The notes under the pieces: generated by a model
What the model was told of the DNA's origin: nothing
The model's database searches: none
What the model saw: the letters and a program-made list of their open reading frames with translations, nothing else
Position numbers and translations under genes: made by a program
Shown here: in pieces, positions 1 through 64,000 of the stretch
Position numbering within the stretch: the stretch's first letter is position 1
How the letters are laid out: each line of letters opens with the position of its first letter
Source: Minisyncoccota bacterium
GTDB taxonomy: Bacteria; Patescibacteriota; Minisyncoccia; Phycocordibacterales; JACRKE01
Length of the DNA: 64,000 bases
Direction: 5' to 3'
Assembly: GCA_041660505.1 (NCBI GenBank)
Contig: JBAZWG010000002.1
Span: 868 to 64,867 of the forward strand

Positions 1-2
1 TC

Positions 3-158
3 CGTTGCCGACACATGTCCCGTGTCGCACTCCGCAACCAACCCGGCCTCTACGAACGCACCTGCGCCAAGTGCGGTAAACCCATAAGCACGCCATACGC
101 TCCAGACCGGCCGGAGATTGTGTATTGCGAAACATGTTACCAACAGGAGGTTGTATAA
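3..158 (+). CDS. 3' end (partial, window edge) of a Cys-rich zinc-ribbon protein; paralog of the C-terminal module of the 4440..6152 protein
   Basis: Frame-3 translation gives ...CRHMSRVALRNQPGLYERTCAKCGKPISTPYAPDRPEIVYCETCYQQEVV*, with stop TAA at 156-158. This matches the repeated module ...YAP(E/D)xP..VYC..CYQ.EVV at both ends of the 4440..6152 protein. GC is noticeably higher than in the full-length copy. Confidence 0.5.
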   Translation, partial: RCRHMSRVALRNQPGLYERTCAKCGKPISTPYAPDRPEIVYCETCYQQEVV

Positions 159-204
159 AATAGCTATTTTTGAATAAATTTCAGTCTTTCCATCACAAAT
201 AATT

Positions 205-1074
205 ATGGAACCGCTTGTGTCAGACACGGAGAATATTGAACCGACATATGAAAAAAATATTGGTTCTCGACTTATTTCTGTTTTAATGAACGAAGAGTTG
301 GCACCTTATTGCCTTAACACGTATATTAATTCATTTTCGGGAATGGGAGTGGATAATCCTGAACAGCATGCACAGAAAACGAACGAGTTGCTTTCGCAGG
401 ACAAGCCACTGCGTGAGCGAGAACGGGAAATCTGGGAATATTTGAAGACGCTTTCGGTGCATTATACACCTTTTGAGTCATATGTTGCCGGGCTCGTAAA
501 CGAACGACGAGACATTATGTTCAAGCAGGTTGCTCCGAACTTACTCATCGAAGGAAAAACTTTGGATTTCGGTGCTGGCAATGGAGAGTTTATGAGACAG
601 GTCCATGCGAGCTTCCCAAAACTGGACATTGAAGGATGGGATGTTGTAAGCGATGATTCAAAGGGCCAGGTGCAGGTATACGACGGTAAAGTCGTACCTC
701 GTGATGATAAATTTTATGATCAGGCATATGCGACCACTGTCCTTCATCATACGGCAGACCCATTTGCCGGTGCAGAAGAAATGGCACGGCTTACAAAAGA
801 ACGCCTTATTCTGATCGAGACAATTCCCGGTGAGCACACCGGCGATCGCAAAAAAGACTGGGACATTACCTTTGTTGCCGATTACTTTTGGCGTTTGATC
901 CACCGAAGCACCGAACCGGTACCCGGCTCATATTTAACAGCAGAAGAATGGCAAAAATTGTTTACAGAAAGATTGGGGTTCAAGCTAAAACACTTTGAAA
1001 ACCTAGGCCAAGACCAGAAAACAATCACCGTGAAGCACATACTTGCCGTGTTTGAACGAACCAGGGTTGTATAA
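205..1074 (+). CDS. class I SAM-dependent methyltransferase (substrate unknown)
   Basis: 289 aa; LDFGAGNGEF glycine-rich motif I typical of the Rossmann-fold MTase SAM pocket; an acidic residue follows ~20 aa later (EGWD). Confidence 0.55.
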   Translation: MEPLVSDTENIEPTYEKNIGSRLISVLMNEELAPYCLNTYINSFSGMGVDNPEQHAQKTNELLSQDKPLREREREIWEYLKTLSVHYTPFESYVAGLVNERRDIMFKQVAPNLLIEGKTLDFGAGNGEFMRQVHASFPKLDIEGWDVVSDDSKGQVQVYDGKVVPRDDKFYDQAYATTVLHHTADPFAGAEEMARLTKERLILIETIPGEHTGDRKKDWDITFVADYFWRLIHRSTEPVPGSYLTAEEWQKLFTERLGFKLKHFENLGQDQKTITVKHILAVFERTRVV

Positions 1075-1101
1075 GGAAGAGAGCTCTGGTATAGTTTACC
1101 C

Positions 1102-1419
1102 ATGAAAGCAAAAGCTCCTAGTACGAAAAAGTATTTGACCGAGAAAAAGTTCGGTATTTTTCAGAGTACTTTTGATAAGGCCATGACGGGGATTGCGAAA
1201 TCTTTCGCCGGAATTCATCAACTTCTTGCAGAACACGGCAGAATGCATGCAAGCCATACAAAATCCTTTGAGTTAATAATGACCGAACTGAAAACAATTC
1301 ACACAGATAACCAACATTTCAAGCAAACTATGTCGGCCATGCAGCGCGATTTAACTGGGCATGATAGACAGCTCGACAATCATGAAATCCGCATAGAGAA
1401 ACTGGAGGTACATGCATAG
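1102..1419 (+). CDS. hypothetical small coiled-coil protein
   Basis: 105 aa ORF in a tight operon context; its stop overlaps the ATG of the next gene (ATGCATAG). No recognisable motifs. Confidence 0.4.
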   Translation: MKAKAPSTKKYLTEKKFGIFQSTFDKAMTGIAKSFAGIHQLLAEHGRMHASHTKSFELIMTELKTIHTDNQHFKQTMSAMQRDLTGHDRQLDNHEIRIEKLEVHA

Positions 1420-2299
1420 AACTCCAGAAAAAAATATTCTTGTATTTTATCACGCCAATTGCCCGGATGGGTTTGGCGCCGCTTGGTCGGCTTGGAAGTC
1501 GCTTGGCGACACAGCAGAATATATTCCTTATCAGCATGGGCGCACGCAACTGCCGGATGTAACGAGTAAAGAGGTTTATACGCTTGATATGACCTTACCC
1601 GAGCCGGTATTTAGTGATGTGTTGATTAAAGCTAAATCACTAACGAGCATTGATCATCACATTACAAATCAAGATCATATTGGCCGATCAACGAAATTCG
1701 TTTTTAACGTGAATCATTCCGGCGCATCACTTTCTTGGATCTACTTTCATCCAGAGTTGCCGGTGCCTAAACTTATTCAATATGTAGAGGATAACGACTT
1801 ATGGCTTCATAAGTTACCTTTTGCTCAGGAGATTCCATCAGCGACATGGCTTTTAGACTATAACTTCGATGAGTGGAGCGATTATGCAGACCTACTTGAT
1901 GATTCAGTAGGATTTGAGAAATCTACAGAACAGGGGACACTCTTGCTTAAAGCATTCTTGAAGCAAGCAGGCGAGCTGGCCGAGGAGCACTATTTTATAG
2001 AACTCGAAGGGATGAAAATCCCGGTTGCGAACTGCCCGGGCCATGTCTCCGACGTTGGTCATATGCTCTATACCAAGTATCCGCCGATGGCACTCATGTG
2101 GTCACGCAAGAAGAACGCAATAGTTGTGTCATTACGCTCCGACGGCAACAAAGACGTCTCGGAACTTGCTGTTAAATACGGCGGGGGCGGTCACAAAGCG
2201 GCTGCGGGGTTTACGATACTTCTGGATACCGTAGATATGCCGGAAAATAAGCTAAAAAAAGACTTGTTGGCCAAACTTCTTTCCCCTTCGCAAAAGTAG
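1412..2299 (+). CDS. DHH/DHHA1 phosphoesterase (NrnA-like nanoRNase / pAp phosphatase)
   Basis: YHANCPDGFGAA (DHH motif I/II region), IDHH motif III, and C-terminal GGGH(K)AAAG DHHA1 motif; 295 aa. Confidence 0.75.
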   Translation: MHRTPEKNILVFYHANCPDGFGAAWSAWKSLGDTAEYIPYQHGRTQLPDVTSKEVYTLDMTLPEPVFSDVLIKAKSLTSIDHHITNQDHIGRSTKFVFNVNHSGASLSWIYFHPELPVPKLIQYVEDNDLWLHKLPFAQEIPSATWLLDYNFDEWSDYADLLDDSVGFEKSTEQGTLLLKAFLKQAGELAEEHYFIELEGMKIPVANCPGHVSDVGHMLYTKYPPMALMWSRKKNAIVVSLRSDGNKDVSELAVKYGGGGHKAAAGFTILLDTVDMPENKLKKDLLAKLLSPSQK

Positions 2300-2338
2300 C
2301 TATTCTCTGCTATTATTAGCCATACATAACAATATTGT

Positions 2339-3676
2339 ATGGAAAGAACATATATCAAGGATCTTGGCCAACAAATTGGCCAGGAAGTGCTAATTAAAGG
2401 CTGGGTTAACGGGCGACGCGATCAAGGCAAGTTGGTCTTCTTCGACTTTCGCGATATGAGCGGACTTGTACAGGGAGTAGTGCTTCCTAAAAGCTCGGCG
2501 ATGGATACGGCTAAGGACATCCGAAATGAATTTGTGGTAAAGGTAGAGGGGGTTGTAAATAAAAGGGCGGAAAGAAATATTCAAGCCGGACGCAAAAATG
2601 GCGACATAGAAATTGAGGTAAAGAAGATTGAGGTCCTGGCTGCGGCAGAGGCTTTGCCATTCGACATGTCATTCGAGAGTTTTAATTTCGATTTAACGAC
2701 ACAGCTTGATCACCGCGCCTTAATGCTCCGCCACCCGCGCTTACAAGCGATATTCAAAGTGCAAAGCGTCATCATAGATTCCTTCCGGGAATACATGAAG
2801 AGTCAGAACTTCTTTGAGTTCCAAGCTCCGTCTATCACTCCGGCCACTGCGGAAGGGGGCGCGGAGGTCTTTCAGGTTAATTATTTCGACAAGAAGGCAT
2901 ACCTTTCTCAATCTCCGCAACTGTATAAGCAGATTGTGATGACAGCTTTCGAGAGGGTCTTTTCGGTAAATAAAATCTTTCGCGCAGAGCCGAGTGCTAC
3001 CACCAGACATCTGACCGAGATTGTTTCTCTTGATGCCGAGATGGCATTCATCGACTCTTGGCTTGACGTAAGAGATATGTCAGAATCAACCGTGCGCTAT
3101 ATTCTCAAGGAGGTGAGTACCCGATGCGCAGATGAGTTGGCCATCCTTGGTGCCGAAATTCCAACCATGATTGACAAAACACCCACCCTGTCACTTACGG
3201 AGGTGCAAGAGAAAATATTTAAGGCCAGTGGCCGCGACTGTCGCGGTGATAAAGACCTTAATCCGGAAGATGAGCGGGCAATATGCGAAATTATTAAGGA
3301 AGAGACCGGTTCAGATTTCGTCTACGTCTATGGTTATCCGACTCGCCAGAAGCCCTTCTATGTCTACCCTAATCCGGAAAATCCAGAATTTAACGAGGGG
3401 ATGGACCTTCTCTGTCGCGGCGTGGAGTGGCTCTCCGGCGGACGTCGCATCAACGACTACAAGCAGCTTATGCAGCATGTAAATGAGTGGAACATGGACC
3501 CGGAGAAAATTTCTATGTTCCTGGAGGCCTTTCGCTACGGGGTCCCGCCAGAAGGCGGGTTTGCGTTCGGAGCAGAGAGACTTACGATGCAGATATTGGG
3601 ACTCAAGAATGTCCGAGAGGCCTCAATGTTCCCAAGGGACATGAATCGGATAGATACATTATTAAGCCAGGAGTAA
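2339..3676 (+). CDS. aspS: aspartyl-tRNA synthetase, archaeal/type-2 (short, probably non-discriminating)
   Basis: 445 aa with an N-terminal OB anticodon-binding fold (KGWVNGRRDQGKLVFFDFRD). Class II motif 2 FRAEPSATTRHLTE and motif 3 GGFAFGAERL. Overall collinear with archaeal AspRS rather than the ~590 aa bacterial form. Confidence 0.85.
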   Translation: MERTYIKDLGQQIGQEVLIKGWVNGRRDQGKLVFFDFRDMSGLVQGVVLPKSSAMDTAKDIRNEFVVKVEGVVNKRAERNIQAGRKNGDIEIEVKKIEVLAAAEALPFDMSFESFNFDLTTQLDHRALMLRHPRLQAIFKVQSVIIDSFREYMKSQNFFEFQAPSITPATAEGGAEVFQVNYFDKKAYLSQSPQLYKQIVMTAFERVFSVNKIFRAEPSATTRHLTEIVSLDAEMAFIDSWLDVRDMSESTVRYILKEVSTRCADELAILGAEIPTMIDKTPTLSLTEVQEKIFKASGRDCRGDKDLNPEDERAICEIIKEETGSDFVYVYGYPTRQKPFYVYPNPENPEFNEGMDLLCRGVEWLSGGRRINDYKQLMQHVNEWNMDPEKISMFLEAFRYGVPPEGGFAFGAERLTMQILGLKNVREASMFPRDMNRIDTLLSQE

Positions 3677-4413
3677 TGCCGCAATTCGCCGTCAAAAATG
3701 AAAAATTCGAGGGACCGCTCGGGCTTTTGCTTACCTTGATCACCGAACGCAAGATGCATATTTCGGAAGTTTCTTTGGCCGAGATTGCCGACACTTATAT
3801 TTCTTACGCGTCTAAGCTCGAGGAGTTCCCGATACACGAATCAGCCGAGTTCTTACTCGTCGCCTCGACACTCATGCTTATCAAATCGCGTTCGCTCTTG
3901 CCCGGCATAGTCATAACAGACGACGAGCAGAGCGAGATAAAAAATCTTGAGGAGCGCTTGAGGTTATACGCAATATATCAAGAGGCAGGCAAGAAAATTT
4001 CTGAAGAGTTCGGGGCTAGAGAATTACTATTACCATATGAACGTAAAGAAACTGTTATATTCGCACCGCCCGCAGACGGTTCGCTATGGCCAACAGGGTT
4101 GTCTAGAATAGTCATGAACCTGCTTAATGCCATACCAACTATCGCGCCTATCCCGCAGACGACAATCAAGAAGATAATGTCGCTGGAGGAGGCAATGCAA
4201 GGTCTGCTCACGCGCGTCACGCAGGGGATTAAACTGTCGTTTAGAGAAGCTCATGAGGGCAAGCACGGGCCGGAGCATAAGCTAAATATTGTTTTAAGCT
4301 TCCTAGCTCTGCTCGAATTAATGAGGAGAGGCAAAATAAGCGTCGAACAGCACAGCACCTTCCATGACATACTTATCCAACCGGAAGAAGTAAGCACACC
4401 GATATATGGATAA
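3676..4413 (+). CDS. scpA: segregation and condensation protein A (ScpA)
   Basis: Start reassigned to ATG 3676, which overlaps the aspS stop (TAATG), with AGGAG 3 nt upstream. N-terminus MPQFAVKNEKFEGPLGLLLTLITERKMHISEVSLAEIADTYISY is the canonical ScpA kleisin N-terminal motif. The longer ORF-track N-terminus (from 3487) is rejected. Confidence 0.8.
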   Translation: MPQFAVKNEKFEGPLGLLLTLITERKMHISEVSLAEIADTYISYASKLEEFPIHESAEFLLVASTLMLIKSRSLLPGIVITDDEQSEIKNLEERLRLYAIYQEAGKKISEEFGARELLLPYERKETVIFAPPADGSLWPTGLSRIVMNLLNAIPTIAPIPQTTIKKIMSLEEAMQGLLTRVTQGIKLSFREAHEGKHGPEHKLNIVLSFLALLELMRRGKISVEQHSTFHDILIQPEEVSTPIYG

Positions 4414-4439
4414 AAATATAGCGAAATAAAAAAACTAAA

Positions 4440-6152
4440 ATGAACCGAGAAAATAAATCCTGCCAGAATTGTAAACAAAGCTTCGTAATAGAACCGGAGG
4501 ATTTCGCCTTTTACGAGAAGATAAAAGTTCCTCCGCCCACTTTCTGCCGTGAATGCCGCAGGACGCGTAGACTATTGTGGCGAAACATTCGTACGCTTTA
4601 TCGCGGCTCTTGTGCGCTTTGCGGACAGGCTACAATATCGATGTACGCACCAGAGAGCCCTTATGTCGTATATTGCCGCACCTGCTGGTATTCCGACAAG
4701 TGGGACCCGACGAGCTATGGGCGCGATTACGACTTCTCTCGACCATTCTTCGAACAATTTGGTGAATTACTCCGTGTCGTGCCACGCGTTGCGATACTAT
4801 ATTACGGTAATCCTGTTAACTGCACTGCTTCTAACTCGCTCCTTGATAGCAAGAATTTGTACATGTGTTATTCGGGTATTTTTAGCGAGGACTGTGCATA
4901 TTCGCAAAATTTAGACCAATCCAGAAGCTCCTTTGATTGTCTCGATGCAAAAGAGCTGGAGCTTTGTTATGAAAATGTCGATGCCACCAAAAATTACAAT
5001 TCGCACCACCTCGTACATACGCGCAATTGTCTAGAATCATCTTTCCTTTACGATTGCTCAAACTGTCAGAACTGTTTTATGAGCAGTAATTTGCGCAATA
5101 AACAGTATGTGTTTCGCAATAAGCAATACAACAAAGCAGACTATGAACTTGCAATCAAGGAATTAAATACCGGCACCATAGCCACTATTGAGGCACTGCG
5201 TACTGAATTTAGGCAGATGATCAAGGGAGCATTGCATAAATATGCCGATATAAACAAATCTTCAAATTGCACAGGAGATATGATTGACAGCTCAAACAGC
5301 GTTCGCCAGTCGTTCAATGTTTACAACGGCGATAATCTTAAATACTGCGATCGACTATTACCCGGCCATAAAGATTCTTATGATGTTATGGGCGGCAGGG
5401 GTTCGGAATTACTGTATGAAGGGATTATTTGCGGGTCAGGATCCAACACTATTCATTTCTTCAATTCTTCCGACCAAGCTCGCGAAACAGATTACACAGA
5501 CTGGTGCATGGATGTTTCTAATTTATTCGGCTGCGTGTCTTTGAGAAAAAAGAAATATTGCATATTAAACAAGCAATACTCGCAGGGGGAATATATCGCT
5601 CTGCATAAAAAAATTATAGAACACACTACCCAGACCGGAGAGTATGGGGAATTCTACCCTAAAGAAATCTCACTTTTTGCATATAATGAGACGTTGGCTC
5701 AAGAATACGACCCTCTCACAAAAGTAGAAGCTCTCGCAAAAGGTTTTAGGTGGCGAGACCCCGACACCAAGGATTATAAAGTTACGCTCCCAACGCAAAA
5801 CCTCCCGGAGTCAATAGATGAGATTGATGACAACATCATTAACGAGACCATTGGTTGCGCGCATGAAGGAAAGTGTAACGACGGGTGTACTACTGCCTTT
5901 CGAATAATACCAACAGAACTTTCCTTGTATCGCAATATGCGACTTCCCATACCGCGTTTATGCCCAAACTGTCGACACGTAGAAAGACTTTCGTATCGCA
6001 ATCCATTCTATCTTTGGCACCGACAATGCATGTGCGATAAAGCTCATTCTCATCATCAAGGTCATTGCTCGAATGAATTTGAAACAACCTACGCCCCTGA
6101 TCGGCCGGAGATAGTTTATTGTGAACAGTGTTATCAAAATGAAGTTGTCTAA
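4440..6152 (+). CDS. Cys-rich protein with duplicated zinc-ribbon modules at both termini and a Cys/Asn/Ser-rich repetitive core; function unknown
   Basis: 570 aa. N-terminus: CQNC..FCRECRRTRRLLWRN..LY..CALCG...YAPESPYVVYCRTCW. C-terminus: CNDGC...CPNCRHVERLSYRN..LW..CMCD...YAPDRPEIVYCEQCYQNEVV. These are two copies of a C-x2-C...C-x2-C...YAPxxP..VYC..C module. It sits between scpA and scpB. Confidence 0.6.
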   Translation: MNRENKSCQNCKQSFVIEPEDFAFYEKIKVPPPTFCRECRRTRRLLWRNIRTLYRGSCALCGQATISMYAPESPYVVYCRTCWYSDKWDPTSYGRDYDFSRPFFEQFGELLRVVPRVAILYYGNPVNCTASNSLLDSKNLYMCYSGIFSEDCAYSQNLDQSRSSFDCLDAKELELCYENVDATKNYNSHHLVHTRNCLESSFLYDCSNCQNCFMSSNLRNKQYVFRNKQYNKADYELAIKELNTGTIATIEALRTEFRQMIKGALHKYADINKSSNCTGDMIDSSNSVRQSFNVYNGDNLKYCDRLLPGHKDSYDVMGGRGSELLYEGIICGSGSNTIHFFNSSDQARETDYTDWCMDVSNLFGCVSLRKKKYCILNKQYSQGEYIALHKKIIEHTTQTGEYGEFYPKEISLFAYNETLAQEYDPLTKVEALAKGFRWRDPDTKDYKVTLPTQNLPESIDEIDDNIINETIGCAHEGKCNDGCTTAFRIIPTELSLYRNMRLPIPRLCPNCRHVERLSYRNPFYLWHRQCMCDKAHSHHQGHCSNEFETTYAPDRPEIVYCEQCYQNEVV

Positions 6153-6160
6153 TTTAATCA

Positions 6161-6200
6161 GCTCCGACGCTTTGGTCGGAGCCCCGACTGCAACGTCGGG
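6161..6200 (+). terminator. two tandem GC hairpins downstream of the 4440..6152 gene (terminator-like; no U-tract)
   Basis: gctccgac-gctttg-gtcggagc followed directly by cccgac-tgcaac-gtcggg. Confidence 0.3.
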
Positions 6201-6208
6201 GCAAGAAG

Positions 6209-6217
6209 TGGTATAAT
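6209..6217 (+). promoter_or_regulatory. extended -10 promoter TGgTATAAT
   Basis: Perfect TGnTATAAT 10 nt upstream of an ATG at 6228 (a 16-codon ORF MEVRILEYKIGLDELK) and ~45 nt upstream of the 6265 ORF. The same GTGGTATAAT box appears at 35381-35390. Confidence 0.45.
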
Positions 6218-6264
6218 AGAAGATAATATGGAAGTCAGGATACTTGAATACAAGATTGGATTGG

Positions 6265-6582
6265 ATGAACTCAAATAATAACATGGAGAGAACAGCACTA
6301 TTCTACATGGCGAATGCGCACCCAGAGATTGGGAGGATGTTGAACTATGCCGAAAAGGGCGAGACGATTGCAGCCGAAGCGGCGCAACAACGCGCCCTTG
6401 CTATCGTTGATACGATACTTGCGCGGCACGATATCGCTCCCGCAGGTAGGGAGGAGTGGCGTGCCGTAAAAAGTCTTCTGATGGGTTATACGATCCTTGA
6501 TGAGTACGCACGCAAGGTATTGCGGAACTTTGCCGAACCGTTTTCTTACAAATTTATGTATGAATACGCACATGGAAAGTAG
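6265..6582 (+). CDS. hypothetical protein
   Basis: ORF-track 6244..6582 begins at a TTG; the first in-frame ATG is 6265 (alternative 6283). No recognisable motifs. The 3' end overlaps the scpB start by 11 nt. Confidence 0.35.
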   Translation: MNSNNNMERTALFYMANAHPEIGRMLNYAEKGETIAAEAAQQRALAIVDTILARHDIAPAGREEWRAVKSLLMGYTILDEYARKVLRNFAEPFSYKFMYEYAHGK

Positions 6583-7117
6583 CGTGATACAACTCGACCG
6601 GAAAATAGAGGCTCTGCTTTTTATGAAAGGCGAGCCTATGGGGATTGCGGAGCTTATGAAGCTTTGTTCTGTCGGAGAAGGGGAGCTTGAGATGGCCATT
6701 GCAGAACTAATTACGCGACTTGAGGCGGGCGCGACGCGGCTCACACGCACGGAGGATACTGTGGCGCTCACGACCAAGCCGGAGCTTTATGAATTCTTGC
6801 AGGAAGTCTTGAAGCTGGAGCGGACAGAGCCTTTGACCAAATCCCAGCTCGAAGTTCTCTCGATAGTCTTGTACGAGCATCCCGTAAGCGCGGCCAAGGT
6901 AGAATATGTGCGCGGGGTTAATTCTCGCTACAGAATCCGTGCGCTTATGCTCCGCGGGCTTATCGAGCGCAAAGCAGACGAGAACGACGCTCGAGTTTCT
7001 CTCTATGTGCCGACCATCGAGCTCCTCCAACTCCTAGGAATCACGGATGTGACACGATTGCCGGATTATGCTTTAATTAAAGACAAACTTGCCGCTGTGG
7101 TACAAGACAAGCATTAG
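6572..7117 (+). CDS. scpB: segregation and condensation protein B (ScpB)
   Basis: Start reassigned to ATG 6572. MESSVIQLDRKIEALLFMKGEPMGIAELMKL is the ScpB winged-helix N-terminal signature (IEALLF..GEP); 182 aa. Confidence 0.8.
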   Translation: MESSVIQLDRKIEALLFMKGEPMGIAELMKLCSVGEGELEMAIAELITRLEAGATRLTRTEDTVALTTKPELYEFLQEVLKLERTEPLTKSQLEVLSIVLYEHPVSAAKVEYVRGVNSRYRIRALMLRGLIERKADENDARVSLYVPTIELLQLLGITDVTRLPDYALIKDKLAAVVQDKH

Positions 7118-7128
7118 GCATTATCTTT

Positions 7129-8193
7129 ATGAACGCGCCGATTTTAAAGATTTTTATACCGCTTACCATATCATTCCTAACCGGATTGGCGATAACGCCG
7201 ACTCTAACTACTTTTTTATATAAACACAAATTGTGGAAGAAGAAGGTACGCAGTGTCGGTATCGACGGCAAGGCCACGCCGATCTTCAGCAATCTGCATA
7301 AAGATAAAGAGGTTGGCACCCCGCGCATGGGCGGTATCGTGATCTGGGGGAGTACGCTGATAACTACACTTATATTTTTCGGCCTGGCGCAAGTCGATCA
7401 TAACAGTATTCTCGAACGATTCTCTTTTCTCTCGCGCAATCAAACCTGGCTGCCGTTTATTTCTCTTATCGCCGGCTCTTTAGTTGGTCTGATAGACGAC
7501 ATCTTGCACGTTGCGGAGAACGAGGGTCACGCGGTGGGCGGAGGGGGCCTCTCTTTGGCGAAGCGCCTAGCCGCAGTGCTTGTCATCGGGCTCATCGGCG
7601 GCTGGTGGTTCTATGCCAAGCTTGGCAACAGCACCCTCTGGTTCCCATTCGAAGGCCAGATCTACGTCGGATTATGGATGATACCACTGTTTATGCTGGT
7701 AATGATTGCAATGTATTCCGGTACTGTTATTGACGGGCTAGACGGCTTGTCCGGCGGAATCTTTACTATCATGTACGCGTCGTATTCTCTCATCGCTTTC
7801 TATCAAACGCAATATGACATAGCCGCACTTTGTGCGGTAATCGCCGGCGCAACGCTTGCGTTCCTTTGGTTCAATATCCCGCCCGCCAGATTCTATATGA
7901 CAGAGACCGGTACGCTTGGCCTAACTATTACCTTGGCAGTTATTGCCTTTCTTACAGACACCGTTCCGGTTCTTGTCTTTATTGGTTTTCCCCTGCTCGC
8001 GGAATCAGGTTCAGACATCATTCAACTATTGTCAAAAAAATTCAGAGGCGGTAAGAAAGTTTTTCTTGTCGCACCGATACATCATCACTTCGAGGCGCTT
8101 GGCTGGCCGTCGTATAAAGTGACAATGCGCTTCTGGATAGTGGGTATCATCACATCTATCATGGGTATTGTTGTAGCGATAGCGGGCAAATAG
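7129..8193 (+). CDS. mraY: phospho-N-acetylmuramoyl-pentapeptide transferase (MraY)
   Basis: GTPRMGGIVIW, VIDGLDGLSGG and PIHHHFE motifs; 354 aa polytopic membrane protein. Confidence 0.9.
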   Translation: MNAPILKIFIPLTISFLTGLAITPTLTTFLYKHKLWKKKVRSVGIDGKATPIFSNLHKDKEVGTPRMGGIVIWGSTLITTLIFFGLAQVDHNSILERFSFLSRNQTWLPFISLIAGSLVGLIDDILHVAENEGHAVGGGGLSLAKRLAAVLVIGLIGGWWFYAKLGNSTLWFPFEGQIYVGLWMIPLFMLVMIAMYSGTVIDGLDGLSGGIFTIMYASYSLIAFYQTQYDIAALCAVIAGATLAFLWFNIPPARFYMTETGTLGLTITLAVIAFLTDTVPVLVFIGFPLLAESGSDIIQLLSKKFRGGKKVFLVAPIHHHFEALGWPSYKVTMRFWIVGIITSIMGIVVAIAGK

Positions 8194-8201
8194 AGCAGAT
8201 T

Positions 8202-9164
8202 ATGATAGAACGCTTTACTGTAAAGATGCTTAGAGGATCGGCAGAGCAATTGAAATTCAAGTGTATTGTTGAGCCTAAGTTCGGCCATGTCGGTTATATA
8301 GAAAATAATACCGGCGAGAGATTCTTTTTTAAGTTATCAGCTCTGGATATAAATCCACTGGGCGCTTCGAAGATTGCGACTGATAAAGATTATACGCAAT
8401 TCCTGCTGGAGAAATTCGGTTATCCTGTGATATCCACAGAAACATTCTTCTCTGACGAATGGTGCAGAATAAATAATACCCAGAATAATTTAACTGCCGC
8501 ACTGGAATACGCAGAAAAGGTTGGTTATCCGCGCATAGTTAAACCCAACAGCAAGGGCCAGGGTAGGGGAGTGGCCAAAGTATATTCCGACGAAGAGCTC
8601 AAATTGGCACTTATTAATATTTTCGCAATAGATAATATCGCGCTTATACAGCCTTGCGTTCCGGGTACTGATTATCGCGTTGTAGTGTATAAAGATAAAG
8701 TTGTAGCGGCATATTCTCGCACGCCACTTATTATATTCGGCGACGGAATAAAAAGCATACGAGAGCTCTTGCCTGCATATGACATACCACTGCCAACAAT
8801 CGTATCGAGGATAAAGCGCGAGTATAATTTGACATTGGATTCTATCCCAAAAAATGGCGAGAGATTACAGCTTCTGGATAATGCCAACCTCTCGACCGGA
8901 GGCCAAGCCAGAGACATGACAGATACTATATGCGATAACGCGAAAGAGTTAGCCATAAAAGCGGTAAAAGATCTGGGGCTCAATCTGGCGGGCGTTGATA
9001 TTTTAACCACAGACGATATCGAGAAGAGCATGGTAGAATATGTAATTGTAGAGGTTAATTCGATGCCGGGCATGGAACATTATTCGGCACTAGGTCCGGA
9101 CCAGCTTGAGCGTACTCGCAGATTATACATAGATATAGTGCAAGATTATTTTAGCCATGATTAG
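8202..9164 (+). CDS. ATP-grasp ligase, D-Ala-D-Ala ligase (Ddl)-like with a short divergent N-terminal domain
   Basis: ASKIATDKDYTQFLLEKFGYPV resembles the Ddl ASALSMDKLRSKLL..GLPV segment. YPRIVKPNSKGQGRGV matches the ATP-grasp P-loop region. C-terminal YVIVEVNSMPGMEHYS resembles Ddl EANTSPGMTSHS. It lacks the Ddl N-terminal HGxxGEDG motif. It occupies the slot between mraY and ftsW usually held by murD. Confidence 0.65.
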   Translation: MIERFTVKMLRGSAEQLKFKCIVEPKFGHVGYIENNTGERFFFKLSALDINPLGASKIATDKDYTQFLLEKFGYPVISTETFFSDEWCRINNTQNNLTAALEYAEKVGYPRIVKPNSKGQGRGVAKVYSDEELKLALINIFAIDNIALIQPCVPGTDYRVVVYKDKVVAAYSRTPLIIFGDGIKSIRELLPAYDIPLPTIVSRIKREYNLTLDSIPKNGERLQLLDNANLSTGGQARDMTDTICDNAKELAIKAVKDLGLNLAGVDILTTDDIEKSMVEYVIVEVNSMPGMEHYSALGPDQLERTRRLYIDIVQDYFSHD

Positions 9165-9166
9165 TA

Positions 9167-10264
9167 ATGAATAGAACAAAAAGAGTAGATGTGATACTAG
9201 CCACACTTACCGTGCTATTGGTCACGATCGGCTTTCTGGTATTCGCCTCCGCTTCTATGGGTTTGCTATCCAGGGGTGGAGCCAATTATTCCTTGGTATT
9301 AATGAAACAGGGTGCTATTGCGCTCGCCGGTATTGTTTTGCTATTTTTCCTCGCTACGAAGATCCATTATAAATTCTTTCAGCATTATGCCACGGGGATT
9401 TTTTTCTTAACCCTTATACTCACTATTCTAGTTTTCATTCCGCACATAGGTTTCAGCACCAAGGGAGGTACGCGCTGGATAGATCTCGGTTTCGGCACTA
9501 TTCAGCCATCGGAATTTCTAAAGCTCGGCACGGTACTCTTTTTGGCTGCTTATTATGCGAAGATAAAGACTCACGTGACTTCGTTCACAAAAGGCTTTCT
9601 CCCGTTTCTTATTACTGTCGCAGTTGTCGGCGCGATAATACTTAAACAGCCGGACACGGGGACATTCCTGGTGGTCGTTTGCGGTGCTACTGCCGTTTTT
9701 CTGGCTGCAGGCGGGCGCTGGTTGCATTTAGCTATTTTCGCATTGGCGGGAATAATTCTTGCTGCCGGTCTTGCTACCGTATACCCGCATGTGCAGGACC
9801 GTATTAATACTTTTTTGAATTCAAAACAGGGGACTCTGGATACTTCGTACCATTTGCGTCAATCGCTCATAGCCATAGGTTCGGGGCAGATAATTGGCCG
9901 AGGCTTCGGCCAGAGCGTGCAAAAATTCAAATATCTCCCGGAACCGATAGGTGATTCCATATTTTCTGTATTTTCCGAGGACTTCGGCTTTATCGGCTCA
10001 TCTGTTCTAATTCTATTGTTCATGTTCTATTCCTTGCGGGGGCTTCGTATCTCCGACAGGGTGCCCGATCAGTTCGGTAGACTTCTTGGTATAGGAATTG
10101 TTATACTGATAGTGTCACAGTCGTATATAAACATAACGGCTTTGACCGGTATTATCCCGCTTACCGGAGTCCCGCTTGTCTTTATAAGTCAGGGCGGTAC
10201 GGCTCTGTTAATGGCGTTCATTGAAGCGGGGATATTATTGCAAATTTCTAGACATACTCAATAG
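9167..10264 (+). CDS. ftsW: SEDS-family peptidoglycan glycosyltransferase FtsW
   Basis: QPSEFLKLGTVLFLAAYY and an ~10-TM profile; positioned between the Ddl-like gene and murG. Confidence 0.85.
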   Translation: MNRTKRVDVILATLTVLLVTIGFLVFASASMGLLSRGGANYSLVLMKQGAIALAGIVLLFFLATKIHYKFFQHYATGIFFLTLILTILVFIPHIGFSTKGGTRWIDLGFGTIQPSEFLKLGTVLFLAAYYAKIKTHVTSFTKGFLPFLITVAVVGAIILKQPDTGTFLVVVCGATAVFLAAGGRWLHLAIFALAGIILAAGLATVYPHVQDRINTFLNSKQGTLDTSYHLRQSLIAIGSGQIIGRGFGQSVQKFKYLPEPIGDSIFSVFSEDFGFIGSSVLILLFMFYSLRGLRISDRVPDQFGRLLGIGIVILIVSQSYINITALTGIIPLTGVPLVFISQGGTALLMAFIEAGILLQISRHTQ

Positions 10265-10266
10265 TT

Positions 10267-11400
10267 ATGAAAATATTATTTACCGGAGGGGGAACGGGTG
10301 GACACTTTTATCCTATTATCGCTGTGGCGCAGGAACTTGCACGGCTATCGGAGGAAGAAAAATTCGTAGCACCTCAACTCTACTTCATGTCGAACGGCCC
10401 GTACAACAAACGAGCGTTATTCGACAACAGTATCGCCTACATTTTCGCGCCGGCTGGTAATCAAAGAATATATTTTTCACCAAAGAATATCTGGAATCTA
10501 ATAAAAACATTTTTTGGTATTTTGGGCGCCATCTGGAAAATATATCTCCTGTATCCGGATGTAATCTTCAGCAAGGGCGGGTACAGCAGTATCCCGGCGC
10601 TCGTAGCGGCGCGGGTATTCGGAATCCCGGTTGTTATCCACGAATCAGACAGTGTCCCTGGGCGTGTTAATCTCTGGGCGGGCAAATTCGCCGTCAAGAT
10701 TGCCGTATCGTACCCTGAGGCAGCCAAGTTCTTTCCACCGGACAAGACCGCGGTCACCGGCAACCCAATTCGTAGAGATTTCTTCTCTCCGGCATATTCC
10801 GGAGCGCATGAGTTCTTCGGCTTCGATCCGGCATTGCCGGTGATCTATGTGACGGGTGGCTCAAGCGGGTCTGCAAAAATGAACGACACGCTTGTCGACA
10901 CACTTCCACAGCTAATAGAGCATGCCCAAGTCATCATACAGACAGGCAAAGACTCTTACGAAGATATCTTGAAGAGAGTGACCTATATACTTGAAAAGAC
11001 GGGTAAACAGTCTCGCTGTAGGGTTTATGACTACGTAAATACATCGGCCTTGCGCATGATCGGCGGGAGTGCCGCAATAGTTATCTCACGAGCCGGATCT
11101 ACGATCTTCGAGATTGCCGCATGGGGCATACCGAGCATAATCATCCCGGGCGATGAGAGTGTCTTTCATAACGACCATCAACGCAAGAACGCTTACGCTT
11201 ACGCGCGCACCGGTGCATGTGTTGTCATAGAGGACAAGAATCTGCGTCCGAATATATTATATTCGGAAATTGAACGTATTTTGCAAAGTCAGGAGGTGCA
11301 AAAAAATATGCGTGAGGCGGCCAAAGCATTCGCGGACGATAAGAGCGCGCAACGTATAGCGCGAGAACTCTTAACGATTGCTTTGTCACATGAAATATAA
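10267..11400 (+). CDS. murG: UDP-GlcNAc:lipid I N-acetylglucosaminyltransferase (MurG)
   Basis: N-terminal MKILFTGGGTGGHFYPIIAVAQEL (GGGTGGH) signature; 377 aa. Confidence 0.9.
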   Translation: MKILFTGGGTGGHFYPIIAVAQELARLSEEEKFVAPQLYFMSNGPYNKRALFDNSIAYIFAPAGNQRIYFSPKNIWNLIKTFFGILGAIWKIYLLYPDVIFSKGGYSSIPALVAARVFGIPVVIHESDSVPGRVNLWAGKFAVKIAVSYPEAAKFFPPDKTAVTGNPIRRDFFSPAYSGAHEFFGFDPALPVIYVTGGSSGSAKMNDTLVDTLPQLIEHAQVIIQTGKDSYEDILKRVTYILEKTGKQSRCRVYDYVNTSALRMIGGSAAIVISRAGSTIFEIAAWGIPSIIIPGDESVFHNDHQRKNAYAYARTGACVVIEDKNLRPNILYSEIERILQSQEVQKNMREAAKAFADDKSAQRIARELLTIALSHEI

Positions 11401-12667
11401 GTTTGTAATTATATATTTTTTGCTAATTCTGGCGCTGACTCCGCTAGCCTCAACTGTTGCGCAAACTGCCGATCTACAGAGTAAAATAGACGACAAAACC
11501 GCCCAACTTAAAAAGCTAGATTCAGAAATAAAGGCGGCAAGCTCCTTGGCTGCCAACGCCGGCAAAGAGGCAACCACGCTGAAGAAAACGCTTGCTGGCC
11601 TAGACGCGTCGCGTAAGGCACTCGAACAGCAGATAACCACTGCGAAAAAACAGATCGGTGCAACACAGGGTACGATTAAAAATTTGAATGTTTCGATACA
11701 GGCAACAACCAAACAGCTAGAATTACGCAGAAACATGGTGGGGGAGACTGTGCGCATATTGGCCGAGACAGAATCAGCATCTCCAGTAGCCGTCTTCCTT
11801 GGTTATGATTCTATGGGTGCTTATTGGGCTTATGAGCAAGGCGTAGAACAAATACAAAAGAATCTCACCGCCCGTATCATAGAGGCCAAACAGACTAAAG
11901 AATCCCTTGACCAGAACAAGACAATACAGGAGAGGGAGAAGGCGCGCTTAACCGATTATTCCGAACAAGTTCAGGATAAGAAGAAGATTGCCGAAGCGAC
12001 AAGCCAGGAAAAAAAGGCTTTGCTCGACGTGACGAAATCAAAAGAGGCCACTTATCAGAAGCTTCTGCTGGAGAAGAAGAAGGAACGCGAGGCCGTAGAA
12101 GCCGAATTACTTGATTACGAAGCGAGGCTTTCATTCACCCTCGACCCAAGTTCTATACCCAAGGCAGGTACGAAGGTATTTAAGTGGCCAACACAAGGCG
12201 GAGTTATAACCCAACTTTTTGGCAATACTGCGTTCTCTAGGACTACTACAGCCTATAACGGTAAGGGTCACAATGGCATCGATATAGGAGTGCCAATAGG
12301 TACACCGGTTTACGCCGCCGCAGACGCAGTGGTGCGCGGTTTCGGCAATACAGACTTAAACTGCAAGGGAGCCTCCTATGGCAAATGGATACTATTAGAT
12401 CATGCCATGAATATGAGTACTCTCTATGGTCACATGTCGCTTATCTCCGTTACCGAGGGACAACTCATTAAAGCTGGGGACAGAATAGGCTACAGCGGCA
12501 ATACCGGATACTCAACCGGTCCTCACATTCACTTCTCATTGTTTGCTAAGGCGAGTGTCAATATAAGCAAGCTCCAGAGTCGAGTGAGGAGCTGTGGTGC
12601 ATATACCCTGCCCGTAGCGTCCTTTAGCGGCTATCTGAATCCAACTTCATATTTGCAGATGCTGTAG
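11390..12667 (+). CDS. secreted coiled-coil / M23 (LytM) metallopeptidase, EnvC/NlpD-like
   Basis: Start moved to ATG 11390 (the ORF-track start is TTG). Signal peptide MKYKFVIIYFLLILALTPLASTVAQ, then a long coiled-coil, then an M23 domain (GKGHNGIDIGVP..TPVYAAADAVV..YGHMS..GNTGYSTGPHIHF). Confidence 0.8.
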   Translation: MKYKFVIIYFLLILALTPLASTVAQTADLQSKIDDKTAQLKKLDSEIKAASSLAANAGKEATTLKKTLAGLDASRKALEQQITTAKKQIGATQGTIKNLNVSIQATTKQLELRRNMVGETVRILAETESASPVAVFLGYDSMGAYWAYEQGVEQIQKNLTARIIEAKQTKESLDQNKTIQEREKARLTDYSEQVQDKKKIAEATSQEKKALLDVTKSKEATYQKLLLEKKKEREAVEAELLDYEARLSFTLDPSSIPKAGTKVFKWPTQGGVITQLFGNTAFSRTTTAYNGKGHNGIDIGVPIGTPVYAAADAVVRGFGNTDLNCKGASYGKWILLDHAMNMSTLYGHMSLISVTEGQLIKAGDRIGYSGNTGYSTGPHIHFSLFAKASVNISKLQSRVRSCGAYTLPVASFSGYLNPTSYLQML

Positions 12668-12686
12668 TTTACGATATAATAATATT

Positions 12687-12923
12687 ATGCCTAAAAAATT
12701 TTATACAAAAAGGGGAGTGTCTACACTTGGAATCATCGTAATCATCTGCGCTGTTATAGCGCTTCTTGTGTTCTTTAAGACAACCACATTCGACGAGGTT
12801 AAACAGCTTGGTATTGATGTCGGGCAAGGAGCCGTCGCCGTTCTCAAGGCAATCTGGTATCAGGTCATTATGCCGATCGTAAACTTTCTTCTGACAATTT
12901 TCTCGAGAGTCGTCCATAAGTAG
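12687..12923 (+). CDS. small hydrophobic membrane protein (hypothetical)
   Basis: 78 aa with two predicted TM helices. Preferred over the overlapping antisense ORF 12669..13106. Confidence 0.4.
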   Translation: MPKKFYTKRGVSTLGIIVIICAVIALLVFFKTTTFDEVKQLGIDVGQGAVAVLKAIWYQVIMPIVNFLLTIFSRVVHK

Positions 12924-13131
12924 GAGAGTGATGATCAGCGTATCCTTGTTAGAATTTATAGGCTGGCTAGCATTCGCAATAATCCTTGGAGGGGCCATTA
13001 CCATCTGGGCAATGGATAAGATAGGATAGCCCCCTAGCCGCCATGACCTTTTCCGACACACCGTGTCGCAAAAGATATATTCTACGACATGTATAGTATT
13101 ATACAATACCGCTCCCCTCTAATAAATAAGC

Positions 13132-13581
13132 CTACTGGAGGCCTTTGCAATTTGCGGCCGGTGTGTACCCCTTTGCTCGTGCCTCAGCCACTGAAGCAAA
13201 ATATATTTTATTTGCGGTACTGATCCGGTTAGCACCTCCGCACCATGGATAGTAATACTTGGTACCCCCTTTCGAGGCCACAAGAGTGCCTCCTGTCCCC
13301 TGCTTGGGTTCAGAAGGTCCAGACGCTTGGCTTCCGGGTTCCGTTTTGAGAAGCCGAGCGTCTTGAGCCGGTACGGGTTCGCTTATTGTTACGGCCGGCC
13401 TTTGTTTGTTTAGATTAGCAATAAGCCCTAGCTCGAATGAACCTACAGCCACGAAAATAACCAAAACAGCCAGAAACAGGCGTGAATCCAGGAAGTGTCG
13501 CACGGTGGACAGAAATCGGTCTAGGCGTCCTGTATTGCCCTCCTCGTCGAACTTGATTATTTCCCCCGAATCTGGTATCAT
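13132..13581 (-). CDS. membrane-anchored protein with a C-terminal Ada-like zinc-binding ('sunset'-type) domain
   Basis: Start set at ATG 13581, which a TGtGATATAAT box precedes by 7 nt on the minus strand. One TM helix (LFLAVLVIFVAVGSF), a Pro/Gly/Ser linker, and a C-terminal YYYPWCGGANRISTANKIYFASVAEARAKGYTPAANCKG that resembles the Ada N-terminal metal-binding fold. Confidence 0.55.
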   Translation of the reverse strand: MIPDSGEIIKFDEEGNTGRLDRFLSTVRHFLDSRLFLAVLVIFVAVGSFELGLIANLNKQRPAVTISEPVPAQDARLLKTEPGSQASGPSEPKQGTGGTLVASKGGTKYYYPWCGGANRISTANKIYFASVAEARAKGYTPAANCKGLQ

Positions 13582-13600
13582 AATACCCATTATATCACAC
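13579..13600. promoter_or_regulatory. bidirectional promoter with overlapping -10 hexamers on opposite strands
   Basis: Plus strand: TTATAT sits 9 nt before rpmA ATG 13605. Minus strand: TGTGATATAAT sits 7 nt before ATG 13581. The two -10 elements overlap in the same ~12 bp. Confidence 0.4.
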
Positions 13601-13604
13601 CAAT

Positions 13605-13877
13605 ATGGCACATAAAAAAGCAGCCGGTTCAACAAAAAATCTACGCGACTCAAACCCAAAGTATCTTGGCGTTAAGATTGGCGACGGTCAGACGGCTAAG
13701 GTTGGCAATATAATCGTCCGCCAGCGCGGAACTCGCGTCTTGCCGGGTAAGAACGTCTTAATGGGTACAGACCATACCCTTTTCGCCTCTAAGGACGGCA
13801 AGGTCAAGTTCGGCACGAAGCGCAAGACCCACTTCGATGGCACAATCAATCGCCTCCCTATCGTCAGCGTAGAATAG
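13605..13877 (+). CDS. rpmA: 50S ribosomal protein L27
   Basis: [24 protein letters not shown]...IIVRQRGT...GTDHTLFA is a near-canonical L27 sequence. Confidence 0.9.
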
Positions 13878-13879
13878 CC

Positions 13880-14320
13880 TTATAGCGCAGTTATAACCAC
13901 TCGAACATGAGTGGTTTTTTCGCCCGCCTTAAGCTCTACTTGATGCTCGCCAATATGCTTGAGCGGCTTCTCGAGGACAACGAATTCTGCCGGAACAAGA
14001 ATGCTGTGCTTTGCAAGCTCTGTAACTATCTCGTCTTTATGTATGCCGGCAAATAAACTGCCGGTCTCTGTTGCTCTGGATTTGAACGTTAGCGTCAAGC
14101 CTTCTATTATTTTGAACTTGGTGAGGAGTAGCTCTTCTGCTTTCTTTTTATCAAGATGACCTTCTTCGACTTTCTTTTTGGCCCAGGCCTCCTTAGCCGG
14201 TGTAGCGACTTCTGCCAGTCCGTTCTTTACGAGATAATTCCTGCCATAACCGTCAGACACATTCTTGATCTCGAATCTCCTGCCGACATCTTTTATATCT
14301 TTAAGTAAAACAACCTTCAT
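13880..14320 (-). CDS. rplI: 50S ribosomal protein L9
   Basis: [40 protein letters not shown] is the canonical L9 N-domain. Confidence 0.9.
13895..13920 (+). terminator. rho-independent terminator for rpmA (inside the 3' coding end of convergent rplI)
   Basis: aaccactc-gaacat-gagtggtt followed by TTTTTT; it lies within rplI codons ...EKTTHVRVV. Confidence 0.6.
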
Positions 14321-14327
14321 ATATTTA

Positions 14328-15644
14328 TTATTTCCAGAGGGAATTATCTTTTAATACTGCGAGGGCCTTATCGAACTGCGGATCAATCTTCTTGTCTACA
14401 TTATCTTTTGTAATCGTCACAGGATAGTCCGGTGTGAGTCCGGAGTCGGAGATTGATCGGCCCTTTGGGGTAAACCATCTGGCGATGGTTATTTTAGCTT
14501 CCGTATCGGTCGTTATTGGAATAAGTTCTTGCACAGAACCTTTACCGAAACTACGCTCGCCAATCAATTTCGCCACTCCCTCGTCCTGCAAAGCTCCTGC
14601 GAGAATTTCTGAAGCCGAAGCCGAACCTCTATCTATTAATATCGCTATCCGTGGAACACTCTTTAGTTGAGAAACGGTACCGCGACTTTTGTGCTCCTTG
14701 GTTATTGCATTCGCTTCGGACCCCGAACGTTCGCTTACAACAACCCTCCCTGCAGGCACGAACCAGCTCGCGATATCTACGGCAGAATCAAGATAACCGC
14801 CTGGGTTCCCGCGCAGATCCAGGAGGAGTTTATCAGACCCGGAATCGACGAATTTCTGGAGCGCTTGACGGAATAGGTCTGATGCCTGCGCGGAAAAATT
14901 ATATAGTCTGATAACAAATATTCCGTCGGGGCGTATACCCTCATGACCTTCCGCATTACCGATTATGCTCGAGTTCCCTTCTATGCTTATAGTCGGAATA
15001 ACTATGGTGTCGCGAGTAATTGTAATATCTCTTTGAGGTTCTCCGTTGCGGCCAATCGTAATCTTCACTTTCGTTCCCTTCTCTCCCCTGATTTGTTGCA
15101 CTGCGACATCAACAGGCAAATCGGCGGCGGATTTATCGTCGATTTTTACAATTCGATCGCCGGACTTGATCCCCGCTCGAAATGCGGGCGTATCCTTAAG
15201 CGGAGCTACGACGGTCAGAGCTCCATCACGAATGCCGATCTCCATACCGACTCCGCTAAAGCTGCCATTAACTTCGTCCTGGAATAACTTAGCTTCTTCC
15301 GGCGGGAAGAACACGGTATAAGGGTCCCCCAGAGACTTGAACATTCCCTCGATAGCGCCATAAACTCGATCTTGACTCGTAATTTTTTTTGCATCAGTGC
15401 CGGTGGCCATATTACCGAGCCCTTGATGTGTTGCGACATAATGGTCGTCAATAGCCTTCCATGCCTGCCAGAAGGGGGCGAAGTCGACATCCTGTGGTTG
15501 ATCCTGATTTTTATTGAGAACGCCCAGAACTTTATCCGTAAGCGGTTTGTTAGAATACCCGACATATGCGCCGGCCATGAATGACGCTCCTAAAAGGAGT
15601 ATGACTGCGCCTATTAATGTTACTTTCTTACCATAAGGTGTCAT
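14328..15644 (-). CDS. ctpA: carboxy-terminal processing protease (S41 family, PDZ-containing)
   Basis: N-terminal TM/signal, PDZ segment ([13 protein letters not shown]), S41 motifs LDLRGNPGG and [13 protein letters not shown]. Confidence 0.85.
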
Positions 15645-15696
15645 TTATACAGTATCTCATGTAGACGGGAAAATTTCAACGCGTTATACTATTCTA

Positions 15697-16617
15697 ATGA
15701 TTACCAGCTATGACATGCACGGTACCACCTGGGTAGACCTCGAGAAGCCGTCCAAGGATGAATTGTTCGGGCTTAAAGAAGCTTACAATATCCACCCCAT
15801 TGTATTGAACGAACTCAGTGAACCGTCTCTGCGCACAAAAGTTGATCTATATCCGAATTACGCCTATATGATCTTCCGCTTCCCTTCTCTCTTGAGTAAT
15901 GGGGATATCCACGACACGGAGGAGCATGAAGTTGACTTCATCGTCGGCAAGAATTTTTTGATAACGGCGCATTATGAATCGATAGAGCCGATTTACACAA
16001 TGGGCAAATATCTGGAGACCGGCGCAATGCTAAACAAAGACAGGCAAATCGAACATGCCGGCTTTTTATTCTACGCAATAATGAAGCGCCTTTATCAAGC
16101 ATCAGAAGATGACTTAATACACCTGCGCCATCATATTAAAGACACCGAGGAAGCAATTTTCGCCGGCAATGAACAGAAGATGGTGGAGGAAATTTCCAAG
16201 TTAAATAGAGTACTTATCAACTTCTGGTGGTGTACGCGAACGCACGATCAATTACTTTCTTCATTCGAAATCGTCGCCAGGAATTTCTGGGGAGAGTCTT
16301 TCCACTACTATCTTCATTCGTTATCCGGGGAGTTTTCTAAAATAGACAAAATGATAGATGGTTATAAAGAAGTCGTCATCGGCCTGCGCGACACGAACGA
16401 CTCACTTCTGACGACAAAAACTAATCAGACGATGAAGGTGCTCTCGATGGCGGCGGCCACTATCCTACCCATATCGGCGATAGCATCGATATTCGGGATG
16501 AATGTCCAGCATATGCCGTTCGTCGAACTTAAGTACGGGTTCTGGGCAGTCATTCTGCTTATGGTTTTGCTTTCTGTCGCCGGTATGGCATACTTCAGGT
16601 TCAAGAAATGGATATAG
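15697..16617 (+). CDS. corA: CorA-family Mg2+/Co2+ transporter
   Basis: C-terminal two TM helices with the GMN motif (IFGMNVQHMPF); 306 aa. Confidence 0.85.
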   Translation: MITSYDMHGTTWVDLEKPSKDELFGLKEAYNIHPIVLNELSEPSLRTKVDLYPNYAYMIFRFPSLLSNGDIHDTEEHEVDFIVGKNFLITAHYESIEPIYTMGKYLETGAMLNKDRQIEHAGFLFYAIMKRLYQASEDDLIHLRHHIKDTEEAIFAGNEQKMVEEISKLNRVLINFWWCTRTHDQLLSSFEIVARNFWGESFHYYLHSLSGEFSKIDKMIDGYKEVVIGLRDTNDSLLTTKTNQTMKVLSMAAATILPISAIASIFGMNVQHMPFVELKYGFWAVILLMVLLSVAGMAYFRFKKWI

Positions 16618-18035
16618 TTTTTACCAATACCCTATCTAGGCAAAAAGAGATTTTTAAGCCCATTCGTGAGAACGAGGCGGGTGTTTATTACTGCGGGCCG
16701 ACGGTTTACTGGACGCAACATATCGGCAATCTGCGAGGCGCAACCTGCGCGGATTTGATTGTGCGCGTTCTTAGATATAACAATTACAATCTTAATTTCG
16801 TTCGTAATTATACCGACGTCGGACATTTAACAGGAGACAATATTGGCGATGCCGACACTGGCGAAGACCGCATGGAGAAAGCGGCGAGACGCGAGGACAA
16901 GTCACCCGACGAGATCGCTAGAACATACATAGAAAGATATGAACAAGATACTAAAGAGCTCGATTTATTGGAGCCGACTCATAAACCGCGTGCAACAGAA
17001 CATGTTCAGGAGATGATAGAAATAGTAAGGACTTTACTGAAAAAAGGCTTCGCCTACGAGACTGATCTAGCGGTCTATTTCGATGTTTCCAAAGCTCATG
17101 ACTATACTCGCCTATCCGGTCAGGATTTAGATATGAACAGGCCTGGCGCCGGCACGGGTGATACGGAAGATCCAAACAAGAAACATCCCTTCGACTTCGC
17201 TATATGGTTCTTCGCCGCGGGCGCGCATGCAAACGCTCTGCAAACTTGGCCATCCCCCTTTCATTCAGTTTTGGTCAAGGACGGTACAGGTTTCCCCGGC
17301 TGGCACATAGAATGTTCGGCTATGAGTAAAAAGTACCTCGGCCCGACATTCGACATCCACATCGGCGGGATAGAACATATACCGGTGCACCACACCAACG
17401 AAATCGCCCAGAGCGAATCGGCGAACGGAGTGCGCTATGTTAACTATTGGCTTCACAATGAGCACCTTCTGGTCGATAACAAGAAGATGGCTAAGACAGA
17501 AGGTACTGCATATAGTTTGAATGAGGTTATAGAAAAAGGCTTTTCTCCCCTCTCGCTCCGATATCTATTCTTGACCGCGCACTATCGTTCTTCGCAAAAT
17601 TTTACTTGGGAGGCGCTCGGGCAGGCGGAGACAGCGTATAAAAAACTTCTGGGTTTTATCGAAGAACACAGATCAGACGAGCTGGGATCTATTATAGAAT
17701 CATATGAACAATCATTTCACACTGCGATCAATGACGATGTAAACATCCCGAAGGCGCTGGCGGTAATGTGGACAATGATTCGAGACCAGAAGCAGAAATC
17801 TGGAGATATAGTCGCTACTTTATATCAATTTGACAAAGCATTAGGGTTAAGACTTGCTTATACACAGGAAGATATGCCCGAAATTTCGCAGGAGCTTGCC
17901 GATTTACTAGCCCAGCGTAACACTGCGAGGGAAAATAAGGATTGGATTAAGGCCGACGAACTGCGCAATAAAATAGAGTCACAAGGATACATAATTAAAG
18001 ACACTGACAAGGGGTCAAAGTTGATTAAACGGTGA
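16608..18035 (+). CDS. cysS: cysteinyl-tRNA synthetase
   Basis: [17 protein letters not shown] (HIGH region), class I architecture, and a KMAKTEG variant of KMSKS; 475 aa. Confidence 0.9.
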
Positions 18036-18041
18036 TATACT
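18033..18041 (+). promoter_or_regulatory. extended -10 promoter TGaTATACT, 9 nt upstream of the dnaB ATG (near-leaderless)
   Basis: TGATATACT overlaps the cysS stop; ATG at 18051. Confidence 0.4.
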
Positions 18042-18050
18042 GATTGCCTT

Positions 18051-19427
18051 ATGTCAGAGCGCGGGCAATTTATAAAAAAGGTCAGACTTCCTCCTCAAAA
18101 CAATGAGGCTGAACAGGCGCTCCTTGGTTCTATTATGCTTAGTCCCTCGATACTCGAGGAGATAATGACGATAGTAACACCGCGATCCTTTTATTCAGAG
18201 AAGCATCGAGTCGTTTACGATGTGTGCGTAGAACTATTCCAGAAAGGCAGTCCCGTCGACCTCCTCTCTGTCTCAACTCGCCTAACAGAGCGGCAACTAA
18301 TCGATCGCGTCGGAGGCGCCTCATTCCTGACCGAGTTGGTTAACGTTGTACCGTCCGCTTCCAATGCGGAATATTATGCCAAAATAGTTCAGAAAAAATC
18401 CACACTGCGCGAACTTATCGACACCGCCGATTATATTTCTTCACTAGGATATAATGAAGAAGAGGACTTGGATATTGTACTGGATAAAGCCGAGAAAAAA
18501 ATATTTGAAATCGCGAACCTATCGCCTAAACAGAAATTCGTTAGCATCAAGTCAACACTTTCTGAAGCATGGGATAGAATAGAAAAATTGCACGAACATA
18601 CAGGAGAATTACGCGGAACGCCTACCGGCTTCCCCGAACTTGATAGTAAACTTGCGGGACTCCAAAACTCGGACCTGATCATTCTCGCGGCACGACCCTC
18701 GATGGGTAAAACCTCCCTAGCAATGGATATCGCCCGCCAGGCGGCAACTAAGCATAATATCACGGTCGGCATCTTCTCTCTCGAAATGAGCTCTCAACAG
18801 CTTGTAGACCGTATGCTTGCGGCGGAATCGTACGTAGATTCTTGGCATTTGCGTACCGGTAAATTATCCCGAGATGAAGATTTCGCCAAAATCCGTGACG
18901 CACTTGATAAACTATCGCGTGCGCCGATATTCATCGATGACGCACCGGATTCGAGTATAATTAATATGCGGGCAACCGCACGCCGGCTCAAGGCAGAGCA
19001 CAATCTGGGGCTTATAGTCGTTGATTACCTCCAGCTTATGGCGACAAGCAAAAGCTATGATTCATTAGTACAACAGGTAACCGAAATCTCGCGCTCGTTA
19101 AAGGGCCTCGCCCGTGAATTGAATGTTCCCGTGCTTGCACTTTCCCAGCTCTCGCGCGCCGTTGAGGCGCGCGGCGGAGAACCGCGCCTGTCCGACCTCC
19201 GCGACTCCGGCTCTATCGAGCAGGACGCGGACGTCGTAATGTTCATCCATCGCGAGGATAAGTATGATAAAGAGTCAACGCGCCCGAATGTCGCCAAGAT
19301 TATCATCGCCAAGCACCGTAACGGCCCGACCGGCGAGGCCGAGCTCTACTTCGACGAGAAGCGCGTTAGCTTCGTCAGTATCGACAAGTCAGGTAACGCC
19401 GGCGGCGATGGCTTTGGGGGGTTTTAA
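18051..19427 (+). CDS. dnaB: replicative DNA helicase DnaB
   Basis: N-terminal PPQNNEAEQALLGSIML, Walker A ARPSMGKTSLAMD, and RecA-like fold motifs (IVVDYLQLM, SQLSR); 458 aa. Confidence 0.9.
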   Translation: MSERGQFIKKVRLPPQNNEAEQALLGSIMLSPSILEEIMTIVTPRSFYSEKHRVVYDVCVELFQKGSPVDLLSVSTRLTERQLIDRVGGASFLTELVNVVPSASNAEYYAKIVQKKSTLRELIDTADYISSLGYNEEEDLDIVLDKAEKKIFEIANLSPKQKFVSIKSTLSEAWDRIEKLHEHTGELRGTPTGFPELDSKLAGLQNSDLIILAARPSMGKTSLAMDIARQAATKHNITVGIFSLEMSSQQLVDRMLAAESYVDSWHLRTGKLSRDEDFAKIRDALDKLSRAPIFIDDAPDSSIINMRATARRLKAEHNLGLIVVDYLQLMATSKSYDSLVQQVTEISRSLKGLARELNVPVLALSQLSRAVEARGGEPRLSDLRDSGSIEQDADVVMFIHREDKYDKESTRPNVAKIIIAKHRNGPTGEAELYFDEKRVSFVSIDKSGNAGGDGFGGF

Positions 19428-19521
19428 TTTTAGAAAGAACTCACACGAATTTACATGGTCTGGTTGAGTGACGAGGAGATCCGAGGACCTGAAAATTTGT
19501 TTGCGGGTTTGAGAAACAACA

Positions 19522-20139
19522 ATGTCAGAATCAGTACAAAAACTTACCGAGTTATTTAGCAAGTTTCCGGGTATCGGCCCGAGACAAGCTCGGCGCTTTG
19601 TCTATCACCTGCTTGAAGAGACAGAGTCTTCACGAGGTTTTCTCGCTCAAAAAATCCTGTCGCTAAAAAGCGAGATGATGCGGTGTTCAAAATGTAAAAG
19701 ATTCTTTAGCGTCGGTGATGCTCCTCATCAGAATCTTTGCCCGTTATGCGCAGACACGGCTCGCGACAGTTCCCTACTCATGGTCGTAGCCCGCGATGTA
19801 GACCTCGAAAGTGTCGAGAAAACAAAACAATATAGCGGTAACTATTTCGTTCTGGGTGGCCAGCTTAAAATCTTAGACAAAAATCCTGAATCCAGAATCA
19901 GAATCATTGAGCTCGAGGCACTACTGCACAAGTCTCCCGATATAAAAGAAATAATAATAGCAATGAACGCCAATACCGAAGGCGATTATACTGCCGACTA
20001 TGTGCGCCAAAAGCTGACGGAGTCCTTCCCCACCCGCGATCTCAAGATTACCGTCCTAGGCCGCGGTCTTTCGACAGGCACGGAATTAGAATATTCTGAT
20101 TCTGAAACGATTACCTACGCACTTAAAAACCGCTTCTAG
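19522..20139 (+). CDS. recR: recombination protein RecR
   Basis: LTELFSKFPGIGPRQARRFVYHLL (HhH), a C4 zinc finger (CSKC...CPLC), and a Toprim domain; 205 aa. Confidence 0.9.
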   Translation: MSESVQKLTELFSKFPGIGPRQARRFVYHLLEETESSRGFLAQKILSLKSEMMRCSKCKRFFSVGDAPHQNLCPLCADTARDSSLLMVVARDVDLESVEKTKQYSGNYFVLGGQLKILDKNPESRIRIIELEALLHKSPDIKEIIIAMNANTEGDYTADYVRQKLTESFPTRDLKITVLGRGLSTGTELEYSDSETITYALKNRF

Positions 20140-20155
20140 CGGCTCTTAAGTTTCT

Positions 20156-20467
20156 TTATTTTATCGAAGTGATTTTGACTTTGGTGTACGGTTGGCGATG
20201 GCCGTTTTTCTTCTTGTACCTTGACTTGGCCATATACTTCATGACGATAACCTTGTCGGCTCTCCCCTGTTCGACAATCTCTGCCTCTACAGTCTTGCCC
20301 GCTACCGTCGGCGTGCCGAGCGTTGATTTGTCGTCTTCTGATACCAAAAGCACTTCAGCGAAGCTGATTTTATCTCCCGCATTGCCCTCAAGCTTCTCAA
20401 CGCGGAAACTAGAGCCTTCAGTAGCGATATATTGCTTGCCCCCTGTCTTGATAATAGCCAATTTCAT
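20156..20467 (-). CDS. rplU: 50S ribosomal protein L21
   Basis: Start set at ATG 20467 (MKLAIIKTGGKQY...), the canonical L21 N-terminus; the ORF-track start adds 6 non-conserved residues. Confidence 0.9.
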   Translation of the reverse strand: MKLAIIKTGGKQYIATEGSSFRVEKLEGNAGDKISFAEVLLVSEDDKSTLGTPTVAGKTVEAEIVEQGRADKVIVMKYMAKSRYKKKNGHRQPYTKVKITSIK

Positions 20468-20504
20468 AGAAATACTATTATACACGATTTTACGAATTTC
20501 GCAA

Positions 20505-20576
20505 TGACCCTACAGGGAATCGAACCCTGATTACCGCCTTGAGAAGGCGATGTCCTAACCGTTAGACGATAGGGCC
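20505..20576 (-). tRNA. tRNA-Glu, anticodon CUC
   Basis: 72-nt cloverleaf read on the minus strand: GGCCCUA|UC|GUCU-AACGGUUA-GGAC|A|UCGCC-UUCUCAA-GGCGG|UAAU|CAGGG-UUCGAUU-CCCUG|UAGGGUC|A. 7-bp acceptor stem, GTTCGATTCC T-loop, U33, anticodon CTC. Close to E. coli tRNA-Glu. No encoded CCA. Confidence 0.8.
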
Positions 20577-20586
20577 GAAAAAGGAA

Positions 20587-21906
20587 TTAGACCCTATTTA
20601 ACCATTCTTTTTCTTGTCTGACAAGCAGTTTTTCGGCTTCTTCGGGAAAGGCCATTATTTCTTTCACCACCCTCTCCATGCGGACGCCTTGCGAGCCTTT
20701 TACCAGTATCAGATCACCTGATTTTATTATCGGCTCTATATACTTCCCCGCTTCTTCGGCAGTGTCGAATGACTGAATCTTATCGGGATCTAGACCCGCC
20801 TCGCGAGCGCCGTCGGCGATGAATTTGGCGCGCTGGCCGGCCGTCACAAGCAGGTCACAGATCTTGGCAACTTTCCTACCTATCTTCTCGTGTGCTTGAA
20901 CAGTATGTTCACCAAGCTCGAGCATGTCGCCAATGACAGCAATCTTTTTGCCTGCAACCTTAAGCTCGTTCAAACTATCCAGCGCCTTCTCGGTAGCCAA
21001 TGGCGAAGCATTATAGGTATCGTCCAGAATTATAGTATCTTTCTCCCCTTCTATAAGGCGCAGACGGCCGGGTGCCTTTTCGTAGTCCTGCAGAGCCTCA
21101 AGCATGGTTACCAGATTAATTTTAAGCGTGTGGCCGACGGCGACAGCGGCTAGCGCGGCATAAATATGGTGCTTACCGAAGATACCTTTGATGCGCACGG
21201 GTACGCTCTTGCCATCCATATCGAGCTTGAAGCTGATGCCTTCTGGGAATTCTTTGCCGTTGTTGGTTTCGTACAGTATTCTGTCGTTGGATGCACGAAT
21301 ATCGGCTTCTTCTTCGAAGCCATAAGTGACGGTTTTATGAGAATGCGTGCCTTCCGCCGTGACCCCCATTGCGAACACGAGCGGATCATCTGTATTTAGG
21401 ACCAGTGTCCCGGTTGCTATCAGGCCGTTCTTAATTTGGGATTTCTCCTTGGCCAGAGCTTCCTTTGTTTTAAAAAATTCGATATGCACCGGCACTTCGC
21501 CCACGCTTGTCACGACGGCAATGTCGAGTGGCAGCCAGCTGGCTAGAGACTTAATGTCACCGGGCCTATCGGCACCAAGCTCGAGGATAAGCCACTCGGG
21601 ATATTCGTGCGGGAAAATTATAATGACCAAGCCATAAGCCAAATTATAAAGCCAGCTAAAGAGGTTGCCCCAGCCTGAATCAAGACCGAGAATAGTGAGG
21701 GGAACGCCAAACTCGCTATTTAGACTCTTTTTGCTTTTACGTACTCTATAGGCAGTCGCTAGCACCGCGTGTATCGCGTCTTTAGTGGAAGTCTTGCCAA
21801 CGTTACCCGTAACACCGACAATGCGCGGTTTGTATTTCACCAATACTAGCTCCGCCTCTTTGCGCAGAATACTTAAGATAATTTTCTTGATGATACTTTT
21901 GAACAT
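20587..21906 (-). CDS. murF: UDP-MurNAc-tripeptide--D-alanyl-D-alanine ligase (MurF-type Mur ligase)
   Basis: Mur ligase P-loop VGVTGNVGKTSTKDAIHAVL, and NSEFGVPLTILG (MurF NNxIGxPLT motif); 439 aa. Confidence 0.75.
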   Translation of the reverse strand: MFKSIIKKIILSILRKEAELVLVKYKPRIVGVTGNVGKTSTKDAIHAVLATAYRVRKSKKSLNSEFGVPLTILGLDSGWGNLFSWLYNLAYGLVIIIFPHEYPEWLILELGADRPGDIKSLASWLPLDIAVVTSVGEVPVHIEFFKTKEALAKEKSQIKNGLIATGTLVLNTDDPLVFAMGVTAEGTHSHKTVTYGFEEEADIRASNDRILYETNNGKEFPEGISFKLDMDGKSVPVRIKGIFGKHHIYAALAAVAVGHTLKINLVTMLEALQDYEKAPGRLRLIEGEKDTIILDDTYNASPLATEKALDSLNELKVAGKKIAVIGDMLELGEHTVQAHEKIGRKVAKICDLLVTAGQRAKFIADGAREAGLDPDKIQSFDTAEEAGKYIEPIIKSGDLILVKGSQGVRMERVVKEIMAFPEEAEKLLVRQEKEWLNRV

Positions 21907-21915
21907 ATTTGACTG

Positions 21916-23619
21916 TTATCTGTCCGGTGGAATATTGTAATAGTTTATCAAAAACTTTGTAAGACTCATAAACGGGTCGGTCAAGGTGGCGGAAGCATAC
22001 TGCGCCCCCTTGGGGTAGGTATGGAACAGGAATATCAGGAATCTGGGATTGTATGCCGGGAAGTAGCCAAAGAACGAGTGGAGGTATCTGTCATCATAAT
22101 ACTCTTTTGTAGCCGGATTGACCATCTGCGCCGTGCCGGTCTTGGCCGCGATACTGTAGTGTTCCATCTTGGCTTTGCCGTTTACGAGAGCTTTGTCGAC
22201 TACGGTTACGAGCATTTTGGTAATTGCAGTTGAGGTTTCGGGCTTCAGTATTTGTACACCCTGACTAAAGTCTGTCTTATCTACTATGCCCAGACGATAT
22301 TCTATTCTGTCCAATATGTGCGGTGCAACGAACCTGCCGCCATTCGCAAGCGAGGCGAGCGCAGTGGCCATCTGGATTGGTGTGACAGCTATCCCCTGCC
22401 CGAAGGCCGCTGTGGCATAATTAACATCTCGATTACTTGAGAGATTAGCAATCAGGCCGCTCGCTTCATTCGGCAATTCTATACCGGTCTTCTCGCCAAA
22501 TCCATAACCTTTCATATACTTCGCAAAAGTGGCGTTGCCTGTTTTCTGCTCCACGAAGACCATGCCGACGTTCAATGATTGATTCAAAACTTCCTGCATA
22601 TATATCCGACCTCGCGCCTTGCCGTCGTAATTGCTTATCTTCTTTTTATCGAGAATAATTGAGCCGGTGTCGGTGTACATCGTGTCGGGAGTAAGCACGC
22701 CGGAATCAATCGCCGCAGCCATTGCAAGAGGCTTCATTGTCGAACCCATCTCATACATATTTTCGACATTCGGATTCTGGAAGGCGCGCGGATCTTTGAC
22801 CGCATTGAACTCGTTAGGGTCATAATCTGGATATCCAGCCATGGCAACGATCTTGCCAGTCATTGGGTCAAGAATTATTCCTCCTATCTGATCGGCATGC
22901 CACGTTTTTTCCGTCGTAGCGAGTGTATCTTCCAGTTGCCTCTCTACTGTCGGTTCAACCGTCGTTACAATATCACCGTCTAGCTGATTCCCGCCAGCAG
23001 ACATCGCGGAACTTAGATTAGAGAATACTTCGGCGAAAAAATTCACATATAAGCCACCTGCGTGCCGAACAAGAATGTCGTCGAAGTAGGATTCGAGCCC
23101 GGCTCTACCGGATACCGTATCCCCCGTATCCTTCGATAATCCGACAAACCCAAGGAAGCCAGAACCGAGCCTCCCCCCGGGATAGTAGCGCTTTTTTTCC
23201 GTATAAATAGTAACACCCTTTATCTTTAGTGCCGAAATGTTGTCGGCATTCTTCTGGTCTATATTTTTTTCGATTACTTCGTAGGTATCGTCCTTTTTTG
23301 TCGCGCGGGCAAGAAATGTCTGTTCGTCCGTCGTCAGATTGCTCTTGAGCCTAGTGTAGACTTCCACGGCATTCATTAATAGTGCCGGATTCACCGCAAC
23401 GAAGTAGGTGTCCTTGAGTGTCGCCGCCGATACTCGCCCCCCGGTCTTTTCTTTAAAGTAAATATTCCCGCGTGAAAATTCGGCGGTTTCCGAATGAGCA
23501 TATTGACGATTGGCAACCTCCGCGAATTCAGCGCCGTTCAATACTTGAATATACGCAAGTCTGGCGACACATACTGCCGCAACCACAACGACAATTAGTG
23601 AGAGGAGTCGTACACGCAT
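21916..23619 (-). CDS. ftsI: penicillin-binding protein (FtsI-type class B transpeptidase)
   Basis: N-terminal TM, dimerisation domain, transpeptidase motifs STMKP and KTGTAQ; located downstream of ftsL. Confidence 0.85.
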   Translation of the reverse strand: MRVRLLSLIVVVVAAVCVARLAYIQVLNGAEFAEVANRQYAHSETAEFSRGNIYFKEKTGGRVSAATLKDTYFVAVNPALLMNAVEVYTRLKSNLTTDEQTFLARATKKDDTYEVIEKNIDQKNADNISALKIKGVTIYTEKKRYYPGGRLGSGFLGFVGLSKDTGDTVSGRAGLESYFDDILVRHAGGLYVNFFAEVFSNLSSAMSAGGNQLDGDIVTTVEPTVERQLEDTLATTEKTWHADQIGGIILDPMTGKIVAMAGYPDYDPNEFNAVKDPRAFQNPNVENMYEMGSTMKPLAMAAAIDSGVLTPDTMYTDTGSIILDKKKISNYDGKARGRIYMQEVLNQSLNVGMVFVEQKTGNATFAKYMKGYGFGEKTGIELPNEASGLIANLSSNRDVNYATAAFGQGIAVTPIQMATALASLANGGRFVAPHILDRIEYRLGIVDKTDFSQGVQILKPETSTAITKMLVTVVDKALVNGKAKMEHYSIAAKTGTAQMVNPATKEYYDDRYLHSFFGYFPAYNPRFLIFLFHTYPKGAQYASATLTDPFMSLTKFLINYYNIPPDR

Positions 23620-23641
23620 AACAAATTATGACGCACCCGGA

Positions 23642-23974
23642 TCAATTACCCTTCGTTAACATCACTATCGGCTCGCCATTAGCATCGACATATTGGACAT
23701 GCGCCGCATTTATGTACTGCATCGAATTGGCAGTCTCTATCGTAACCTCGTTCTGAAGCGCAAAATATTTTGACTCCAGCACGGCGACACTCGATGAAAG
23801 TTCGTCGGTCCTCTTTTCTAAAGCCATTCTACCGACAACATGACCGACGGAGGCGTTCACCAAATACCCGTAGGCAAGGATCTGAATGACTACGAACGTC
23901 GCAAATACCGAAAACGCCCGACGTCCTTTTTCGGTTGTATTTTCTTTATTGCTTTGTGTATACAATTTTGTCAC
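23642..23974 (-). CDS. cell division protein FtsL-like (small bitopic coiled-coil protein)
   Basis: 110 aa, single TM (VFATFVVIQILAYGYLV) followed by a coiled-coil; positioned between rsmH and ftsI. Confidence 0.5.
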   Translation of the reverse strand: MTKLYTQSNKENTTEKGRRAFSVFATFVVIQILAYGYLVNASVGHVVGRMALEKRTDELSSSVAVLESKYFALQNEVTIETANSMQYINAAHVQYVDANGEPIVMLTKGN

Positions 23975-24891
23975 GATACTTTTTCTATAATCCTTAATTT
24001 TGCGCTTCTGGCTCTGGGGTTTTTTTTGACTTCTGTCTGCGTTGGCGCTATGACTTTCTTCGTGATTATTACCCCACCCCGCTTTTTAAAATCAATGAAC
24101 TTCTTTTTGACTATTCTGTCTTCGCCGTCATGGAATGTAATGACTGCTATTCGGCCAGACGGAGCTAAGTAATCCCATGCGGAGCCGAGTGCGATTACAA
24201 CAGAACCAAATTCGTCGTTAACGGCAATGCGTAGAGCCTGGAATGTCTTGGTTGCGAAATGGATTTTGCGATGCTTATAGAATTCCGGAACGGCCTTTTC
24301 TATAATCTCGACCAGATCGAACGTAGTAAGTATTTTTTTGTGCTTCCTTTCTTCTACAATAACCCTCGCTATCCTGCCCGAGAACTGCTCTCCGCCAAAT
24401 CCGCGCAAAATTGCCTCGAGAGACTCTTCGGACCATTCGTTAACGATAACCCGTGCAGTTAGTACATTTTCTCCGGGGTTCCTCTCTAGGGTCATAACAA
24501 GCGGCTCGTTGATTTGGAAAGAGAATCCTCGTCCGGATGATTCGAGCTGAACAGAGTTAAGTCCCAGATCAAAGAGAAATCTATCTACCTCACCAGGTTT
24601 AGTGCCGACTATTTCAAGCGTGTTCTTAATGTCCCTGAAATTGCCAATTTTGAGTGTTGTTTTACATTCGAGAGCGCCGAGAAAATCTTTTACGTCGTTC
24701 ACATTCTGTTCGTCCGCATCTAGGCCGATAAGCCAGCCGCTAGTACCGATCTTCTTGCTGATTTCGCACGTATGTCCGCCTCTGCCGAGCGTTGCGTCTA
24801 CAACAGTCTGTCCCAGTTTAAGGTTAAGGCCGTCTATTGTTTCTTGTAAAAGAACCGGAATGTGTTCTGAGTTATCTTTAAACTGGCTCAT
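23971..24891 (-). CDS. rsmH: 16S rRNA (cytosine1402-N4)-methyltransferase RsmH (MraW)
   Basis: HIPVLLQETIDGL...VVDATLGRGGHT, and the C-terminal RSAKLR motif. Confidence 0.9.
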   Translation of the reverse strand: MSQFKDNSEHIPVLLQETIDGLNLKLGQTVVDATLGRGGHTCEISKKIGTSGWLIGLDADEQNVNDVKDFLGALECKTTLKIGNFRDIKNTLEIVGTKPGEVDRFLFDLGLNSVQLESSGRGFSFQINEPLVMTLERNPGENVLTARVIVNEWSEESLEAILRGFGGEQFSGRIARVIVEERKHKKILTTFDLVEIIEKAVPEFYKHRKIHFATKTFQALRIAVNDEFGSVVIALGSAWDYLAPSGRIAVITFHDGEDRIVKKKFIDFKKRGGVIITKKVIAPTQTEVKKNPRARSAKLRIIEKVS

Positions 24892-25322
24892 ATTGCACCA
24901 ATATCTGAAAGCTGCTGCGCCAGACCGGCTACTTTGCCTTGAATCCCCTGCTTGTAGGTCGTCCAGATTTCTTCATCCCAGATTTCTACCCGTGAATATA
25001 CTCCCGTGACTATCGCGTTTATTTTGAGACCGGCATGCAGTTTCAAAAAATCAGGAATCAGAATGCGTCCGATAGTATCCACTGCTGTCTCCACTGCGCC
25101 CGAAAACATAAAGCGGTTGAAGTCTCTTGCATTTACCTGTCCGATGGAAGGGGCCGCCAATTTCTCGGCAACAGTCTTCCATTGGCTCATGGGGTAAACG
25201 AAGAGACATTTATCCAACCCGTAGGTAATCACAACGGTCTTGCCCAATTCCTTCCGGAACTTTGCCGGCAGCGAGATGCGCTTTTTTTCATCTATCGTGT
25301 GATGATACTCGCCAATGAGCAT
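24888..25322 (-). CDS. mraZ: transcriptional regulator MraZ
   Basis: MLIGEYHHTIDEKKRISLPAKFR plus a second SpoVT/AbrB-like repeat; 144 aa. Confidence 0.9.
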   Translation of the reverse strand: MLIGEYHHTIDEKKRISLPAKFRKELGKTVVITYGLDKCLFVYPMSQWKTVAEKLAAPSIGQVNARDFNRFMFSGAVETAVDTIGRILIPDFLKLHAGLKINAIVTGVYSRVEIWDEEIWTTYKQGIQGKVAGLAQQLSDIGAI

Positions 25323-25426
25323 AGACTTTTATGATTTACCCCACTCTTTCCCACTTGAGTATATTTTATACCACTTCATCACACAGCACAACATATTTTA
25401 TAGTGGATAACTCCTTAATTACAACG

Positions 25427-25446
25427 CAAAAACGCCCGTAGGCGTC
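25427..25446 (-). terminator. rho-independent terminator downstream of greA
   Basis: Minus-strand acgcc-tacg-ggcgt hairpin followed by TTTTT. Confidence 0.45.
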
Positions 25447-25475
25447 TTTGTCAATCCTGTTTGAAATCTGAATCT

Positions 25476-25937
25476 CTACTTTATTTCTACAATAGAATAT
25501 GATGCTGTCTGGCCCGATGGGGTTTTTACGATAAATGTATCACCCGCTTTCTTGCCTATCATCGCCGCTCCAATAGGAGATTCGTTCGATATCTTGCCAT
25601 CTTTAGGCTCGGCCTCTTCCGAGCCGACGATACTGTATTCCACGGCTACACCGCCGTTCTTTTTAACCACAACCTTCGATCCGATATCTACTGTTGTGCC
25701 GTGCTTCTCTTTAACTATCACTGCTTGTTTCAGAACATCCTCGATCTTGGCAATACGTTCTTCAAGATCAGTAAAAGCCTCCCTGGCCTCTTGATATTCC
25801 GCATTTTCCGACAAGTCTCCAAGGGATTTTGCGTATTCGAGACGTCCGGCAACCTCCTGCCGTCCGGTCGTTCTTAAACGTTCAAGCTCTGCCGAAAGCT
25901 CGGCAAATTTCTCTTTTGTTAGATAGTCGTTTGACAT
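25476..25937 (-). CDS. greA: transcription elongation factor GreA
   Basis: N-terminal coiled-coil (LTKEKFAELSAELERL...) and C-terminal FKBP-like domain; 153 aa. Confidence 0.9.
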   Translation of the reverse strand: MSNDYLTKEKFAELSAELERLRTTGRQEVAGRLEYAKSLGDLSENAEYQEAREAFTDLEERIAKIEDVLKQAVIVKEKHGTTVDIGSKVVVKKNGGVAVEYSIVGSEEAEPKDGKISNESPIGAAMIGKKAGDTFIVKTPSGQTASYSIVEIK

Positions 25938-25970
25938 ATGGATATACTATATATCTAAAATGACATTGAG

Positions 25971-27635
25971 TCAACTTTTGATGTATTCCGGGGCGTGCCA
26001 GAACATCCAGTCGAAAAGTTGGCGCATCACGTAAACACCGCCAATGGTATTATGAACGGGACCGGCCTCCATAACTATCGTAAATGCATATTTAGGATGT
26101 TCATACGGGAAGAACCCGACAACCCATGAGTTTACCTTAGATTTAGAGACGCCGAGCTCGGCCGTGCCCGTTTTGGTTGCAACCTTTAAATAATCAAGAT
26201 TAAGCCCTTTACCTGTGCCGGTTACTGCGGACATGCGCATCCCTTCCTTTACAACATTAAAGTTCGCTTGCGGAAGATCTATAGTGCGTTGGATTTCCGG
26301 TGTCTCTGTCTGTAATATTGTCGGCCGAACCAGTTTGCCATTCGTAGCAAGCGCCGCGACAGCCCGCACGGCCTGAATAGGCGTCACAAGAAATCCATAT
26401 TGACCGATGACAGTATGGTACGTATTTCCTACGCGCCAAGCGGCGTCCTTCGGGAATGTCTTGGCCTTCCACTCCGGTGAAGGAATATTGCCCATCTTCT
26501 CGTCCGCGAATTCGATCTTCGTCGGTTCGCCGAAACCAAACATGCGCGCATATTTCTCTATATTCGTAATACCGAGCCCCCTTTGATCCTTATATCCGCC
26601 CCCTATCTGATAAAAATATTCGTCTGACGACTGCTCTATCCCCTGCCTCATATTTATCCAGCCGTGTGCTTCCCAGTCTTTAAAAATAGTAGGCTTCTCA
26701 GGGTCGTAGGGGTTCGGGATTACAAGTTGGCCTGTGCTTAAAATCTTTTTATCAGGTGAAATTATCCCCTCAGTAAGCGCGCCTATTGCCATGAATGGCT
26801 TAATAATAGAGCCGGGCGCATACAATCCAGACACCGCTCTGTCGAGGAATGGTTTAGCCGGATCACGCAACGATTGATTTATGGCAACCCTGTCATTGCC
26901 TGCAGAAAAAACTAGTGAACTGAATTCCGGATAACTTGTAATAGCCACGAGTTCCCCCGTCTCAACGTTCATAATTATTCCCGCTCCACCGGCAAATCCC
27001 CTGTCTGTAGAAACGGCTTTTATAATTTCGTACAGCTTCTGTTGAACTTTTGCATCAATAGAGAGAACGAGCGGTTGTCCGGAAATTGGATCTTGCTGAA
27101 CGCTTTCCGACAGCGTGTGCCCAAGGGCATCTGTCTCGGTTATCTTAATACCTGGCGTACCGGCCAGCCGAGTATTAAAAATCTTCTCAACACCGTCAAT
27201 GCCGACAGTTGTTGTCGCCATAGGAATAAATGAATCGCTTGTGGTAGCATCGTTCTGCCCGAGATAGCCGAGCAAATGACTGAATCCACCGCCCTCCATA
27301 TAATTGCGCTCCGAACCGTTGTTCCAAGCAAGAAGCGTCCCATTCTTATCTTTTATAGACGAACGTTCGGGAAAAACTGGGAAAAATCGCAGTGTATTAA
27401 CGAGACTCCGTTTATAAAAAGCCTGGCCTTGATTAATTTGCAAAGTGAAGAGTTTGCCTCCGATAAAAATTATCGCTAATAAAAAAAATGCCGCCAGGGT
27501 GTACAACGACTTCTGGGAAATCGGCTTTTCTATGCGGCCTTCAAATTGTTGAGTGTTGAAGGTCGGCATATTCCGGGCATCCAGGAAAATTTCGTCCGGA
27601 TATATTTCACCAGTGTTTCGTGATTTTCTTTTCAT
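25971..27635 (-). CDS. mrdA: penicillin-binding protein 2 (elongasome class B transpeptidase)
   Basis: Start moved to MKRKSR (27635); the upstream ORF-track extension overlaps mreD. Motifs SIIKP (SxxK), SSD, KTGTAE. Follows mreBCD. Confidence 0.8.
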   Translation of the reverse strand: MKRKSRNTGEIYPDEIFLDARNMPTFNTQQFEGRIEKPISQKSLYTLAAFFLLAIIFIGGKLFTLQINQGQAFYKRSLVNTLRFFPVFPERSSIKDKNGTLLAWNNGSERNYMEGGGFSHLLGYLGQNDATTSDSFIPMATTTVGIDGVEKIFNTRLAGTPGIKITETDALGHTLSESVQQDPISGQPLVLSIDAKVQQKLYEIIKAVSTDRGFAGGAGIIMNVETGELVAITSYPEFSSLVFSAGNDRVAINQSLRDPAKPFLDRAVSGLYAPGSIIKPFMAIGALTEGIISPDKKILSTGQLVIPNPYDPEKPTIFKDWEAHGWINMRQGIEQSSDEYFYQIGGGYKDQRGLGITNIEKYARMFGFGEPTKIEFADEKMGNIPSPEWKAKTFPKDAAWRVGNTYHTVIGQYGFLVTPIQAVRAVAALATNGKLVRPTILQTETPEIQRTIDLPQANFNVVKEGMRMSAVTGTGKGLNLDYLKVATKTGTAELGVSKSKVNSWVVGFFPYEHPKYAFTIVMEAGPVHNTIGGVYVMRQLFDWMFWHAPEYIKS

Positions 27636-27888
27636 GTAAATTAAAGTTGTGTCTGAACACCTGTAGAATAAAAAAGATGATTGTCCCAATAATTGTGAAG
27701 GTTGCGGTGCTGGCTAACGGCCCCGTTGCTCGAGAGTAAATCAGATCGTAGAGAAGCGAGAATAAAACTATTTCGTAATATGATGCAAACATGAATGATC
27801 CACAAACGAGCGCGCCGGCAAACAGCCACCATGGTGCGAATATCAGCAAAACGAAAATGAATATATCTAACGCGTAGCGGGAATACAT
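27607..27888 (-). CDS. rod shape-determining protein MreD-like (small polytopic membrane protein)
   Basis: 93 aa, entirely hydrophobic, between mreC and the PBP2 gene. Confidence 0.5.
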   Translation of the reverse strand: MYSRYALDIFIFVLLIFAPWWLFAGALVCGSFMFASYYEIVLFSLLYDLIYSRATGPLASTATFTIIGTIIFFILQVFRHNFNLHEKKITKHW

Positions 27889-28754
27889 GTGCGTTTTATA
27901 TTATTCGAGTCCTTTCGATCAACATAAACCCATTTAAGGGTATGCAGATTTACGGGACTCTTAAGATATATCGTTTCAAACGGAGCGTCCTCGGTCTTCT
28001 TGACCTGCTCAACCCTTGCGACAAGCGTGGGCTTTTCTGTAGGCAAAGTGGCCTCATCAAGCACGTTTATTTTTATATTCTTCGGTAAACTGGCAATGAA
28101 CGTGCCATCGCCGTCGCCTTGGATATTCACAGAAACATGCTCCTCCCCCAGAAATACTGAGGTTGTCACCTTGGCCGCCGAATAGAGTATTACTCTAGAG
28201 GATGATGTGTATACATCCGAGACAGAGCCGAGCACTATGTCTCCGAATGAATACACCTTGTCGCCACGAGAAATGCCGTCAGTACTGCCGACATCAATCA
28301 GCATAGACGCATAATATGAACGCTCCGGCGAAAGCAGAACAAGCGCCCCGATTGAATTTGCAGTCGGGGCACACAGAGTCCAGGGCGTGGTTGAAGAAAA
28401 AACCGTATCCTTTCTTCTTGATAATAAATTCTTGAGCTCATTATTCTCACTTGTCAGAACCGAAAGATACGATAGTCTCTCGCGAGAAAGTTCTATATCT
28501 GTTCTTAGCGCCTCATTTTCTGTCATGAGATTTTCTTTGCTTTTTAGGCCGACAGAAAGCGAGTCGACAGAGCGGACAATAAATTGCCCCGCATAAGTGA
28601 ACGGGCTTACTAAAAAAATTACAAACTGCGAAGCATAGGTTCGAGCCGGGGAAAAAATAAGGGCGAGGGCGAACGCAACGAGCGTAAACGTCCATGACTT
28701 ATACCAATGCGGCTGATTTCTATTCTGGAGGTAGGTCGTCTTCATCTTGGACAA
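27867..28754 (-). CDS. mreC: rod shape-determining protein MreC
   Basis: N-terminal TM, coiled-coil (ENEALRTDIELSRERLSYLSVLTSENNELKNLL), C-terminal beta-rich domain; operon position after mreB. Confidence 0.8.
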   Translation of the reverse strand: MSKMKTTYLQNRNQPHWYKSWTFTLVAFALALIFSPARTYASQFVIFLVSPFTYAGQFIVRSVDSLSVGLKSKENLMTENEALRTDIELSRERLSYLSVLTSENNELKNLLSRRKDTVFSSTTPWTLCAPTANSIGALVLLSPERSYYASMLIDVGSTDGISRGDKVYSFGDIVLGSVSDVYTSSSRVILYSAAKVTTSVFLGEEHVSVNIQGDGDGTFIASLPKNIKINVLDEATLPTEKPTLVARVEQVKKTEDAPFETIYLKSPVNLHTLKWVYVDRKDSNNIKRTCIPATR

Positions 28755-29784
28755 GTAAGTCTCTATAAAATTCGATGTCGTCTAAGATTATTCCGGTACC
28801 CCTTGCTACGGCCGTAAGCGGGTCATCGGAAATATATACTGGAATCTTCAAATCCTCCTCGAATACCTTGGTCAAGCCACGCAGAAGAGAGCCGCCGCCA
28901 GTGAGTAATATGCCTCTATGCATGATGTCCGAAATAATTTCTGGCGGAGTTAATTCCAACACTTCGCGTACGGCCGTCACCAGAAGACTGATTGATTGCC
29001 CGATTGCCTCGGTAATATCCTCGTTCGTCAGCATTATCTCGCGAGGGAGGCCAGTGACGAGGTCGCGACCCCGCACTATAGTTTCTAACGATTCGGATTT
29101 TGGATGGATAGAACCTATGGCAATCTTGACCTCCTCGGCGGTCTTCTCTCCGATGAGCATTTTGAACTCATCGCGCACATAGCCGACAATATCTTGATTA
29201 AGTTTGTCGCCCGCTATACGCAAGCTCTTGGCTTTTACGATGCCGCCGAGCGATATGACCGCTATGTCTGAGGTGCCGCCACCTATATCGATTATCATAT
29301 TACCTATCGGCTCGTAGACGGGCATACGGATACCGATAGCGGCGGCAATAGGTTCTTCTACTATATGCACTTCGCGCGCGCCGGCATTCTTAACAGCATC
29401 TCGTACGGCACGGCGTTCGACATTCGTAATACCGGACGGTACCCCCACGACCACTCGCGGACGGATTATCTTACGCGGAAACATTGCCTGTGTCTTTTTT
29501 ATGAAATAATGTATCATCTCCTCTGTTGCCTCGAAGTCGGAGATGACACCGTCAACCAGGGGCCTCACCGCAACGATGTGCTGGGGCGTGCGGCCGAGCA
29601 TCGAACGCGCATCACTGCCTATTGCCACAACCTGACCGGTCTTTTGGTTCAAGGCAACTACTGACGGCTCATTGATAATGATGCCGTTCCCACGAACAAA
29701 CACGAGCGTGTTGGCGGTACCCAGATCCATACCCACGTCGCTTGAGAATTTTGTGAGCAAACTTTCGAGAACTTTATTTTTCAT
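28720..29784 (-). CDS. mreB: rod shape-determining protein MreB
   Basis: DLGTANTLVF, EPIAAAIG and IDIGGGTSDIAVIS actin-fold motifs; 354 aa. Confidence 0.9.
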   Translation of the reverse strand: MKNKVLESLLTKFSSDVGMDLGTANTLVFVRGNGIIINEPSVVALNQKTGQVVAIGSDARSMLGRTPQHIVAVRPLVDGVISDFEATEEMIHYFIKKTQAMFPRKIIRPRVVVGVPSGITNVERRAVRDAVKNAGAREVHIVEEPIAAAIGIRMPVYEPIGNMIIDIGGGTSDIAVISLGGIVKAKSLRIAGDKLNQDIVGYVRDEFKMLIGEKTAEEVKIAIGSIHPKSESLETIVRGRDLVTGLPREIMLTNEDITEAIGQSISLLVTAVREVLELTPPEIISDIMHRGILLTGGGSLLRGLTKVFEEDLKIPVYISDDPLTAVARGTGIILDDIEFYRDLLVQDEDDLPPE

Positions 29785-31015
29785 ATCCGATTAGCTTGGC
29801 CATCAGTTCATCCTCGGTCAGTCCGATTGCGTCTGTATCCTTACGCGCTTTATATTCCAGCTTGCCAGAAGCCACAGTCTTCGCACTTATAATCACCCTA
29901 TGCTGGATACCTATCAAGTCGCTGTCGGCAAACTTCTCTCCGGCTGGTTTATCTCTATCGTCATACAAGACCTCTATTCCCTTCGCAGTCAATCTTTCAT
30001 ATAACTTATCAGCATCGGAACTGACATCGCCAAGAGATACTAAGTGTATTATAAAAGGCGACACAGCCTCCGGCCAGACAAGCCCTTTCTCATCCGCGAA
30101 GTATTCTACAATGACACCCATAAGTCGCGAGAGGCCGATACCATAACAACCCATGACGACCAACTCATCTTTACCTTCACTTGTTCTGTAGGTTAATTCA
30201 AACGGTGTCGTATATTTCGTCTTCAATTCGAAGATATTGCCAACCTCTACTGCCGACTTTACTATAAGATCTTTCGAACCGCATGATGGGCAAACACTCT
30301 GTTCCGCGATTATTTCTTTATTTATCGCAACATGGCACTTCTCACAAATAGAGATAGTATCCTCACCGGTCTCGAGCACCGTTTGGAACTCGTGAGAATA
30401 TTTAGAGAACGATCCGCCGGAGGCAAAGGTTATATAAGTATCTTTGCCGAGTCCTAATCTTTCATAAACCTTGGCATAAACACCCTTCATCTTTTCATAA
30501 TATTTAGCCAAATCGGCCTCGTCGGCATGGAAGGAGTACATGTCCTTCATAATGAACTCTTTACCGCGCAAGAGCCCTGACTTCGCGCGCAACTCGGCAC
30601 GGAATTTGTTCTGGAATTGATACACGGATTGAGGCAGGTCTTTATAAGAAGATATAAATCTCTTCAAGAGTGGGACAACAACCTCTTCATGGGTGGCGCC
30701 CAATACAAATTCTCTGTCTGACGCGTCTTTAAGCTTAAACAATGGATCGGGACCGGACCAACGGCCGGTTGTTTCCCAGTTCTCTTTAGGATGAAGGGCC
30801 GGCATATAGATTTCTTGCCCGTCGGCCTTATCCATCTCCTCGCGAATTATCTGCTCTATCCTATTCATTACTCGCAAACCAAGCGGTAAGAATGTGTATA
30901 CACCGGCGTGTAATTTATCAATAAAACCGGCACGGATAAGCAGGGTCGCGTTCTTAGACACCTCATCCTTTGGTGCCGTTTTGCTTGTTTTAGTGAAGAG
31001 TTGTGATTGTCGCAT
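29774..31015 (-). CDS. proS: prolyl-tRNA synthetase, bacterial-type but lacking the INS editing domain
   Basis: N-terminus MRQSQLFTKTSKTAPKDEVSKNATLLIRAGFI... collinear with bacterial ProRS. Class II motifs present (FRAELRAKSGLLRGKEF, GCYGIGLSRL). Only 413 aa versus ~570 for editing-competent bacterial ProRS. Confidence 0.9.
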   Translation of the reverse strand: MRQSQLFTKTSKTAPKDEVSKNATLLIRAGFIDKLHAGVYTFLPLGLRVMNRIEQIIREEMDKADGQEIYMPALHPKENWETTGRWSGPDPLFKLKDASDREFVLGATHEEVVVPLLKRFISSYKDLPQSVYQFQNKFRAELRAKSGLLRGKEFIMKDMYSFHADEADLAKYYEKMKGVYAKVYERLGLGKDTYITFASGGSFSKYSHEFQTVLETGEDTISICEKCHVAINKEIIAEQSVCPSCGSKDLIVKSAVEVGNIFELKTKYTTPFELTYRTSEGKDELVVMGCYGIGLSRLMGVIVEYFADEKGLVWPEAVSPFIIHLVSLGDVSSDADKLYERLTAKGIEVLYDDRDKPAGEKFADSDLIGIQHRVIISAKTVASGKLEYKARKDTDAIGLTEDELMAKLIGYEK

Positions 31016-31036
31016 GATATTTATGATACTACGCTA

Positions 31037-31894
31037 TTAAGACTTTTTGTCAAAAAATTTGTTATCTCTTTTATTCTTAAGGTCAAGGTAATTTGATCTT
31101 GTTGAGACCTTTTGTCCAGTCTTGGCTTCGACAGCTCGACGAGCGACACCCGCAACCGAACCACCTTCTTTTGCATCTTTTTGTAGGGCTGGCAGTTCGC
31201 GAGAATCTTTGTTGCGAGAAATTTGAGTTGTTGTTGCTTCACCAAGCATCGTTAAAATAAGCTCGAGCTCGTTCATGTGGTCGCGTGGATTGTCTGGACT
31301 GTTCAAGCTCTTAAACTCTTTAATTTCTTTTGCTGTCATTTCGAATGCGCCCTGATATATCTCGTTAGTCAATATCGCAAAGTCAATCCCCTCCCTTGCA
31401 CCACGATCTTTCCACTCATCTGTTAGCGTATTCCGGATATTAATACCACGCATTCGTTTGGCGACCCAATCTTCTGAATAGCCTTTCCTGTCGTATATCT
31501 GTTTTGCTCTAACTATTGCCCGTTCCGGGTCTTGGATTTCCTCTATGCGCTCCTGACCGACCTTTGCAAGCCAGAGCTTGAAAGGCTCGGCTTTTGGGGA
31601 CGGTATGGATTGGATTATTCTAAACATACCCTGAAGATTTGTGCTGTCTGTCTCATATAACTTACCGTCTGCTGATGGTAATTTCAGTTGTACGATTTTT
31701 TCGTACAACTCGGAATATCCTTCTGAAATAAGCTTAATTTTAAGATCGCTCCAATATCGCCTCGGGTTTTGGCTCTCTGAAAGAATGCCTACGATATCAA
31801 TTATAGAGAAATACCACTGCTCATTATGCCATGTTCTGCGAACTTCCTTCTCTTCGAAAACAGCTGATTGTTTTACTTTTATGTCTTTTTTCAT
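31037..31894 (-). CDS. DinD-like protein (N-terminal Bro-N domain; DNA-damage-inducible protein D family), paralog 1
   Basis: Bro-N-like N-terminus (FEEKEVRRTWHNEQWYFSIIDIVGIL). The rest is collinear with E. coli DinD (LTDEW..GAREGIDFAILTNEIY..., ELELILTMLGE). Paralog of 59828..60586. Confidence 0.65.
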   Translation of the reverse strand: MKKDIKVKQSAVFEEKEVRRTWHNEQWYFSIIDIVGILSESQNPRRYWSDLKIKLISEGYSELYEKIVQLKLPSADGKLYETDSTNLQGMFRIIQSIPSPKAEPFKLWLAKVGQERIEEIQDPERAIVRAKQIYDRKGYSEDWVAKRMRGINIRNTLTDEWKDRGAREGIDFAILTNEIYQGAFEMTAKEIKEFKSLNSPDNPRDHMNELELILTMLGEATTTQISRNKDSRELPALQKDAKEGGSVAGVARRAVEAKTGQKVSTRSNYLDLKNKRDNKFFDKKS

Positions 31895-31900
31895 GCGATT

Positions 31901-32992
31901 TTAGAATAGCTTTACAATGTCGTGTACGGTTACGATTGCCATCAGTATTATGAGGATTGCGAAGCCTGCGGAATGGACCTTTTGAGTGAATTCCGGTTTT
32001 ATCGGCGAACCTTTAATTTTCTCTATTATAATGAATAGTATTCGGCCACCGTCCAAGGCCGGAATAGGTAGAATATTAAGAACTGCCAGATTAATGGAGA
32101 GCAACGCCATGAATGCCAGTATATAAGAGAAGCCAATGCCCGAGGCCATGCCGACCATCTTGAATATCCCAACCGGCCCACTGACCTGTCCGACCGTTGA
32201 TTCTTTTGCGAATATTCCTGTGGCGAAATAGTACAAACCTGTTATTGTTTCTTGCGCCAAGCGAACTGTCATGAGACCGCTCTCTCTTATCGCCGACATT
32301 GGAGGCAGATACGCCTCACCCATAATGGCAAAAGCGATACCTATTTTATATGTCTTGCCGTCTTCGGATTGCGGGGTAACAGTTACGAGTTCCGGCGCGG
32401 ATTTACCTGCGTGTTTGATATTGAGAATTATCGGCTTGCCGACGCTTTTCGCCACCAAATCGGAAATATCAACAGACCCGAGTACCGTATCTCCGCTCGA
32501 CAATCCGGCACGCGATGCCGGCGAATCATTTGCTACATAGTCTATTATTATCTGTCTATTGCGCAAATATTCCGGATTTATCGTACCTTCTACGGGTAAG
32601 AGAAGGCCTGTCTGGAGGCTTACGAATAACAAAAGCAACGCGAGCAATATATTCCCGATTACGCCAGCCGCGAGAATGATTATTTTTTTGTATGTCTGCT
32701 GGGTGCTGAAGCTGCGTGTTGAAAATTCGGAGGTCGGACCTCCGAAAGTCGTCGGAGGTCCGACCTCCGAATTTTCACCTTCTTCTCCCAATATTCTGAC
32801 GAATCCGCCGAGAGGCAACCAATTCAGCGAATAAAATGTTTCGCCGTATTGTTTGCCGAAAATTTTTGGCGGGAAGCCGAGCCCAAACTCATCGACTTGC
32901 ACACCGAAGAGCTTCGCGGCAATGAAGTGGCCGAACTCATGAGAAATAATAAGCGTCACGAGGACGATAATGAAGAGTATGGCTGTAAACAT
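31901..32992 (-). CDS. rseP: RIP zinc metalloprotease RseP (site-2 protease, M50 family)
   Basis: HEFGHF zinc motif in TM1, PDZ region, LPIPALDGG motif. It carries an in-frame palindromic repeat insertion (see repeat feature 32722..32775). Confidence 0.85.
   Translation of the reverse strand: MFTAILFIIVLVTLIISHEFGHFIAAKLFGVQVDEFGLGFPPKIFGKQYGETFYSLNWLPLGGFVRILGEEGENSEVGPPTTFGGPTSEFSTRSFSTQQTYKKIIILAAGVIGNILLALLLLFVSLQTGLLLPVEGTINPEYLRNRQIIIDYVANDSPASRAGLSSGDTVLGSVDISDLVAKSVGKPIILNIKHAGKSAPELVTVTPQSEDGKTYKIGIAFAIMGEAYLPPMSAIRESGLMTVRLAQETITGLYYFATGIFAKESTVGQVSGPVGIFKMVGMASGIGFSYILAFMALLSINLAVLNILPIPALDGGRILFIIIEKIKGSPIKPEFTQKVHSAGFAILIILMAIVTVHDIVKLF
32722..32775. repeat. tandem pair of 21-bp perfect palindromes flanked by AAAA/TTTT, lying in frame inside rseP
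   Basis: ttcggaggtc-g-gacctccgaa at 32726-32746 and gtcggaggtc-c-gacctccgaa at 32751-32771. Together they form a ~56-bp super-palindrome. They encode ...ENSEVGPPTTFGGPTSEFS... in a loop that is ~13 aa longer than in E. coli RseP. Confidence 0.7.
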
Positions 32993-32995
32993 GTT

Positions 32996-33547
32996 TTATA
33001 ACTCGATCTCCTTGCGTTTGCGTTCGTGGAGCTGTTCCAATTTGGCAACTGTGTCGTCTACCATTTTCTGCAGTTCGTCTTTATATCTGAACTTTTCATC
33101 TTCTGTGACTGTGCCTTCTTTTTCTTGCTTTTGAATATCATTCCAGATTTTCTCGCGCTCGGCGCGCAGAGAAATCTTAGCTTCCTCGAGTTTCTCCCCC
33201 GCCAGCTTCATAAGCAATTTCCGGCGATCTACCGTGAGCTCGGGGAAAATAACTCTGATAGACTTGTTGTCAGGGCTGGTTGAGACGCCGAGATTAGCGG
33301 AAGCAATACCGGTCTCGATAGCCTTCACGAGCGACGCATCCCAGGGTGTAATGCGTAAAGTCTTGGGATCCTCAACGGCAATAGCCGCCACGTTCGATAC
33401 CGGCATTTTGGAGCCATAAGAGTCTACCAGCACACTATCCAAGAGCGCCGGCGTCGCCCTACCCGTGCGGATAGAGCCGTGCTCGTTCACAAGCCAGTCT
33501 TCTACCCCCTTTGCCCCTATTTTAAAACCCGCAAAATTATAAGCCAT
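32996..33547 (-). CDS. frr: ribosome recycling factor
   Basis: 183 aa; typical RRF three-helix bundle plus beta domain (KMPVSNVAAIAVEDPKTLRITPWD...). Confidence 0.9.
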   Translation of the reverse strand: MAYNFAGFKIGAKGVEDWLVNEHGSIRTGRATPALLDSVLVDSYGSKMPVSNVAAIAVEDPKTLRITPWDASLVKAIETGIASANLGVSTSPDNKSIRVIFPELTVDRRKLLMKLAGEKLEEAKISLRAEREKIWNDIQKQEKEGTVTEDEKFRYKDELQKMVDDTVAKLEQLHERKRKEIEL

Positions 33548-33592
33548 AATTTAAGTTGAAAGTTATAAAGTTACAAAGTTGAAAGTAATACG

Positions 33593-33603
33593 ATTATATC
33601 ACA
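33593..33603 (-). promoter_or_regulatory. extended -10 promoter TGTGATATAAT for frr, overlapping the holB stop
   Basis: Minus-strand TGtGATATAAT is the same 11-mer as upstream of the 13581 gene. It is followed by a ~40-nt leader rich in CTTTCAACTT repeats. Confidence 0.4.
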
Positions 33604-34255
33604 CAGCTTGCCCGCCGACGAGGCGGGGCAGATGTAAGGCCAAACTCTCAAGAATAAGTTTAATGGCCGGCGCCGTGTCGTGTATATATTGCTTGCTCTT
33701 TTCGAGCAGTTCGAAGGCTGTTTTGTCTTTTTTCGCCAGTTCCGGGTTCTTTGCATAATATATTTCTAAAGCAGACAATATTGCACCGGCATCGTATTTA
33801 GTCCGCGCGTGCACTTCATCACTCTCATCGCGCACGTCAAAGAATGTCTTTTCTAGATATTTCAACCGTTCGATCGGCGTTTTCCTCAGAAACTTTTCTG
33901 CGTCGAAAACTTCTTCACTTGGAAGCTTAGCTTCCAAGTCTTCTAAAATATGTAATCTTGAGCGGAGGGTTGGTAATAAGTCATCCGGATACGGCGTAAT
34001 GATAACAAACTTAGTTCCGGGCATTGGCTCTTCTAGTGTCTTGAGTAGAGCATTCTGCGCCTCTCGTCCGAAGCCGTACGCGCCGATACTGAATGTCTGT
34101 ACATCCCCGTCTGCCACTGCCAAGCTTGCCCTGCGGTGCAATTCATGTGCGTCGGCGATATCAAATGTTACGTAAACTTCATCAGCAGAGACGGGCTCGC
34201 CTTGTATCAAGAATGCATGGTGAGTTGAAAGTTGAAAGTTGAAAGGGGTTCGCAT
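33599..34255 (-). CDS. holB: DNA polymerase III delta' subunit-like (AAA+ clamp-loader subunit without a P-loop)
   Basis: HHAFLIQGE (degenerate Walker A region, as in delta') and ALLKTLEEPMPGTKFVIITPYPDDLLPTLRSRLHI (sensor-1 / SRC-like motif). 218 aa. Codons 5-11 (FNFQLST) are encoded by an (AGTTGAA)3 heptamer repeat. Confidence 0.65.
   Translation of the reverse strand: MRTPFNFQLSTHHAFLIQGEPVSADEVYVTFDIADAHELHRRASLAVADGDVQTFSIGAYGFGREAQNALLKTLEEPMPGTKFVIITPYPDDLLPTLRSRLHILEDLEAKLPSEEVFDAEKFLRKTPIERLKYLEKTFFDVRDESDEVHARTKYDAGAILSALEIYYAKNPELAKKDKTAFELLEKSKQYIHDTAPAIKLILESLALHLPRLVGGQAV
34222..34244. repeat. (AGTTGAA)3 tandem heptamer repeat immediately downstream of the holB start codon
   Basis: gagttgaaagttgaaagttgaaagg. 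It is related to (AGTTGGG)4 at the fmt 5' end and to AAGTTGAAAG motifs at 33551-33590 and 48301-48360. Confidence 0.7.
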
Positions 34256-34260
34256 TTTAC

Positions 34261-34289
34261 TTTATACTTTAAAACTTTGTAACTTTCAA
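34261..34289 (-). promoter_or_regulatory. sigma70-type promoter for holB (TTGAAA-17-TATAAA); TSS predicted at or next to the ATG (leaderless)
   Basis: Minus strand: TTGAAA, then a 17-nt spacer, then TATAAAGT ending 6 nt before ATG 34255. Built from AAAGTTN heptad repeats. Confidence 0.5.
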
Positions 34290-34293
34290 CTAT

Positions 34294-35319
34294 TTATCGC
34301 TTGCTTATAATACTGCGTTTATATGTATCAAGATGCTCGAGGGCGACACCAGTGCCTTTAGCCACACAAAAGAGTGCTTCGTCGGCAAGCTGAGCTTTGA
34401 CCCCCGTCTTGCGATAGACCAATTCCGGCAGATTGCGAAGCTGGGAGCTCCCGCCGGTCATGATTATGCCTTTATCAATAATATCAGAGGCGAGCTCCGG
34501 CGGTGTCTCTTGCAAAACATCTTTAATCGCCTTGACCATCTGACGAAGCTCGTTGTCAATCGCCTTCACAATCTCATTCGTCGCCATCTCGGCACTGCGC
34601 GGGAGACCGGTCAAGAAATCTCGACCCTTAATAATAGTGCGCAATTCGCTCTCCATCGGTACTGCAGAACCGATCTTCACCTTAATTTCTTCTGCGGTCT
34701 TGTCGCCTATCGCCAGATTAAACGTGCGTTTGATATATTCCGTAATAGCGACATCCATTTTATTACCGGCACACTTGACGGATGTAGAGGCCACGATACT
34801 GCCAAGGGATATCACCGCTACGTCTGTCGTACCGCCGCCGATGTCGACGACCATGTACCCGCATGGCTCATGAATCGGGATGCCGGCGCCAATCGCCGCG
34901 AGTATCGGCTCCTTGACCACGTAAGCACTGCGCGCACCAGCCTTGATGGCTGCCTCGATGACAGCCCGGCGCTCGGTCGAGGTAATACCGGCAGGTACGG
35001 ATATCATAACGTCGGGCTTAAAAAAGTTCCACTTGCCAAGAGCCTTCTGGATATAATACCGTAACATCGCCTCGGTCACGCGATAGTCGGCGATGACGCC
35101 GTCCTGCATCGGTTTGTAGACAAGTATACCGTCCGGCGCCTTGCCCACCATCTCTTTGGCCGCCGCGCCGACGGCCAAGACTTTATTATCTATCTCCGAA
35201 ACAGCCACAACTGAAGGCTCGTTTAGAACAATCCCCCGCCCAGGTACGAAGACGAGCGTGTTGGCGGTACCCAGATCAATACCAAGCTTGCGAGTAAATC
35301 GAGGGAATTCAAACTTCAT
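34294..35319 (-). CDS. mreB: MreB/Mbl actin-like protein, second paralog
   Basis: Start set at MKFEFPRFTRKLGIDLGTANTLVFV (ATG 35319). TGcTATAGT sits 6 nt upstream on the minus strand. Full MreB motif set. The ORF-track N-terminal extension runs into the RAYT element and is rejected. Confidence 0.85.
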   Translation of the reverse strand: MKFEFPRFTRKLGIDLGTANTLVFVPGRGIVLNEPSVVAVSEIDNKVLAVGAAAKEMVGKAPDGILVYKPMQDGVIADYRVTEAMLRYYIQKALGKWNFFKPDVMISVPAGITSTERRAVIEAAIKAGARSAYVVKEPILAAIGAGIPIHEPCGYMVVDIGGGTTDVAVISLGSIVASTSVKCAGNKMDVAITEYIKRTFNLAIGDKTAEEIKVKIGSAVPMESELRTIIKGRDFLTGLPRSAEMATNEIVKAIDNELRQMVKAIKDVLQETPPELASDIIDKGIIMTGGSSQLRNLPELVYRKTGVKAQLADEALFCVAKGTGVALEHLDTYKRSIISKR

Positions 35320-35381
35320 TACCCTACTATAGCAAACACTTTTTACTGTCCAAAGCTTAGCTTTGATAATTTCGATATGTG

Positions 35382-35390
35382 TGGTATAAT
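35382..35390 (+). promoter_or_regulatory. extended -10 TGgTATAAT, 6 nt upstream of the RAYT ATG (leaderless)
   Basis: gtggtataat-ttaaca-ATG. Confidence 0.45.
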
Positions 35391-35396
35391 TTAACA

Positions 35397-36077
35397 ATGC
35401 GAATTATTGAATTTTGTGCGAATGAATATTACCACGTCTTTAACAGAGGCAATAATAAACAAGTAATCTTTCGCGATGATAGCGACCGTTTCCGATTCCT
35501 GTTCGCACTGCTTTTTTTTCAGGCTCCAATCAGCTATGACCAGATTGGCAGATATATAGTGTTTTTAAAAAGGCACAGGACGGACATTAGCCAGAATGAT
35601 TCATTAAAGGATTTAGCGGAGCACGTACTGGGCAAACGCTCTATAGAATTAATCAATTTTTGTCTTATGCCAAACCATTTCCACCTTGCCGTTAAGCCAA
35701 TGAAGGATAATGCAGTGTCGCTATATTTACATAAAGTATTAACTTCGTATACAAAATATTGGAATAAAAAATATAAGGCGACGGGACACCTGTTCGAAGG
35801 ATCATTCAAAGCTGTCCGTGTTGCTGATAATGACCAGTTTTTATATCTATCGACCTATATACACAGAAACCCCGCTGAATTATCGACGTGGATTGGTCGC
35901 GAGCATGAATATCCGTGGTCGAGTCTGCAAGACTACCTTGGTGTTAATCGTTGGGGAAAACTGCTTGCGACCGAAAATATTTTAGAGCAATTTGACTCGA
36001 TTGAGGAATATCGGGCTTATGTTAACGATAGCACAGCAAAAACCGGCGATGACGACATCGAGTTTGTCCAAAGCTAA
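35397..36077 (+). CDS. REP-associated tyrosine transposase (RAYT), HUH/Y1 family
   Basis: YHVFNRGNN...IF.DD.DR.RFL.LL, HUH motif LMPNHFHL, GHLFEGSFK, catalytic-Tyr region YIHRNPAELS, and the C-terminal YPWSS motif. Start at ATG 35397 (ORF-track GTG 35379 rejected). Confidence 0.7.
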   Translation: MRIIEFCANEYYHVFNRGNNKQVIFRDDSDRFRFLFALLFFQAPISYDQIGRYIVFLKRHRTDISQNDSLKDLAEHVLGKRSIELINFCLMPNHFHLAVKPMKDNAVSLYLHKVLTSYTKYWNKKYKATGHLFEGSFKAVRVADNDQFLYLSTYIHRNPAELSTWIGREHEYPWSSLQDYLGVNRWGKLLATENILEQFDSIEEYRAYVNDSTAKTGDDDIEFVQS

Positions 36078-36094
36078 GCTTTGGACATTGGACC

Positions 36095-38326
36095 CTACTT
36101 CCCGTACATATATAATGAGTAAATCTCATTGGCCGACAACTCGCGGTTATAAATACGCACGTCATCGATTCCGCCCTTCCACGGTTCAGCCGGCGCGCCA
36201 TAATCACCAATATACATATTTACTCCGCCATCGTTATATACTCCGCCAAGATTCTTGTTATCGCTACCCACAAGTCTACCATCTATATATAAATACTGTG
36301 CGGAGTTTGTTTTTACACAGACCATATGATGCCATTTACCGTCCTTATACACATTGCTTACTGCCGGGGACGCAATGGTCGCTGCAACTCTTAGACTGCA
36401 ATACATTTGAGTACCGCCACTATCCCCCATCAATACTGCACTACCAGCAGAGTATTTTCCCAGAATAAAATAAGCGGTGGCGCCAGGGACTTGCCCTCTA
36501 TTGAACCAAGCGGAATATGTCCAACTATTCGCATTGGTTGGCCCGAAGTTGTTGCCCAGATTTACAGTATTATTAGCGCCATTCTTTGGGAAATACAACC
36601 CTTGTCCAATTTTCCCTGCAATAATACTTGTCCCTGTCACTGTCCCATTTTTCCCATTTCCACTTTTGTCTAACATTACACCGGTAGTCCTGTCCACAGC
36701 ATCAAACGTCCACCAGCCGACGAGACCATTTGTGGTGCTTTGAGCCGAGACTAGCGCTGGACTGGCTGTGACCTTCGCGCCACCGAGTGTATATAATGAG
36801 TAAACTTCATTGGCCGACAAGGCGCGGTCGTAGACACGCATGTCGTCGGCTTGCCCTGAAAAAATACCGTCTGACTCGGCGTTACCAAATACTCCAAAAT
36901 AGTAAACACTGTTTGTTATATTAGGGGTTACCGTGGTCGGAGTACCGGATATCGCCTGTAGTACACCATTCACATATATCTGCGTGGTTGTATTTGCCGC
37001 GCCGGGAGATTTAACAATGGTCACTAAATACCATTTATTTGCCGTTAATGCACCTGCGGCTGTTGCGACAGAATTGCCGGAAGCGTATTCGACCGAAACA
37101 GCCCCTGCTCCGCGCAAATTAAAGAAGGTGCCTATAGCCGCACCAGCACCACCGTTACGATCACCCGTAAAAAGACCTGCGCCGGATGTTGTTGTATCTC
37201 TCAATTTCACCCACTGCGATAAGGTTATAGACGCATTACCAGAGATGCCAGAATTATTAGCACCAAGTAGATAACATTTCTGCCCATTTGTGGTCGCTGT
37301 TGGCGTAAGCGATATTCCTCGACTTATCTTCGCGGTTACAAATTGCGGCGTGCAATTCGTCCCGCTCTGTGTTGTAAACATATGACCATTACCAGTCTTA
37401 TCTATTGTATAAGTACTCCCTGAATCTGGGGTATCGAAAGTCCACCAGCCGACAAGGCCATTCGTGGTACTCTGCGCGGAAACTTTCGTCGGGCTTGCCG
37501 TAATCTTACTTGTACCGAGCTGGTACAGAGCTTTAATCTCGCTCGCAGACAATGCACGACTATAAATGCGCACGTCGTCGATAGAGCCGTTAAAGTTATA
37601 TCCTCGTGCGTTAACTCCGCCTGGTCCCCATGGGCCGTCTGCAGCAATATCCAATTCTCCATCCGGCGCATTTTGCGAACCGGTTATCGTTGTCGGGGTC
37701 TGGGCAATTCCGTCGATGTATAAGGTTATTGTTGTACCGTTTATTGTTTCGACCGCATGATGCCATTGATTATCTCCATAGGCACCGGCGCTCGTAGAAA
37801 AAAAGTCTGTACCGTTATAGTACTCCGCAGATACTGTATTATTCGTATTCATCAATAGACCCCAAAGATAGCGGTTGGGAGCATTATTAAGCGTATCTTT
37901 TCGGAGAATCGACATTTCACCTGCCGCATTCCCGCTCGTTTTAAACCAAGCCGAAATCGTAAGCGTAGAACCCAGCCGCAGGCTTGCGCTATCGGGCACG
38001 GCGACGTATTGCGATGCACTAATTGCGCTCCATGAAGCATTAGACGACAGAGCTTGGCCGATCTTGCCCTGCACTTTACTCATGCTTGTTAATGTCCCAT
38101 GATTTGCATATAAGCTTTTATCCCTCACTTGCGAACCTGTTACGTATCCTGAATCAAACGTCCACCAGCCAACAAGGCCATTCGTCGTGCCCATCGCGCC
38201 CAGAGCCTGCGCGCTCGAAACTGCAGACGCCTCTGCCTTGCCGGCCAAAAATAGCGCAGGCAACAAAAGCAAGAGCGCGAGGAACCTAGTTAAAAGTTTA
38301 ATGCTTACGAGTGTCACAATTTTCAA
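36095..38326 (-). CDS. secreted protein with four LamG-like (concanavalin A-like lectin/glucanase, Laminin_G_3-type) domains
   Basis: Signal peptide. Four repeats of TNGLVGWWTFD ... DDVRIY(S/D/N)RALSA(S/N)EI..LY. 743 aa. Starts 18 bp downstream of the giant gene stop, so likely the same operon. Confidence 0.8.
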   Translation of the reverse strand: MKIVTLVSIKLLTRFLALLLLLPALFLAGKAEASAVSSAQALGAMGTTNGLVGWWTFDSGYVTGSQVRDKSLYANHGTLTSMSKVQGKIGQALSSNASWSAISASQYVAVPDSASLRLGSTLTISAWFKTSGNAAGEMSILRKDTLNNAPNRYLWGLLMNTNNTVSAEYYNGTDFFSTSAGAYGDNQWHHAVETINGTTITLYIDGIAQTPTTITGSQNAPDGELDIAADGPWGPGGVNARGYNFNGSIDDVRIYSRALSASEIKALYQLGTSKITASPTKVSAQSTTNGLVGWWTFDTPDSGSTYTIDKTGNGHMFTTQSGTNCTPQFVTAKISRGISLTPTATTNGQKCYLLGANNSGISGNASITLSQWVKLRDTTTSGAGLFTGDRNGGAGAAIGTFFNLRGAGAVSVEYASGNSVATAAGALTANKWYLVTIVKSPGAANTTTQIYVNGVLQAISGTPTTVTPNITNSVYYFGVFGNAESDGIFSGQADDMRVYDRALSANEVYSLYTLGGAKVTASPALVSAQSTTNGLVGWWTFDAVDRTTGVMLDKSGNGKNGTVTGTSIIAGKIGQGLYFPKNGANNTVNLGNNFGPTNANSWTYSAWFNRGQVPGATAYFILGKYSAGSAVLMGDSGGTQMYCSLRVAATIASPAVSNVYKDGKWHHMVCVKTNSAQYLYIDGRLVGSDNKNLGGVYNDGGVNMYIGDYGAPAEPWKGGIDDVRIYNRELSANEIYSLYMYGK

Positions 38327-38344
38327 TTTCTAACTTACAATTAT

Positions 38345-41300
38345 TTACGGCGTCGTACTCGTCGCATTTGGGTCTATTACGTTAACTATTCTTATCTGTT
38401 CGATGGCATTATTACCTGAATTATCTACTGCGTTATATTTAACCTCATGTGTACCGGCTAATGTTGTGTCTATCTGATCGCCTGTCGTGACTATGCCGAG
38501 ATTATGATCTACGTTGTCTGTAACTGTTGCGCCCATGTCGCTGTAACTCGAGCCCATGTTTATTGTAGATGGGTTGAGGCCGAGCATTGTGATGACCGGA
38601 GCCTCTGTGTCTGCTGGCGGGGTCGAAGTACCAGCAGGCGCCCCGGCTGGGGCAGTTCCTGCCACGCACTCCCCTGCTACGCTGGCGACGAGGCCACTTG
38701 ACACCTTCAAACAATACGGATTGCCTGTCGTGTCGTCATATAATGTGACACCTATCGGGTTTACTGACGAGCCAACCTTCATACTCTTTAACACGTTTAA
38801 GTCTTGTACCACCAATCTGCCGTTCTCGTCCAAGCTCCAGTTGCCCGAGGCAGAAGCCAGACTCTTTATATTGACTATTGCTTGCCCTTGCAGGTCGAGT
38901 ACGCGCGCTGTTGCGAGCTTCATATAACCCGTACTTTGATCTACTACCCAGTCTGAACTCACGGCGCCGTCTGCAATACCCGAAGAAATATTCTGATAAC
39001 CAAGATTGACGAAGACAGTAATACTGCCTGTCTGTGAATAAGAGCCGTCGGGTAGAGTGCCGCTCCAAGGCTCAAGGGCGATACCAACAGTCTGGCCGGA
39101 GGTCGTCGCCTTCATACCGATACCTGCCGCCGATGAAAGCGTGATGTAGTCACCAACCGCAATATCCCCTCCTTCAAGGTTAACTTTAGTCGGCACGCGA
39201 CCAGAGAGAGCCACGGGACGCGAAGTACTCGCCGTAAACTCCGAACTTGCACCACCGAGCAGAACACCGGGGTCAGTAGATATGATTCCTATTACCGGTA
39301 TGATAGTAGAACTTGCCTTTCTCACAACAAGAGTCGAGGTAGAAGTATCCAACGATACTAAGTCACCCGCCGAGATAGTCTCGTCCGTTATTTTGTAACT
39401 CTCTGCCAGGTCCACGGTTTGCGTCGAAGCTCCTCGAGAATAAATCTGTCCTGCCGGTACAGAACTACATGCTACCGTAGCGGAACTCGTTGACACGCAA
39501 AGACCGGAACCAGTCCCTGTTCCGTAAACTTCGAGCTTCGCCCCTGGCGTCGTCGTCCCGATACCGACGTTGCCCCCCTGTGCCTGAAAAGCGATATTCT
39601 GATTATATCCCGTGTTCTGCTGTATTCCTTGAAATTCAAAGACATTTGAGGCATTGGACATTGTAACCTGTAGTTGCTTTTGTGTTGTCCCCTGCTGATT
39701 TCCAAACTCCATAAGTTTAACGCGGTCTGTTGCAGTCTCGCTTACTGGAGAGATAACTCCATTCACGCTTAGCTTGTAGTTAGGTGTGGTTGTCCCGATG
39801 CCTACGTTGCCCGCGTTTGTTATTGACAACTTCTCCGAGCCTTGTACCGCTAACCCCATGGTTGCTCCTGTACCTCTTGCGTCTAAGAACGCTTTACCAG
39901 CATTACTCGTGTATATAGACAGACCAGTAGCGGCAGCAGCGGAGAAGGTGTTGTTGCCAATTACCAATCCATAAGGGCTATCATCATCTCCTGTTATTTT
40001 TAGCAGTTGTGTTGCGGCTGTCCCACCATCAAGAATTTCAAGTTTTGCCGAAGGACTCGTCGTCCCGATGCCGACGTTGCCATTCTGTTGTATTCTCATC
40101 TTCTCAGCATTAGCTGGTGAGAATGAGATATAGTTTCCAGTACCAGCAGAGTAGTTGGTTTGGAAATCAAGTGAATTATCACCAGCGTCATTGAAGGTTA
40201 TTTTGGCATACTGTCCCGCTACTCCTGCGCCCAAGTTATCCAAAACGATTTGCGGATTGCCGCGAGTCCCCTCGTGAATTGAAAGTTTAGCCCACGGAGT
40301 TGTGGTTGCAATTCCGACATTACCATTCGTATCTATCATCACTTGGTCAGTATTTGAATAGGAGTCTGACCCTTTTCCAAAAAACATTGTCCCATTACTA
40401 CTCTGTATGTAGCGATGATGCAAACCAGATACGGCATCGGTATCAGAAAGATAAAACATTGGGGCGATATTGGCGATATTTAACAAATATGCTGGCGTCG
40501 TCGTCCCGATACCGACGTTGCCGTTTCGGAGCACTGTGAACGATGTCGTTGTTGCCGTTAATGTTGAGCTGGCCACCGTGAATATCGGCTGGGTGCCGTC
40601 AACATTGCTGTCGCTTGTGTTGGCGGAGACAGAGAGTTTGGCCCATGGGGTTGTGGTGCCGATACCGACTAGCCCGCCGGAGGTGATACGCATGGCTTCG
40701 GTCATTGCGGTGCTATTGTTGGTACTGAAAGCTAAGTAGCCAAGTTGATTGTTTGTTGTAGAGTTTTCTTTAAACCCAACGATGCTGGCGAAATTTCTGA
40801 TCGATGAGGGGATTAATGGTACATCGTCTTTATAACCACCGAAGGCGATAGAGCCACCGGTATCTACAGCTTGGGAATTATTCGATCGTATCAATAATTG
40901 TCCCGTAGCGGTACGCGTCGGGACGGTGCTCGAGCCATAGATATCAAGCAGAGCTAGCGGCGTCGTCGTGCCGATGCCGACATAGCCACTGCGGAGGATT
41001 GTAAATAATGAATTGGTGGCGCTGGCGGTAGAGCTCGCAACGACAAAGAGCGGGGTGGCCATGTTGGCAGAGGAGTCGGTCGTATTGCCTTGTATCGAGA
41101 GTTTAGCAAATGGTGAGGTAGTGCCGATGCCGACAAAACCATTAGTGGTGAATTGGCCTGTGCTTGTGGTGGTGGCGTTGCCGTTCACGGTCAAAACAGA
41201 TGTTGATGTTGTGCCTGTTGTAGTGAGGTTGGCGTTGGTGCCAGAGGAACCAATGAGAACGCCACCGGCAAAGTTGGCGGCGACGCCGTTCGGGTTGGTA

Positions 41301-44300
41301 ATTGGATAGCTGACAATAACAATACCGGAACCGCCACCGCCACCCGCGCCTCCTTCTGTAGCACCGCCACCTCCACCGCCCGAGTTAGTGGTTCCGGCAG
41401 TACCAGCACCAGAAGTACCTCCTGCGCCACCGCCACCAAGCCCTCCAGAACCTCCGCTTTGAAGATCGCTGGAGCCACCACCACCGCCACCATAGTAGAC
41501 GGTGGTTACACCATCGCTAATAGCGGTAGTTGTGCCTATTCCGCCGACGCCGGCGGCTGCATCTGACCCATTACTACCAGTAGCACCCGCTCCGCCACCA
41601 CCACCGCCACCATTATTCTGTGCCGCTCCGCCACCATTATAGCCTTGCCCCGAAGTACCGTTACCGCCTGATTGACTGCCGGCACTGGCAGCACCGCCAC
41701 CAGAACCACCATCGCTACCAGCCCAAGTGAACGCTTGAGAACCTCCCTTACCTCCTCCTGTGGCCACTACAGTACCAAACTGCGAATCGCCTCCGTTAGT
41801 ATTAGTGCTACCGGTAGCACCCGCTCCGCCAGCACCGACTACTACTGTTATGCTTTGAGAAGGCGTCACCGCGTATGAATATCCGTTACTAGGTCCGCCG
41901 CCAACAACTCCTCCTCCACCTCCTCCACCGCCATCAACCCACGAAGTAACGCCGTTCTTGCCTCCACCGCCACCACCTGCCACCACGAGCACCTTAACGC
42001 TGGTTACACCACTACTTGGAACGGTAAAAGTGACAGACCCGGTATTGGTAAATGTATGAACCCTGTAGGTCTGTCCACCTGACGTATAGGTAGTGACGGT
42101 TCCTTGATTGTCTGTAGCCGATGGCGTTGAGCCTACTGCATTAACATCGAGTGAATATGCCGGCGTCACAACGCCGATGCCGACGAGGCCTGCGGACGTG
42201 ATAGTTGTTGTTGCAGTTCCTCCAAACCACGACTGATCGTTGACGGAAAGTTGAGTTGTCGAAGCATTAGTAAACGTGGCTTGGCCGGTGACTGCGAGCG
42301 TGCCGGATAATGTCGTTGCGCCGGTGACGGAGAATGTGCCACCAACGGATGTGTCGCCGGAGACAACGAGAGCTGATGTGCTTGCTGTGCCCGTCACCGC
42401 CAGATTCGTCGTCGTGGCGTTGGTGCCTGTGGCATTCACGAAGGTGAAGTTTTGGAGGGTGGTGCTACCTGTGAGCAAGATGTTGGTGGCGGTGAGGAGA
42501 CCGTTATTAAGAAGCGTAAGCCTCTCGTTGTTCGCGAAGTCGGCGAAGGCGAAGAGTCTGCCGGTGTCATTGGTGCCGAAGCCGTTGACGGCGAACTTGG
42601 CGGATGGCGAGGTTGTGCCCACGCCGACACGGTCGGAATATGAACTGCCGGTGCCGTCGGCAAGAGCGTAGACCGTGAGGGTGGAGGTAGCACCAATGCC
42701 AGCCGAGAAGCCGAGCTCGGTACCGGAGGCGAGCGTTGTCGAGGCGAGAGGCATATTGATCCAATCAATGAGACCGGCGTCGGCCTCGAAGGATTGCGAG
42801 CCGGTGATGAGCTGGGCAATGGTGGTTGAGCCGGTGTTGTCTATAGAGAAGAGCGTGGTGGAGGCACTGTCTGTGACTTCGAAAGCTCGGCCTGATGACG
42901 TGGCTGTGCCCCAGATGGTAACCTTGGCATATGGCGAAGTGGTGCCGATGCCGACGTTGCCTGTCGATGAAATGTAGATGGAAGAGGTGGCCTGTGCTAC
43001 TCCCGCATCGTTACCGACGAGCAAGAAGCCTTTCGTAAGATTGAGAGTGGTGAGAAGTGAGGATGTGGCAGTTGAATACAATCCGCCGGTAGAAGTAAGT
43101 GATGCAAAACCGGATGTGTAAGAAGAGAATGTCGCGTTGCCGGAGACTATGAGCGCGGATGTGCTTGCGATGCCCGTCACCGCCAGATTTGTCGTTGTCG
43201 CATTCGTGCCCGTGGCGTTTGCGAAAGTAAAGTTCTGGAGAGTAGTTGACCCCAGTGTAAAGATATCGCCGAGATAATTCACAGAGAATTTGGTGGAGGA
43301 TGCGACTTTCATATCTAGCAACATACCGGAGAAACCGGCTAGGGCATCGGTGCCGATAACTGTGCCCGTGGTGGAGAGTTTTTCGACAGAAAGTAGGGCG
43401 TATGGTGATGAGGTACCAATGCCCAACAAGCCTTCGGCGGTCACTGCGCCGAGAACCGTACCAGAACCATTTTGCCATTCTTGCAGATCTGCTGTTTGGC
43501 TTGTGATGCCTTGTACGATCAAACCTTTTTCACCGACCTCAGCAGTGCTGACGTGAAGTTTAGCGAGCGGTGTGGCATGCGAGGTGGCGGTATTGCCGAG
43601 AACAAGGGAGCCTATGAAGATCCAATCTGATTGGCTGGCGCTTATATTGAGTTTGTAATATCTATAGTTCTGTGCTGTACCTAGGGCATATGTTCTGATT
43701 TCACCAGAGCTCCAAGCGGGAACATTTGTTTGTGTATTCAAAACAGTCCATGCCGAATTGTCGTTTGAACCCTCGAATGTCCAAGTTTTTGGCCCATAGG
43801 TGTAATAAGTGGTATACGAGTCTGCCTGGATTTTATATTGATTTACAGTTGTATAGGTTCCCAAATCAATTTTCAACCAACCTGAAGTACCATTAACACA
43901 CCACGCCGTCGAAGAATCTGAATCAAAAGATTGCCACGCAGAACAGTTGACCTCTGTAGACGCACTTGCCACATACGGCGAAGGGGCGCTGTCGCTCGTC
44001 AAGAATGTCGGGATCTGAACATTTGCCGGCGTAGAACCAATAGCTAAGCGAGAGTTTATCGAGTCAAAATACATGATGCTGTTATTCTGACTGACTGCTC
44101 CATTAGCACCAATATACGGGACAGAGCCAGAAGTAAGCGCGGTAAGCGAGAGCGTACCGCCAACCGTTGAATTGTCGCTGACGATGAGCGCAGAAGTTGA
44201 TGCTGTACCCGTGACTGCAAGGTTGGTGGTTGTCGCATTGGTACCCGTAGCATTGGCGAAAGTGAAGTTCTGCAATGTAGTTGATCCCAACGTAAAGATG

Positions 44301-47300
44301 TCGCCAAGATAATTTACGGAGAACTTGGTGGATGAGGCGACTTTGAGATCAAGTAACGTACCGGTAAATGTTGATAATGAATCAGCGCCAATGACGGTGC
44401 CTGAAGAAGATAGATGTTCGATAGAGAGACGAGCATATGGGGTTGAAGTGCCCATTCCGATCAGGCCGTTATAGAATGATGTGAAGATAGGGGCGGAACT
44501 TGTGGCGTTTTGTAATGAAAATATGGAGATACTTTGTGAACGAGAGGTCGTAGCGTTGAGCGAGAAGAAGCCGTTCACATTCAGACTGTTCCAAAGTCTG
44601 GTATTCCCCGCCACTTCGACATTGCCGGATGAGAAAATGTCGCCGGAGTAAATTGATGATGCGCCGGAGTCGGCCTCGGCAAGAGTACTGCTTGAGTAAG
44701 CGAAGCCGATCATGTCAAGAGTACCAGCCAGCATTGTGCGCGCCAATGATGAATATTCAACAGATGAAAGTGCGGTCGTACCGCCATCATTTGTTCCGGC
44801 GATGGCATAAACATAACCATTTACAACAAGAGATGTGTGATATTCCCTAGCACCGCTAAATGGCGTAGCGGTGAGCGTCGTCCACGCGCCGAGAGTGCCA
44901 TTTGCATATATCTTGGCATATTCGATGGAGGAAAGGTTGCCGCCGCCGATACCGCCCATCGCGTACAAATATCCGTTTGCCACCACGGCGGATAACGCTC
45001 CTCTGGCTGTATTAAGAGGAGTTGCGGTGAGCGTCGTCCACGCGGCCAGCGTGCCGTCGCTGTTTATCTTCGCTGACTCTACCGACGATATGGACGTTCC
45101 ACTTGTTATTCCACCAATTGTATAAATATATCCTCCAACAACAACTGACGCGTGAATATTTCTGGCTGCGTTAAGCGGTGTCGCCGTTAGGGTCGTCCAT
45201 GTACCAAGCGTACCGTCACTATTTATCTTCGCATATTCGACGGTAGCGGTATCGCTTATGCCGGTACGACCGCCCATAACATATACATAACCGTTAGAAA
45301 CTACGGAGGCGTGCGCGTATCTGGTGATATTTAATGATGCCGTCGTTTTCCACGCACCGAGCGTGCCGTCGCTGTTTATTTTTGCGTATTCGACAGTATT
45401 AACCTGTACTCCACCTGTACCATTACCACCGATGGCGTAGACATATCCGTTGGCGGCGATAGAACTGTGCTGATATCTTGTGATGGTAAGCGATGACGTT
45501 GTTGTCCACGCACCAAGTGTGCCATTACTGTTTATCTTGGCATATTCGACAGATGAAAGCCTGGTACCGTTGTATCCACCGATGGCGTAGACATATCCGT
45601 TGGCGGCGACTGATGTCTGTTGGTAACGAGTCGTGCCTAGAGATGATGACGTTGTCCACGCGCCAAGTGTGCCATCATTGCCGGAGTTGAGCGCAATTGT
45701 TTTCTGCGCAACCGATACCGGATACACAGGGGATGAAGTCCCGATGCCGACGTTGCCGCTATTCTGCTGGACAACGAATTGCGATGTGCCAACTGTTAAG
45801 CCGCCCGTTGAGAATGTGGAAGTGGCGGTGGTGGAAGTAATTGCGAGCACGCTCGTTGTACCGATTGATGCGGTAAAATTCTGGAGCGTGGTACTGCCCA
45901 GCGTAAAGATATCACCGAGATAATTCACCGAGAACTTGGTGGAGGATGCGACTTTGAGATCGAGCAATAGGCCGGAGAAGCCGGTGAGCGCATCTCCCGC
46001 GATAAGCGTGCCGGCAGAAATCCCGTCGACGGAGAGCTTGGCGTAGGGCGTTGAGGTACCGATACCGACGTTACCGGCAGTACCTTCTATCACCATGCTG
46101 GTTTGCGGTGTTGCAAACATGTCTCTCGGAGTAGTTAGGAACCGAATTGCTGTTGGTACGGTGTCACCATTGTCTTCGGCTTGTTTCGCGGCGACAATAT
46201 CCAAGACTCGCGCATAACGACCCGCAGACGGATAATCTATTACATAGTTATATGAAAATGTGGCTCTGTCGTCCGCCAAATAACTCGGCAAACTCGTTCC
46301 TCCATATCCTCTGAATATTTTTATATCTTTACCATAAACGTCTAAACCTGCAGTGGGACTTTCGGTCCCTATTCCTACGTTGCCGCCGCGTGTTACAACA
46401 AAGTTAGTTGTTGTAGCAATATCGGTTGAGGATGATATCAAGAAGAGCGGTGCGATTAGGTCTAGATCGGAAGTGTTGCCACTCACAGAAAGTTTCGCGT
46501 AAGGCGAAGTGGTACCGATGCCGACGAGGCCAGTATCGGTGATGGTCATCCGCTCGGCACTGGCGGTTACGAATCGAAGGAAGTCGTCATCACCGGCGGT
46601 GATGTAGGTGGTCTGGGCGGCGTTGATGACACCGCCTAGGCCTTGCCAGACACTGTTGTCGCCGAAGCCTTCGAACTGGTGCGTCGTTGTGTTGTAACGG
46701 ATCTGGCCGGCAAGCGCCATGCCCGGTCTCTGGGCTGTTGTGCCAATTGGGAGATGGACTGCGTCGGTGGCGTAGATGTCGAGACTCGTGGCCGGTGTTG
46801 AAGTGCCAATGCCGATGCGACCGCTTGATGACTGGACGATGAATTGGCCGGAACCGATATTAAGGCCGCCTGTCGCGAACGTCGATGTAGCTGTTGTCGA
46901 TGTCGCAGTGAATGACGAGGCGACCACTTCGCCCATAACAGAGAGCGGTGCATATGGCGAGCTGGTGCCGATGCCAACATTGGAATTGCGGTAGATGTTG
47001 GAGCCGTTCACCGTCCAATTGGAGAATACTGCCGCAACACCATTCTGGAGTAATGAACCAGTGATGTTGATATCGCCCGCCACATCGAGCGCATGTTCGG
47101 GAGAAGTAGTGCCAATGCCGACAAGGCCGGTGAAGATGGCGCCAGTGCCGGTGGTGGTGCCCGTAAGTGTCCCGCCACCAAGCGGCAGATACCCGGAGAT
47201 TGTGCCCCCGCCGGTGAAGGTGCCGGAGATGGTGGCATTGGTGATGGTAACGCCGTTCAATGAATCGATGCGATTAGAGAGACTGATGGCGCGATAGTTG

Positions 47301-47833
47301 CCGGCATCGACAGCGGCGCCATGCGAAGCGTTGGCGTAGATGAGGGCTGTGAGTTTGTTGTCGAGCTGGTTCAGCTTGGTAGCCAAGTCACTTGATGTAA
47401 CACCGGAACTTGTTTGTTGGTAAATGATTGTTGGTTTGGTTGTTGTAACGGTTCTCGCGGGCGCACTGCCGATGACAGAAATCTTGCCCGCCAAACTATT
47501 GACTTGATCACGTAATGCTTGTATATCGCTGTTTACAGTTGTAGTTGACAGAGTATCAGATATCGTGGCAATGTCGGTGACTTTTTGACTGATAACAGGG
47601 GTGGTAACTGTGACTGTCGGAGAGGGCTTTTGGACCTGCGGAGAGAAGAAGGAGATGAGCGACGTTTGAACGCTATTGAATATGTCCCCTATCGTACTGC
47701 TGATGCTTGCCATATATTGGCTAGGTAGAGCCGTATATTCATTGACGAGGGAGGCGTGAGCTAGCGAAAAATTTGCAATAAAAAAGACGGTTAAAACCGC
47801 AAAGTAAACTACAAATTTTCGCACCGAATGCAT
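38345..47833 (-). CDS. giant secreted multidomain surface protein (3162 aa). It has tail-fibre-like GIGT repeats, a Kelch-type beta-propeller, a discoidin (F5/8 type C) domain, a Gly-rich domain, a tail-fibre-like C-terminal module and an Ig-like (DUF5011-type) domain.
   Basis: Signal peptide [27 protein letters not shown]. About 20 copies of G(N/L)VGIGT(T/S)(S/T)PxAKLxV. About 6 YVYAIGG Kelch blades (aa ~715-1060, nt ~44650-45690). Discoidin-like [31 protein letters not shown]...YRYYKL (aa ~1290-1415). Gly-rich [14 protein letters not shown]... (aa ~1955-2175, nt ~41320-41960). [19 protein letters not shown] module (aa ~2808-2990). C-terminal Ig-like [31 protein letters not shown] (nt ~38380-38610). 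No C-terminal TM or sortase signal. Confidence 0.85.
   Translation of the reverse strand: [3162 protein letters not shown]
42300..46000. repeat. three to four near-identical ~250-300 bp direct repeats inside the giant gene
   Basis: Copies around 45860-46000, 44160-44350, 43140-43330, and a partial copy at 42300-42480. They encode (G/M)LLD(L/M)[46 protein letters not shown]. They are potential recombination or size-variation substrates. Confidence 0.7.
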
Positions 47834-47886
47834 ACATTAATTATACTAAAATATGACCACGTTTAGTACGCATTTCCGAGACATGT

Positions 47887-47928
47887 TGTGGATAATTAAT
47901 CCTTATTCTGTAAGGGTATTTATCCACA
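47887..47928. promoter_or_regulatory. pair of perfect DnaA-box 9-mers in inverted orientation
   Basis: tgtggataa at 47887-47895 (TTATCCACA on the minus strand) and ttatccaca at 47920-47928, 24 bp apart, in the divergent intergenic region between the giant gene and the priA-like gene. TTGACA at 47931-47936 is adjacent. Confidence 0.5.
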
Positions 47929-47986
47929 GGTTGACATTTTTATTCGGTTGGTACTTTTCTGGCCGAAAATAGGGTACAATCACCTC

Positions 47987-49669
47987 ATGCAGGTCATCAC
48001 ACTTATCCCCATCGTCCGTGGTATCGGCAAAGACGAGCTTACCTACTTCTCTACCCTGCCTGTCAAGGTCGGCGACATTGCCACTGTCACCATCAACTCG
48101 CGCGAAGTGCGCGGGATAGTCACGGACGTACTCGACGCGAGAACGGCAAAGAATTCTGTGAAGCGCGGAGACTTCGCGCTAAAGAAGGTTCTGAAGATCG
48201 AGCCGGGATTTATTGCACCATCTGTCATTTCTGTAGCAAAAGAAACTTCTGATTATTTCGCTTGTTCAGTGAGTCAGGTTCTCGGCTCGATGTACCCCAA
48301 AAACGTACTAAACGAAGTTGAAAGTAAAAAGTTGCCGTGCCTGCCGGCAGGCAGGAAAGTTGAAAGGAATCACCCCTCTCCTTCGGGGAGGGGCCGGGGT
48401 GGGGTTGCAATCGAAGGAACCCGGCAAGATCGTTTTGTTTGGATTCAAAAAAACTTAATCAAGAGGAATATGAAAGTCTTATATATTTCACCATCGAATC
48501 ATGAACTAGCAAAAGCTAAAAAAGTTTTCAATGATACTGAAATTATTTGCGTATCGCCGGAATATGGCTTTGTATGGCTACCTTATGTCGATACGATAAT
48601 TTTAGATAACGAAAGTGGCGCTGGCTATCATGATAATTCACGGGCACAAATAGATTTTAAAAAAGTGTACGAATTTCATGCGCTGGAAAATAAACAGCAA
48701 ATAATTTTCGCTGATAACGTGCTTGATCTCAAATATTTCGCAAATCCAAAAAGTGGCCAACATCGGGTGTTGACCACTTTTCCAAAAGTTATGGTGGTAA
48801 AAAAGGAAAAAACTGCTCTGCATAATTCTTGGCTCGTGAGTAAAGAAGCAGTGGGATTGACGGAAAAAATACTTGCAAAAAATTCTAGAATGTTCTTCTT
48901 CGCTCCACGTAAAAGTATCGCGAGTATCACCGTATGTGGTGATTGCGGCGAAACCGTGCAGTGTGAGACTTGCAAACGGCCACTTATGCTCGCACGCAAG
49001 AATGGTAAACGAATATTCATCTGCCAAAAATGCTCTCAAATCACGCAAGTAGATATATCATGTGCAAGCTGTAATAGCTGGAAGTTGAGACCCCTGGGTG
49101 TGACAGTTGACTCTGTCGCTGATGAGCTGGAGCGATTATTTCCCAAGGCGACCGTCTTGCGAGTGTCGGGCGACATCACAAAGACCAAGACCCAACTTGC
49201 AAAAATCATCAAACAATTTTATGCCACATCCGGCGCGCTGCTCGTCGGCACCGAGCTTGCGCTCCCCTATCTCGAACAGCTAATTTCTTATTCTGTAATC
49301 TCCAGTATCGATTCGTTTTTATCAGGCAGAAGTTTGTCAGGTACGGACAAAGCCGCGCGAATTATCTTTGAGGTTGCAACCCTTGCCCATGAAAAAGTTT
49401 TAGTAGAAACAAGCGACCCACACCAGCAATTTTTTCAAGATATTTCTGATGGCGGAGGTTTAACCTCCGCTATGCTAAAAACATATCGCGAACATGAACT
49501 TGCAGAAAGAAAAAAGTTTAACTATCCGCCATACAGTATTATCATAAAAATAAATTCAGAAATATTTTTTATAAATAAAGAGAAGTGGCCGGACGCAGAA
49601 CTCGTCGCGAGAATTCGCGCGTTGCCAAAGGGCTCAACCTACACCATAGACGCAAACAGTGTCGTGTAG
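47987..49669 (+). CDS. primosomal protein N' (PriA)-like, with degenerate helicase ATPase motifs
   Basis: Start set at ATG 47987 (TACAAT 6 nt upstream; ORF-track TTG 47948 rejected). N-terminal 3'-DNA-binding domain. PriA Cys-rich zinc-binding region CGDCGETVQCETCKRPL...CQKCSQ...CASCNS is collinear with the E. coli PriA CHDCG..CPRCD..CHHCD..CPSCG region. Walker A GxTGSGKT is absent (YISPSNHELAKAK instead), and DEEH is replaced by DNES (IILDNESGAGY). It carries an in-frame REP-like element at 48301-48360. Confidence 0.6.
   Translation: MQVITLIPIVRGIGKDELTYFSTLPVKVGDIATVTINSREVRGIVTDVLDARTAKNSVKRGDFALKKVLKIEPGFIAPSVISVAKETSDYFACSVSQVLGSMYPKNVLNEVESKKLPCLPAGRKVERNHPSPSGRGRGGVAIEGTRQDRFVWIQKNLIKRNMKVLYISPSNHELAKAKKVFNDTEIICVSPEYGFVWLPYVDTIILDNESGAGYHDNSRAQIDFKKVYEFHALENKQQIIFADNVLDLKYFANPKSGQHRVLTTFPKVMVVKKEKTALHNSWLVSKEAVGLTEKILAKNSRMFFFAPRKSIASITVCGDCGETVQCETCKRPLMLARKNGKRIFICQKCSQITQVDISCASCNSWKLRPLGVTVDSVADELERLFPKATVLRVSGDITKTKTQLAKIIKQFYATSGALLVGTELALPYLEQLISYSVISSIDSFLSGRSLSGTDKAARIIFEVATLAHEKVLVETSDPHQQFFQDISDGGGLTSAMLKTYREHELAERKKFNYPPYSIIIKINSEIFFINKEKWPDAELVARIRALPKGSTYTIDANSVV
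48301..48360 (+). repeat. REP/MITE-like element in frame inside the priA-like gene. It is AAGTTGAAAG-flanked, with a 14-bp perfect palindrome gcctgccggcaggc.
   Basis: gaagttgaaagtaaaaagttgccgtgcctgccggcaggcaggaaagttgaaagg encodes ...NEVESKKLPCLPAGRKVERN.... A second GC hairpin (cccctctcc-ttcg-gggagggg-like) follows at 48372-48395. It is near-identical to the minus-strand copy at 51549-51583. Confidence 0.7.
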
Positions 49670-49678
49670 TATAGTAGG

Positions 49679-50254
49679 GTGATGAAAGTGATGTTGGATG
49701 GCGCACCGGTACTGCGCGAAAAAGCAAGAGAAGTACCTGTACCGGATATCAAAAAAGGCTTATATAAAGCCATGGTTGCAGACATGCAGGCTACGCTCCT
49801 GAAGTGCCACGATGGGGTAGCCTTGGCCGCCCCGCAGGTCGGCAAGAGCATCAGATTATTCGTAATATCGCCAAAAGTATTTCAAGCCGAACAGGAGTTA
49901 GGAGATGGGAGATCGGAGTTAGGGAAATCCAAAACCGTATCCCCCAAACTCCAAACTCCTAACTCCCAACTCCCACGCCTCGTCTACTTCAACCCTAAAA
50001 TAAAAAAAGTTTCTGCCAGTAAAAAAGATCTCGATGAAGGCTGCCTCTCGGTGAACGGCCTCTATGGCAAAGTCCCGCGCAGTACAAAGGCGCTGATTGA
50101 AGCCTACGACGAATACGGTATGAAGTTTACGCGCGGAGCATCGGGCCTGCTCGCGCAAATCTTCCAACATGAAGTCGATCATCTTGATGGCATTCTCTAT
50201 ATCGACAAAGCATCGGAACTCAAGCAATTAGAAAGTAGGAAAACAGATGCTTAA
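49679..50254 (+). CDS. def: peptide deformylase, carrying an ~28-aa repeat-encoded insertion
   Basis: GVALAAPQVG, EGCLSV and QHEVDHLDG motifs are intact. The segment ELGDGRSELGKSKTVSPKLQTPNSQLPR lies between the conserved VIS and LVYFNP blocks, where E. coli Def has only ~8 residues. Confidence 0.9.
   Translation: MMKVMLDGAPVLREKAREVPVPDIKKGLYKAMVADMQATLLKCHDGVALAAPQVGKSIRLFVISPKVFQAEQELGDGRSELGKSKTVSPKLQTPNSQLPRLVYFNPKIKKVSASKKDLDEGCLSVNGLYGKVPRSTKALIEAYDEYGMKFTRGASGLLAQIFQHEVDHLDGILYIDKASELKQLESRKTDA
49911..49987. repeat. imperfect hairpin element built from GGAGTTN / AACTCCN heptamers, in frame inside def
   Basis: Left arm gggagatcggagttaggg, a ~20-nt loop, right arm ccaaactccaaactcctaactcccaactccc. 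Confidence 0.65.
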
Positions 50255-51164
50255 TTCGAATGGAAGTTGGGAGTTGGGAGTTGGGAGTTGGGGAAAATAC
50301 AACTTCGTATTTTTTGGTACTTCTAACTTCGCCGTCATAGTTTTAGACGAGCTCAAGGCCGGCGGCTATCTACCGAGTTTAATTATTACAGTGCCTGATT
50401 CCCCGCAGGGCAGAAAGCAGATAATTACTCCTTCACCGGTTAAACTCTGGGCAATTGAACATAATATCCCTATCGAACAACCCGAGAAACTCCTAACTCC
50501 CAACTCCCAACTCCTAACTCCTAACCGTGACTTCGGCATTGTCGTTGATTACGGCAAAATCATTCCGCAGAAAATTATAGATATCCCGAAACACGGACTT
50601 CTGAACGTACACGTGTCTCTTTTGCCAAAATTTCGCGGGGCTTCGCCAATGCAAACAGCAATACTTGAAGGCGAAGCAGAGACCGGCGTAACTATAATGC
50701 AAGTGGTAAAGGGGCTCGATGAAGGCGATATAATTGCACAAGAAAAATTTGATTTGGCTAACTGGCACCCGTATTTTCTTGAACTTGCAGACAAAACCGC
50801 ACATGCCGGCGGTAAATTGCTTGTAAAAATTCTGCCGGATTATCTCGCCGGCAAAATTACACCAATTAAACAAGATAATTCTAAGGCAACTTTTACGCGA
50901 AAATTCGAGGTGCAAGACGGTTTTATAAAACCTGAAATCGTGCTGGGCACAGAGACTGGAGAATTGGCGCAAAAAGCAGAAAGAAAAGTCCGTGCCCTGA
51001 ATCCAGAACCCGGCACCTGGACCGAGTTAAAAATAAGAAATACGGCTCTACGTATAAAGATTCTGAAGGCGCACTTAGAAGTAGATAAATTTATACCCGA
51101 CACTGTAATACCCGCCGGCAAGAAAGAGATGTCGTGGCAAGACTTCAAAAACGGGAATCTGTAA
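50247..51164 (+). CDS. fmt: methionyl-tRNA formyltransferase
   Basis: Start ATG 50247 overlaps the def stop (ATGCTTAA). VFFGTSNFAV, HVSLLPKFRGASPMQ, and a C-terminal domain. The N-terminal 13-aa extension SNGSWELGVGSWG is encoded by (AGTTGGG)4. LLTPNSQLLTPN is encoded by (AACTCCN)5. Confidence 0.9.
   Translation: MLNSNGSWELGVGSWGKYNFVFFGTSNFAVIVLDELKAGGYLPSLIITVPDSPQGRKQIITPSPVKLWAIEHNIPIEQPEKLLTPNSQLLTPNRDFGIVVDYGKIIPQKIIDIPKHGLLNVHVSLLPKFRGASPMQTAILEGEAETGVTIMQVVKGLDEGDIIAQEKFDLANWHPYFLELADKTAHAGGKLLVKILPDYLAGKITPIKQDNSKATFTRKFEVQDGFIKPEIVLGTETGELAQKAERKVRALNPEPGTWTELKIRNTALRIKILKAHLEVDKFIPDTVIPAGKKEMSWQDFKNGNL
50254..50286. repeat. (AGTTGGG)4 tandem heptamer repeat at the fmt 5' coding end
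   Basis: gaagttgggagttgggagttgggagttgggg. Confidence 0.75.
50491..50529. repeat. (AACTCCN)5 tandem heptamer repeat inside fmt (reverse complement of the 50254 repeat family)
   Basis: aactcctaactcccaactcccaactcctaactcctaacc. Confidence 0.75.
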
Positions 51165-51165
51165 G

Positions 51166-51540
51166 CTACGCCTTCTTAAGACCTTTTAAAATTTTCTTGA
51201 TCTTTCTTGCCCCTCTAGTTCTAAGAGTTTGAGCGCGGTCCTTCTTCGAAACAATTTCGCGCTCGAGCTCATCTTTCATCGCGTCTATGGAAGCATAGAG
51301 GTCGTCTGTCGTAGCCGAGGCGTTATAACTGTCTTTACCCACCTTGACGTGCGCTTCCGCCTTAAACAATAATCCCGAATGATGATGTTTGGTCGTCTTG
51401 CCGATCTCGACTTTTACTAATACAGTGTCGAGCTTCTCTTGCTTAACGAGCAATTTCTTTAGCAAGCCAAACTTCTTCTCGACATACAACTGTATCGCCG
51501 GTGTCAACTGCATCTCTATCGCGTTGATGTTTAACTTCAT
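51166..51540 (-). CDS. hpf: ribosome hibernation promoting factor (HPF/RaiA family)
   Basis: 124 aa. MKLNINAIEMQLTPAIQLYVEKKFGLLKKLL... fits the beta-alpha-beta-beta-beta-alpha fold with the conserved N-terminal signature. Confidence 0.85.
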   Translation of the reverse strand: MKLNINAIEMQLTPAIQLYVEKKFGLLKKLLVKQEKLDTVLVKVEIGKTTKHHHSGLLFKAEAHVKVGKDSYNASATTDDLYASIDAMKDELEREIVSKKDRAQTLRTRGARKIKKILKGLKKA

Positions 51541-51548
51541 AGCGTGAG

Positions 51549-51600
51549 GTTATTTAATAAACTTTCCTGCCTGCCGACAGGCATGGCAACTTTATACTTT
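51549..51600 (-). repeat. REP-like element copy in the hpf leader / promoter region. It has a TATAAAGT -10-like box, the gcctgtcggcaggc palindrome, and (AAAAGTT)2.
   Basis: Minus strand reads gttaaaagttaaaagtataaagttgccatgcctgtcggcaggcaggaaagttta. About 90% identical to 48311-48352. Confidence 0.65.
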
Positions 51601-51606
51601 TAACTT

Positions 51607-51873
51607 TTAACTATTCTGAACACCTCCAGAGCCGCGCATACGTATGCTCGCCGTATCGAAGATACTGAAGAGCTTCGAGGGTGATGTGTGGCCGGAGATA
51701 AGGCGCACAAGCTTCTCCTCTACGCCTAATGTTCTTGCCAAGAGCTCTGTAACTTTCTTATTAGCGAGATTGCGCTCGGCCTTCTCGCGCACCCACATCT
51801 CATACTTGTCAGAAGACACCTTTGTTACACGATCAGCCTTGGCGCCCGGCGTAACCTTAACGTGGATATACAT
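51607..51873 (-). CDS. DUF167 / YggU-family protein
   Basis: 88 aa; MYIHVKVTPGAKADRVTKV...LGV...GHTSPSKL matches the YggU (UPF0235) pattern. Confidence 0.55.
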   Translation of the reverse strand: MYIHVKVTPGAKADRVTKVSSDKYEMWVREKAERNLANKKVTELLARTLGVEEKLVRLISGHTSPSKLFSIFDTASIRMRGSGGVQNS

Positions 51874-51887
51874 ATCGGTAGAATACT

Positions 51888-53087
51888 CTACTTGGTGATA
51901 TTTGTGAATGGGCCTGTGATAGTGTGCTCGTAGCCGTTGTAATACGGGTAGGAAGCAGTGGAAGTTTGGCCCTCTGCGGCCGCATCATCGGTGTCGGCAT
52001 TCTGGGGCGCGATAGTAGCGCTCGAGTTAAGGCCCGTCGCAAGAAGGTCGGTATTCTCATTGATATTAAAGTCTATTGTGCGGTTGACACCGAGGCCGAC
52101 ATCGCCTTTGACGTACGCATTAAACGAGTCGCCGCGCTCGATGCGGATACCATCCTCACCAAAATCGGAATCATAGAAGCGTGAGTCGCTATCGCGAGGG
52201 ACGGCATCGAATTCATACTTCTGCCCGCGATATTCGACGACTGTCTTAACATTGTGTATATCATCTCCACTGGCCGAACCGTTCTGACGCCAAGCAAGAG
52301 AGTTAAGAGTAATAGGCTCCGCACCGCTCAGATCGAAACGCACGCCAGAGAAAGCAACGCCTGCTGAATTCAAGATAATACTCTTGTTCAGAGCCGGGTC
52401 ATACGAGCCGATAGTACCCGTCAAGCTCCCAATGACATACGTCTCATTGACCGTCTGGAATCTGCCGGCGATTGGCAGGCTGCCCTGAACCGGTGCGTCT
52501 GCATCGATTGCCGTAAGTGAGAGCCTCGCCAATTCCCCATCGTGCCCCGTGAGATCGCTCGCCATGGCACCATAGAGCGTGATTTCTTGCGACTCGTCTT
52601 GCTTAATAAGCATTGGCTTCTTTAATCTCAAAATATAAATATGATCTGTATGAGGTGCGAGAACATAGGCCGCATCTTCATATATCCCTAAATACGAGAA
52701 TACCGATTCGCTCGCCATGCCCGTCTGCATGATGGTAAGAGCCTTTACTGTTACATCGGCGCCCTTGGCCGTAAACTTAACTTTGGTAAATTCTGCCCCT
52801 TGATCTGCGGCGACAAGGAGCCGTTCCGCCGGATTTTCTAATTGTTCGACGAGGAGCGCTGGAGCCTCTGTGGCCGGCACGCTGACGACGCTTGCCGTAA
52901 GCGCTGAACTGCTTTGCGCGATCATCTGGGCCAGCTCCTTACGAAGCTCTACTATTTTCTTAAGCAACGCGACAATAAGCTCTTGCTTGCTGTTCGATGA
53001 TTGCACTGTGGCATTCGCCGTCTGCACGGACACGAACGACACCAGAAGCAATAAGCCAAGAGCGACACTTTTAGAAACTGATTTCAT
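51888..53087 (-). CDS. secreted hypothetical protein
   Basis: Signal peptide MKSVSKSVALGLLLLVSFVSVQTANA; 399 aa; no recognisable motifs. Confidence 0.5.
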   Translation of the reverse strand: MKSVSKSVALGLLLLVSFVSVQTANATVQSSNSKQELIVALLKKIVELRKELAQMIAQSSSALTASVVSVPATEAPALLVEQLENPAERLLVAADQGAEFTKVKFTAKGADVTVKALTIMQTGMASESVFSYLGIYEDAAYVLAPHTDHIYILRLKKPMLIKQDESQEITLYGAMASDLTGHDGELARLSLTAIDADAPVQGSLPIAGRFQTVNETYVIGSLTGTIGSYDPALNKSIILNSAGVAFSGVRFDLSGAEPITLNSLAWRQNGSASGDDIHNVKTVVEYRGQKYEFDAVPRDSDSRFYDSDFGEDGIRIERGDSFNAYVKGDVGLGVNRTIDFNINENTDLLATGLNSSATIAPQNADTDDAAAEGQTSTASYPYYNGYEHTITGPFTNITK

Positions 53088-53151
53088 GTTGTTACCGTTA
53101 CTATAGCACTAAATAAGCAGATGTGAACCCCGAAATCAAGAAAACAGTGGA

Positions 53152-54621
53152 TTACTTACTATCTTCAGATAACGGCCTCATAAGCGGGAACATCTGCGTC
53201 TCGCGGATAGGTTTGTCTGCCAAGAATGAGAATAACCGCTCGCCGAAGCCGAAGCCACATGTTGGCGGCATACCGTGCTCGAGCATCTCCACGAACTCCC
53301 AGTCCGGCATCATCGCCTCCTCATCTCCGGCCTCAAGAAGTTTGTTCTGTTCCTCGAAGCGTTTGCGCTGGTCCAGTGGATCATTAAGCTCTGAATATCC
53401 CTTGCCGGCCTCACTGCCGGCGATAAGCGGGATGAATGTCTCGGTAAATTCCGGATGCCCGGGCAGACTCTTGGCGAGCGGCATGATGAGCTTGGGTAAA
53501 TGGACGAGGAAAGCCGGGCCGGAAATTTTCTTGCGACAATACTTCCAGAGGGTGTCGGTTAGCCGTTCCTGCGTCTCGCCTTCATACTCAACCCCGAGTT
53601 CTTTAAGCTTTGCTTTGATCTTTTCTGCATCGGTCGCAACTACATCAATACCTGTCTGGCGCAACACTTCGTCGCGGAACTCGATCCTCGGCCAGTTGCC
53701 GGCGAGGTCGAATTTGTGTCCGCGCGCCTCGAACTTTGTCGTCCCGAACACTTCTCGCGCAATAGTCTGATACAAATCTTGCACCAGATTCATTCCGTCT
53801 TCATAGTTCGCATACGCCCAATAGAATTCCAGATTGGTATATTCCTGCAGATGGTCAGGGCTCGTCCCCTCGTTCCTATATACTCGGCCGATTTCGTAGA
53901 TTTTCTCGAAGCTTCCGGCCATTAGGCGCTTCTGCCATAACTCCCCCACTGAAATTCTTAAATATAAATCTATATCGAAATCATTGTGATGTGTCGTAAA
54001 AGGCCTAGCCTCGGCACCGCCGGTCGTGACTTCCAAGGTTGGCGTCTCTACCTCGAGAAATCCCTTCTTCTGCATGAAGTCGCGTGTTACAGCCCAGAAT
54101 TTCGCCTTCTTTATGAACAAATCACGCAGTTCATCACTCTGGAGCAAATCAAGATAGCGCTTCCTGTAACGCGTCTCTTCGTCGGTCAGGCCGTGCCACT
54201 TCTCGGGCAATGGCAAGAGGGCTTTAGTCAGGAATGTCCATGACTTTACTAAAATAGAAATTTCGCCTTTCTTGGTCGTAAAAATAGTACCGCTGACGCC
54301 AATAAAATCGCCCGAGTCAATCACTCTGGTAAAAAGATCATACGATGCGTCATCAACTTCGCCGACTTTTAAAACAACCTGAATGCGACCGGAGAAGTCC
54401 TGAATGTGCGCGAATGTTATCTTGCCCATCTCGCGCCGGAGCATCACGCGACCGGCAGTCGTAACATCAGCACCATCGCCTGCGGCAACAGCCTCGGCGC
54501 AAGTATGCGTCCTCTCGAAGCGGTCGACGTAAGCCGAGACGCCGGCAGCCTTTAACAATTCAAGTTTTTTAATTCTATCGGCTCGTTCTCCTGTCTGTTC
54601 TATTTTATTATCCATAATCAC
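53152..54621 (-). CDS. lysS: lysyl-tRNA synthetase (class II)
   Basis: N-terminal OB fold (TAGRVMLRREMGKITFAHIQDFSGRIQVVLK), motif 2 and motif 3 (GFGFGERLFSFLADKPIRETQMFPLMRP). Confidence 0.9.
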   Translation of the reverse strand: MIMDNKIEQTGERADRIKKLELLKAAGVSAYVDRFERTHTCAEAVAAGDGADVTTAGRVMLRREMGKITFAHIQDFSGRIQVVLKVGEVDDASYDLFTRVIDSGDFIGVSGTIFTTKKGEISILVKSWTFLTKALLPLPEKWHGLTDEETRYRKRYLDLLQSDELRDLFIKKAKFWAVTRDFMQKKGFLEVETPTLEVTTGGAEARPFTTHHNDFDIDLYLRISVGELWQKRLMAGSFEKIYEIGRVYRNEGTSPDHLQEYTNLEFYWAYANYEDGMNLVQDLYQTIAREVFGTTKFEARGHKFDLAGNWPRIEFRDEVLRQTGIDVVATDAEKIKAKLKELGVEYEGETQERLTDTLWKYCRKKISGPAFLVHLPKLIMPLAKSLPGHPEFTETFIPLIAGSEAGKGYSELNDPLDQRKRFEEQNKLLEAGDEEAMMPDWEFVEMLEHGMPPTCGFGFGERLFSFLADKPIRETQMFPLMRPLSEDSK

Positions 54622-54783
54622 ACTATTCTACACCGATAACATGGCGCTTGTCTACGTTTAATTAGGCGCCGAAAATTTATGTTGCCAAATGCAACTTTTT
54701 ATGTTTTAATTAGAACAATATCAGTTCCCTACCATCACCCCAATACAGTCCCGCCAGAAGCGGGGCGAAAGGTAAAGTGCTCC

Positions 54784-55230
54784 ATGAAGTCCTTCTTCAC
54801 GCCATGCGAGGTGGCGAAGCTCGTCAACATCTCGTACCGCCAGATCCAGTACTGGGATAAGACGAACTTCATCCGCCCGTCTTACCGGAAGCGCGGGAAA
54901 TACCGCCTGTATACCTTCGCTAATCTCATCCAGCTCAAGGTGGCGCGCACCTTGCGTGACCACGACTTCAGCATCCAGCGTCTGCGCAAGACGATTGTGA
55001 ACCTGAAGGAGCTCTTGCCTCAGGTGGCTCACCCATTGGTGGAGCTCACCTTCCTCATCGAGGGCGAGAAGATTCTCGTCTTCAACGGCGAGGTCCTCAT
55101 GAACGCCGTCTGTAGCCAGAACTACATCCGCTTCGACGTGAAGACGCTTCGCGAGGAGATCAAGACGCAATTCCCCGAGGCGTTCGCGCTGGAACCGCCT
55201 AGCCGCTACGGTGGCAAGGCGGCAAAGTGA
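54784..55230 (+). CDS. MerR-family transcriptional regulator (GC-rich gene)
   Basis: Start set at MKSFFTPCEVAKLVNISYRQIQYWDKTNFIRPSYRKRGKYRLYTFANLIQLKVARTL (MerR HTH and wing). No C-terminal Cys metal site. Coding GC and third-position GC are clearly higher than in neighbouring genes. Confidence 0.65.
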   Translation: MKSFFTPCEVAKLVNISYRQIQYWDKTNFIRPSYRKRGKYRLYTFANLIQLKVARTLRDHDFSIQRLRKTIVNLKELLPQVAHPLVELTFLIEGEKILVFNGEVLMNAVCSQNYIRFDVKTLREEIKTQFPEAFALEPPSRYGGKAAK

Positions 55231-55242
55231 GGTGAACGGTAA

Positions 55243-55281
55243 TAGTGATGGAATCGTCCCGAGTCAGCAATGGCTCGGGAC
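55243..55281 (+). terminator. strong rho-independent terminator after the MerR-family gene
   Basis: atcgtcccgag-tcagcaatgg-ctcgggacgat, an 11-bp perfect stem, followed by TTGTTTT. Confidence 0.7.
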
Positions 55282-55290
55282 GATTTGTTT

Positions 55291-56211
55291 TCATAATTTC
55301 TTCGGGAAGAGTATCGACAGCCACATGGAGATTCCGAGCGCAACACAGATGACCAGAAGCGAAGTGAGAGACGAAAGATGAATATCGATAATATCCAGAA
55401 GCATTTTTGCACCGATGAATATCAAGATGAAGGCGAGACCTTTTTGGAGATGATGAAATTTATGCAAGAAGCCCTCAATCAAGAAGAATAGCGCGCGCAG
55501 ACCCATCACGGCGAAGATGTTCGAGGTGAAGACGATGAAAGGATGCTGGGATATCGCGAACGCGGCGGGGATAGAATCGAAGGCGAAGACAATATCGGTC
55601 GTCTCGACGAGTATTACAATCAAAGCAAGCAGAGTAAAAAATAGTTTGCCATTCTCGCGGACGACGAATTTACCGCCATGATGATTAGTACTGAAACGCA
55701 GATATTTGCGCGCGTATTTTACAACTCTCCCATCCTCCAGATTGGCGTGCTCTTCTTTCCTTTCTGCGAAGAGTTTAACTCCGGTATAGAGCAAGACTAT
55801 CCCGAATATATATAGAATCCAATGGAACTGGCTGATGAGATAGGCGCCGGCACCGATGAATATCGCACGAAAGACTACCGCACCAAGTATCCCCCAGAAG
55901 AGCACTTTATGATGATACTTCTCCTCCAGCTTGAAGTAGCTAAAGATAAGCATTATAACGAAAAGATTGTCTACGGATAGCATCTTCTCCGTCACATAAG
56001 CGCCCAAGAATTCCGCCGCGAGTTCCTTGCTCATGAAGATAAAAACAAGGAAGGCGAACGCGAGCGAGATAGCCACCCAGAACATCGATTGGATAAGAGC
56101 CTCCTTAGGTTCTATCTTGTGCGCACGCTTGTTGAAGTAGCCGAGATCGGCAACAAGAAATGAGACAATAATAAAACCGAACAAGAGAGATAACGATGTT
56201 TGAGGGTCCAT
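55291..56211 (-). CDS. TerC-family integral membrane protein
   Basis: Start at MDPQTSLSLLFGFIIVSF (56211). MLSVDNLFVI, FAFDSIPAAF and FTSNIFAVMGLRALFF TerC motifs. The ORF-track N-terminal extension into the GC-rich leader is rejected. Confidence 0.8.
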   Translation of the reverse strand: MDPQTSLSLLFGFIIVSFLVADLGYFNKRAHKIEPKEALIQSMFWVAISLAFAFLVFIFMSKELAAEFLGAYVTEKMLSVDNLFVIMLIFSYFKLEEKYHHKVLFWGILGAVVFRAIFIGAGAYLISQFHWILYIFGIVLLYTGVKLFAERKEEHANLEDGRVVKYARKYLRFSTNHHGGKFVVRENGKLFFTLLALIVILVETTDIVFAFDSIPAAFAISQHPFIVFTSNIFAVMGLRALFFLIEGFLHKFHHLQKGLAFILIFIGAKMLLDIIDIHLSSLTSLLVICVALGISMWLSILFPKKL

Positions 56212-56414
56212 TGGGAAAGGGGCTATGCCTTGCGCGTGAGCCAGCCGGCGACAAGCATACAACCGGCCACAATATTCACAATAGCATGCGCCGACGCTTG
56301 TGTCTCGGGCAGGCCGACAACAAGCATATAGACATGGGTAACTACCACGACGAACAACCCGGCCATATACAACCACCAACTCATTTTATTATTTTCGTAC
56401 ATAATATTTCTTAG
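56212..56414 (-). promoter_or_regulatory. ~200-nt GC-rich structured 5' leader of the TerC-family gene (candidate cis-regulatory RNA; yybP-ykoY / Mn2+-type not confirmed)
   Basis: Long untranslated gap with internally repeated segments (ggccgg(g)ttgt, atgcttgt(tg)tcg(g)cc) and GUGGUAGUU / GAGAC-like elements. Confidence 0.3.
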
Positions 56415-57857
56415 CTACTTAATAATCATATTTTCTTTTAAAGCAGCGGTGTCAGTTTGGATTTTTTCTTGAGTAGTCCGCGTATCAACCTGTGACGTCT
56501 GCGCCGGCACGTATATCGGCTTCAATCGGGTTTGGGATAGTATTGCTTCCACCTGCGCCTTTAGTGCGTCAATCTGACTTCTTAGAGAAGCCTTCGTTTC
56601 ATCATCGGTGGCAATATTCAACTGTGCCATTAAAGCATCGATTTTCGCCGAGACGGGAACTATTTGCAATTGTCCTTTCAGTGCAGTGATTTGTGCCGGC
56701 AAATGAGCCTGTGCTACGACGTCGGTAGTAGTGTCTAGTTGATTCTGTAGTTTATTAATTTCCGCCTGTATATTCGCCATTTTTTCTTGGGTGGTTAGAT
56801 ATCCGTTACCTACTGAGTTGGTTGATGTTTTATTTGCCGGATTATTTATACCGCTTGGTTCTGCTTGACCGTATCCTCCACCTGTCGTTACTGCTGGTGT
56901 AGTTCTGACTTGAGTGTTAATAACTTGCCCCGGCACAATGCTAAACGTCCCGTCGCTGGAGTCGCCAATATAAGAAATCGCATTACAATACGAGACTGAA
57001 CCTTCGACGTAGATTGTTATTTTATAATTATCGCCCGCGGGGAGTATTTGATTAAGTCTATAAGTATAACTCTCCGGATTTGTGGTAACTCCTATCAATT
57101 GACTGCTGTTTGGCGTTGTTTTAGTCGTTGGCTGATCGTGTCCTTTTTCCAAGTAAATCAGCAAGGCTTTATTGCCGGCAACATTTTCCGCAGAATATTT
57201 TATAGTCTGGAATTCGCCCATTTGCCATACTTCCCCGCCGTTTGGAGAAAGAACTTTAATGACAGTCGAAGTGAATTGAGGCTGAACGGTCGTCGGAGCT
57301 TTACATGGTGTGGCTGGCGTGGTCGTTACGGATCGAGTTGTGGGAGGCGTCGGTGCCCCCGATACTAGATAAGGGACTTCCGATGTGTCCGGCGCGGCCG
57401 TCGTTTGACCGCCGGGCTGGGCAATAATTACCGGCGTTGTCGATACCGGAGGAATAGCGGTGGCAAGTACGTTTAATTTCTCTTGCGTTTTCGGGCCCAC
57501 AATTCCGATAGACTCGATGCCGTTTTGAGCCTGGAATTTTTTAACCGCCGCGGCTGTACGCGGACCGTAATATCCGTTCACCGTGCCATCAGGGTAAGCG
57601 CCGGTATAATTTTTAAGAAACTCTTGCAACTGTTTTACATCATCGCCGGTAGTCCCCTGCGTTAGAACTCTGCTGAACTTGAGTTCCATTTTGACAGTTT
57701 GCACTTCTGTTTTGAGGTCTGCTATCTGGGCCTGGAGCGATTGTATCTGCGTCTGCAGTTTTTTAATCAAAACCTGCAAATCAGCCGTCGGGTCAACTGT
57801 CTGTGCGAATGAAACTAACGGCAGTGCGAAGGCAAGCAAAAATAAATATTTTTTCAT
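56415..57857 (-). CDS. secreted protein with a peptidoglycan-binding (PG_binding_1-like) domain and coiled-coils
   Basis: Signal peptide MKKYLFLLAFALPLVSFA. LTQGTTGDDVKQLQEFLKNYTGAYPDGTVNGYYGPRTAAAVKKFQ is PGBD-like. Thr/Pro-rich linker and C-terminal coiled-coil. Confidence 0.6.
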   Translation of the reverse strand: MKKYLFLLAFALPLVSFAQTVDPTADLQVLIKKLQTQIQSLQAQIADLKTEVQTVKMELKFSRVLTQGTTGDDVKQLQEFLKNYTGAYPDGTVNGYYGPRTAAAVKKFQAQNGIESIGIVGPKTQEKLNVLATAIPPVSTTPVIIAQPGGQTTAAPDTSEVPYLVSGAPTPPTTRSVTTTPATPCKAPTTVQPQFTSTVIKVLSPNGGEVWQMGEFQTIKYSAENVAGNKALLIYLEKGHDQPTTKTTPNSSQLIGVTTNPESYTYRLNQILPAGDNYKITIYVEGSVSYCNAISYIGDSSDGTFSIVPGQVINTQVRTTPAVTTGGGYGQAEPSGINNPANKTSTNSVGNGYLTTQEKMANIQAEINKLQNQLDTTTDVVAQAHLPAQITALKGQLQIVPVSAKIDALMAQLNIATDDETKASLRSQIDALKAQVEAILSQTRLKPIYVPAQTSQVDTRTTQEKIQTDTAALKENMIIK

Positions 57858-57864
57858 ATATTTT

Positions 57865-59241
57865 TTAAAGAACATATTTTAAGATGAAATAGACAATCGC
57901 CAATGCGAGAGGGACGCCGATGAGTGCCGCGACGGCATCTCCTTGCGCAGATGCCGGCGCACCGGTAGTAAGATTAACATTTATATATCGATCTTCTCTG
58001 CGCGGTCTCATTTTAACAGTGATCTTCTTGCCCGTTTCGGCCGACTTAATCACAAGCTCAACCTCTGAATTCTTTTTGTTAGCTAAGACATCCTGGAAAT
58101 ATGGGTCTTTTGCACGATAACGCGCTGGATCGCCCGTATAAGAGCGATTGTAGACTGGCCAATTGCCGACATTTTTACCATTGATCTTCAGAATAAAATC
58201 GCCCGGGTTTATACCATTTTCTGCCGCAACGGAATGCGGCTCGACATGATTGATTAAACGCCAGTCTTTTGGTCCAAATCCGAGCCCCAGGCCACTATAG
58301 CGCGAACGACAGACACGACGCTTCGGAGACTTGTCTGACTTCTCAGGGAACTCTCCTATTAACTCTGCGAGCATAACGGGCGCAATTCCGCGAATATCCG
58401 GGTCAAGCCCTTCATTATCCGCTTCGCCCATCCAAATCATCGGCGGGATTTCAAGCTTTTTACCGCTTGCCAACTTGGCGTGATTCAAAAAATTAAGCCT
58501 AATATTACTGTAAAAGGTGGTGGTGGTGTAACCCGGCGTAGTGCGCGAGCTTGTTATAGGCACGGCGGAAGTCATCCCTCCCCAGCTATCGCCGAGCGTG
58601 ACAATATTCCAGTCGTACTTTACTTCTGTGCTGGTGATTGTCGTCGGTGGGGTATATTGCTCTTTTTTGCCACTAAAGAAATCCATACTGATGACGGTCT
58701 GCGGATTCTTTTTCGCACGTGTCATCCCTTGCGACAACAATATTTTTTCCAAATCTCGAAAGAGCTCTTTTTCGAGCAACGGGTTTGTCTTGTTAGTATA
58801 ATCGAAGTCGAAGGTCTTGTAGTCGGCCAAGGGCTCATCGGTATCGCGATAAGTCCGAACATTGATTTCTTCCATCGGGAAGGCAACGGGGAAAAGGTCT
58901 TCGTTGTTGTTATTGTAACCCGCCGCGTGTTCCCCTATCGTGTCCACAATATTGGCTTCAGAAATCCATGAGGTTGCAGCCACTGCCTTCTTTCGTTTCG
59001 CCTTTCCAACCAGTAACCCGAACAAAACACCCAGTACCAGATAAAACACGGGTGTCATCCATAATGCAATGGTGAACAAGCTTGATGTATCAGGGCTAAT
59101 TATCGCCACTATAAATACAACCGGGTAAAGTAATACTGCTAATAAATCAACAGAATACCCGGAGAAAAAAAGAGTTGGGTAAATCAATCCTATTATCAAT
59201 CCAATCATCCCCCACTTCTTCCAACTCTTCCAATTTTTCAT
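57865..59241 (-). CDS. membrane protein with a PDZ domain (hypothetical)
   Basis: N-terminal TM helices, PDZ-like GLGLGFGPKDWRLINHVEPHSVAAENGINPGDFILKINGKNV, and a C-terminal TM. Confidence 0.55.
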   Translation of the reverse strand: MKNWKSWKKWGMIGLIIGLIYPTLFFSGYSVDLLAVLLYPVVFIVAIISPDTSSLFTIALWMTPVFYLVLGVLFGLLVGKAKRKKAVAATSWISEANIVDTIGEHAAGYNNNNEDLFPVAFPMEEINVRTYRDTDEPLADYKTFDFDYTNKTNPLLEKELFRDLEKILLSQGMTRAKKNPQTVISMDFFSGKKEQYTPPTTITSTEVKYDWNIVTLGDSWGGMTSAVPITSSRTTPGYTTTTFYSNIRLNFLNHAKLASGKKLEIPPMIWMGEADNEGLDPDIRGIAPVMLAELIGEFPEKSDKSPKRRVCRSRYSGLGLGFGPKDWRLINHVEPHSVAAENGINPGDFILKINGKNVGNWPVYNRSYTGDPARYRAKDPYFQDVLANKKNSEVELVIKSAETGKKITVKMRPRREDRYINVNLTTGAPASAQGDAVAALIGVPLALAIVYFILKYVL

Positions 59242-59245
59242 AAAA

Positions 59246-59731
59246 TTAATTTTTAATTATTTGTTTGAGTTTTGTCGAAAAGTCATTCACACCTTTATTG
59301 CTGGACGAGTTGGCGCAGTTGTAATTGCCTACATCCAGAAGAACGTTATCGTTTCTTGAGACTTCTACCGATTGATTCGACCCGCCCGTGCAGCCGCCTA
59401 GGTCTTTTTCTGTCTTGCTTATAAGCATCGCCTTGCCGACAACTTGTTTGAATTGGTCTTCTGTAACTATCACGTCCTGCTTCTTTGTAACATTCCCCTT
59501 ATAATCGTTCACTGTCAGCTCTCCGACTGCTCCGCCGTTAGCAGGAAAAGATAAAGTCAAAATATTTTTAGTGTAATAGGGCGGTGGCACAGAGCCGTTA
59601 TCTTCTGTATATACGAGCTTCACGTTGCGAAAGTCGCCGAGATCAACCGGAGGAGTTACTTTCTTGTCAGCGAATAAAACGTAGCCTAATATGACCAACA
59701 CGGCGATAAGGAGAATGTATTTACTTTTCAT
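59246..59731 (-). CDS. small secreted/anchored hypothetical protein
   Basis: 161 aa; N-terminal signal/anchor MKSKYILLIAVLVILGYVLF. TGcTATAAT sits 7 nt upstream of the ATG on the minus strand (59739-59747). Confidence 0.45.
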   Translation of the reverse strand: MKSKYILLIAVLVILGYVLFADKKVTPPVDLGDFRNVKLVYTEDNGSVPPPYYTKNILTLSFPANGGAVGELTVNDYKGNVTKKQDVIVTEDQFKQVVGKAMLISKTEKDLGGCTGGSNQSVEVSRNDNVLLDVGNYNCANSSSNKGVNDFSTKLKQIIKN

Positions 59732-59827
59732 ATATTACATTATAGCACTTATTCTCTTTAATTTTCTAGCTCCTTTTTGTAGTAATTTCGCATTTTTATT
59801 AGTTAGCACTTTTTTGCCGATTTTAGC

Positions 59828-60586
59828 CTAGATTTGTTTGCGCGCATTGCCGGCGATGCTACCGCCTTCATTCGCCACCGCCTTATTCTCGTCTAAATTT
59901 TTCGGTTCGCGCTTTCCGGAGATTTCTGTCGTTGCCGTTTCTGCGAGCATATTCAAGACCAGTTCCAGATTGGTCATATTGTCCCGCAGATTTTCTTTCT
60001 TTAAATCTTTGAATTTTTTGTATTCTCTCGTGGTCATGCCGGTCCAAGCCTTTGAGATTTCGTCAGTCAAAATAGCGAATTCCAATCCTTCTTTGACACC
60101 GCGCTTTTCCCATTCATCGGTCAATGCTTTGCGAATTTCAATACTTTTTAGTCTCTGGTTCACCCACTCTGGGCTGTATCCTTTTTGTAAATATGTTTTA
60201 AGCGCACGATTAATAGTAAGCTCTGGGTCAGCAGTCTCTTCGAGCCGTTCATACCCTACCTGTGCGAGCCAAAGCTTAAATGGCTCTGCGTTAGGAGAAG
60301 GAATTGACTGGATAAGCCTAAGTATTGTTTCTGTGTCGGCCGCGTCGGTTTCTCTTTGCTTTCCGTCCTCTGCTAACATTTTCAACCGGTGACATTTTGT
60401 CACCACTTCACTTCCTTCTTCTTTTAATCGCTGTGCCAGTTTATTCCAATACTTTCTAGGGTCGGTACTCCCGGCCAACACTCTCACAACATCAACCACG
60501 GAAAAATACCAAAGCTCGTTATCTTCGTCCCAATGTCGACGTATTTGTGCTCCTTCGAAAATAGCGACTGCTTTATTCCTTTTCAT
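59828..60586 (-). CDS. DinD-like protein (Bro-N domain), paralog 2
   Basis: WYFSVVDVVRVL, IQSIPSPNAEPFKLWLAQVGYERL, LTDEWEKRGVKEGLEFAILTDEI and LELVLNMLAE are collinear with the 31037..31894 protein. Confidence 0.65.
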   Translation of the reverse strand: MKRNKAVAIFEGAQIRRHWDEDNELWYFSVVDVVRVLAGSTDPRKYWNKLAQRLKEEGSEVVTKCHRLKMLAEDGKQRETDAADTETILRLIQSIPSPNAEPFKLWLAQVGYERLEETADPELTINRALKTYLQKGYSPEWVNQRLKSIEIRKALTDEWEKRGVKEGLEFAILTDEISKAWTGMTTREYKKFKDLKKENLRDNMTNLELVLNMLAETATTEISGKREPKNLDENKAVANEGGSIAGNARKQI

Positions 60587-60610
60587 TCCAATTGGATTGT
60601 TCTGCGTTAT

Positions 60611-61024
60611 CTACTTGACCGCTTCGCCGAAGGCCTCGTCTGCGACGTCTTTGTCTGCGTCGGCTTTGGTCACATGAATCTTTCCGTCTATGTGATTTGG
60701 CGGGGCATAAACTGTGTAGATTTTGAGATCGCTAGTGCCTGTGTTAAAGAAATTATGCTTCGTGCCCGGTGTCACCACTACAACATCGCCGGCTCGAATC
60801 GGACTTTCTTTATCGTTTAACACCGCTTTGCCTGTTCCGCTTAAAAAGAATAGGGTTTGCTCGACGTTCTTATGCGTCTCCTCGCCCAATTCTCCGCCGG
60901 CCGGGATGTTCATCACGACAAGCTGGCTGCGCGCGCCGGTGAACAACACTTTTCTGAAATACGTATTCTTTTCCGTCTCGGCGACAATGTTCGTTATATA
61001 TGGCATATGTAAATATTGTAGCAC
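60611..61024 (-). CDS. cupin-domain protein
   Basis: Two-motif cupin signature: GGELGEETHKNVEQTLFFLSGTGKAVL, then PGTKHNFFNTG. Confidence 0.65.
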   Translation of the reverse strand: MLQYLHMPYITNIVAETEKNTYFRKVLFTGARSQLVVMNIPAGGELGEETHKNVEQTLFFLSGTGKAVLNDKESPIRAGDVVVVTPGTKHNFFNTGTSDLKIYTVYAPPNHIDGKIHVTKADADKDVADEAFGEAVK

Positions 61025-61031
61025 ATTCAGA

Positions 61032-62033
61032 CTAGTAATATTTATCTATCTGCTTTTTGTGCTCGGCGTAAGTCTTACTGCAATGAAAATTGCCTTTTTT
61101 GTCGTTGAAGTAGAAAAGGCAATCGGTCTTGATGGGGTTAAGCGCGGCGAGGATTGAGGCGACAGACGGATTGGCAATCGGCGCCGGCGGGAGGCCGGAA
61201 TTTTGGTAAGTGTTATAGGGCGACTTGATATATTTGTCTCTTGGATAGACCGTCGGCCACCAGTTACTCACCGATTTGTTATTAGCCTTGGCATATTGGA
61301 GCGTTGCGTCTACCTGCAAATTCATATCAGCGAATATTCTGTTCCACATAATACCGGACAAGAGCCTCATGCCGTCTGTCGTGATAGTCTCACGCTGGAT
61401 GAGCGATGCGATAGTGAGAGCCTCGTTCAAAGGCACGACCGCTTGTGTTGATGTACTATAATGAGCGAGCACGTCGGCAGAAAATCTCTCGTTTACCAAT
61501 TTCTGCGCATCTTCCGGCGCCATACCTTTCGCCACCGCATAAAGACCGGGCGCGAATGAACCTTCTGTAAGCGGTAAAGACGCGCCGGTTAGTGGTGTCA
61601 GAAACTTCTGCTTTTGCTTGCTTGTCCAGCCAAGCGTCTTGGCAAAGGCTGTCGCCACCTGCTCTTTGCGCATGCCGGGCGTTATGGTCACGAATCGTTC
61701 AGTAACGTTTGCCAGGTTTTGATACCAAGGCAGGTCGGCAAGACTCGTAGCAAGCCAAACAAAAATATCTTGAATAACACCGCCGACACTGGCGACAGAA
61801 GCGCCGAAGAGCGAATGTTCGTCGGCAAGGAAGGCATTGACCTGTTCGTTCTCTGAAATAATCTCGCGCTTCGGATCAACAGTCACAGGAAATTCCTGGG
61901 TCATTTTAGAAACGGCCTGTTGTTGTTCATATTGGAGCGACCAAGTTAATATTCTGGGGAGCGAAAGAAAGAAGACAATAAAAAGAATCGGTATGAGTAT
62001 GAGAAGAAGCTTTTTCCGGCTAAGCCATTGCAT
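61032..62033 (-). CDS. mltG: endolytic murein transglycosylase MltG (YceG family)
   Basis: N-terminal TM. LQVDATLQYA, YNTYQNSGLPPAPIANPSVASILAAL and LFYFND..G.FH..KTYAEH are YceG/MltG signatures. Confidence 0.8.
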   Translation of the reverse strand: MQWLSRKKLLLILIPILFIVFFLSLPRILTWSLQYEQQQAVSKMTQEFPVTVDPKREIISENEQVNAFLADEHSLFGASVASVGGVIQDIFVWLATSLADLPWYQNLANVTERFVTITPGMRKEQVATAFAKTLGWTSKQKQKFLTPLTGASLPLTEGSFAPGLYAVAKGMAPEDAQKLVNERFSADVLAHYSTSTQAVVPLNEALTIASLIQRETITTDGMRLLSGIMWNRIFADMNLQVDATLQYAKANNKSVSNWWPTVYPRDKYIKSPYNTYQNSGLPPAPIANPSVASILAALNPIKTDCLFYFNDKKGNFHCSKTYAEHKKQIDKYY

Positions 62034-62112
62034 GAGTTCATTCTAACAAAAAACAGGCTCGATGCGAAGCTGACGTTTTCCACTGTCTCCAGTTGGTGCT
62101 CTATACGAGCCG

Positions 62113-62121
62113 TGTTACAAT
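62113..62121 (+). promoter_or_regulatory. extended -10 TGtTACAAT, 9 nt upstream of the 62131 ATG
   Basis: cgtgttacaat-attgttcat-ATG. Confidence 0.35.
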
Positions 62122-62130
62122 ATTGTTCAT

Positions 62131-62406
62131 ATGGAAATTGTAACAATTGTGTTCACTGTAGTAATAGCCCTACTGTCATTCTGGATTCTCTTCAAGCTCA
62201 AGGGTTACGGCGGAGTAATCGGCCGGTCATTAAACAGCATCGGCTACGGCACGGTCGTCCTCGGCTTCTCGCAAGTCCTTGAGTCAGCCGTCCCCGACTC
62301 TTTTGGTATCGACCCGGAGACTATCCACATGTCTCACCATTTCATCTTTATCGTTGGTCTGACCATGGTCGCCTGGGGCTTCAAGAATTTGATGGATAAA
62401 AGATAG
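62131..62406 (+). CDS. small membrane protein (hypothetical)
   Basis: 91 aa, two to three TM helices. Confidence 0.4.
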   Translation: MEIVTIVFTVVIALLSFWILFKLKGYGGVIGRSLNSIGYGTVVLGFSQVLESAVPDSFGIDPETIHMSHHFIFIVGLTMVAWGFKNLMDKR

Positions 62407-62425
62407 GCTTTTTATACATCTTTTT

Positions 62426-63772
62426 TTGAATGCAAAACACATGAAAAAATATCTAGCTTCGCTCGGCGTATTTATTTTTCTCTCTGTTGTTTTAAGTTCT
62501 GCCACGGCCATCAATCCGCCCCCCTCCGCCGACTACACAGGCGCGGTTACGAATGCAACAAACACACAAAAAAAGAGCCAGAAGGCACTGACGTCGGCAT
62601 ATGCGTCACTTAACAAAGAAATAGAAGAAGGGCTGACCCATCCGGGGGTATCGCCGTCGTGGCGCAACATGATTCAGAAGAAGCTTGAACTCTTGCGGAA
62701 GCAAGGTTTGGATGCAAAAAGAGTATCCGCCCTCAAGTCTAAAATAGACAAGCTTAGCGTGGGCGGAGCCTCCGATGCGCAGGTGCTTGCCGCTCAAGGA
62801 GCGGCGTGCAACGCGTCAACCACGCCAATCTTCACCCATGCGTTTACCGACCTCGAGAAAGTCAATGCGCTCAACCCTATCGGCGGCATCGGCGGAGGCT
62901 CGCCGGGTAGGAGCTATATCGGCGTTAAGGATGGCATGGAGGCTCCGATCTATGCGCCCATGGACGCGACGCTCCGCACCATCGTGTACGCAGACCGCGG
63001 CGCTGGATACGGCGAGTATGGGCTCATCTTCGAGGCGGGGTGCGGGCTCCAATTCATGTTCGATCACATTGACCGCATTTCTGACCGGCTTATGGCCTAC
63101 GCCCCCAAGACGGCAGCAGCTTCTTCGCAAGTTCAAGACGGCAAACGTTACTCCATCGCTATTCGCGCCGGAGAGCTCCTCGGCTACACGAACGGCACCG
63201 ACCTCGCGCACACCTTTGACTTTTTGGTTATGAATTTTGCGAAGAAAAATAATTTTCTTAATCCCAAGCGCTGGGAATGGGAACAGGCCGTATACGCCAC
63301 CTGCCAATACGATTACTTTACTACTGACTTGCGTTCGGCATATTACGCCAAGCTCGGCCGGCCGAGTGAAGCCGGCATCATAATACAAGCGCGGTCGTGT
63401 GGCAATCCTTCGCACGATGTTGCAGATACCATTTCCGGCGGATGGTTCAAGGTCGGGAGCAGCGACATACGCGGCGAATATCTGGCAATCGCCCGCGAAT
63501 ACGACGGCGCGCAAGTTGCCTATCGCAAAGACGGCCTCGCCTTCGCAAGCACAGAGAATGTGCAGGCCGGCATCCCCTACTTCCGCCTGACAGACCCGTC
63601 GCCGAGGAAATTCCCCGCCGATGTCAAAGTCGGAGAGGAAATCTGCTACAGCGACCGTCAGAACTGGTCATTCATCAAACTTGTCTCAACAACAGAACTT
63701 GCCCTCATTCGTGGAACAGGCGCATGCCCCGCCACCTTCCCGGAAGAGAAAGTGGAAACCTGGCTCCGCTAG
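62426..63772 (+). CDS. secreted hypothetical protein (GC-rich gene)
   Basis: Signal peptide MKKYLASLGVFIFLSVVLSSATA; 448 aa; no recognisable catalytic motifs. GC is clearly above the local background. Confidence 0.5.
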   Translation: MNAKHMKKYLASLGVFIFLSVVLSSATAINPPPSADYTGAVTNATNTQKKSQKALTSAYASLNKEIEEGLTHPGVSPSWRNMIQKKLELLRKQGLDAKRVSALKSKIDKLSVGGASDAQVLAAQGAACNASTTPIFTHAFTDLEKVNALNPIGGIGGGSPGRSYIGVKDGMEAPIYAPMDATLRTIVYADRGAGYGEYGLIFEAGCGLQFMFDHIDRISDRLMAYAPKTAAASSQVQDGKRYSIAIRAGELLGYTNGTDLAHTFDFLVMNFAKKNNFLNPKRWEWEQAVYATCQYDYFTTDLRSAYYAKLGRPSEAGIIIQARSCGNPSHDVADTISGGWFKVGSSDIRGEYLAIAREYDGAQVAYRKDGLAFASTENVQAGIPYFRLTDPSPRKFPADVKVGEEICYSDRQNWSFIKLVSTTELALIRGTGACPATFPEEKVETWLR

Positions 63773-64000
63773 TTGAGCCACTTGAACCCCCTCGGCTCAT
63801 GGCGAGTAAAAAGTAATCGGTTTATCAGAATTTGCAATGTGCATTTTTTGCATATTGCTTTTTTGAACTATCCGGAAATCCCGAATAGTTGCTTTTCTCT
63901 CCAATTCCTTATACCACAGCGAGCCAAATGGTGGGAATTGACTCGCTCCGAGTCTAAAGCGCCTGATATTCGGCGCGCTCGTCCGGGCCAACTTGCTGCA

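Follow-up and report, generated by a model that had tools for sequence, protein, structure and literature searches.

A very large Parcubacterial protein family with duplicated zinc-finger modules and a predicted double beta-solenoid core

The gene at positions 4440..6152 (+ strand) of the window, by which we mean the whole 64,000-nucleotide stretch of DNA analyzed, is intact and belongs, as an ordinary member, to a very large and ancient protein family, which is nearly confined to Parcubacteria/Paceibacteria (Patescibacteria). The 570-aa product, a zinc-finger/beta-solenoid protein identical to NCBI MFA6006833.1 (locus tag WC764_03885), is composed of a two-zinc finger module, two successive units that each contain a helix, a beta-solenoid of 12-residue rungs and a Cys cap, an acidic conserved linker, and a second two-zinc finger module. 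Internal duplication gave rise both to the pair of terminal modules and to the pair of core halves. Taken together, this family identity, the architecture and a reading of the protein as a bivalent scaffold have in our estimate a probability of about 0.4.

Architecture of the 570-residue protein

The first-pass annotation of this DNA had described a Cys-rich ORF of 570 aa at 4440-6152 and had not recognized its family. The ORF was present and its product contained 33 Cys. The family was equally unfamiliar to the resources that were searched: no full-length Pfam or NCBIfam model was found for the protein, the fingers alone giving matches, all of them sub-threshold; no relative was found in the PDB by sequence or by Foldseek; and no description of the family was found in the literature. 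Alignments with homologs were full-length and collinear (47-60% identity, 99-100% query coverage, E-values down to 1e-240), and a family alignment of 118 sequences had a mean column identity of 48%. About 24 Cys are conserved in the family. All 16 Cys ligands of the terminal modules are present in the 570-aa protein, as are C197, C206, C209, C212, C356, C365 and C374.

Neither a signal peptide nor a membrane segment was detected (maximum 19-residue hydropathy of 0.84), and the protein is soluble. The finger modules have a median pI of 8.1-8.4, the core and linker are acidic, and the median net charge of the whole protein is -4. Information content was 2.4-2.7 bits in the fingers, caps and linker, with the solenoid bodies being the least conserved regions (1.6-1.8 bits).

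The N-terminal double-zinc module (aa 1-88; 4440..4703, + strand) had sub-threshold matches to Pfam zf_Tbcl (aa 5-44) and zf_Tbcl_2 (aa 51-85). Its finger 1 contains C8, C11, C36 and C39 and precedes an Arg-rich helix (R40, R43, R44, R48, N49), and its finger 2 has the pattern C58-x2-C61-x17-C79-x2-C82. The C-terminal module (aa 466-570; 5835..6149, + strand) was assigned by homology to the N module, by co-loss of its Cys and by a sub-threshold zf_Tbcl_2 match; its ligand sets are C473/C483/C508/C511 and C530/C543/C561/C564, and its expanded loops carry the extra C479 and C532 as well as His. A relationship between the termini had been proposed previously, as copies of one ~75-aa module marked by a series of C-x2-C pairs. 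That they are copies of one double-zinc module was supported by BLASTP of residues 3-86 against 476-569 (29% identity, E 4e-14) and by HHalign of the family profiles of the two modules (~90 aa; probability 99.7%, E 2.2e-26). The literal C-x2-C series, however, is complete in the N copy only (C8/C11, C36/C39, C58/C61, C79/C82), as two knuckles are expanded in the C copy (C473...C483 and C530...C543).

The ligand sets were defined by the co-loss of Cys across 399 homologs, in which the Cys of the terminal modules disappear jointly, in sets of four. Finger 2 of the N module is gone in 26% of members while the remaining sequence is kept, a loss more in keeping with structural than with catalytic sites. 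From this pattern, and by analogy with related domains, we tentatively regard the four Cys4 sites as structural zinc sites, a claim we hold with low confidence jointly with the role proposed below. In small proteins of Methanosarcina mazei, a CxxC-x17-CxxC domain was found by ICP-MS to bind zinc, not iron (PMC12704099).

Finger 2 of the N module has the exact C-x2-C-x17-C-x2-C spacing (C58...C82) of the domain described by PF23477 (zf_Tbcl_2) and TIGR04272, and in the C module, whose first knuckle is expanded, C543-x17-C561-x2-C564 and the ...(Y/F)xPxxxxP(V/I)VYCxxC signature are retained. Of 37 family members, 19 matched PF23477 at E ≤ 0.1, the best of them at 1.2e-5; the 570-aa protein itself scored below the curated cut-offs (18.7 versus 27 bits for PF23477, 17.1 versus 36 bits for TIGR04272). 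That domain stands alone at ~40-60 aa, with zinc binding as its only established function, whereas here it provides a single site among the four of a multidomain protein of 570 aa. One homolog has been named as a CxxC-x17-CxxC domain by JGI. Finger 1 (aa 5-44: CxxC, strand, helix, CPxCR) resembles PF13451 (zf_Tbcl, "probable treble clef domain"), a Pfam family that is itself uncharacterized. The family consensus matched positions 4-44 of the 48 in PF13451 (E 1.3e-4, 22.3 bits versus a gathering threshold of 24), and 16 of the 37 members had PF13451 matches at E ≤ 0.1, with the 570-aa protein itself unreported in the Pfam search.

LIM/GATA-type C4 fingers (CRP 1ctl, PINCH-1 LIM) likewise have two consecutive zinc sites per module, and the C-terminal finger of LIM shares the local C-x2-C-x17-C-x2-C pattern with YC..CY. 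The C2HC first site of LIM is absent here, however, and there was no sign of shared ancestry; LIM-domain homology was rejected because the matches to Pfam LIM (E 1.3) and to PDB LIM chains (E 0.4-1.3) were at chance level. A regular-expression search for the CxxCxGxG repeats of the DnaJ cysteine-rich domain found none in the 570-aa protein.

The periodicity of the core that had been noted previously was borne out by a 12-residue register (consensus SKNCYLSFSVVE/SEDVLYSKAVDK/SKDCVDSLNVKK/...) and by profile autocorrelations that peaked at lag 12 in both halves. Half A (aa 96-245; 4725..5174, + strand) is predicted to start with a helix and to continue with about seven 12-residue beta-solenoid rungs, which are followed by a Cys-rich cap (C197-x8-C206-x2-C209-x2-C212-F...NLRNKxY) and another helix. 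Half B (aa 246-400; 5175..5639, + strand) is predicted to contain a helix, beta-solenoid rungs, a cap (C356...C365-x8-C374-ILNKQYSxxEY) and a long helix. HHalign of the two halves (99.9%, E 1.7e-35) indicated that the core is internally duplicated, a point absent from the first-pass annotation. Beyond the module ligands, eight further conserved Cys lie in the core (C176, C197, C206, C209, C212, C356, C365, C374), and these showed weak co-loss (r 0.16-0.31).

Structure prediction of the core repeats, a check that had been suggested for them, returned a confident AlphaFold2 (AF2) model of the 570-aa protein (pLDDT 88.1, pTM 0.86) with a short-strand solenoid pattern; pLDDT was 55-66 at aa 150-225 of half A and 83-98 in half B. 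Foldseek against the PDB returned beta-helix proteins alone, and these weakly (LpxD, LpxA, GlmU and gamma-CA; best E 2.3e-3), with TM-scores ≤0.2 and an rmsd of 10-20 Å in the superpositions. LpxA, LpxD, GlmU and gamma-carbonic anhydrase have stacked short-strand coils like those of the core, but the core is without the hexapeptide motif and the catalytic residues. There was no Hexapep Pfam match, and the dominant period of 12 differs from the 18-residue coils of left-handed beta-helix enzymes. Solenoids with 12-residue coils are exemplified by the Tenebrio antifreeze protein, and the core repeat, in which Cys, Ser and Asn occupy fixed places, presumably resembles the TmAFP repeat. Beta-solenoid proteins of the Tenebrio antifreeze type are disulfide-bonded and secreted, whereas we take the 570-aa protein to be cytoplasmic and zinc-associated.

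The acidic linker (aa 401-465; 5640..5834, + strand; median pI 4.5) contains YGEF(F/Y)PxExSxFAYNETxAQEYxPLTK...G(F/Y)xWxD, the stretch that is best conserved across the family, and residues 401-440 had the highest mean information content (2.70 bits). Directly 3' of the stop codon are two adjacent GC-rich hairpins (6163..6202, + strand) without a U-tract, with an RNA fold of -28 kcal/mol (z = -3.5; 0 of 200 shuffles equally stable); the sequence of the second hairpin occurs once within the window. Rfam and tRNA scans gave no match at the 4440-6152 locus.

Family range, paralogs and gene neighborhoods

Database searching, which had been proposed for the terminal module, identified >7,641 matches among 8,000 candidates and >7,600 full-length relatives, nearly all in Parcubacteria/Paceibacteria. 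The top matches were 550-600 aa with 99-100% coverage, and all were named "hypothetical". There were 3,636 cluster representatives at E ≤ 1e-3 (1,481 at E ≤ 1e-30) and at least 584 relatives in GTDB species genomes. From these GTDB relatives 80 related loci, nearly all of Parcubacteria lineages, were retained as the locus sample. Multi-copy arrays, which had not been noted earlier, are the norm for the family: 2-7 copies were present in 40 of the 80 loci, with up to 7 copies, each of ~1.75 kb, within one 14-kb stretch. Copies at the same locus had a median identity of 43%, against a median of 58% for the best copy from a different genome; a copy from another genome was the closer one for 98% of family proteins. 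By these identities the paralogs are ancient.

A second copy had been reported to end at the edge of the window, and to be GC-rich and compositionally distinct. The 3' end of an upstream paralog, 51 codons and a stop, was indeed found in frame 3 (3..158, + strand; nt 3-155 encoding RCRHMSRVALRNQPGLYERTCAKCGKPISTPYAPDRPEIVYCETCYQQEVV*), cut by the window edge and 48% identical to ORF residues 510-570 (E 2e-16) and 42% identical to residues 39-86. Its closest database matches were C-terminal pieces of frameshifted full-length family genes. A stand-alone family of 51-aa mini-proteins was considered and dropped, as the three short-ORF matches were such pieces. For the sequence upstream of position 1, exact-product look-ups of P0001, the 289-aa neighbor and the 570-aa protein gave no record, and a 60-nt exact scan of metagenome contigs gave no match. 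The GC excess was real (0.563 for nt 1-158 versus 0.411 for the 3'-terminal 158 nt of the ORF), but a distinct composition of the copy was not supported, since the excess falls inside the gene-to-gene range of the contig: 8% of 158-nt windows across the contig attain 0.563, and per-gene GC within the window ranged from 0.42 to 0.55 (0.431 for the gene at 4440..6152, z = -1.4 among the genes of the window). Among tandem copies elsewhere, a gap of 0.15, here measured over 153 nt, is at the upper end of the range, being reached in 1 of 38 multi-copy loci. The usual multi-copy state of the family, with old diverged paralogs often in tandem, explains the second copy, and a foreign origin is unneeded, the paralogs being ancient.

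The gene does lie between scpA and scpB, as had been stated, the flanking genes being identified by Pfam. scpA, for segregation/condensation protein A (3676..4413, + strand), matched SMC_ScpA at 3.5e-19 (70.2 bits versus a gathering threshold of 24.6) and NCBIfam ScpA at up to 9e-31; the ATG at 3676, which overlaps the stop codon of AspRS, is likely its true start, as judged from the beginning of the domain match. scpB (6572..7117, + strand) matched SMC_ScpB at 2.7e-33 (115.3 bits versus 27.4) and TIGR00281 at 5e-21, and likely starts at the ATG at 6572, which is overlapped by the 3' end of a conserved 99-aa gene (6283..6582, + strand; NCBI WC764_03890, there called from 6265). The latter has 28 homologs, is 53% identical to L057:8163-8462, and has homologs that adjoin family copies in loci L057, L085, L086 and L087 and do not in L083/L084. 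The significance implied for the interruption of scpA-scpB was not upheld. scpAB was nearby in just one of the 80 loci (L054), where the pair is contiguous and followed by the family gene, and a search for direct or inverted repeats flanking the gene at 4440-6152 found none. A functional link to ScpAB was rejected on this locus count; the 570-aa protein is also without similarity to ScpA or ScpB. The position between scpA and scpB is a local rearrangement specific to this genome and not a family trait, and both it and the GC-rich second copy are incidental to the family.

Across the 80 loci, family members were found in many different housekeeping neighborhoods, and the most frequent neighbor reached no more than 11 loci. 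With Z denoting a copy of the zinc-finger/beta-solenoid family, the block rpsD-rpoA-rplQ-rplM-rpsI-grpE-Z(1-3 copies)-paaX-like-dnaK-x-virD4-like recurred in ~10 loci, the order virD4-like-dnaJ-Z occurred in at least three, and L085 had the order virD4-like(+zf_Tbcl_2)-DUF5674-99aa-Z-virD4-like-dnaJ-Z. A VirD4/TrwB-like ATPase was within three genes in 10 of the 80 loci. A finger of the same type was matched in the tail of this ATPase, by Pfam in L085 and with a weak match in L069; the module HMMs of the family itself did not detect a finger in the tail, and the shared finger is a tentative lead. Family copies were inside the mraY-ftsW-murG region in the window and in L054, L009, L019 and L042, and near mreB in L009, L053, L055, L063 and L079. 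Because these neighborhoods are housekeeping and heterogeneous, and the related genomes are not independent, gene context yields no firm partner.

Proposed role and alternatives

Based on the sequence features and the AF2 model, we suggest, with low confidence, that the protein may lack enzymatic activity and serve in the cytoplasm as a scaffold whose two binding heads are the zinc-finger modules. The four terminal Cys4 sites would hold zinc structurally, and the two mildly basic, Arg-rich finger modules would be equivalent heads whose partner would most likely be nucleic acid, or else a shared protein partner. A rigid, mildly acidic double-solenoid body would carry both heads, and its more variable surface would differ among paralogs. 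Such a protein could act as a bivalent scaffold or bridge, possibly in mixed paralog assemblies. We counted the mildly acidic character of the whole protein, unusual for a nucleic-acid binder, against nucleic-acid heads, and double-zinc modules of the LIM type usually bind protein rather than nucleic acid. The eight further conserved core Cys have no place in the proposal and were counted against the scaffold.

It is also conceivable, if unlikely, that the protein is an adaptor or co-factor of the DnaK/DnaJ/GrpE chaperones and a soluble TrwB/VirD4-like ATPase, with the zinc modules as LIM-like protein-binding heads. The grpE-Z-paaX-like-dnaK-x-virD4-like block, the virD4-like-dnaJ-Z order and the arrangement in L085 are consistent with such an adaptor, as is the weak LIM similarity of the modules, but that similarity was at chance level and dnaK, dnaJ, grpE and virD4-like genes are all absent from the window. 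In addition, no neighbor exceeded 11 of the 80 loci, and as the genomes behind these loci are related and their housekeeping arrays co-directional, adjacency is weak evidence for an adaptor. The beta-solenoid core, the multiple ancient tandem paralogs and the copies within the mraY-ftsW-murG region or near mreB could point to a polymer-forming or cell-shape/division scaffold, a bactofilin-like beta-helical cytoskeletal element whose paralogs co-assemble. We consider this improbable, as bactofilins stack end to end and the Cys caps, helices and finger modules after each solenoid end would obstruct stacking, there was no Pfam bactofilin match, and the support from context is as weak as that for the other alternatives.

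A redox or iron-sulfur protein, in which the rubredoxin-like CPxC knuckles or the core C-x8-C-x2-C-x2-C would bind iron in place of zinc and serve in electron transfer or redox sensing, is suggested by the number of conserved Cys and by the CxxCxxC plus fourth Cys at aa 197-212; zinc ribbons and rubredoxins have their knuckle geometry in common. The core Cys are lost singly, however, unlike obligate cluster ligands, no ferredoxin or Fe-S Pfam match was found, and the related CxxC-x17-CxxC domain bound zinc (PMC12704099). An Fe-S cluster site in the core is possible, weakly supported by co-loss; an iron-sulfur identity for the family is very unlikely. It is likewise very unlikely that these episymbiotic bacteria export the protein as an effector or host-interaction factor, with the neighboring VirD4-like coupling ATPase recruiting it: the multi-copy family, the host-dependent lineage and the proximity of the ATPase in 10 of 80 loci would suit it, but the family is without an export or membrane signal, the ATPase representative is without a membrane anchor, several zinc sites fit the cytoplasm, and conservation between species is strong and purifying (about 58% identity) instead of diversifying. 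Every Foldseek match was of the left-handed beta-helix enzyme type (acyltransferase or gamma-carbonic-anhydrase-like), and yet the TM-scores of ≤0.2 with an rmsd of 10-20 Å, the missing Hexapep match, the period of 12 rather than 18 and the lack of a conserved His triad or catalytic constellation, with the conserved polar residues tracking the repeat pattern, make an enzyme highly improbable. Similarly slight is the probability that the gene is mobile or was acquired recently, entering between scpA and scpB, and that the upstream second copy is foreign in composition. The parting of scpA and scpB, contiguous in L054, the rarity of a 0.15 GC gap, and the hairpins and a -10-like box 3' of the gene would fit an insertion. 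Against it are the missing flanking repeats, the unexceptional GC of the gene and edge fragment, the ancient, vertically conserved paralogs, and the family copies at the same scpAB-mraY-ftsW locus in L054, which indicate that the family is long resident there. Defense, phage and mobile readings in general were rejected, as the flanking-repeat search, PADLOC (best E 0.007, to Cmr7, spurious) and PHROGs (E ≥ 0.045) gave no support, and IMG/VR, INPHARED (phage) and PLSDB (plasmid) contained no relatives of the family.

Parcubacteria genomes are roughly 1 Mb, and to keep several ~1.75-kb copies in many such small genomes, at about 45-60% identity lineage-wide, is a large investment. The parts of the protein are familiar (C4 zinc fingers, beta-solenoid); what is undescribed is their arrangement, the double duplication within the protein and the habit of keeping several copies. 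As the AF2 model is confident, the family is tractable for structural and biochemical work, and knowing its role would fill a considerable hole in the "dark" core proteome of candidate-phyla-radiation bacteria. A further, doubtful speculation is that these proteins form a Parcubacteria-specific cytoplasmic structural class of zinc-capped double beta-solenoid rods, each bearing a pair of equivalent finger heads, whose ancient paralogs would co-assemble or divide labor to bridge nucleic acid and/or housekeeping machines; the chaperone, DNA-translocase and division genes recurring near family copies were cited for it. If this bridging by rods is true, a major and for the most part uncultured lineage of bacteria would possess a core cellular system that had gone unrecognized.

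A large family of paired-finger proteins in Parcubacteria

The product of the ORF at 4440-6152 (+) is 570 aa long, contains 33 cysteines and is identical to NCBI MFA6006833.1, whose record is on a 72,712-bp contig. A JGI gene call for the same product is shorter (P0001, 503 aa, 88% coverage). Since homologs align starting at residue 1, the 570-aa reading is right, and the ORF is a real, intact gene typical of its family. We put the probability that the product is correctly identified as a member of a Parcubacterial family of zinc-finger/beta-solenoid proteins at about 0.95.

The family is very large, with 7,641 of the 8,000 scored candidates being significant. The best 120 candidates were nearly all full length, mostly 550-650 aa, with 46-59% identity, the exception being the identical P0001 call. 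When 1.84 billion cluster representatives were scanned exhaustively, 3,636 matched at E<=1e-3 and, under the stricter limit of E<=1e-30, 1,481; relatives are encoded in at least 584 stretches of GTDB species genomes. The 80 best GTDB loci are parcubacterial, spanning Nomura-, Giovannoni-, Lipton-, Jorgensen-, Staskawicz- and Sungiibacteria, Paceibacteria and Minisyncoccia; a few labels are doubtful, namely a "Burkholderiales" MAG and a "Woesearchaeota" protein. Half of these loci (40 of 80) have between two and seven full-length copies in a stretch of about 14 kb, and since several MAGs contributed two loci each, their genomes, of roughly 1 Mb, have at least 4-6 copies. Median identity was 43% to the closest same-locus paralog versus 58% to the best match in another genome, which was the closer of the two in 98% of cases, indicating that the copies are old and that separate subfamilies already existed side by side before these lineages diverged.

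The first-pass annotation did not recognise the family, and searches agreed. In Pfam the fingers matched zf_Tbcl_2 below threshold (18.7 vs 27 bits), as did the family consensus with zf_Tbcl (22.3 vs 24 bits), and in NCBIfam TIGR04272 "CxxC-x17-CxxC" scored 17.1 vs 36 bits; the spacing of this class is common to the second N-module finger, although the scores are below the cut-offs. The core and linker had no match to any Pfam or NCBIfam model, and no PADLOC or PHROG model matched the family. The family profile identified nothing among PDB sequences (best E 0.77, a LIM finger), and a BFVD search gave a phage "putative zinc-ribbon domain protein" (E 6e-3). [quoted passage not shown] On these comparisons the family has no characterised relative. 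It is a large, conserved and so far undescribed family that hardly occurs outside one lineage.

Duplicated termini and a duplicated core

The proposal that the two termini are copies of one module was borne out by BLASTP of aa 3-86 against aa 476-569 (E 4e-14) and by HHalign of the family profiles (probability 99.7%, E 2.2e-26). The N module has Cys4 sites at C8/C11/C36/C39 and C58/C61/C79/C82, the second being an exact C-x2-C-x17-C-x2-C, and the C module at C473/C483/C508/C511 and C530/C543/C561/C564, with two knuckles expanded. These assignments were based on co-loss across 399 homologs, beyond spacing alone: ligands were lost set by set, with r of 0.54-1.0 within sets and about 0 between them. 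In a quarter of the homologs (102 of 399) C61/C79/C82 were missing as a block with the surrounding sequence kept, which argues that the sites are structural. The two N-module sites are joined by a conserved Arg-rich helix, C-x2-C-R-x2-RR-x3-RN, whose C-module counterpart is a related C-x2-C-R-x3-R-x4-RN, and the modules are mildly basic (median pI 8.1-8.4).

The core, too, is internally duplicated: aa 96-245 (half A) align to aa 246-400 (half B) by HHalign (99.9%, E 1.7e-35). Each half runs from a helix through a series of ~12-residue units and a Cys-rich cap, ending (N/K)LR(N/K)KxY...NKQYxxxxY, to a further helix. Unit by unit, the consensus of half A across the family is SKNCYLSFSVVE / SEDVLYSKAVDK / SKDCVDSLNVKK / SELCYENVDSEK / CYNSKFLQESEN / CLDSAFLFDCKN / CQNCFLSVNLRN. 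The periodicity reported for the core was recovered as a profile autocorrelation peak at lag 12 in both halves. AlphaFold2 with 118 homologs (pLDDT 88.1, pTM 0.86) gave the core a short-strand pattern as in a narrow beta-solenoid, the fold we predict for it from the model; aa 150-225 stayed at pLDDT 55-66. The linker (aa 401-465) is acidic, as is the core, and holds the most conserved stretch of the family. Conservation peaks in the fingers, caps and linker (2.4-2.7 bits), the solenoid bodies being most variable (1.6-1.8 bits). There is no hydrophobic segment (highest 19-residue hydropathy 0.84), and the protein is soluble and multi-domain. The building blocks of the family are domains of known kinds.

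The scpA-scpB locus and the second copy

As first described, the gene is between scpA (3676-4413) and scpB (6572-7117). Significance had been attached to this split, which did not hold up: scpAB was near a family gene in one of 80 loci (L054), where the pair abut and are followed by family genes, mraY and ftsW. The same scpAB-mraY-ddl-like-ftsW-murG region is found in the window, where the family gene is displaced by one position. The scpA/scpB position is not a family property; it reflects a local rearrangement at a locus long occupied by the family.

Directly after the ORF stop, from 6163 (+), are two adjacent GC-rich hairpins that are stable (-28 kcal/mol, z -3.5) and lack a U-tract, followed by an extended -10-like motif, TGGTATAAT (6209-6217, +), so scpB and the small gene before it may have their own promoter. 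This small gene (WC764_03890, 6283-6582, +) encodes a conserved 99-aa protein of unknown function with 28 homologs. Elsewhere in Parcubacteria a DUF5674 (PF18924) gene precedes it; the small gene adjoins family copies in loci L057, L085, L086 and L087, not in L083/L084, and its product is a possible partner of the family. Gene junctions overlap as well: the scpA start shares one base with the AspRS stop (3674-3678), and the last 11 nt of the 99-aa gene run into scpB (6572-6582). These junctions on both sides of the inserted gene suggest translational coupling.

The second copy reported at the window edge was confirmed: frame 3 of nt 3-155 encodes 51 residues, ending ...YAPDRPEIVYCETCYQQEVV before the stop, which are 48% identical to the ORF C-terminus (E 2e-16) and 42% to the N module. 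Its closest database matches are 61-63-aa ORFs. The idea of a stand-alone mini-protein was dropped, as both cases examined (L081 and L082) were C-terminal pieces of frameshifted full-length genes. In L081 (ENA contig_617) and L082 frameshifts have split many genes, among them S4, RpoA and the family gene, into short ORFs, leaving artefactual 44-63-aa 'proteins' in the protein database. The truncated edge copy is as expected of this family.

That copy is GC-rich as claimed (GC 0.575, GC3 0.61, vs 0.425 and 0.33 in the equivalent 153 nt of the ORF), a gap large for the family, since among 38 multi-copy loci the median range was 0.056 and one reached 0.15. Its compositional distinctness was not sustained: 8% of the contig's 158-nt windows match it in GC content. 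Window genes have GC of 0.42-0.55, with the ORF (0.431) fourth lowest of 43 (z = -1.4). We read the difference as ordinary within-genome heterogeneity on a very short sample, not as a sign of foreign origin. The first-pass description was accurate, as the modules align, the edge fragment is homologous and scpA and scpB flank the ORF; the duplicated termini, periodic core and second copy are family hallmarks, and the scpAB split and GC difference are incidental.

Elsewhere, the window has a compact dcw-like cluster (mraY, ddl-like, ftsW, murG), with an ATP-grasp protein with D-Ala-D-Ala ligase and RimK-like domains (8202-9164, +) between mraY and ftsW, and further along two PBP transpeptidases and mreB. 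A 3,162-aa ORF (38345-47833, -) with Kelch repeats, Gly_rich_2, an F5/8 type C (discoidin) domain and a C-terminal bacterial surface Ig-like domain encodes a huge putative surface protein of a type typical of candidate-phyla-radiation bacteria. Directly downstream on the same strand, a 743-aa protein (36095-38326, -) with three Laminin_G_3 (concanavalin-like lectin) domains is probably a second surface or adhesion protein.

Candidate roles

We tentatively favor a non-enzymatic scaffold, in which the metal would be structural zinc, the two equivalent Arg-rich finger heads would bind a macromolecular partner and the solenoid would present paralog-specific surfaces. We lean toward nucleic acid as the partner because the heads are basic, the fingers are C4 treble-clef/GATA-like and the same finger is on a TrwB-type DNA-binding ATPase. 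Soluble TrwB/VirD4/HerA-like ATPases recur beside the family (L085:2636-4612 (+), L069:3892-5895), some with a CxxC-x17-CxxC (zf_Tbcl_2) finger of the family type in the C-terminal tail, as in the VirD4/TrwB-like ATPase of L085 (CSLCGKQTTVPFKPEPGRAVYCKDC). We treat this common finger only as a lead.

A chaperone- or ATPase-linked protein adaptor, which seems rather doubtful, would draw on gene order: rpsD-rpoA-rplQ-rplM-rpsI-grpE-[1-3 copies]-paaX-like-dnaK-x-virD4-like in about 10 loci, and virD4-like-dnaJ-[copy]. In one Parcubacteria group (L011, L018, L020, L021, L027, L037, L044, L065) grpE-dnaK-dnaJ is broken by 1-3 copies together with a PaaX-like regulator, which is transcribed divergently, and a VirD4-like ATPase. 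Other recurrent orders are [copy]-class II ribonucleotide reductase and ftsW-[copies]-murG, and CutA1 adjoins a copy in 7 loci. We treat such evidence as weak because the genomes are related and the genes largely co-directional; the commonest neighbor occurs in at most 11 of 80 loci. A polymer like the bactofilins, with which the predicted solenoid is compatible, is unlikely. The abundant cysteines could suit an iron or redox protein, which we consider quite improbable, and an exported effector, for which the VirD4-like neighbors might speak, is highly improbable for a protein with no hydrophobic segment. We give hardly any credence to a beta-helix enzyme. Foldseek of two models against the PDB returned left-handed beta-helix enzymes only (E 2e-3 to 0.1), with weak matches (TM <=0.2, rmsd 10-20 A) that say "beta-helix" and nothing further; the family has no conserved catalytic constellation, and its conserved polar residues track the repeat pattern. 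A recent mobile insertion, which the split scpAB might suggest, is scarcely credible: no flanking repeats marking an insertion were found around the ORF, and no family member turned up among IMG/VR viral contigs, GenBank phages or PLSDB plasmids. Within the dark proteome of candidate-phyla-radiation bacteria, this family offers a good and tractable target.

Follow-up and report, generated by a model that had tools for sequence, protein, structure and literature searches.

Extended -10 boxes beside start codons point to leaderless or near-leaderless, Shine-Dalgarno-less mRNAs in a Parcubacteria genome

The Gram-positive extended -10 element (the '-16 region', TRTGn) is known from sigma-A promoters of Bacillus subtilis as T-R-T-G-n-TATAAT, and the TRTGn promoters of Bacillota normally drive leadered, strongly Shine-Dalgarno (SD)-dependent mRNAs. 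In bacteria, leaderless transcription has an accepted hallmark, a -10 box lying approximately 6-8 nt from the start codon (PMC6028130). The GeneMarkS-2 survey predicted this mode for its group C, with Actinobacteria (Mycobacterium tuberculosis) and Deinococcus-Thermus (D. deserti), in which 25-50% of transcription units are predicted to be leaderless, the share in D. deserti being 167 of 262 dRNA-seq-mapped genes; lineages of the candidate phyla radiation (CPR) are not mentioned there (PMC6028130). Across 49 bacteria, transcription begins 7 bp past the -10 box (PMC12641261). As for the Parcubacteria, the CCTCCT anti-SD motif is present in only 48% of their 16S rRNAs, a literature figure for the group as a whole, and SD helices were concluded not to form (PMC9297842).

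The whole stretch of DNA analyzed here (the window) is 64,000 nt long and belongs to a genome of intermediate GC content (47.6%). An earlier note, made from its letters alone, had proposed that extended -10 elements recur 6-10 nt upstream of start codons with no SD sequence, and that many of the mRNAs would be leaderless or nearly so.

Start-adjacent boxes in the window and in related loci

The start-adjacent box pattern is real and far above chance. With the spacer counted as the nucleotides separating the last T of the hexamer from the A of the ATG, TANNNT was present at spacer 5-9 ahead of 19 of 55 gene-start ATGs of the window (34.5%) versus 126 of 1860 other ATGs (6.8%, p=4.3e-9). The gene start was here defined objectively as the first ATG in the ORF, a crude rule which is free of box-guided circularity but noisier than curated starts. 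Since the strict TANNNT filter overlooked boxes such as AATAAT (rplI), GATACT (15644) and CATAAT (23619), a PWM of the extended -10 with E. coli-like frequencies was adopted. Scores of 5 bits or more, with the spacer between 4 and 10, were found for 24 of 60 genes with curated starts (4.4% expected, p=1.7e-17), 7 of these 60 starts having been picked with the box in view; across 8-20 kb, the curated starts are the same as independent gene calls. There were 10 PWM matches at spacer 6 as compared to about 0.5 per position further upstream, and an unsupervised EM motif search recovered G-n-TATAaT, also with its peak at spacer 6. With this modal spacer of 6 nt, the canonical transcription start falls on the A of the ATG. 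The enrichment was position-specific within the same upstream regions, the ratio of spacers 5-9 to spacers 20-39 being 6.2-6.7 (p=2.8e-6 in the window and p=4.8e-45 in the relatives). Moreover, a start-agnostic test on the top 0.2% of -10 matches gave 92 ATGs at spacer 6 versus a background of about 32 (approximately 3-fold), with no peak for GTG, TTG or CTG; the controls had no peak at all.

The same pipeline was applied to the DnaB-flanking loci of 39 related Parcubacteria/Paceibacterota genomes, in which TANNNT at spacer 5-9 preceded 36.9% of gene-start ATGs and 8.7% of other ATGs (p=7.8e-66). PWM matches in these loci reached 64 at spacer 6 over a background of about 4.4 per position, with a second peak at spacers 8 and 9 (31 and 30 matches, respectively). 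Most of the approximately 37 upstream regions of dnaB orthologues that were inspected have a TGnTAnnAT-like box 6-9 nt 5' of the ATG, and the sequence flanking this box differs between relatives. The -10-at-start arrangement occurs clade-wide among the related Parcubacteria loci. In comparison, non-CPR control loci gave 6.0% versus 4.4%, which was not significant, and a positional ratio of 1.2 under genome-specific thresholds, this set including low-GC Clostridia and Negativicutes. Actinomycetota loci within the control set had 5 matches out of 47, and they make a poor positive control because the pipeline takes ATG-only starts and an AT-rich PWM. The fixed-distance enrichment of TATAAT-like hexamers, which the earlier note had named beforehand as a test, was therefore found in the window and the 39 related loci and was absent in the non-CPR controls.

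Promoter features and individual genes

In several respects the boxes look like extended -10 promoters of the sigma-70 type and not like translation signals. In 161 start-associated boxes, the TG one base 5' of TAnnnT had frequencies of G 0.84 and T 0.75, above those of PWM-matched boxes elsewhere; as TG is itself part of the PWM, this matched-control comparison is the test for it. Two further features lie at positions outside the search model: T at -11 and R at -10, which extend the start-associated boxes to TRTG, and a weak -35 element, TTG (T 0.50, T 0.50, G 0.31), exactly 17 bp upstream. TTGA at the 17-bp spacing was seen 11 times versus 1.3 expected. A two-hexamer promoter scan independently selected the greA, rplU, 15644, 59731, 53087, 62033 and def sites. 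Box frequency also varied with gene arrangement, from 62% (window) and 35% (relatives) for divergent genes through 50% and 48% for genes with gaps of 15-49 nt to 16% and 10% for gaps below 15 nt, the box being 3-5 times rarer ahead of tightly packed genes. Divergent gene pairs in the window are only 23, 52, 77 and 97 nt apart, which leaves no room for leaders.

The extended -10 that had been placed ahead of dnaB (18033..18053, plus strand) was located there, TGATATACT at 18033-18041 being separated by 9 nt from the ATG at 18051, a start identical to the independent gene call. The TGA within this box is the stop codon of cysS. Boxes were confirmed near most of the other starts that had been named. 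On the minus strand these were the 149-aa hypothetical gene (13579..13597; TGATATAAT at 13589-13597, spacer 7 nt, ATG 13581, again an independent gene call), mreB-2 (35317..35334; TGCTATAGT, 6 nt, ATG 35319), a 161-aa hypothetical gene with TAGAAA-18-TATAAT and TG (59729..59768; box TGCTATAAT, 7 nt, ATG 59731) and the holB-like gene (34253..34291; TTGAAA-17-TATAAA, 5 nt, ATG 34255). A 35-nt inverted repeat holds the putative promoter of the latter in one of its arms. Plus-strand examples were the RAYT/Y1 transposase (35382..35399; TGGTATAAT, 6 nt, ATG 35397), the priA-like gene (47972..47989; GGGTACAAT, 6 nt, ATG 47987) and a 91-aa hypothetical gene (62113..62133; TGTTACAAT, 9 nt, ATG 62131). 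In the case of mreB-2, the longest-ORF start at TTG 35397 was rejected in favor of ATG 35319, the Pfam profile beginning at residue 10.

Two of the named cases needed correction. The box TGGTATAAT is indeed present 10 nt ahead of the 16-codon ORF (6209..6230, plus strand, ATG 6228), but this ORF proved to be a DUF5674 gene relic, reduced to the N-terminus, whose stop codon is 4 nt ahead of the start (ATG 6283) of a conserved 99-aa gene. Both the relic and the 99-aa gene are contained in the 407-nt gap after 6152, which was also examined for an RNA gene and gave no Rfam match at E<=1. As for rpmA (13553..13607, plus strand, ATG 13605), the TTATAT does stand 9 nt upstream but makes a poor -10 with no A at hexamer position 2. 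This hexamer (13590-13595) is the reverse complement of the TATAAT of the neighboring 13581 gene, which is divergent from rpmA at a distance of 23 nt. TTGATT-17-TATCAT with TG (13553-13581) is a better candidate and the most likely promoter, and rpmA is probably short-leadered, with approximately 17 nt of leader without SD.

At least 12 more cases were found beyond those of the earlier note. A 6-nt spacer was present in the plus-strand 105-aa hypothetical gene (1087..1104; TGGTATAGT, ATG 1102), the first of a pair putatively coupled by ATGCATAG, and in corA (15682..15699; CGTTATACT, ATG 15697), which is divergent from the minus-strand S41 protease gene 52 nt away (15642..15659; TGAGATACT, ATG 15644), the latter having the same spacer and TTGAAA at 17 bp. 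The same distance was observed on the minus strand for rplI, encoding L9 (14318..14335; GGAAATAAT, ATG 14320), for the gene of a 3162-aa giant protein (47831..47848; TAGTATAAT, ATG 47833) and for a 333-aa hypothetical gene with TTCGCA-17-TAGAAT and TG (62031..62068; ATG 62033), divergent from 62131 at 97 nt; on the plus strand it was observed for def (49667..49684; TAGTATAGT, ATG 49682), whose Pfam profile starts at residue 2. The protease gene upstream of rplI contains the putative rplI promoter in its 3' end. The remaining ones, all on the minus strand, have longer spacers: 7 nt for a class II aminoacyl-tRNA synthetase gene (31013..31031; TAGTATCAT, ATG 31015) with TTGACA further upstream, 8 nt for greA (25935..25974; TTGACT-17-TATAGT, ATG 25937) and a 131-aa hypothetical gene (61004..61023; TGCTACAAT, ATG 61006), and 9 nt for a class IIb aminoacyl-tRNA synthetase gene (54613..54654; TAGACA-18-TAGAAT, ATG 54615) and rplU, encoding L21 (20465..20504; TTGCGA-16-TATAAT at 20504-20477, ATG 20467). 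The rplU gene is located directly 3' of tRNA-Glu; a plus-strand ORF at 20169-20507 was considered spurious, and rplU on the minus strand was preferred on the basis of independent gene calls and homology search.

Boxes were also assigned to a PBP gene of the ftsI type (23617..23633, minus; CGTCATAAT, 5 nt, ATG 23619), with a moderate score, and to a MerR-family gene (54770..54786, plus; AGGTAAAGT, 5 nt), the start of which was moved to ATG 54784 because the longer ORF has its HTH domain at residue 44. The 399-aa hypothetical gene (53085..53127, minus; TTCACA-16-TATAGT with TG, ATG 53087) has a spacer of 12 nt and is probably transcribed with a leader about 5 nt long.

Shine-Dalgarno absence and gene packing

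The proposed absence of SD at the starts was borne out, as SD cores (4-mers) were present in just 3 of the 56 upstream regions of the window. In the relatives, SD frequency was 10% versus 7% in the control region, while the same pipeline gave 33% versus 10% for the non-CPR loci, in which GGAG/AGGAG were the top k-mers upstream of starts. No G-rich k-mer was enriched upstream of starts in the Parcubacteria set. In tightly packed genes, SD frequency was 7-11% versus 53% in the controls. None of the loci retrieved, all of which were searched for a 16S 3' end with its anti-SD region, contained one. Approximately 14 window genes (recR, mraZ, frr, HPF, TerC, rpmA and others) are clearly leadered yet without SD, which means that another SD-independent mechanism must operate besides leaderless initiation. 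The 5-mers upstream of box-less genes are A/T-rich, for example TAAAA and AATAA, and the sequence immediately 5' of starts is A-rich and G-poor. The TerC leader of about 170 nt was considered as a riboswitch and rejected, having no Rfam match and a folding energy no better than that of shuffles (z=0.33).

Stop/start overlaps in the window were of 1 nt (TAATG), 4 nt (GTGA, ATGA), 8 nt (ATGCTTAA, ATGCATAG), 10 nt and 11 nt, and 37% of co-directional pairs in the Parcubacteria set overlap or are less than 15 nt apart. Two junctions had been described as overlaps of the ATGnnTAA type: def/fmt, joined by ATGCTTAA (50247-50254), is of this type, while the junction of the aspS-like gene with scpA (3674..3678, plus strand), an example of putative coupling at an internal gene, is actually TAATG with a 1-nt overlap.

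Proposed reading and comparison with known systems

The explanation favored here, at a probability of roughly 0.8, is that the boxes are extended -10 promoters of the housekeeping sigma factor which place the transcription start at or near the ATG, yielding leaderless or near-leaderless mRNAs without SD. The promoters would be of the sigma-70/sigma-A type with the consensus T-R-T-G-n-T-A-t/c-A-A-T and a weak TTG -35 at 17 bp. The modal 6-nt spacer matches the 7-bp rule for the distance from the -10 to the start, which points to a leaderless transcript for the spacer-6 class: in this commonest class, the first base copied by RNA polymerase would be the A of the ATG, and with spacers of 7-10 nt transcription would begin 1-3 nt ahead of the ATG. 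The resulting mRNAs would have a zero or almost zero 5' leader and no SD, and their 5'-terminal AUG would be recognized directly by ribosomes, in the way known for the leaderless mRNAs of Actinobacteria and Deinococcus. Such an arrangement may cover about 40% of the genes and about 60% of likely transcription-unit starts. The downstream genes, also SD-less, are mostly packed against the preceding stop (by the overlaps given above or gaps below 15 nt), which is consistent with termination-reinitiation coupling, and a minority of genes have A-rich, G-poor leaders. Box position and promoter features both support the leaderless or near-leaderless reading of the earlier note; we infer the transcription starts, on the basis of promoter geometry known elsewhere in bacteria, and also the leaderless translation and the coupling.

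An unlikely alternative accepts the promoters as real but keeps the start always at the canonical seventh position, whereby only the spacer-6 class would be leaderless and the rest would have leaders of 1-6 nt, using another SD-independent route such as binding of the 30S subunit to A/U-rich 5' ends that lack structure. Indeed, spacers of 8-10 nt (dnaB, rplU, 62131, 6228) need initiation at positions 9-11 past the -10, or else there would be leaders of 2-4 nt, and the 53087 gene has an even longer spacer. A is enriched at position 7 past the box, being found in 50% of the spacer-8 class (p=0.03) and 66% of the spacer-9 class (p=1.6e-4), the latter favoring 3-nt leaders there, and spacers 8 and 9 form the second peak in the relatives. 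Against this, spacer 6 remains the modal class. In addition, the base immediately 5' of the ATG is a pyrimidine for 75% of box-associated starts, and for 94% within the spacer-9 class, as would be expected under the Y(-1)R(+1) start rule if +1 is the A of the ATG. This alternative and the favored explanation differ only in degree, the former being already covered by the term near-leaderless.

Much less probable is that the box is a non-SD translation signal of leadered mRNAs, comparable to the A-rich motif of Bacteroidota (GeneMarkS-2 'group B'). The missing SD, the A-rich, G-poor sequence just 5' of starts and the A/T-rich 5-mers ahead of box-less genes too would agree with this. However, the group B motif by definition precedes internal and first genes (PMC6028130), whereas the box accompanies 10-16% of packed genes versus 35-62% of divergent ones; the TG/TRTG and the TTG at exactly 17 bp are contacts of RNA polymerase, not of the ribosome, and divergent pairs 23-52 nt apart are too close for upstream promoters plus leaders. 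An artefact of base composition, AT-rich intergenic DNA or the start-calling rule is hardly credible: the intergenic DNA is AT-rich, the first-ATG rule is crude and two-hexamer matches exceed shuffles modestly (50 versus 29.9 in one region, 27 versus 25.2 in another), but within one set of upstream regions the matches peak at specific positions, the identical pipeline gave no such ratio in non-CPR loci including low-GC ones, and both the start-agnostic test and the match of curated starts with independent gene calls disagree with it.

A broader interpretation, possible but held more in doubt than in favor, is that the lineage dropped SD pairing altogether, with the promoter setting the translation start of most units through recognition of the 5'-terminal AUG, and with downstream cistrons needing either a packed junction for reinitiation or an unstructured, A-rich leader. 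If true, such full abandonment of SD would match, at the level of function, the loss of the anti-SD in about half of the Parcubacteria, and it would account for the retention of the 16-codon relic ORF so close ahead of the conserved 99-aa gene.

Start-adjacent promoters with probable leaderless initiation are a kind of system known in other phyla (group C of GeneMarkS-2), of which no report was found for the Parcubacteria group; the open-access literature searched contained no paper describing leaderless mRNAs in Patescibacteria/CPR, Saccharibacteria or Parcubacteria. Leaderless-dominated expression would thereby be extended to the CPR, whose members have reduced ribosomes, are almost all uncultured and make up a very large part of the diversity of bacteria. 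There are also consequences for annotation, since the longest-ORF rule misplaces at least 7 of the 60 window starts (mreB-2, RAYT, priA-like, def, an aminoacyl-tRNA synthetase, 13581 and 61006). Start callers that rely on SD find no signal here, which puts N-termini, signal peptides and short genes at risk in CPR MAGs. For the few genetically tractable Patescibacteria, expression constructs might do best with the ATG 6 nt past TGnTATAAT.

Among the known systems, group C shares the Pribnow -10 box 6-8 nt from the starts of operon-first genes. A large share of units is affected in both, about 60% of candidate unit starts here and a predicted 25-50% in group C. In group C, the remaining genes likely use an RBS (PMC6028130), in contrast to the internal genes here, which also do without SD. 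Group C members with genetic code 11 are almost all high-GC (MetaGeneMark-2 preprint), unlike this genome. The -10 of group C is a minimal TANNNT, compared to the full TGnTATAAT/TRTG found here. Furthermore, the box here precedes ATG only and not GTG, whereas the 5'-terminal start codon in the leaderless regime is AUG or GUG. The low-GC, code-4 members of group C, e.g. Mycoplasma, have reduced genomes outside the high-GC range and 30-60% of genes predicted to be leaderless (MetaGeneMark-2 preprint); they belong to another phylum, use another genetic code and are still given an RBS model for the remaining genes. The TRTGn-TATAAT with a weak -35 at 17 bp resembles the sigma-A promoters of Bacillus subtilis, but the boxes here abut the start codon. 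The group B of Bacteroidota/FCB, SD-independent and A-rich, G-poor upstream of starts, resembles the approximately 14 leadered genes of the window; its motif cannot be a promoter because it is found before internal and first genes alike, whereas the dominant motif here would be a promoter mainly at first genes. Closest in lineage is the study by Tsurumaki et al. (2022, RNA; PMC9297842), whose finding of anti-SD loss agrees with the lack of SD observed here. That work covered rRNA and ribosomal proteins only and offered no alternative initiation mechanism; a promoter placed at the start codon would supply one and answer the point that it left open.

Boxes at start codons of the window

The 64-kb window (47.6% GC) is densely coding. 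Its Pfam-assigned genes include those of division and cell wall (mraZ, rsmH, ftsL-like, PBP, mur ligase, mraY, ftsW and murG), together with mreB/mreC, dnaB, recR, cysS, greA, frr, def/fmt and the genes of L9, L21 and L27, while a tRNA-Glu (20505-20576, minus strand) was the sole RNA gene found. The nearest DnaB relatives (57-65% identity) belong to MAGs labelled Parcubacteria, Paceibacterota, Nomurabacteria, Vogelbacteria, Lloydbacteria and Kaiserbacteria, and one protein is identical to NCBI WC764_03890 of Candidatus Paceibacterota bacterium; this places the organism among the Parcubacteria-type members of the candidate phyla radiation (CPR).

The earlier note had described extended -10 boxes 6-10 nt before start codons, with dnaB among its examples. 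The dnaB box TGATATACT (18033-18041) begins with the cysS stop codon and is separated from ATG 18051 by a spacer (last T of the hexamer to A of ATG) of 9 nt. The other listed boxes were found in place as well, with spacers of 6 nt for mreB-2 (TGCTATAGT, ATG 35319), RAYT (TGGTATAAT, ATG 35397) and the priA-like gene (GGGTACAAT, ATG 47987), 7 nt for the 13581 (TGATATAAT) and 59731 (TGCTATAAT) genes, 9 nt for the 62131 gene (TGTTACAAT), 10 nt for a 16-codon ORF (TGGTATAAT, ATG 6228) and 5 nt for the holB-like gene (TATAAA, with TTGAAA 17 bp upstream, ATG 34255). At least 12 more ATGs carry a box (1102, 14320, 15644, 15697, 20467, 25937, 31015, 47833, 49682, 54615, 61006 and 62033). The exception was rpmA, whose proposed TTATAT is a poor -10 without the key A at hexamer position 2; the rpmA transcript most likely comes from TTGATT-17-TATCAT with a TG extension (13553-13581), with a leader of ~17 nt.

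With starts set objectively (first ATG of non-overlapping ORFs of at least 80 aa), TANNNT peaked at spacer 6 in 11 of 56 genes, compared with ~1.2 per position elsewhere, and was present at spacer 5-9 before 19 of 55 gene-start ATGs (34.5%) vs 126 of 1860 other ATGs of the window (6.8%; p=4.3e-9). An unsupervised EM search of the 30 nt upstream of starts returned G-n-T-A-T-A-a-T, again with a positional peak at spacer 6. Among curated starts, 24 of 60 genes had an extended -10 of at least 5 bits at spacer 4-10 vs 4.4% expected (p=1.7e-17), although 7 of these 60 starts were picked with the box in view and the objective-rule figures are the cleaner test. The spacers of these genes were 6 (10 genes), 9 (4), 7 (3), 8 (3), 5 (2) and 10 nt (2). 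The curated starts match independent gene calls of a public assembly for every gene at ~8.2-20.5 kb; for mreB-2, def and the MerR gene, Pfam profile coordinates back the revision.

The 16-codon ORF at 6228 (MEVRILEYKIGLDELK) is what a deletion left of the N-terminal part of a DUF5674 gene. In relatives, a DUF5674 gene of 116-118 aa (MEIKILDHKI.../MDTKIKILDHKIG...) is immediately followed by a conserved gene of 99 aa, the two forming a tight pair (loci L081 and L083-L085; the corresponding window segment is 6228-6582), and at least two relatives (L081, L085) also carry a -10-like box 6-9 nt upstream of the DUF5674 ATG. The ~99-aa protein is unannotated, with 28 homologues and no Pfam domain; NCBI places its start at ATG 6265 (105 aa), but homologues point to ATG 6283 (99 aa), 4 nt after the relic stop. 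On the minus strand, strong boxes at 13075-13106 (TTGTATAAT and TAGAAT) precede a two-codon ORF, ATG-TCG-TAG, by 7 nt, and a hypothetical ORF of 111 aa without a Pfam match (13004-12669) lies ~85 nt downstream of them. They could be either a leadered promoter or the promoter of a leaderless mini-ORF. A 3162-aa ORF (38345-47833, minus strand) lies in a stretch of elevated GC (0.50-0.53 vs ~0.46) and has a leaderless-type promoter TAGTATAAT at spacer 6; 18 nt after it comes a 743-aa ORF with only TTG or GTG as start candidates.

Relatives, controls and the nature of the box

The same pipeline with genome-specific score thresholds was applied to DnaB-flanking loci of other genomes. In 39 Parcubacteria-like loci (L001-L036, L041, L063 and L066; 515 genes), -10 matches at spacer 5-9 exceeded those at 20-39 by a ratio of 6.7 (p=4.8e-45), while SD 4-mers at -18 to -4 reached 10% vs 7% in the control region. 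The values were 4.8 and 21% vs 9% in 14 other CPR loci (205 genes), and 1.2 (p=0.24) and 33% vs 10% in 27 non-CPR loci (333 genes), low-GC Bacillota included. Thus, the TATAAT-like enrichment at fixed distance, which the earlier note had proposed as a check, is present in the window and its relatives, and the non-CPR loci are without it. The most enriched upstream k-mers of box-less genes were GGAG/AGGAG in the controls vs only A/T-rich TAAAA and AATAA in Parcubacteria, and the pipeline is therefore able to detect SD where present; an SD core preceded only 3 of 56 window genes. In the Parcubacteria-like loci, 64, 31 and 30 matches fell at spacers 6, 8 and 9, compared with ~4.4 per position further upstream. 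This distribution is bimodal, with only 15 matches at 7 nt.

Most of the ~37 dnaB upstream regions inspected in relatives have, 6-9 nt ahead of the ATG, a TGnTAnnAT-type box (TGCTACAAT, TGCTAGAAT, TGTTACAAT and similar) with flanks that are not conserved; L026, at 25 nt, clearly departs from this, and a few loci are without a clear box. In L018 (55% GC), the last 8 nt ahead of the dnaB ATG contain both TGATAGAAT and AGGAGG. Some Parcubacteria may hence combine promoter-at-start with SD, which fits the reported anti-SD retention in about half of them (PMC9297842).

A non-SD ribosome-binding site (RBS) of the Bacteroidota-like type (GeneMarkS-2 group B) is expected equally before all gene classes (PMC6028130). 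Five lines of evidence point to promoters. The 161 start-associated boxes of the window and relatives were aligned and compared with model-matched boxes elsewhere in the same genomes. At positions outside the search model, they show T at -11 and purine at -10, counted from the hexamer end (T-R-T-G-n-TATAAT), as well as a T-T-G at a distance of exactly 17 bp on the upstream side; TTGA at this distance was observed 11 times vs 1.3 expected. A box precedes 62% of divergently transcribed genes in the window and 35% in relatives, and 50% and 48% of co-directional genes after a 15-49 nt gap, but the share drops to 16% and 10% where a gene is packed within 15 nt of the one before it. When gene calls were ignored and the best-scoring 0.2% of -10 hits from both strands considered, an ATG followed at spacer 6 in 92 cases vs a background of ~32 in relatives and in 13 vs ~4 in the window; GTG, TTG and CTG gave no spacer peak. 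Divergent pairs are separated by only 23, 52, 77 and 97 nt, and their promoters must overlap back to back, with no room for long leaders; at 13581/13605, a single TATA-rich segment resembles a -10 hexamer on either strand, strongly for the minus-strand gene but weakly for rpmA. Finally, a two-hexamer promoter scan separately picked greA (TTGACT-17-TATAGT), rplU, def, the 15644, 59731, 53087 and 62033 genes, and others.

Predicted transcription starts and genes without a box

Transcription starts 7 bp after the -10 element across 49 bacteria (PMC12641261), and a 6-nt spacer therefore sets +1 on the A of ATG, where the polymerase would start. The base before ATG is a pyrimidine in 69% of the spacer-6 class and in 75% of all box-associated vs 63% of other starts (p=0.005), as expected if starts prefer pyrimidine(-1)/purine(+1). 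In the spacer-8 (50%) and spacer-9 (66%, p=1.6e-4) classes, position 7 after the box is enriched in A, which suggests leaders of 2-3 nt; a pyrimidine directly precedes ATG in 94% of the latter class. These signals are ambiguous, and thus "leaderless or near-leaderless", the wording of the earlier note, is the right one. The observation of that note holds, and its interpretation is supported at the level of sequence evidence, with transcript 5' ends being predicted. The ribosome would directly recognise the 5'-terminal AUG, judging from leaderless mRNAs of other bacteria.

The box-less genes are mostly packed against the preceding gene, as are 37% of co-directional pairs in the Parcubacteria set (overlapping or <15 nt apart). 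Stop/start overlaps in the window comprise TAATG, GTGA, ATGA, ATGCTTAA, ATGCATAG and overlaps of 10 and 11 nt; the aspS/scpA junction is TAATG rather than the previously suggested ATGnnTAA. Such arrangements are consistent with termination-reinitiation. About 14 window genes (recR, mraZ, frr, HPF, TerC, rpmA and others) are leadered without SD, with A-rich, G-poor upstream regions, and therefore a second SD-independent route must exist. The TerC-family gene (ATG 56211, minus strand) is preceded by ~170 nt (56212-56385) without a convincing ORF, with a TAAAAT box near 56385; this region had no Rfam match, yybP-ykoY included, and folded no better than shuffles (z=0.33). Same-length TerC genes in L081 and L082 lie ~50-60 nt from a divergently oriented neighbour.

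Some 45 nt before the frr ATG (33547), TGATATAAT at 33593-33601 (minus strand) overlaps the holB-like stop codon, and RRF therefore appears leadered, the leader being an inverted-repeat arm. The 35-nt arms (33554-33588 and 34257-34291; 86% complementary) flank the short holB-like gene, whose Pfam match begins only at profile position 88, and consist of AACTTTCAAC-like units (6 window copies vs 0.34 expected). One arm holds the holB-like promoter and the other is within the frr leader; possible readings of the pair are a cassette, an invertible segment and a long-range RNA structure. The Y1-transposase/RAYT gene (35397-36077) is bracketed by perfect 19-nt inverted repeats (35347-35365 and 36069-36087) that are hairpins in their own right (CAAAGCTTAGCTTTG), as expected for REP/IS200-type elements, and the left hairpin is followed 17 nt later by the RAYT box.

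Comparison with known leaderless systems

No literature on leaderless mRNAs in CPR, Patescibacteria, Parcubacteria or Saccharibacteria was found in open-access full text, although they may have been mentioned elsewhere. Tsurumaki et al. (PMC9297842), who report the CCTCCT anti-SD motif in only 48% of Parcubacteria 16S rRNAs, proposed no alternative initiation mechanism. The phenomenon itself is well known elsewhere; the sequence data support its promoter architecture for a CPR lineage that at the same time lacks SD completely. It gives SD-less translation in Parcubacteria a mechanism that can be tested, and the annotation of start codons in CPR genomes is directly affected. GeneMarkS-2 group C (predicted leaderless transcription) is defined by a -10 box ~6-8 nt from the starts of first genes and comprises 1028 of 4769 surveyed genomes, mainly Actinobacteria and Deinococcus-Thermus, in a survey that leaves CPR unmentioned (PMC6028130). 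The present genome shares this promoter-at-start architecture. However, it is mid-GC, whereas code-11 group C genomes are almost all high-GC (MetaGeneMark-2 preprint); its box is of the full TRTGnTATAAT type, unlike that of group C; and its remaining genes are without SD, while the other genes of group C are described as likely RBS users.

Follow-up and report, generated by a model that had tools for sequence, protein, structure and literature searches.

The 64-kb stretch of DNA analysed here ('the window') comes from the genome of an ultrasmall CPR bacterium (Candidatus Paceibacterota), in which an essential gene for an RseP-like site-2 protease carries a long palindrome entirely within its coding sequence:

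31901–32992, minus strand: rseP-like site-2 protease gene, host of the element, encoding 363 aa with one PDZ-like region (from the list of open reading frames)
32720–32777, no strand: 58-bp perfect palindrome, a candidate REPIN-like inverted doublet, with arms at 32720–32745 and 32752–32777 and a loop at 32746–32751
32726–32746, no strand: unit 1, a perfect 21-bp palindrome, TTCGGAGGTC-G-GACCTCCGAA; the mRNA strand reads SEVGPP
32752–32770, no strand: unit 2, a perfect 19-bp palindrome, TCGGAGGTC-C-GACCTCCGA; the mRNA strand reads GGPTSE

Starting with the host protein, a Pfam search places it in the Peptidase_M50 family (E 3.8e-54), with the RseP proteins of Aquifex and E. coli as its nearest solved homologues; both catalytic motifs are unbroken (H18-E-F-G-H22 and L313-D-G-G316), in agreement with the intact HEFGH and LDGG motifs reported in the original prediction. 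The palindrome lies 216 nt into the 1092-nt open reading frame, which it leaves uninterrupted, and gives rise to residues 73–91 of the protein (ENSEVGPPTTFGGPTSEFS). In an AF2 model, residues 71–90 have a pLDDT of just 53–55 and are situated between confidently predicted elements; the palindrome-encoded segment is thus modelled as a disordered loop on the cytoplasmic side of the membrane, directly past the membrane-reentrant beta-loop. The loop had been thought ~13 aa longer than its E. coli equivalent: an excess of this order is seen against the solved Aquifex homologue (15 residues), but against the nearest relatives, which themselves bear the same kind of element, it falls to only 3–4 residues.

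At the level of the DNA, the two arms of the palindrome are each 26 nt in length and 100% complementary, separated by a 6-nt loop (AAGTCG), and each is itself palindromic (GGAGGTC-N-GACCTCC). The original prediction described two perfect 21-bp palindromes in tandem, bounded by AAAA…TTTT. Whilst the first does extend to 21 bp, the second is perfect over 19 nt, its outermost G/A pair being mismatched; furthermore, as the centres of the two units are complementary (G, then C) and the whole of 32720–32777 forms one perfect palindrome, the two form an inverted doublet rather than a direct tandem. The A4 and T4 tracts are indeed present, but belong to the 26-nt arms rather than merely bounding them. 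The strong cruciform or mRNA hairpin also foreseen is borne out by folding, with values of -57.4 kcal/mol for RNA (z = -10.1) and -33.1 kcal/mol for DNA (z = -10.8), and no shuffled sequence as stable in either case. A scan for intrinsic terminators did not call the hairpin, there being only four T residues past the stem, paired with the upstream A-run. With a permissive threshold, Rfam returned only generic miRNA-precursor hairpins for the 30–38 kb region (best 43.9 bits vs a threshold of 130); with nothing above the gathering score, a known RNA family was rejected.

Orthologous rseP genes reveal something of the history of the element. Palindromes homologous in position to unit 2 are found in the rseP genes of L002, L005 and L007, which together with the window gene form one clade (80% bootstrap), with the palindromic segment absent from sister lineages and the close relatives P0005 and P0007 entirely without it. 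The palindrome-bearing proteins are 63–65% identical at the amino-acid level, and all four genes hold the unit-2 palindrome in one codon register. Between the window and L002, third-codon-position identity has fallen to 0.36, yet the 19-nt palindromic stretch is identical; between the form shared by these two and that of L005/L007, 5 of the 10 stem pairs are changed on both sides and none is broken, the four half-sites having shifted in concert (GGAGGTC in the window vs AGAAGTC in L005/L007). Comparison of these sequences indicates a single gain, in the ancestor of the four-member clade, and an old element that has stayed palindromic via five compensatory double substitutions while the peptide changed freely. 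The palindromes of holB behave in like manner. Perfect palindromy in the face of near-saturated synonymous sites suggests an active maintenance process.

The rseP palindrome is accompanied in the window by further palindromes, and by a gene related to the REP-associated tyrosine transposases (RAYTs):

33917–33939, no strand: in-frame 23-bp perfect palindrome in holB, ACTTGGAAGCT-T-AGCTTCCAAGT
34387–34397, no strand: further exact copy of the core AAGCTNAGCTT, inside mreB
35347–35369, no strand: 5' flanking palindrome of the RAYT-like gene, TGTCCAAAGCT-T-AGCTTTGATAA, perfect over 35351–35365
35397–36074, plus strand: RAYT-like Y1 (HUH) transposase homologue (Pfam Y1_Tnp), with motifs MPNHFHL and YIHRNP
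36065–36087, no strand: 3' flanking palindrome, TGTCCAAAGCT-A-AGCTTTGGACA, perfect over 23 bp and overlapping the RAYT-like stop codon

The RAYT-like gene lies 2.6 kb from the rseP element. Its two flanking palindromes have complementary centres (T at 35347–35369 vs A at 36065–36087), the first of them overlapping a promoter-like sequence (TTGATA-16-TATAAT), and they share the core AAGCTNAGCTT with the palindrome in holB; the window contains four exact matches to this core, all at 33.9–36.1 kb, where we estimate ~0.06 to be expected by chance. In holB of both L002 and L007, palindromes are found at the same codons as in the window gene. Orthologous gene maps of L002, L007, L009 and L011 show no RAYT-like gene beside mreB. 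Perfect odd-length palindromes are also present in murG, priA and a Bro-N gene of the window, with an 82-nt imperfect hairpin in def; the rseP palindrome is therefore, as had been proposed, one instance among several in this genome.

The window RAYT-like protein scores 41 bits against Pfam Y1_Tnp (cutoff 23) and 37.8 bits against the NCBIfam REP_Tyr_transpos model, for which the RAYT-like proteins score 38–45 bits, all below the cutoff of 80. These proteins carry the HUH motif MPNHFHL together with YIHxNP, with the (R/K)xG part of the RAYT motif NP(L/V)(R/K)xG (PMC2817692) missing. A fold search with a model of the window protein gave as its top match 4ER8 (E 8e-5), the E. coli REP-associated tyrosine transposase solved in complex with a REP hairpin (Messing 2012, PDB 4ER8), whereas comparison with the PDB by sequence gave only weak matches to ISDra2 (E 0.016); the predicted fold is closer to 4ER8 than to the TnpA of either IS608 or ISDra2. 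Cognate perfect palindromes mark the start, the stop or both in each of the nine RAYT-like genes examined, six of which also have an internal copy. Around any one gene the palindrome is identical at all positions, but it differs between lineages, with cores GGAGGTC, GGAGATC, CGAGGT, TTTGGAGGT, AAGCT, GGCT and GAACT. Palindromes with the centre GTC-N-GAC are referred to here as class-1 and those with CT-N-AG as class-2. Three RAYT-like genes (L061, L073 and L086) use the exact core of the rseP palindrome, which immediately adjoins such genes and also occurs within them. The RAYT-like gene of the window has the other class of palindrome (centre CTNAG) and not that of the rseP core, and the 64-kb window contains neither a class-1 RAYT-like gene nor a second copy of the rseP core; an exact occurrence of GGAGGTCNGACCTCC is found in the window solely at the rseP locus, with 0.1 chance matches expected at the two-mismatch search setting.

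Beyond the window, a scan for the exact 19-nt core TCGGAGGTCNGACCTCCGA identified 62 metagenome contigs and, amongst GTDB genomes, a further 36 contigs, of which 21 come from 8 named Patescibacteria genomes and 11 are high-GC and non-CPR, about the number expected by chance. One Saccharibacteria MAG contains 11 exact core sites on 9 contigs, with 2–3 in other genomes. The core is thus strongly enriched in genomes of the CPR (Patescibacteria), and its unrelated low-GC loci number over 60, spread across several CPR phyla. The family consensus is a palindrome of ~19–21 bp, TCGGAGGTC-S-GACCTCCGA, usually inside AAAWW…WWTTT flanks; the centre is C or G at 55 of 69 low-GC core sites, and the flank profile of these 69 copies contains no fixed tetranucleotide and no GTAG or CGTC tag. 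Many copies have complementary flanks specific to their locus, which extend the core by 3–11 nt. All eight doublets examined have complementary centres (window, L062, L016, L063, L067, L014/L065, L089 and L029/L083), and doublets are exact fold-backs, flanks included.

The core contains no stop codon in any of its six frames, and at least 25 of the 69 low-GC copies, about a third, lie in frame within open reading frames of at least 150 aa. The reading frames used are biased (GGx 13, EVx 11, RRSDLR 1). Hosts confirmed by Pfam include RNase R, TatD, MnmA, Fmt, FolD, ComEC and GT4, as well as ATP synthase gamma, in which two organisms have the core at the same site. The coding-sequence colonisation by a small palindromic element suggested by the original prediction is therefore supported: the core is dispersed in Patescibacteria, free of stops, and in frame in many housekeeping genes. 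Many other copies lie just past stop codons, and some intergenic copies satisfy the definition of an intrinsic terminator. The density of the core, with at most 11 exact copies per genome, is far too low for a DNA-uptake sequence, a role that was rejected; clustering of restriction sites (TCNGA and GCTNAGC) was set aside with nothing in its favour. A scan of viral contigs gave two high-GC matches, the same as one metagenome match and without extension of the palindrome, and no link to phage emerged from it.

Taken together, we favour reading the 58-bp structure as a compact REPIN-like element that belongs to a REP/RAYT-like system specific to CPR, and assign this a probability of roughly 0.7. 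The element would consist of two REP-like palindromes in inverted orientation, 5–6 nt apart, that form one long hairpin, with the perfect odd-length palindromes acting as cognate hairpins for a CPR-specific clade of RAYT-like Y1/HUH homologues. By analogy with E. coli TnpA-REP, the enzyme would recognise the hairpin in single-stranded DNA and spread or replace copies; mobilisation by the transposase-like protein is in this sense what we infer. In gene-dense genomes, the survivors would be only those copies that are in frame, stop-free and housed in tolerant loops, and the perfection of their arms could be restored in one of two ways: the hairpin may serve as the template for its own correction (template switching), or an existing hairpin may be the site of RAYT-mediated replacement. 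Several observations count against this interpretation. With neither a class-1 RAYT-like gene nor a second core in the window, a live link in this genome is putative; exact copies number at most 11 per genome, vs hundreds for classical REPs; the GTAG/CGTC tag and the NP(L/V)(R/K)xG motif are missing and NCBIfam scores are below cutoff; the locus-specific complementary flanks are not predicted by a simple cut-and-paste of fixed units; and the A-tract/T-tract flanks and post-stop positions would also suit a terminator.

An alternative proposal is that the hairpin is one selected by the host for regulation of the rseP operon and not selfish DNA. It could act as an intragenic or bidirectional intrinsic terminator or as an attenuator, as a site for RNase or for mRNA stability, or as a translational pause signal after TM1 and the beta-loop. 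Conservation of the pairing, and even of the sequence, at near-saturation of synonymous sites would fit such a role, as would the great stability of the hairpin and the consensus of A-tract, GC-rich stem and T-tract; but the same core is found in frame at many positions in unrelated genes and around transposase-like genes, close relatives such as P0005 and P0007 manage without any hairpin in rseP, and neither the terminator scan nor Rfam recognised the rseP site, making this explanation unlikely. We regard as improbable a purely local origin with no mobile element, in which template switching during replication, by snap-back synthesis on a short quasi-palindrome, both made and perfects the palindrome, its likeness to others being convergence. 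Quasipalindrome template-switch mutagenesis is reportedly associated with work by Ripley in 1982 and with the Lovett laboratory, and Monttinen and Loytynoja are said to have dealt with hairpin creation by template switching in 2022. It accounts for the perfection of the arms and their concerted changes, for doublets that fold back, and for complementary flanks that differ from locus to locus; palindromes perfect up to a single central base, which a selected RNA hairpin would not need, also speak for it, as does the holB palindrome of the window, which sits in a linker that is not lengthened relative to L009, where the linker has no palindrome. Template switching is, however, a mutational process and not an element, and convergence cannot hold when the identical 19-nt core recurs at so many unrelated loci and around RAYT-like genes; it may well be the step that maintains the palindromes, rather than their origin.

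Recurrent independent insertion at a single hot spot, once per lineage, would replace an ancestral insertion followed by compensation. The concerted shift of four half-sites between the window and L005/L007, the identity of the holB core with that flanking the window's own RAYT-like gene, and the ATP synthase gamma doublets of L016 and L063, in which both centres are swapped, can all be read in this way, and are likewise expected if the active variant of a lineage replaces old copies. As the bearers form a single clade, with unit 2 in one codon register in all four genes, a single gain is more parsimonious and recurrent insertion distinctly improbable; it is in any case a variant of the REPIN-like explanation and does not contradict it. 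A sequencing or assembly artefact, for instance a hairpin chimera or adapter dimer, merits almost no credence: the palindrome is long and perfect, and inverted chimeras can arise in short-read assemblies, but here the frame is unbroken, both flanks run on into unique sequence, identical DNA is found in a separate Logan assembly (L001), and homologous palindromes are present in orthologues drawn from five or more further samples and assemblers, which together argue against the artefact that the original prediction had considered. Finally, it is possible, if rather doubtful, that we are observing a REPIN/RAYT-like system, phylum-wide and long-lived, in which the hairpins are actively kept as domesticated structured DNA/RNA signals, whether through selection or through conversion that is enzyme-driven or hairpin-templated. 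The maintained sites may include essential genes (amongst them rseP, holB, ATP synthase gamma and def) as well as a conserved loop within the transposase-like gene, and the hairpins may serve in the control of transcription, translation or replication, or in autoregulation of the RAYT-like gene, co-evolving with the enzyme instead of decaying as selfish insertions.

Returning to the preferred REPIN-like interpretation, its closest parallel is the partnership of REP/REPIN sequences with RAYT (TnpA-REP) tyrosine transposases (Nunvar 2010, PMC2817692; Bertels and Rainey 2011, PMC3116915; Messing 2012, PDB 4ER8). In common with these are short, dispersed, GC-rich palindromes whose inverted doublets form one long hairpin and whose complementary mutations keep them palindromic; a Y1/HUH gene bracketed by its own palindromes (inverted in the window); co-variation of palindrome and protein between lineages; and the structure that the window protein matches most closely, 4ER8. 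The CPR palindromes differ from REPs in being perfect, with a single-base centre, a 5–10 nt spacer and no GTAG/GTGG head, and in their low copy number, with about a third of copies in frame within genes and not extragenic. The CPR genes of subfamily-1 hold an extra copy of the palindrome in their own coding sequence, unlike the REP/RAYT genes, and the CPR proteins differ from RAYTs in falling under the NCBIfam cutoff, in lacking NP(L/V)(R/K)xG and in having Patescibacteria as hosts. Intragenic REPs and 'REP-decorated proteins' are known from Proteobacteria (Di Nocera 2013, PMC3733652), where palindromes likewise lie within open reading frames, many of them replication and repair genes (here including holB and priA); these, however, are GTAG-/CGTC-tagged, imperfect, mostly extragenic overall and found in large genomes, whereas in CPR a high fraction is intragenic and copies have lasted through deep divergence.

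The IS200/IS605 elements and their hairpin-ended derivatives (PATEs, MITEs) also have a Y1/HUH gene bracketed by hairpins, with both gene and hairpins missing from orthologous loci. Their enzyme acts on subterminal single-stranded hairpins, an activity that is putative for the CPR proteins. These elements have two different, imperfect end hairpins, a TnpA of ~130–150 aa and often TnpB, in contrast to the same perfect palindrome at both ends and a ~225-aa protein whose C-terminal region has a conserved WSS; amongst the loci compared, there were no duplicate copies of the RAYT-like gene. The Rickettsia palindromic elements (RPEs) are imperfect, ~100–150 bp long, restricted to Rickettsia and without an associated transposase; Ogata et al. 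are said to have described them in 2000. As with RPEs, palindromic repeats are here found in frame in essential genes of a reduced genome, where they are tolerated in loops or at the surface and passed on at orthologous sites, but the rseP unit is just 19–21 bp (58 bp as a doublet), the host belongs to the Paceibacterota and there is no similarity in sequence. RPEs are mentioned in PMC3733652.

The literature searched contains no report of REP, RAYT or REPIN sequences for CPR, Patescibacteria, Saccharibacteria or Parcubacteria, and the large surveys of RAYT/TnpA-Y1 proteins do not mention CPR phyla. The palindrome family is thus previously undescribed, the REP/RAYT system itself being known and documented mainly in Proteobacteria. 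CPR genomes are tiny and gene-dense, and their mobile and repeated DNA has been little described; our findings suggest that these genomes possess a REP/RAYT partnership of their own in which, with almost no intergenic space available, hairpins survive within essential genes as stop-free, in-frame loop insertions. Such palindromes would explain many of the odd Gly/Pro/Ser/Thr-rich loop insertions of CPR proteins; they would also offer markers for strain typing, and a caution for annotators and structure predictors faced with segments that are not protein-driven. A small enzyme and its 19-nt hairpin would likewise provide a tractable test case for the co-evolution of HUH enzymes with the hairpins they recognise.

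Within the rseP-like gene we see an inverted repeat of 58 bp, TGAAAATTCGGAGGTCGGACCTCCGA-AAGTCG-TCGGAGGTCCGACCTCCGAATTTTCA, whose 26-nt arms are 100% complementary across a separation of 6 nt; by far the longest inverted repeat that a repeat finder returns for the window. It is made up of two shorter inverted units (a ‘doublet’), arranged as follows:

31901–32992, minus strand: rseP-like host ORF, 363 aa (Peptidase_M50, E 3.8e-54)
32720–32777: the 58-bp palindrome
32726–32746: inner unit 1, 21-bp perfect palindrome with centre G
32752–32770: inner unit 2, 19-bp perfect palindrome with centre C

The original prediction was of two perfect 21-mers, which holds for the first unit; in the second the outer pair mismatches, leaving 19 bp perfect. 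The strong hairpin that it also anticipated agrees with the computed folds, the region as RNA forming a single 26-bp stem (−57.4 kcal/mol, z = −10.1) and the DNA of the region a structure of −33.1 kcal/mol (z = −10.8). The sequence GGAGGTCNGACCTCC has one exact locus in the window, that in rseP (0.1 chance matches expected at the two-mismatch search setting). DNA identical to the window's is present in a separate Logan assembly, and a protein identical to the window's is deposited as a ‘site-2 protease’ of Candidatus Paceibacterota.

The palindrome starts at the final base of codon 72 and continues through codon 91 (peptide ENSEVGPPTTFGGPTSEFS), and the catalytic motifs are intact, as previously stated, with HEFGH at residues 18–22 and LDGG at 313–316. 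In an AlphaFold2 model calculated from 27 homologues (mean pLDDT 88), confidence falls to 53–55 over residues 71–90; a segment positioned between a beta-hairpin (33–67) and the second long helix (100–128). The loop is 15 residues longer than that of the solved Aquifex homologue. In E. coli RseP a membrane-reentrant beta-loop (residues 61–75) enters from the cytoplasmic side (PMC4597795); its counterpart here, LPLGGFVRILGEE, ends at residue 71, placing the insert directly after the beta-loop, on the cytoplasmic side.

Seven close homologues were traced back to DNA, including those listed here.

rseP site in orthologous loci (L-numbers, loci retrieved from other genomes or metagenomes; P-numbers, their proteins)
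L002 (P0004), 63–65% identity to the window: CGGAGGTC-C-GACCTCCG
L005 (P0002), 63–65% identity: AGCAGTAGAAGTC-A-GACTTCTACTGCT, 27 bp perfect; decayed unit upstream
L007 (P0003), 63–65% identity: CAGTAGAAGTC-A-GACTTCTACTG; decayed unit upstream
L008 (P0005), more distant: segment absent
L011 (P0007), more distant: segment absent
L009 (P0006), more distant: weak stem only

In a neighbour-joining tree with the loop masked, the four palindrome-bearing genes form one group (80% bootstrap) with P0005 as its sister lineage, so that a single gain is the parsimonious history. The codon register of the second unit is identical in all four: the window and L002 have GGA GGT CCG ACC TCC, L005 and L007 have AGA AGT CAG ACT TCT; by direct reading, five of the ten stem pairs have changed on both sides between these two forms, and none is broken. 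Judged from these sequences, the constraint on the segment is one that acts on the nucleic acid, since the peptides encoded by the two arms are different and unconserved, and the two units are out of frame with each other (period 25 or 22 nt). Third-position identity at identical residues is only 0.36 when the window is compared with L002, yet 19 nt of the palindrome match exactly.

Searching public metagenome, viral and GTDB species-genome collections for the core, TCGGAGGTCNGACCTCCGA, gave 62 metagenome contigs, 36 contigs of GTDB species genomes and two viral contigs, the last resembling chance matches. Eight named Patescibacteria (CPR) genomes (Saccharibacteria, Lloydbacteria, Kaiserbacteria and unclassified lineages) account for 21 of the 36 genome contigs, with one Saccharibacteria MAG holding 11 sites across nine contigs; a further 11 are high-GC and non-CPR, against an estimated ∼9 chance matches (18 fixed bases, 596 Gb). 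Across 69 non-redundant low-GC sites the flanks follow the pattern AAAWW|core|WWTTT; 55 of the sites have C or G as their central base, and at least three additional flank bases are complementary in 35.

The core is stop-free in all frames (readings SEV[GR]PP, GG[PRQL]TS[DE] and RRSDLR), and 25 sites lie well within ORFs of at least 150 aa. Their frames (GGx 13, EVx 11, RRS 1) suggest filtering at the level of the protein. Hosts confirmed by Pfam are RNase R, ATP synthase gamma, two GT4 glycosyltransferases, TatD, MnmA, Fmt, FolD and ComEC. The centres are complementary in all eight doublets examined, which are therefore inverted pairs. In ATP synthase gamma of L016 (12102–13067) and L063 (1131–2099), from two organisms and 76% identical in amino acids, the doublet occupies the same codons and both its centres are swapped (C..G versus G..C); the joint swap preserves the long hairpin, as though the hairpin had been flipped or replaced as a unit.

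A RAYT-like gene lies in the window itself, between mreB and a Laminin_G-domain gene:

35397–36074, plus strand: RAYT-like Y1/HUH transposase homologue (RAYT, REP-associated tyrosine transposase)
35347–35369 and 36065–36087: bracketing palindromes, two copies of TGTCCAAAGCT-N-AGCTTTG(GACA)
35363–35390: strong promoter-like TTGATA-16-TATAAT, overlapping the 5′ palindrome copy

The gene and its palindromes are absent beside mreB in four orthologous loci (L002, L007, L009 and L011). The best PDB match to the protein model (pLDDT 84.6) is 4ER8 (E 8e-5, target TM 0.67), the E. coli REP-associated tyrosine transposase in complex with a REP hairpin, which outranks the TnpA of ISDra2, IS608 and IS200. 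A motif search for MPNHFHL plus YIHxNP returned ORFs in L061, L073, L086, L091 and the window, all above the Pfam Y1_Tnp cutoff and scoring 38–45 bits against the NCBIfam model ‘REP-associated tyrosine transposase’, under its cutoff of 80. Homologues number >4,900, the named sources being mostly CPR lineages. Three more members were traced to DNA, and all nine genes examined have a perfect palindrome no more than a few tens of bases from their start and/or stop; constant across positions around one gene and different from lineage to lineage.

Cognate palindromes of RAYT-like genes
L061, L073, L086: TCGGAGGTC-S-GACCTCCGA, the exact rseP core
L113: CGGAGATC-C-GATCTCCG
L112: ATGTACGAGGT-TCG-ACCTCGTACAT; dispersed doublet 3 kb off
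L115: ATGTTTGGAGGT-CTY-ACCTCCAAACAT
L091: ACTGTGCGAGGCT-W-AGCCTCGCACAGT
L113, second gene: ACTTGGGAACT-A-AGTTCCCAAGT
Window: TGTCCAAAGCT-W-AGCTTTGGACA at 35347 and 36065, centres complementary

Six genes (‘subfamily 1’) carry an extra copy of their own palindrome within the coding sequence, in a variable loop before the HUH strand that is conserved in location (L061 2919–2937, L073 1125–1141, L086 3900–3924, L112 10190–10214, L113 591–607, L115 484–520); its translation gives the proteins GGPTSD-like peptides, and it could serve as an autoregulatory hairpin. The L112 doublet (13894–13971) lies between ComM-like and PLD-domain genes and shows a non-GGAGGTC variant dispersed within one contig.

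The RAYT-flank core AAGCTNAGCTT has four exact matches in the window, all at 33.9–36.1 kb: the two gene flanks, mreB (34387) and holB (33923). Of perfect palindromes whose arms reach 9 nt or more, the window has six of odd and none of even length (estimated chance expectation ∼0.24), the long ones all having a single-base centre bar that at 31686–31710. Palindromes within other genes are:

33917–33939: ACTTGGAAGCT-T-AGCTTCCAAGT, perfect and in frame in holB (33599–34255, minus strand)
34387–34397: core within the mreB coding sequence
11247–11267: in frame in a murG-like GT28 ORF
49452–49470: in frame in a priA-like ORF
31686–31710: in frame in a Bro-N ORF, 5-nt loop
49894–49975: imperfect hairpin of ∼82 nt (−37.2 kcal/mol, z = −4.5), in frame in def (49679–50254, plus strand)

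In DNA polymerase III delta′, the holB product, the copy falls within the linker that follows the RSRLHIL motif. At the same codons L002 has a 45-bp perfect palindrome (2059–2103) and L007 a doublet (2103–2138), their inner core being GGTT-N-AACC versus AGCT-N-AGCT in the window, a difference of two compensatory double changes; L009 and L011 have no palindrome at the corresponding site. In def (peptide deformylase) the arms are heptamer runs (GGAGTTA GGAGATG GGAGATC GGAGTTA) and their complements; similar runs adjoin the core in L022, L026, L078 and L080.

The neighbourhood has other features of its own. The Bro-N-domain ORF (285 aa, 31037–31894, minus strand) lies between rseP and proS, a gap that is empty in L002, L005, L007, L008 and L011, and probably represents an insertion of mobile or phage origin. 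The window's proS (29774–31015, minus strand) encodes 413 aa, whereas orthologues in L002, L007 and L011 have 568–574 aa with a tRNA_edit domain; the window lineage therefore seems to lack the editing domain, as do L008 and L005. GC content rises to 0.50–0.53 at about 40–48 kb, and the sign of the GC skew flips near 42 kb, within a 3162-aa ORF (38345–47833, minus strand).

With REP/RAYT systems, including REPINs (inverted REP doublets), these elements share short palindromes, long hairpins from inverted doublets, a Y1/HUH gene set between palindromes of its own, proteins and palindromes that vary together across lineages, and complementary mutations that keep pairing (PMC2817692, PMC3116915); intragenic REPs are also already known (PMC3733652). 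Unlike REPs, the CPR palindromes have perfect arms up to one central base and no GTAG or CGTC tag. Their spacers are very short and their copies few, with a large share lying inside genes; the RAYT-like gene holds a copy in its own coding sequence, and the proteins fall outside the curated RAYT model. As these differences are real, we call the system REP/RAYT-like rather than a member of the canonical family. A literature search over 8 million full texts found no relevant report of REP, RAYT or REPIN in CPR, Patescibacteria, Saccharibacteria or Parcubacteria, and these phyla go unmentioned in the two large surveys of how diverse RAYT/TnpA-Y1 proteins are.

From the association of gene and palindrome and the E. 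coli precedent, the RAYT-like enzyme would be what mobilises the hairpins. To seeding by the element we would add hairpin-templated template switching as a step of maintenance and extension; we infer that such switching best accounts for complementary flanks that differ from locus to locus, doublets that fold back exactly and palindromes made perfect anew. We regard the observation as solid and extendable, and not as a mechanism of a categorically new kind. As the 64-kb window holds no class-1 RAYT-like gene (that is, one with palindromes of GTC-N-GAC centre, as in the rseP core), the rseP copy may depend on an enzyme encoded elsewhere in the genome, or may be a relic whose perfection is sustained by the hairpin-driven process.
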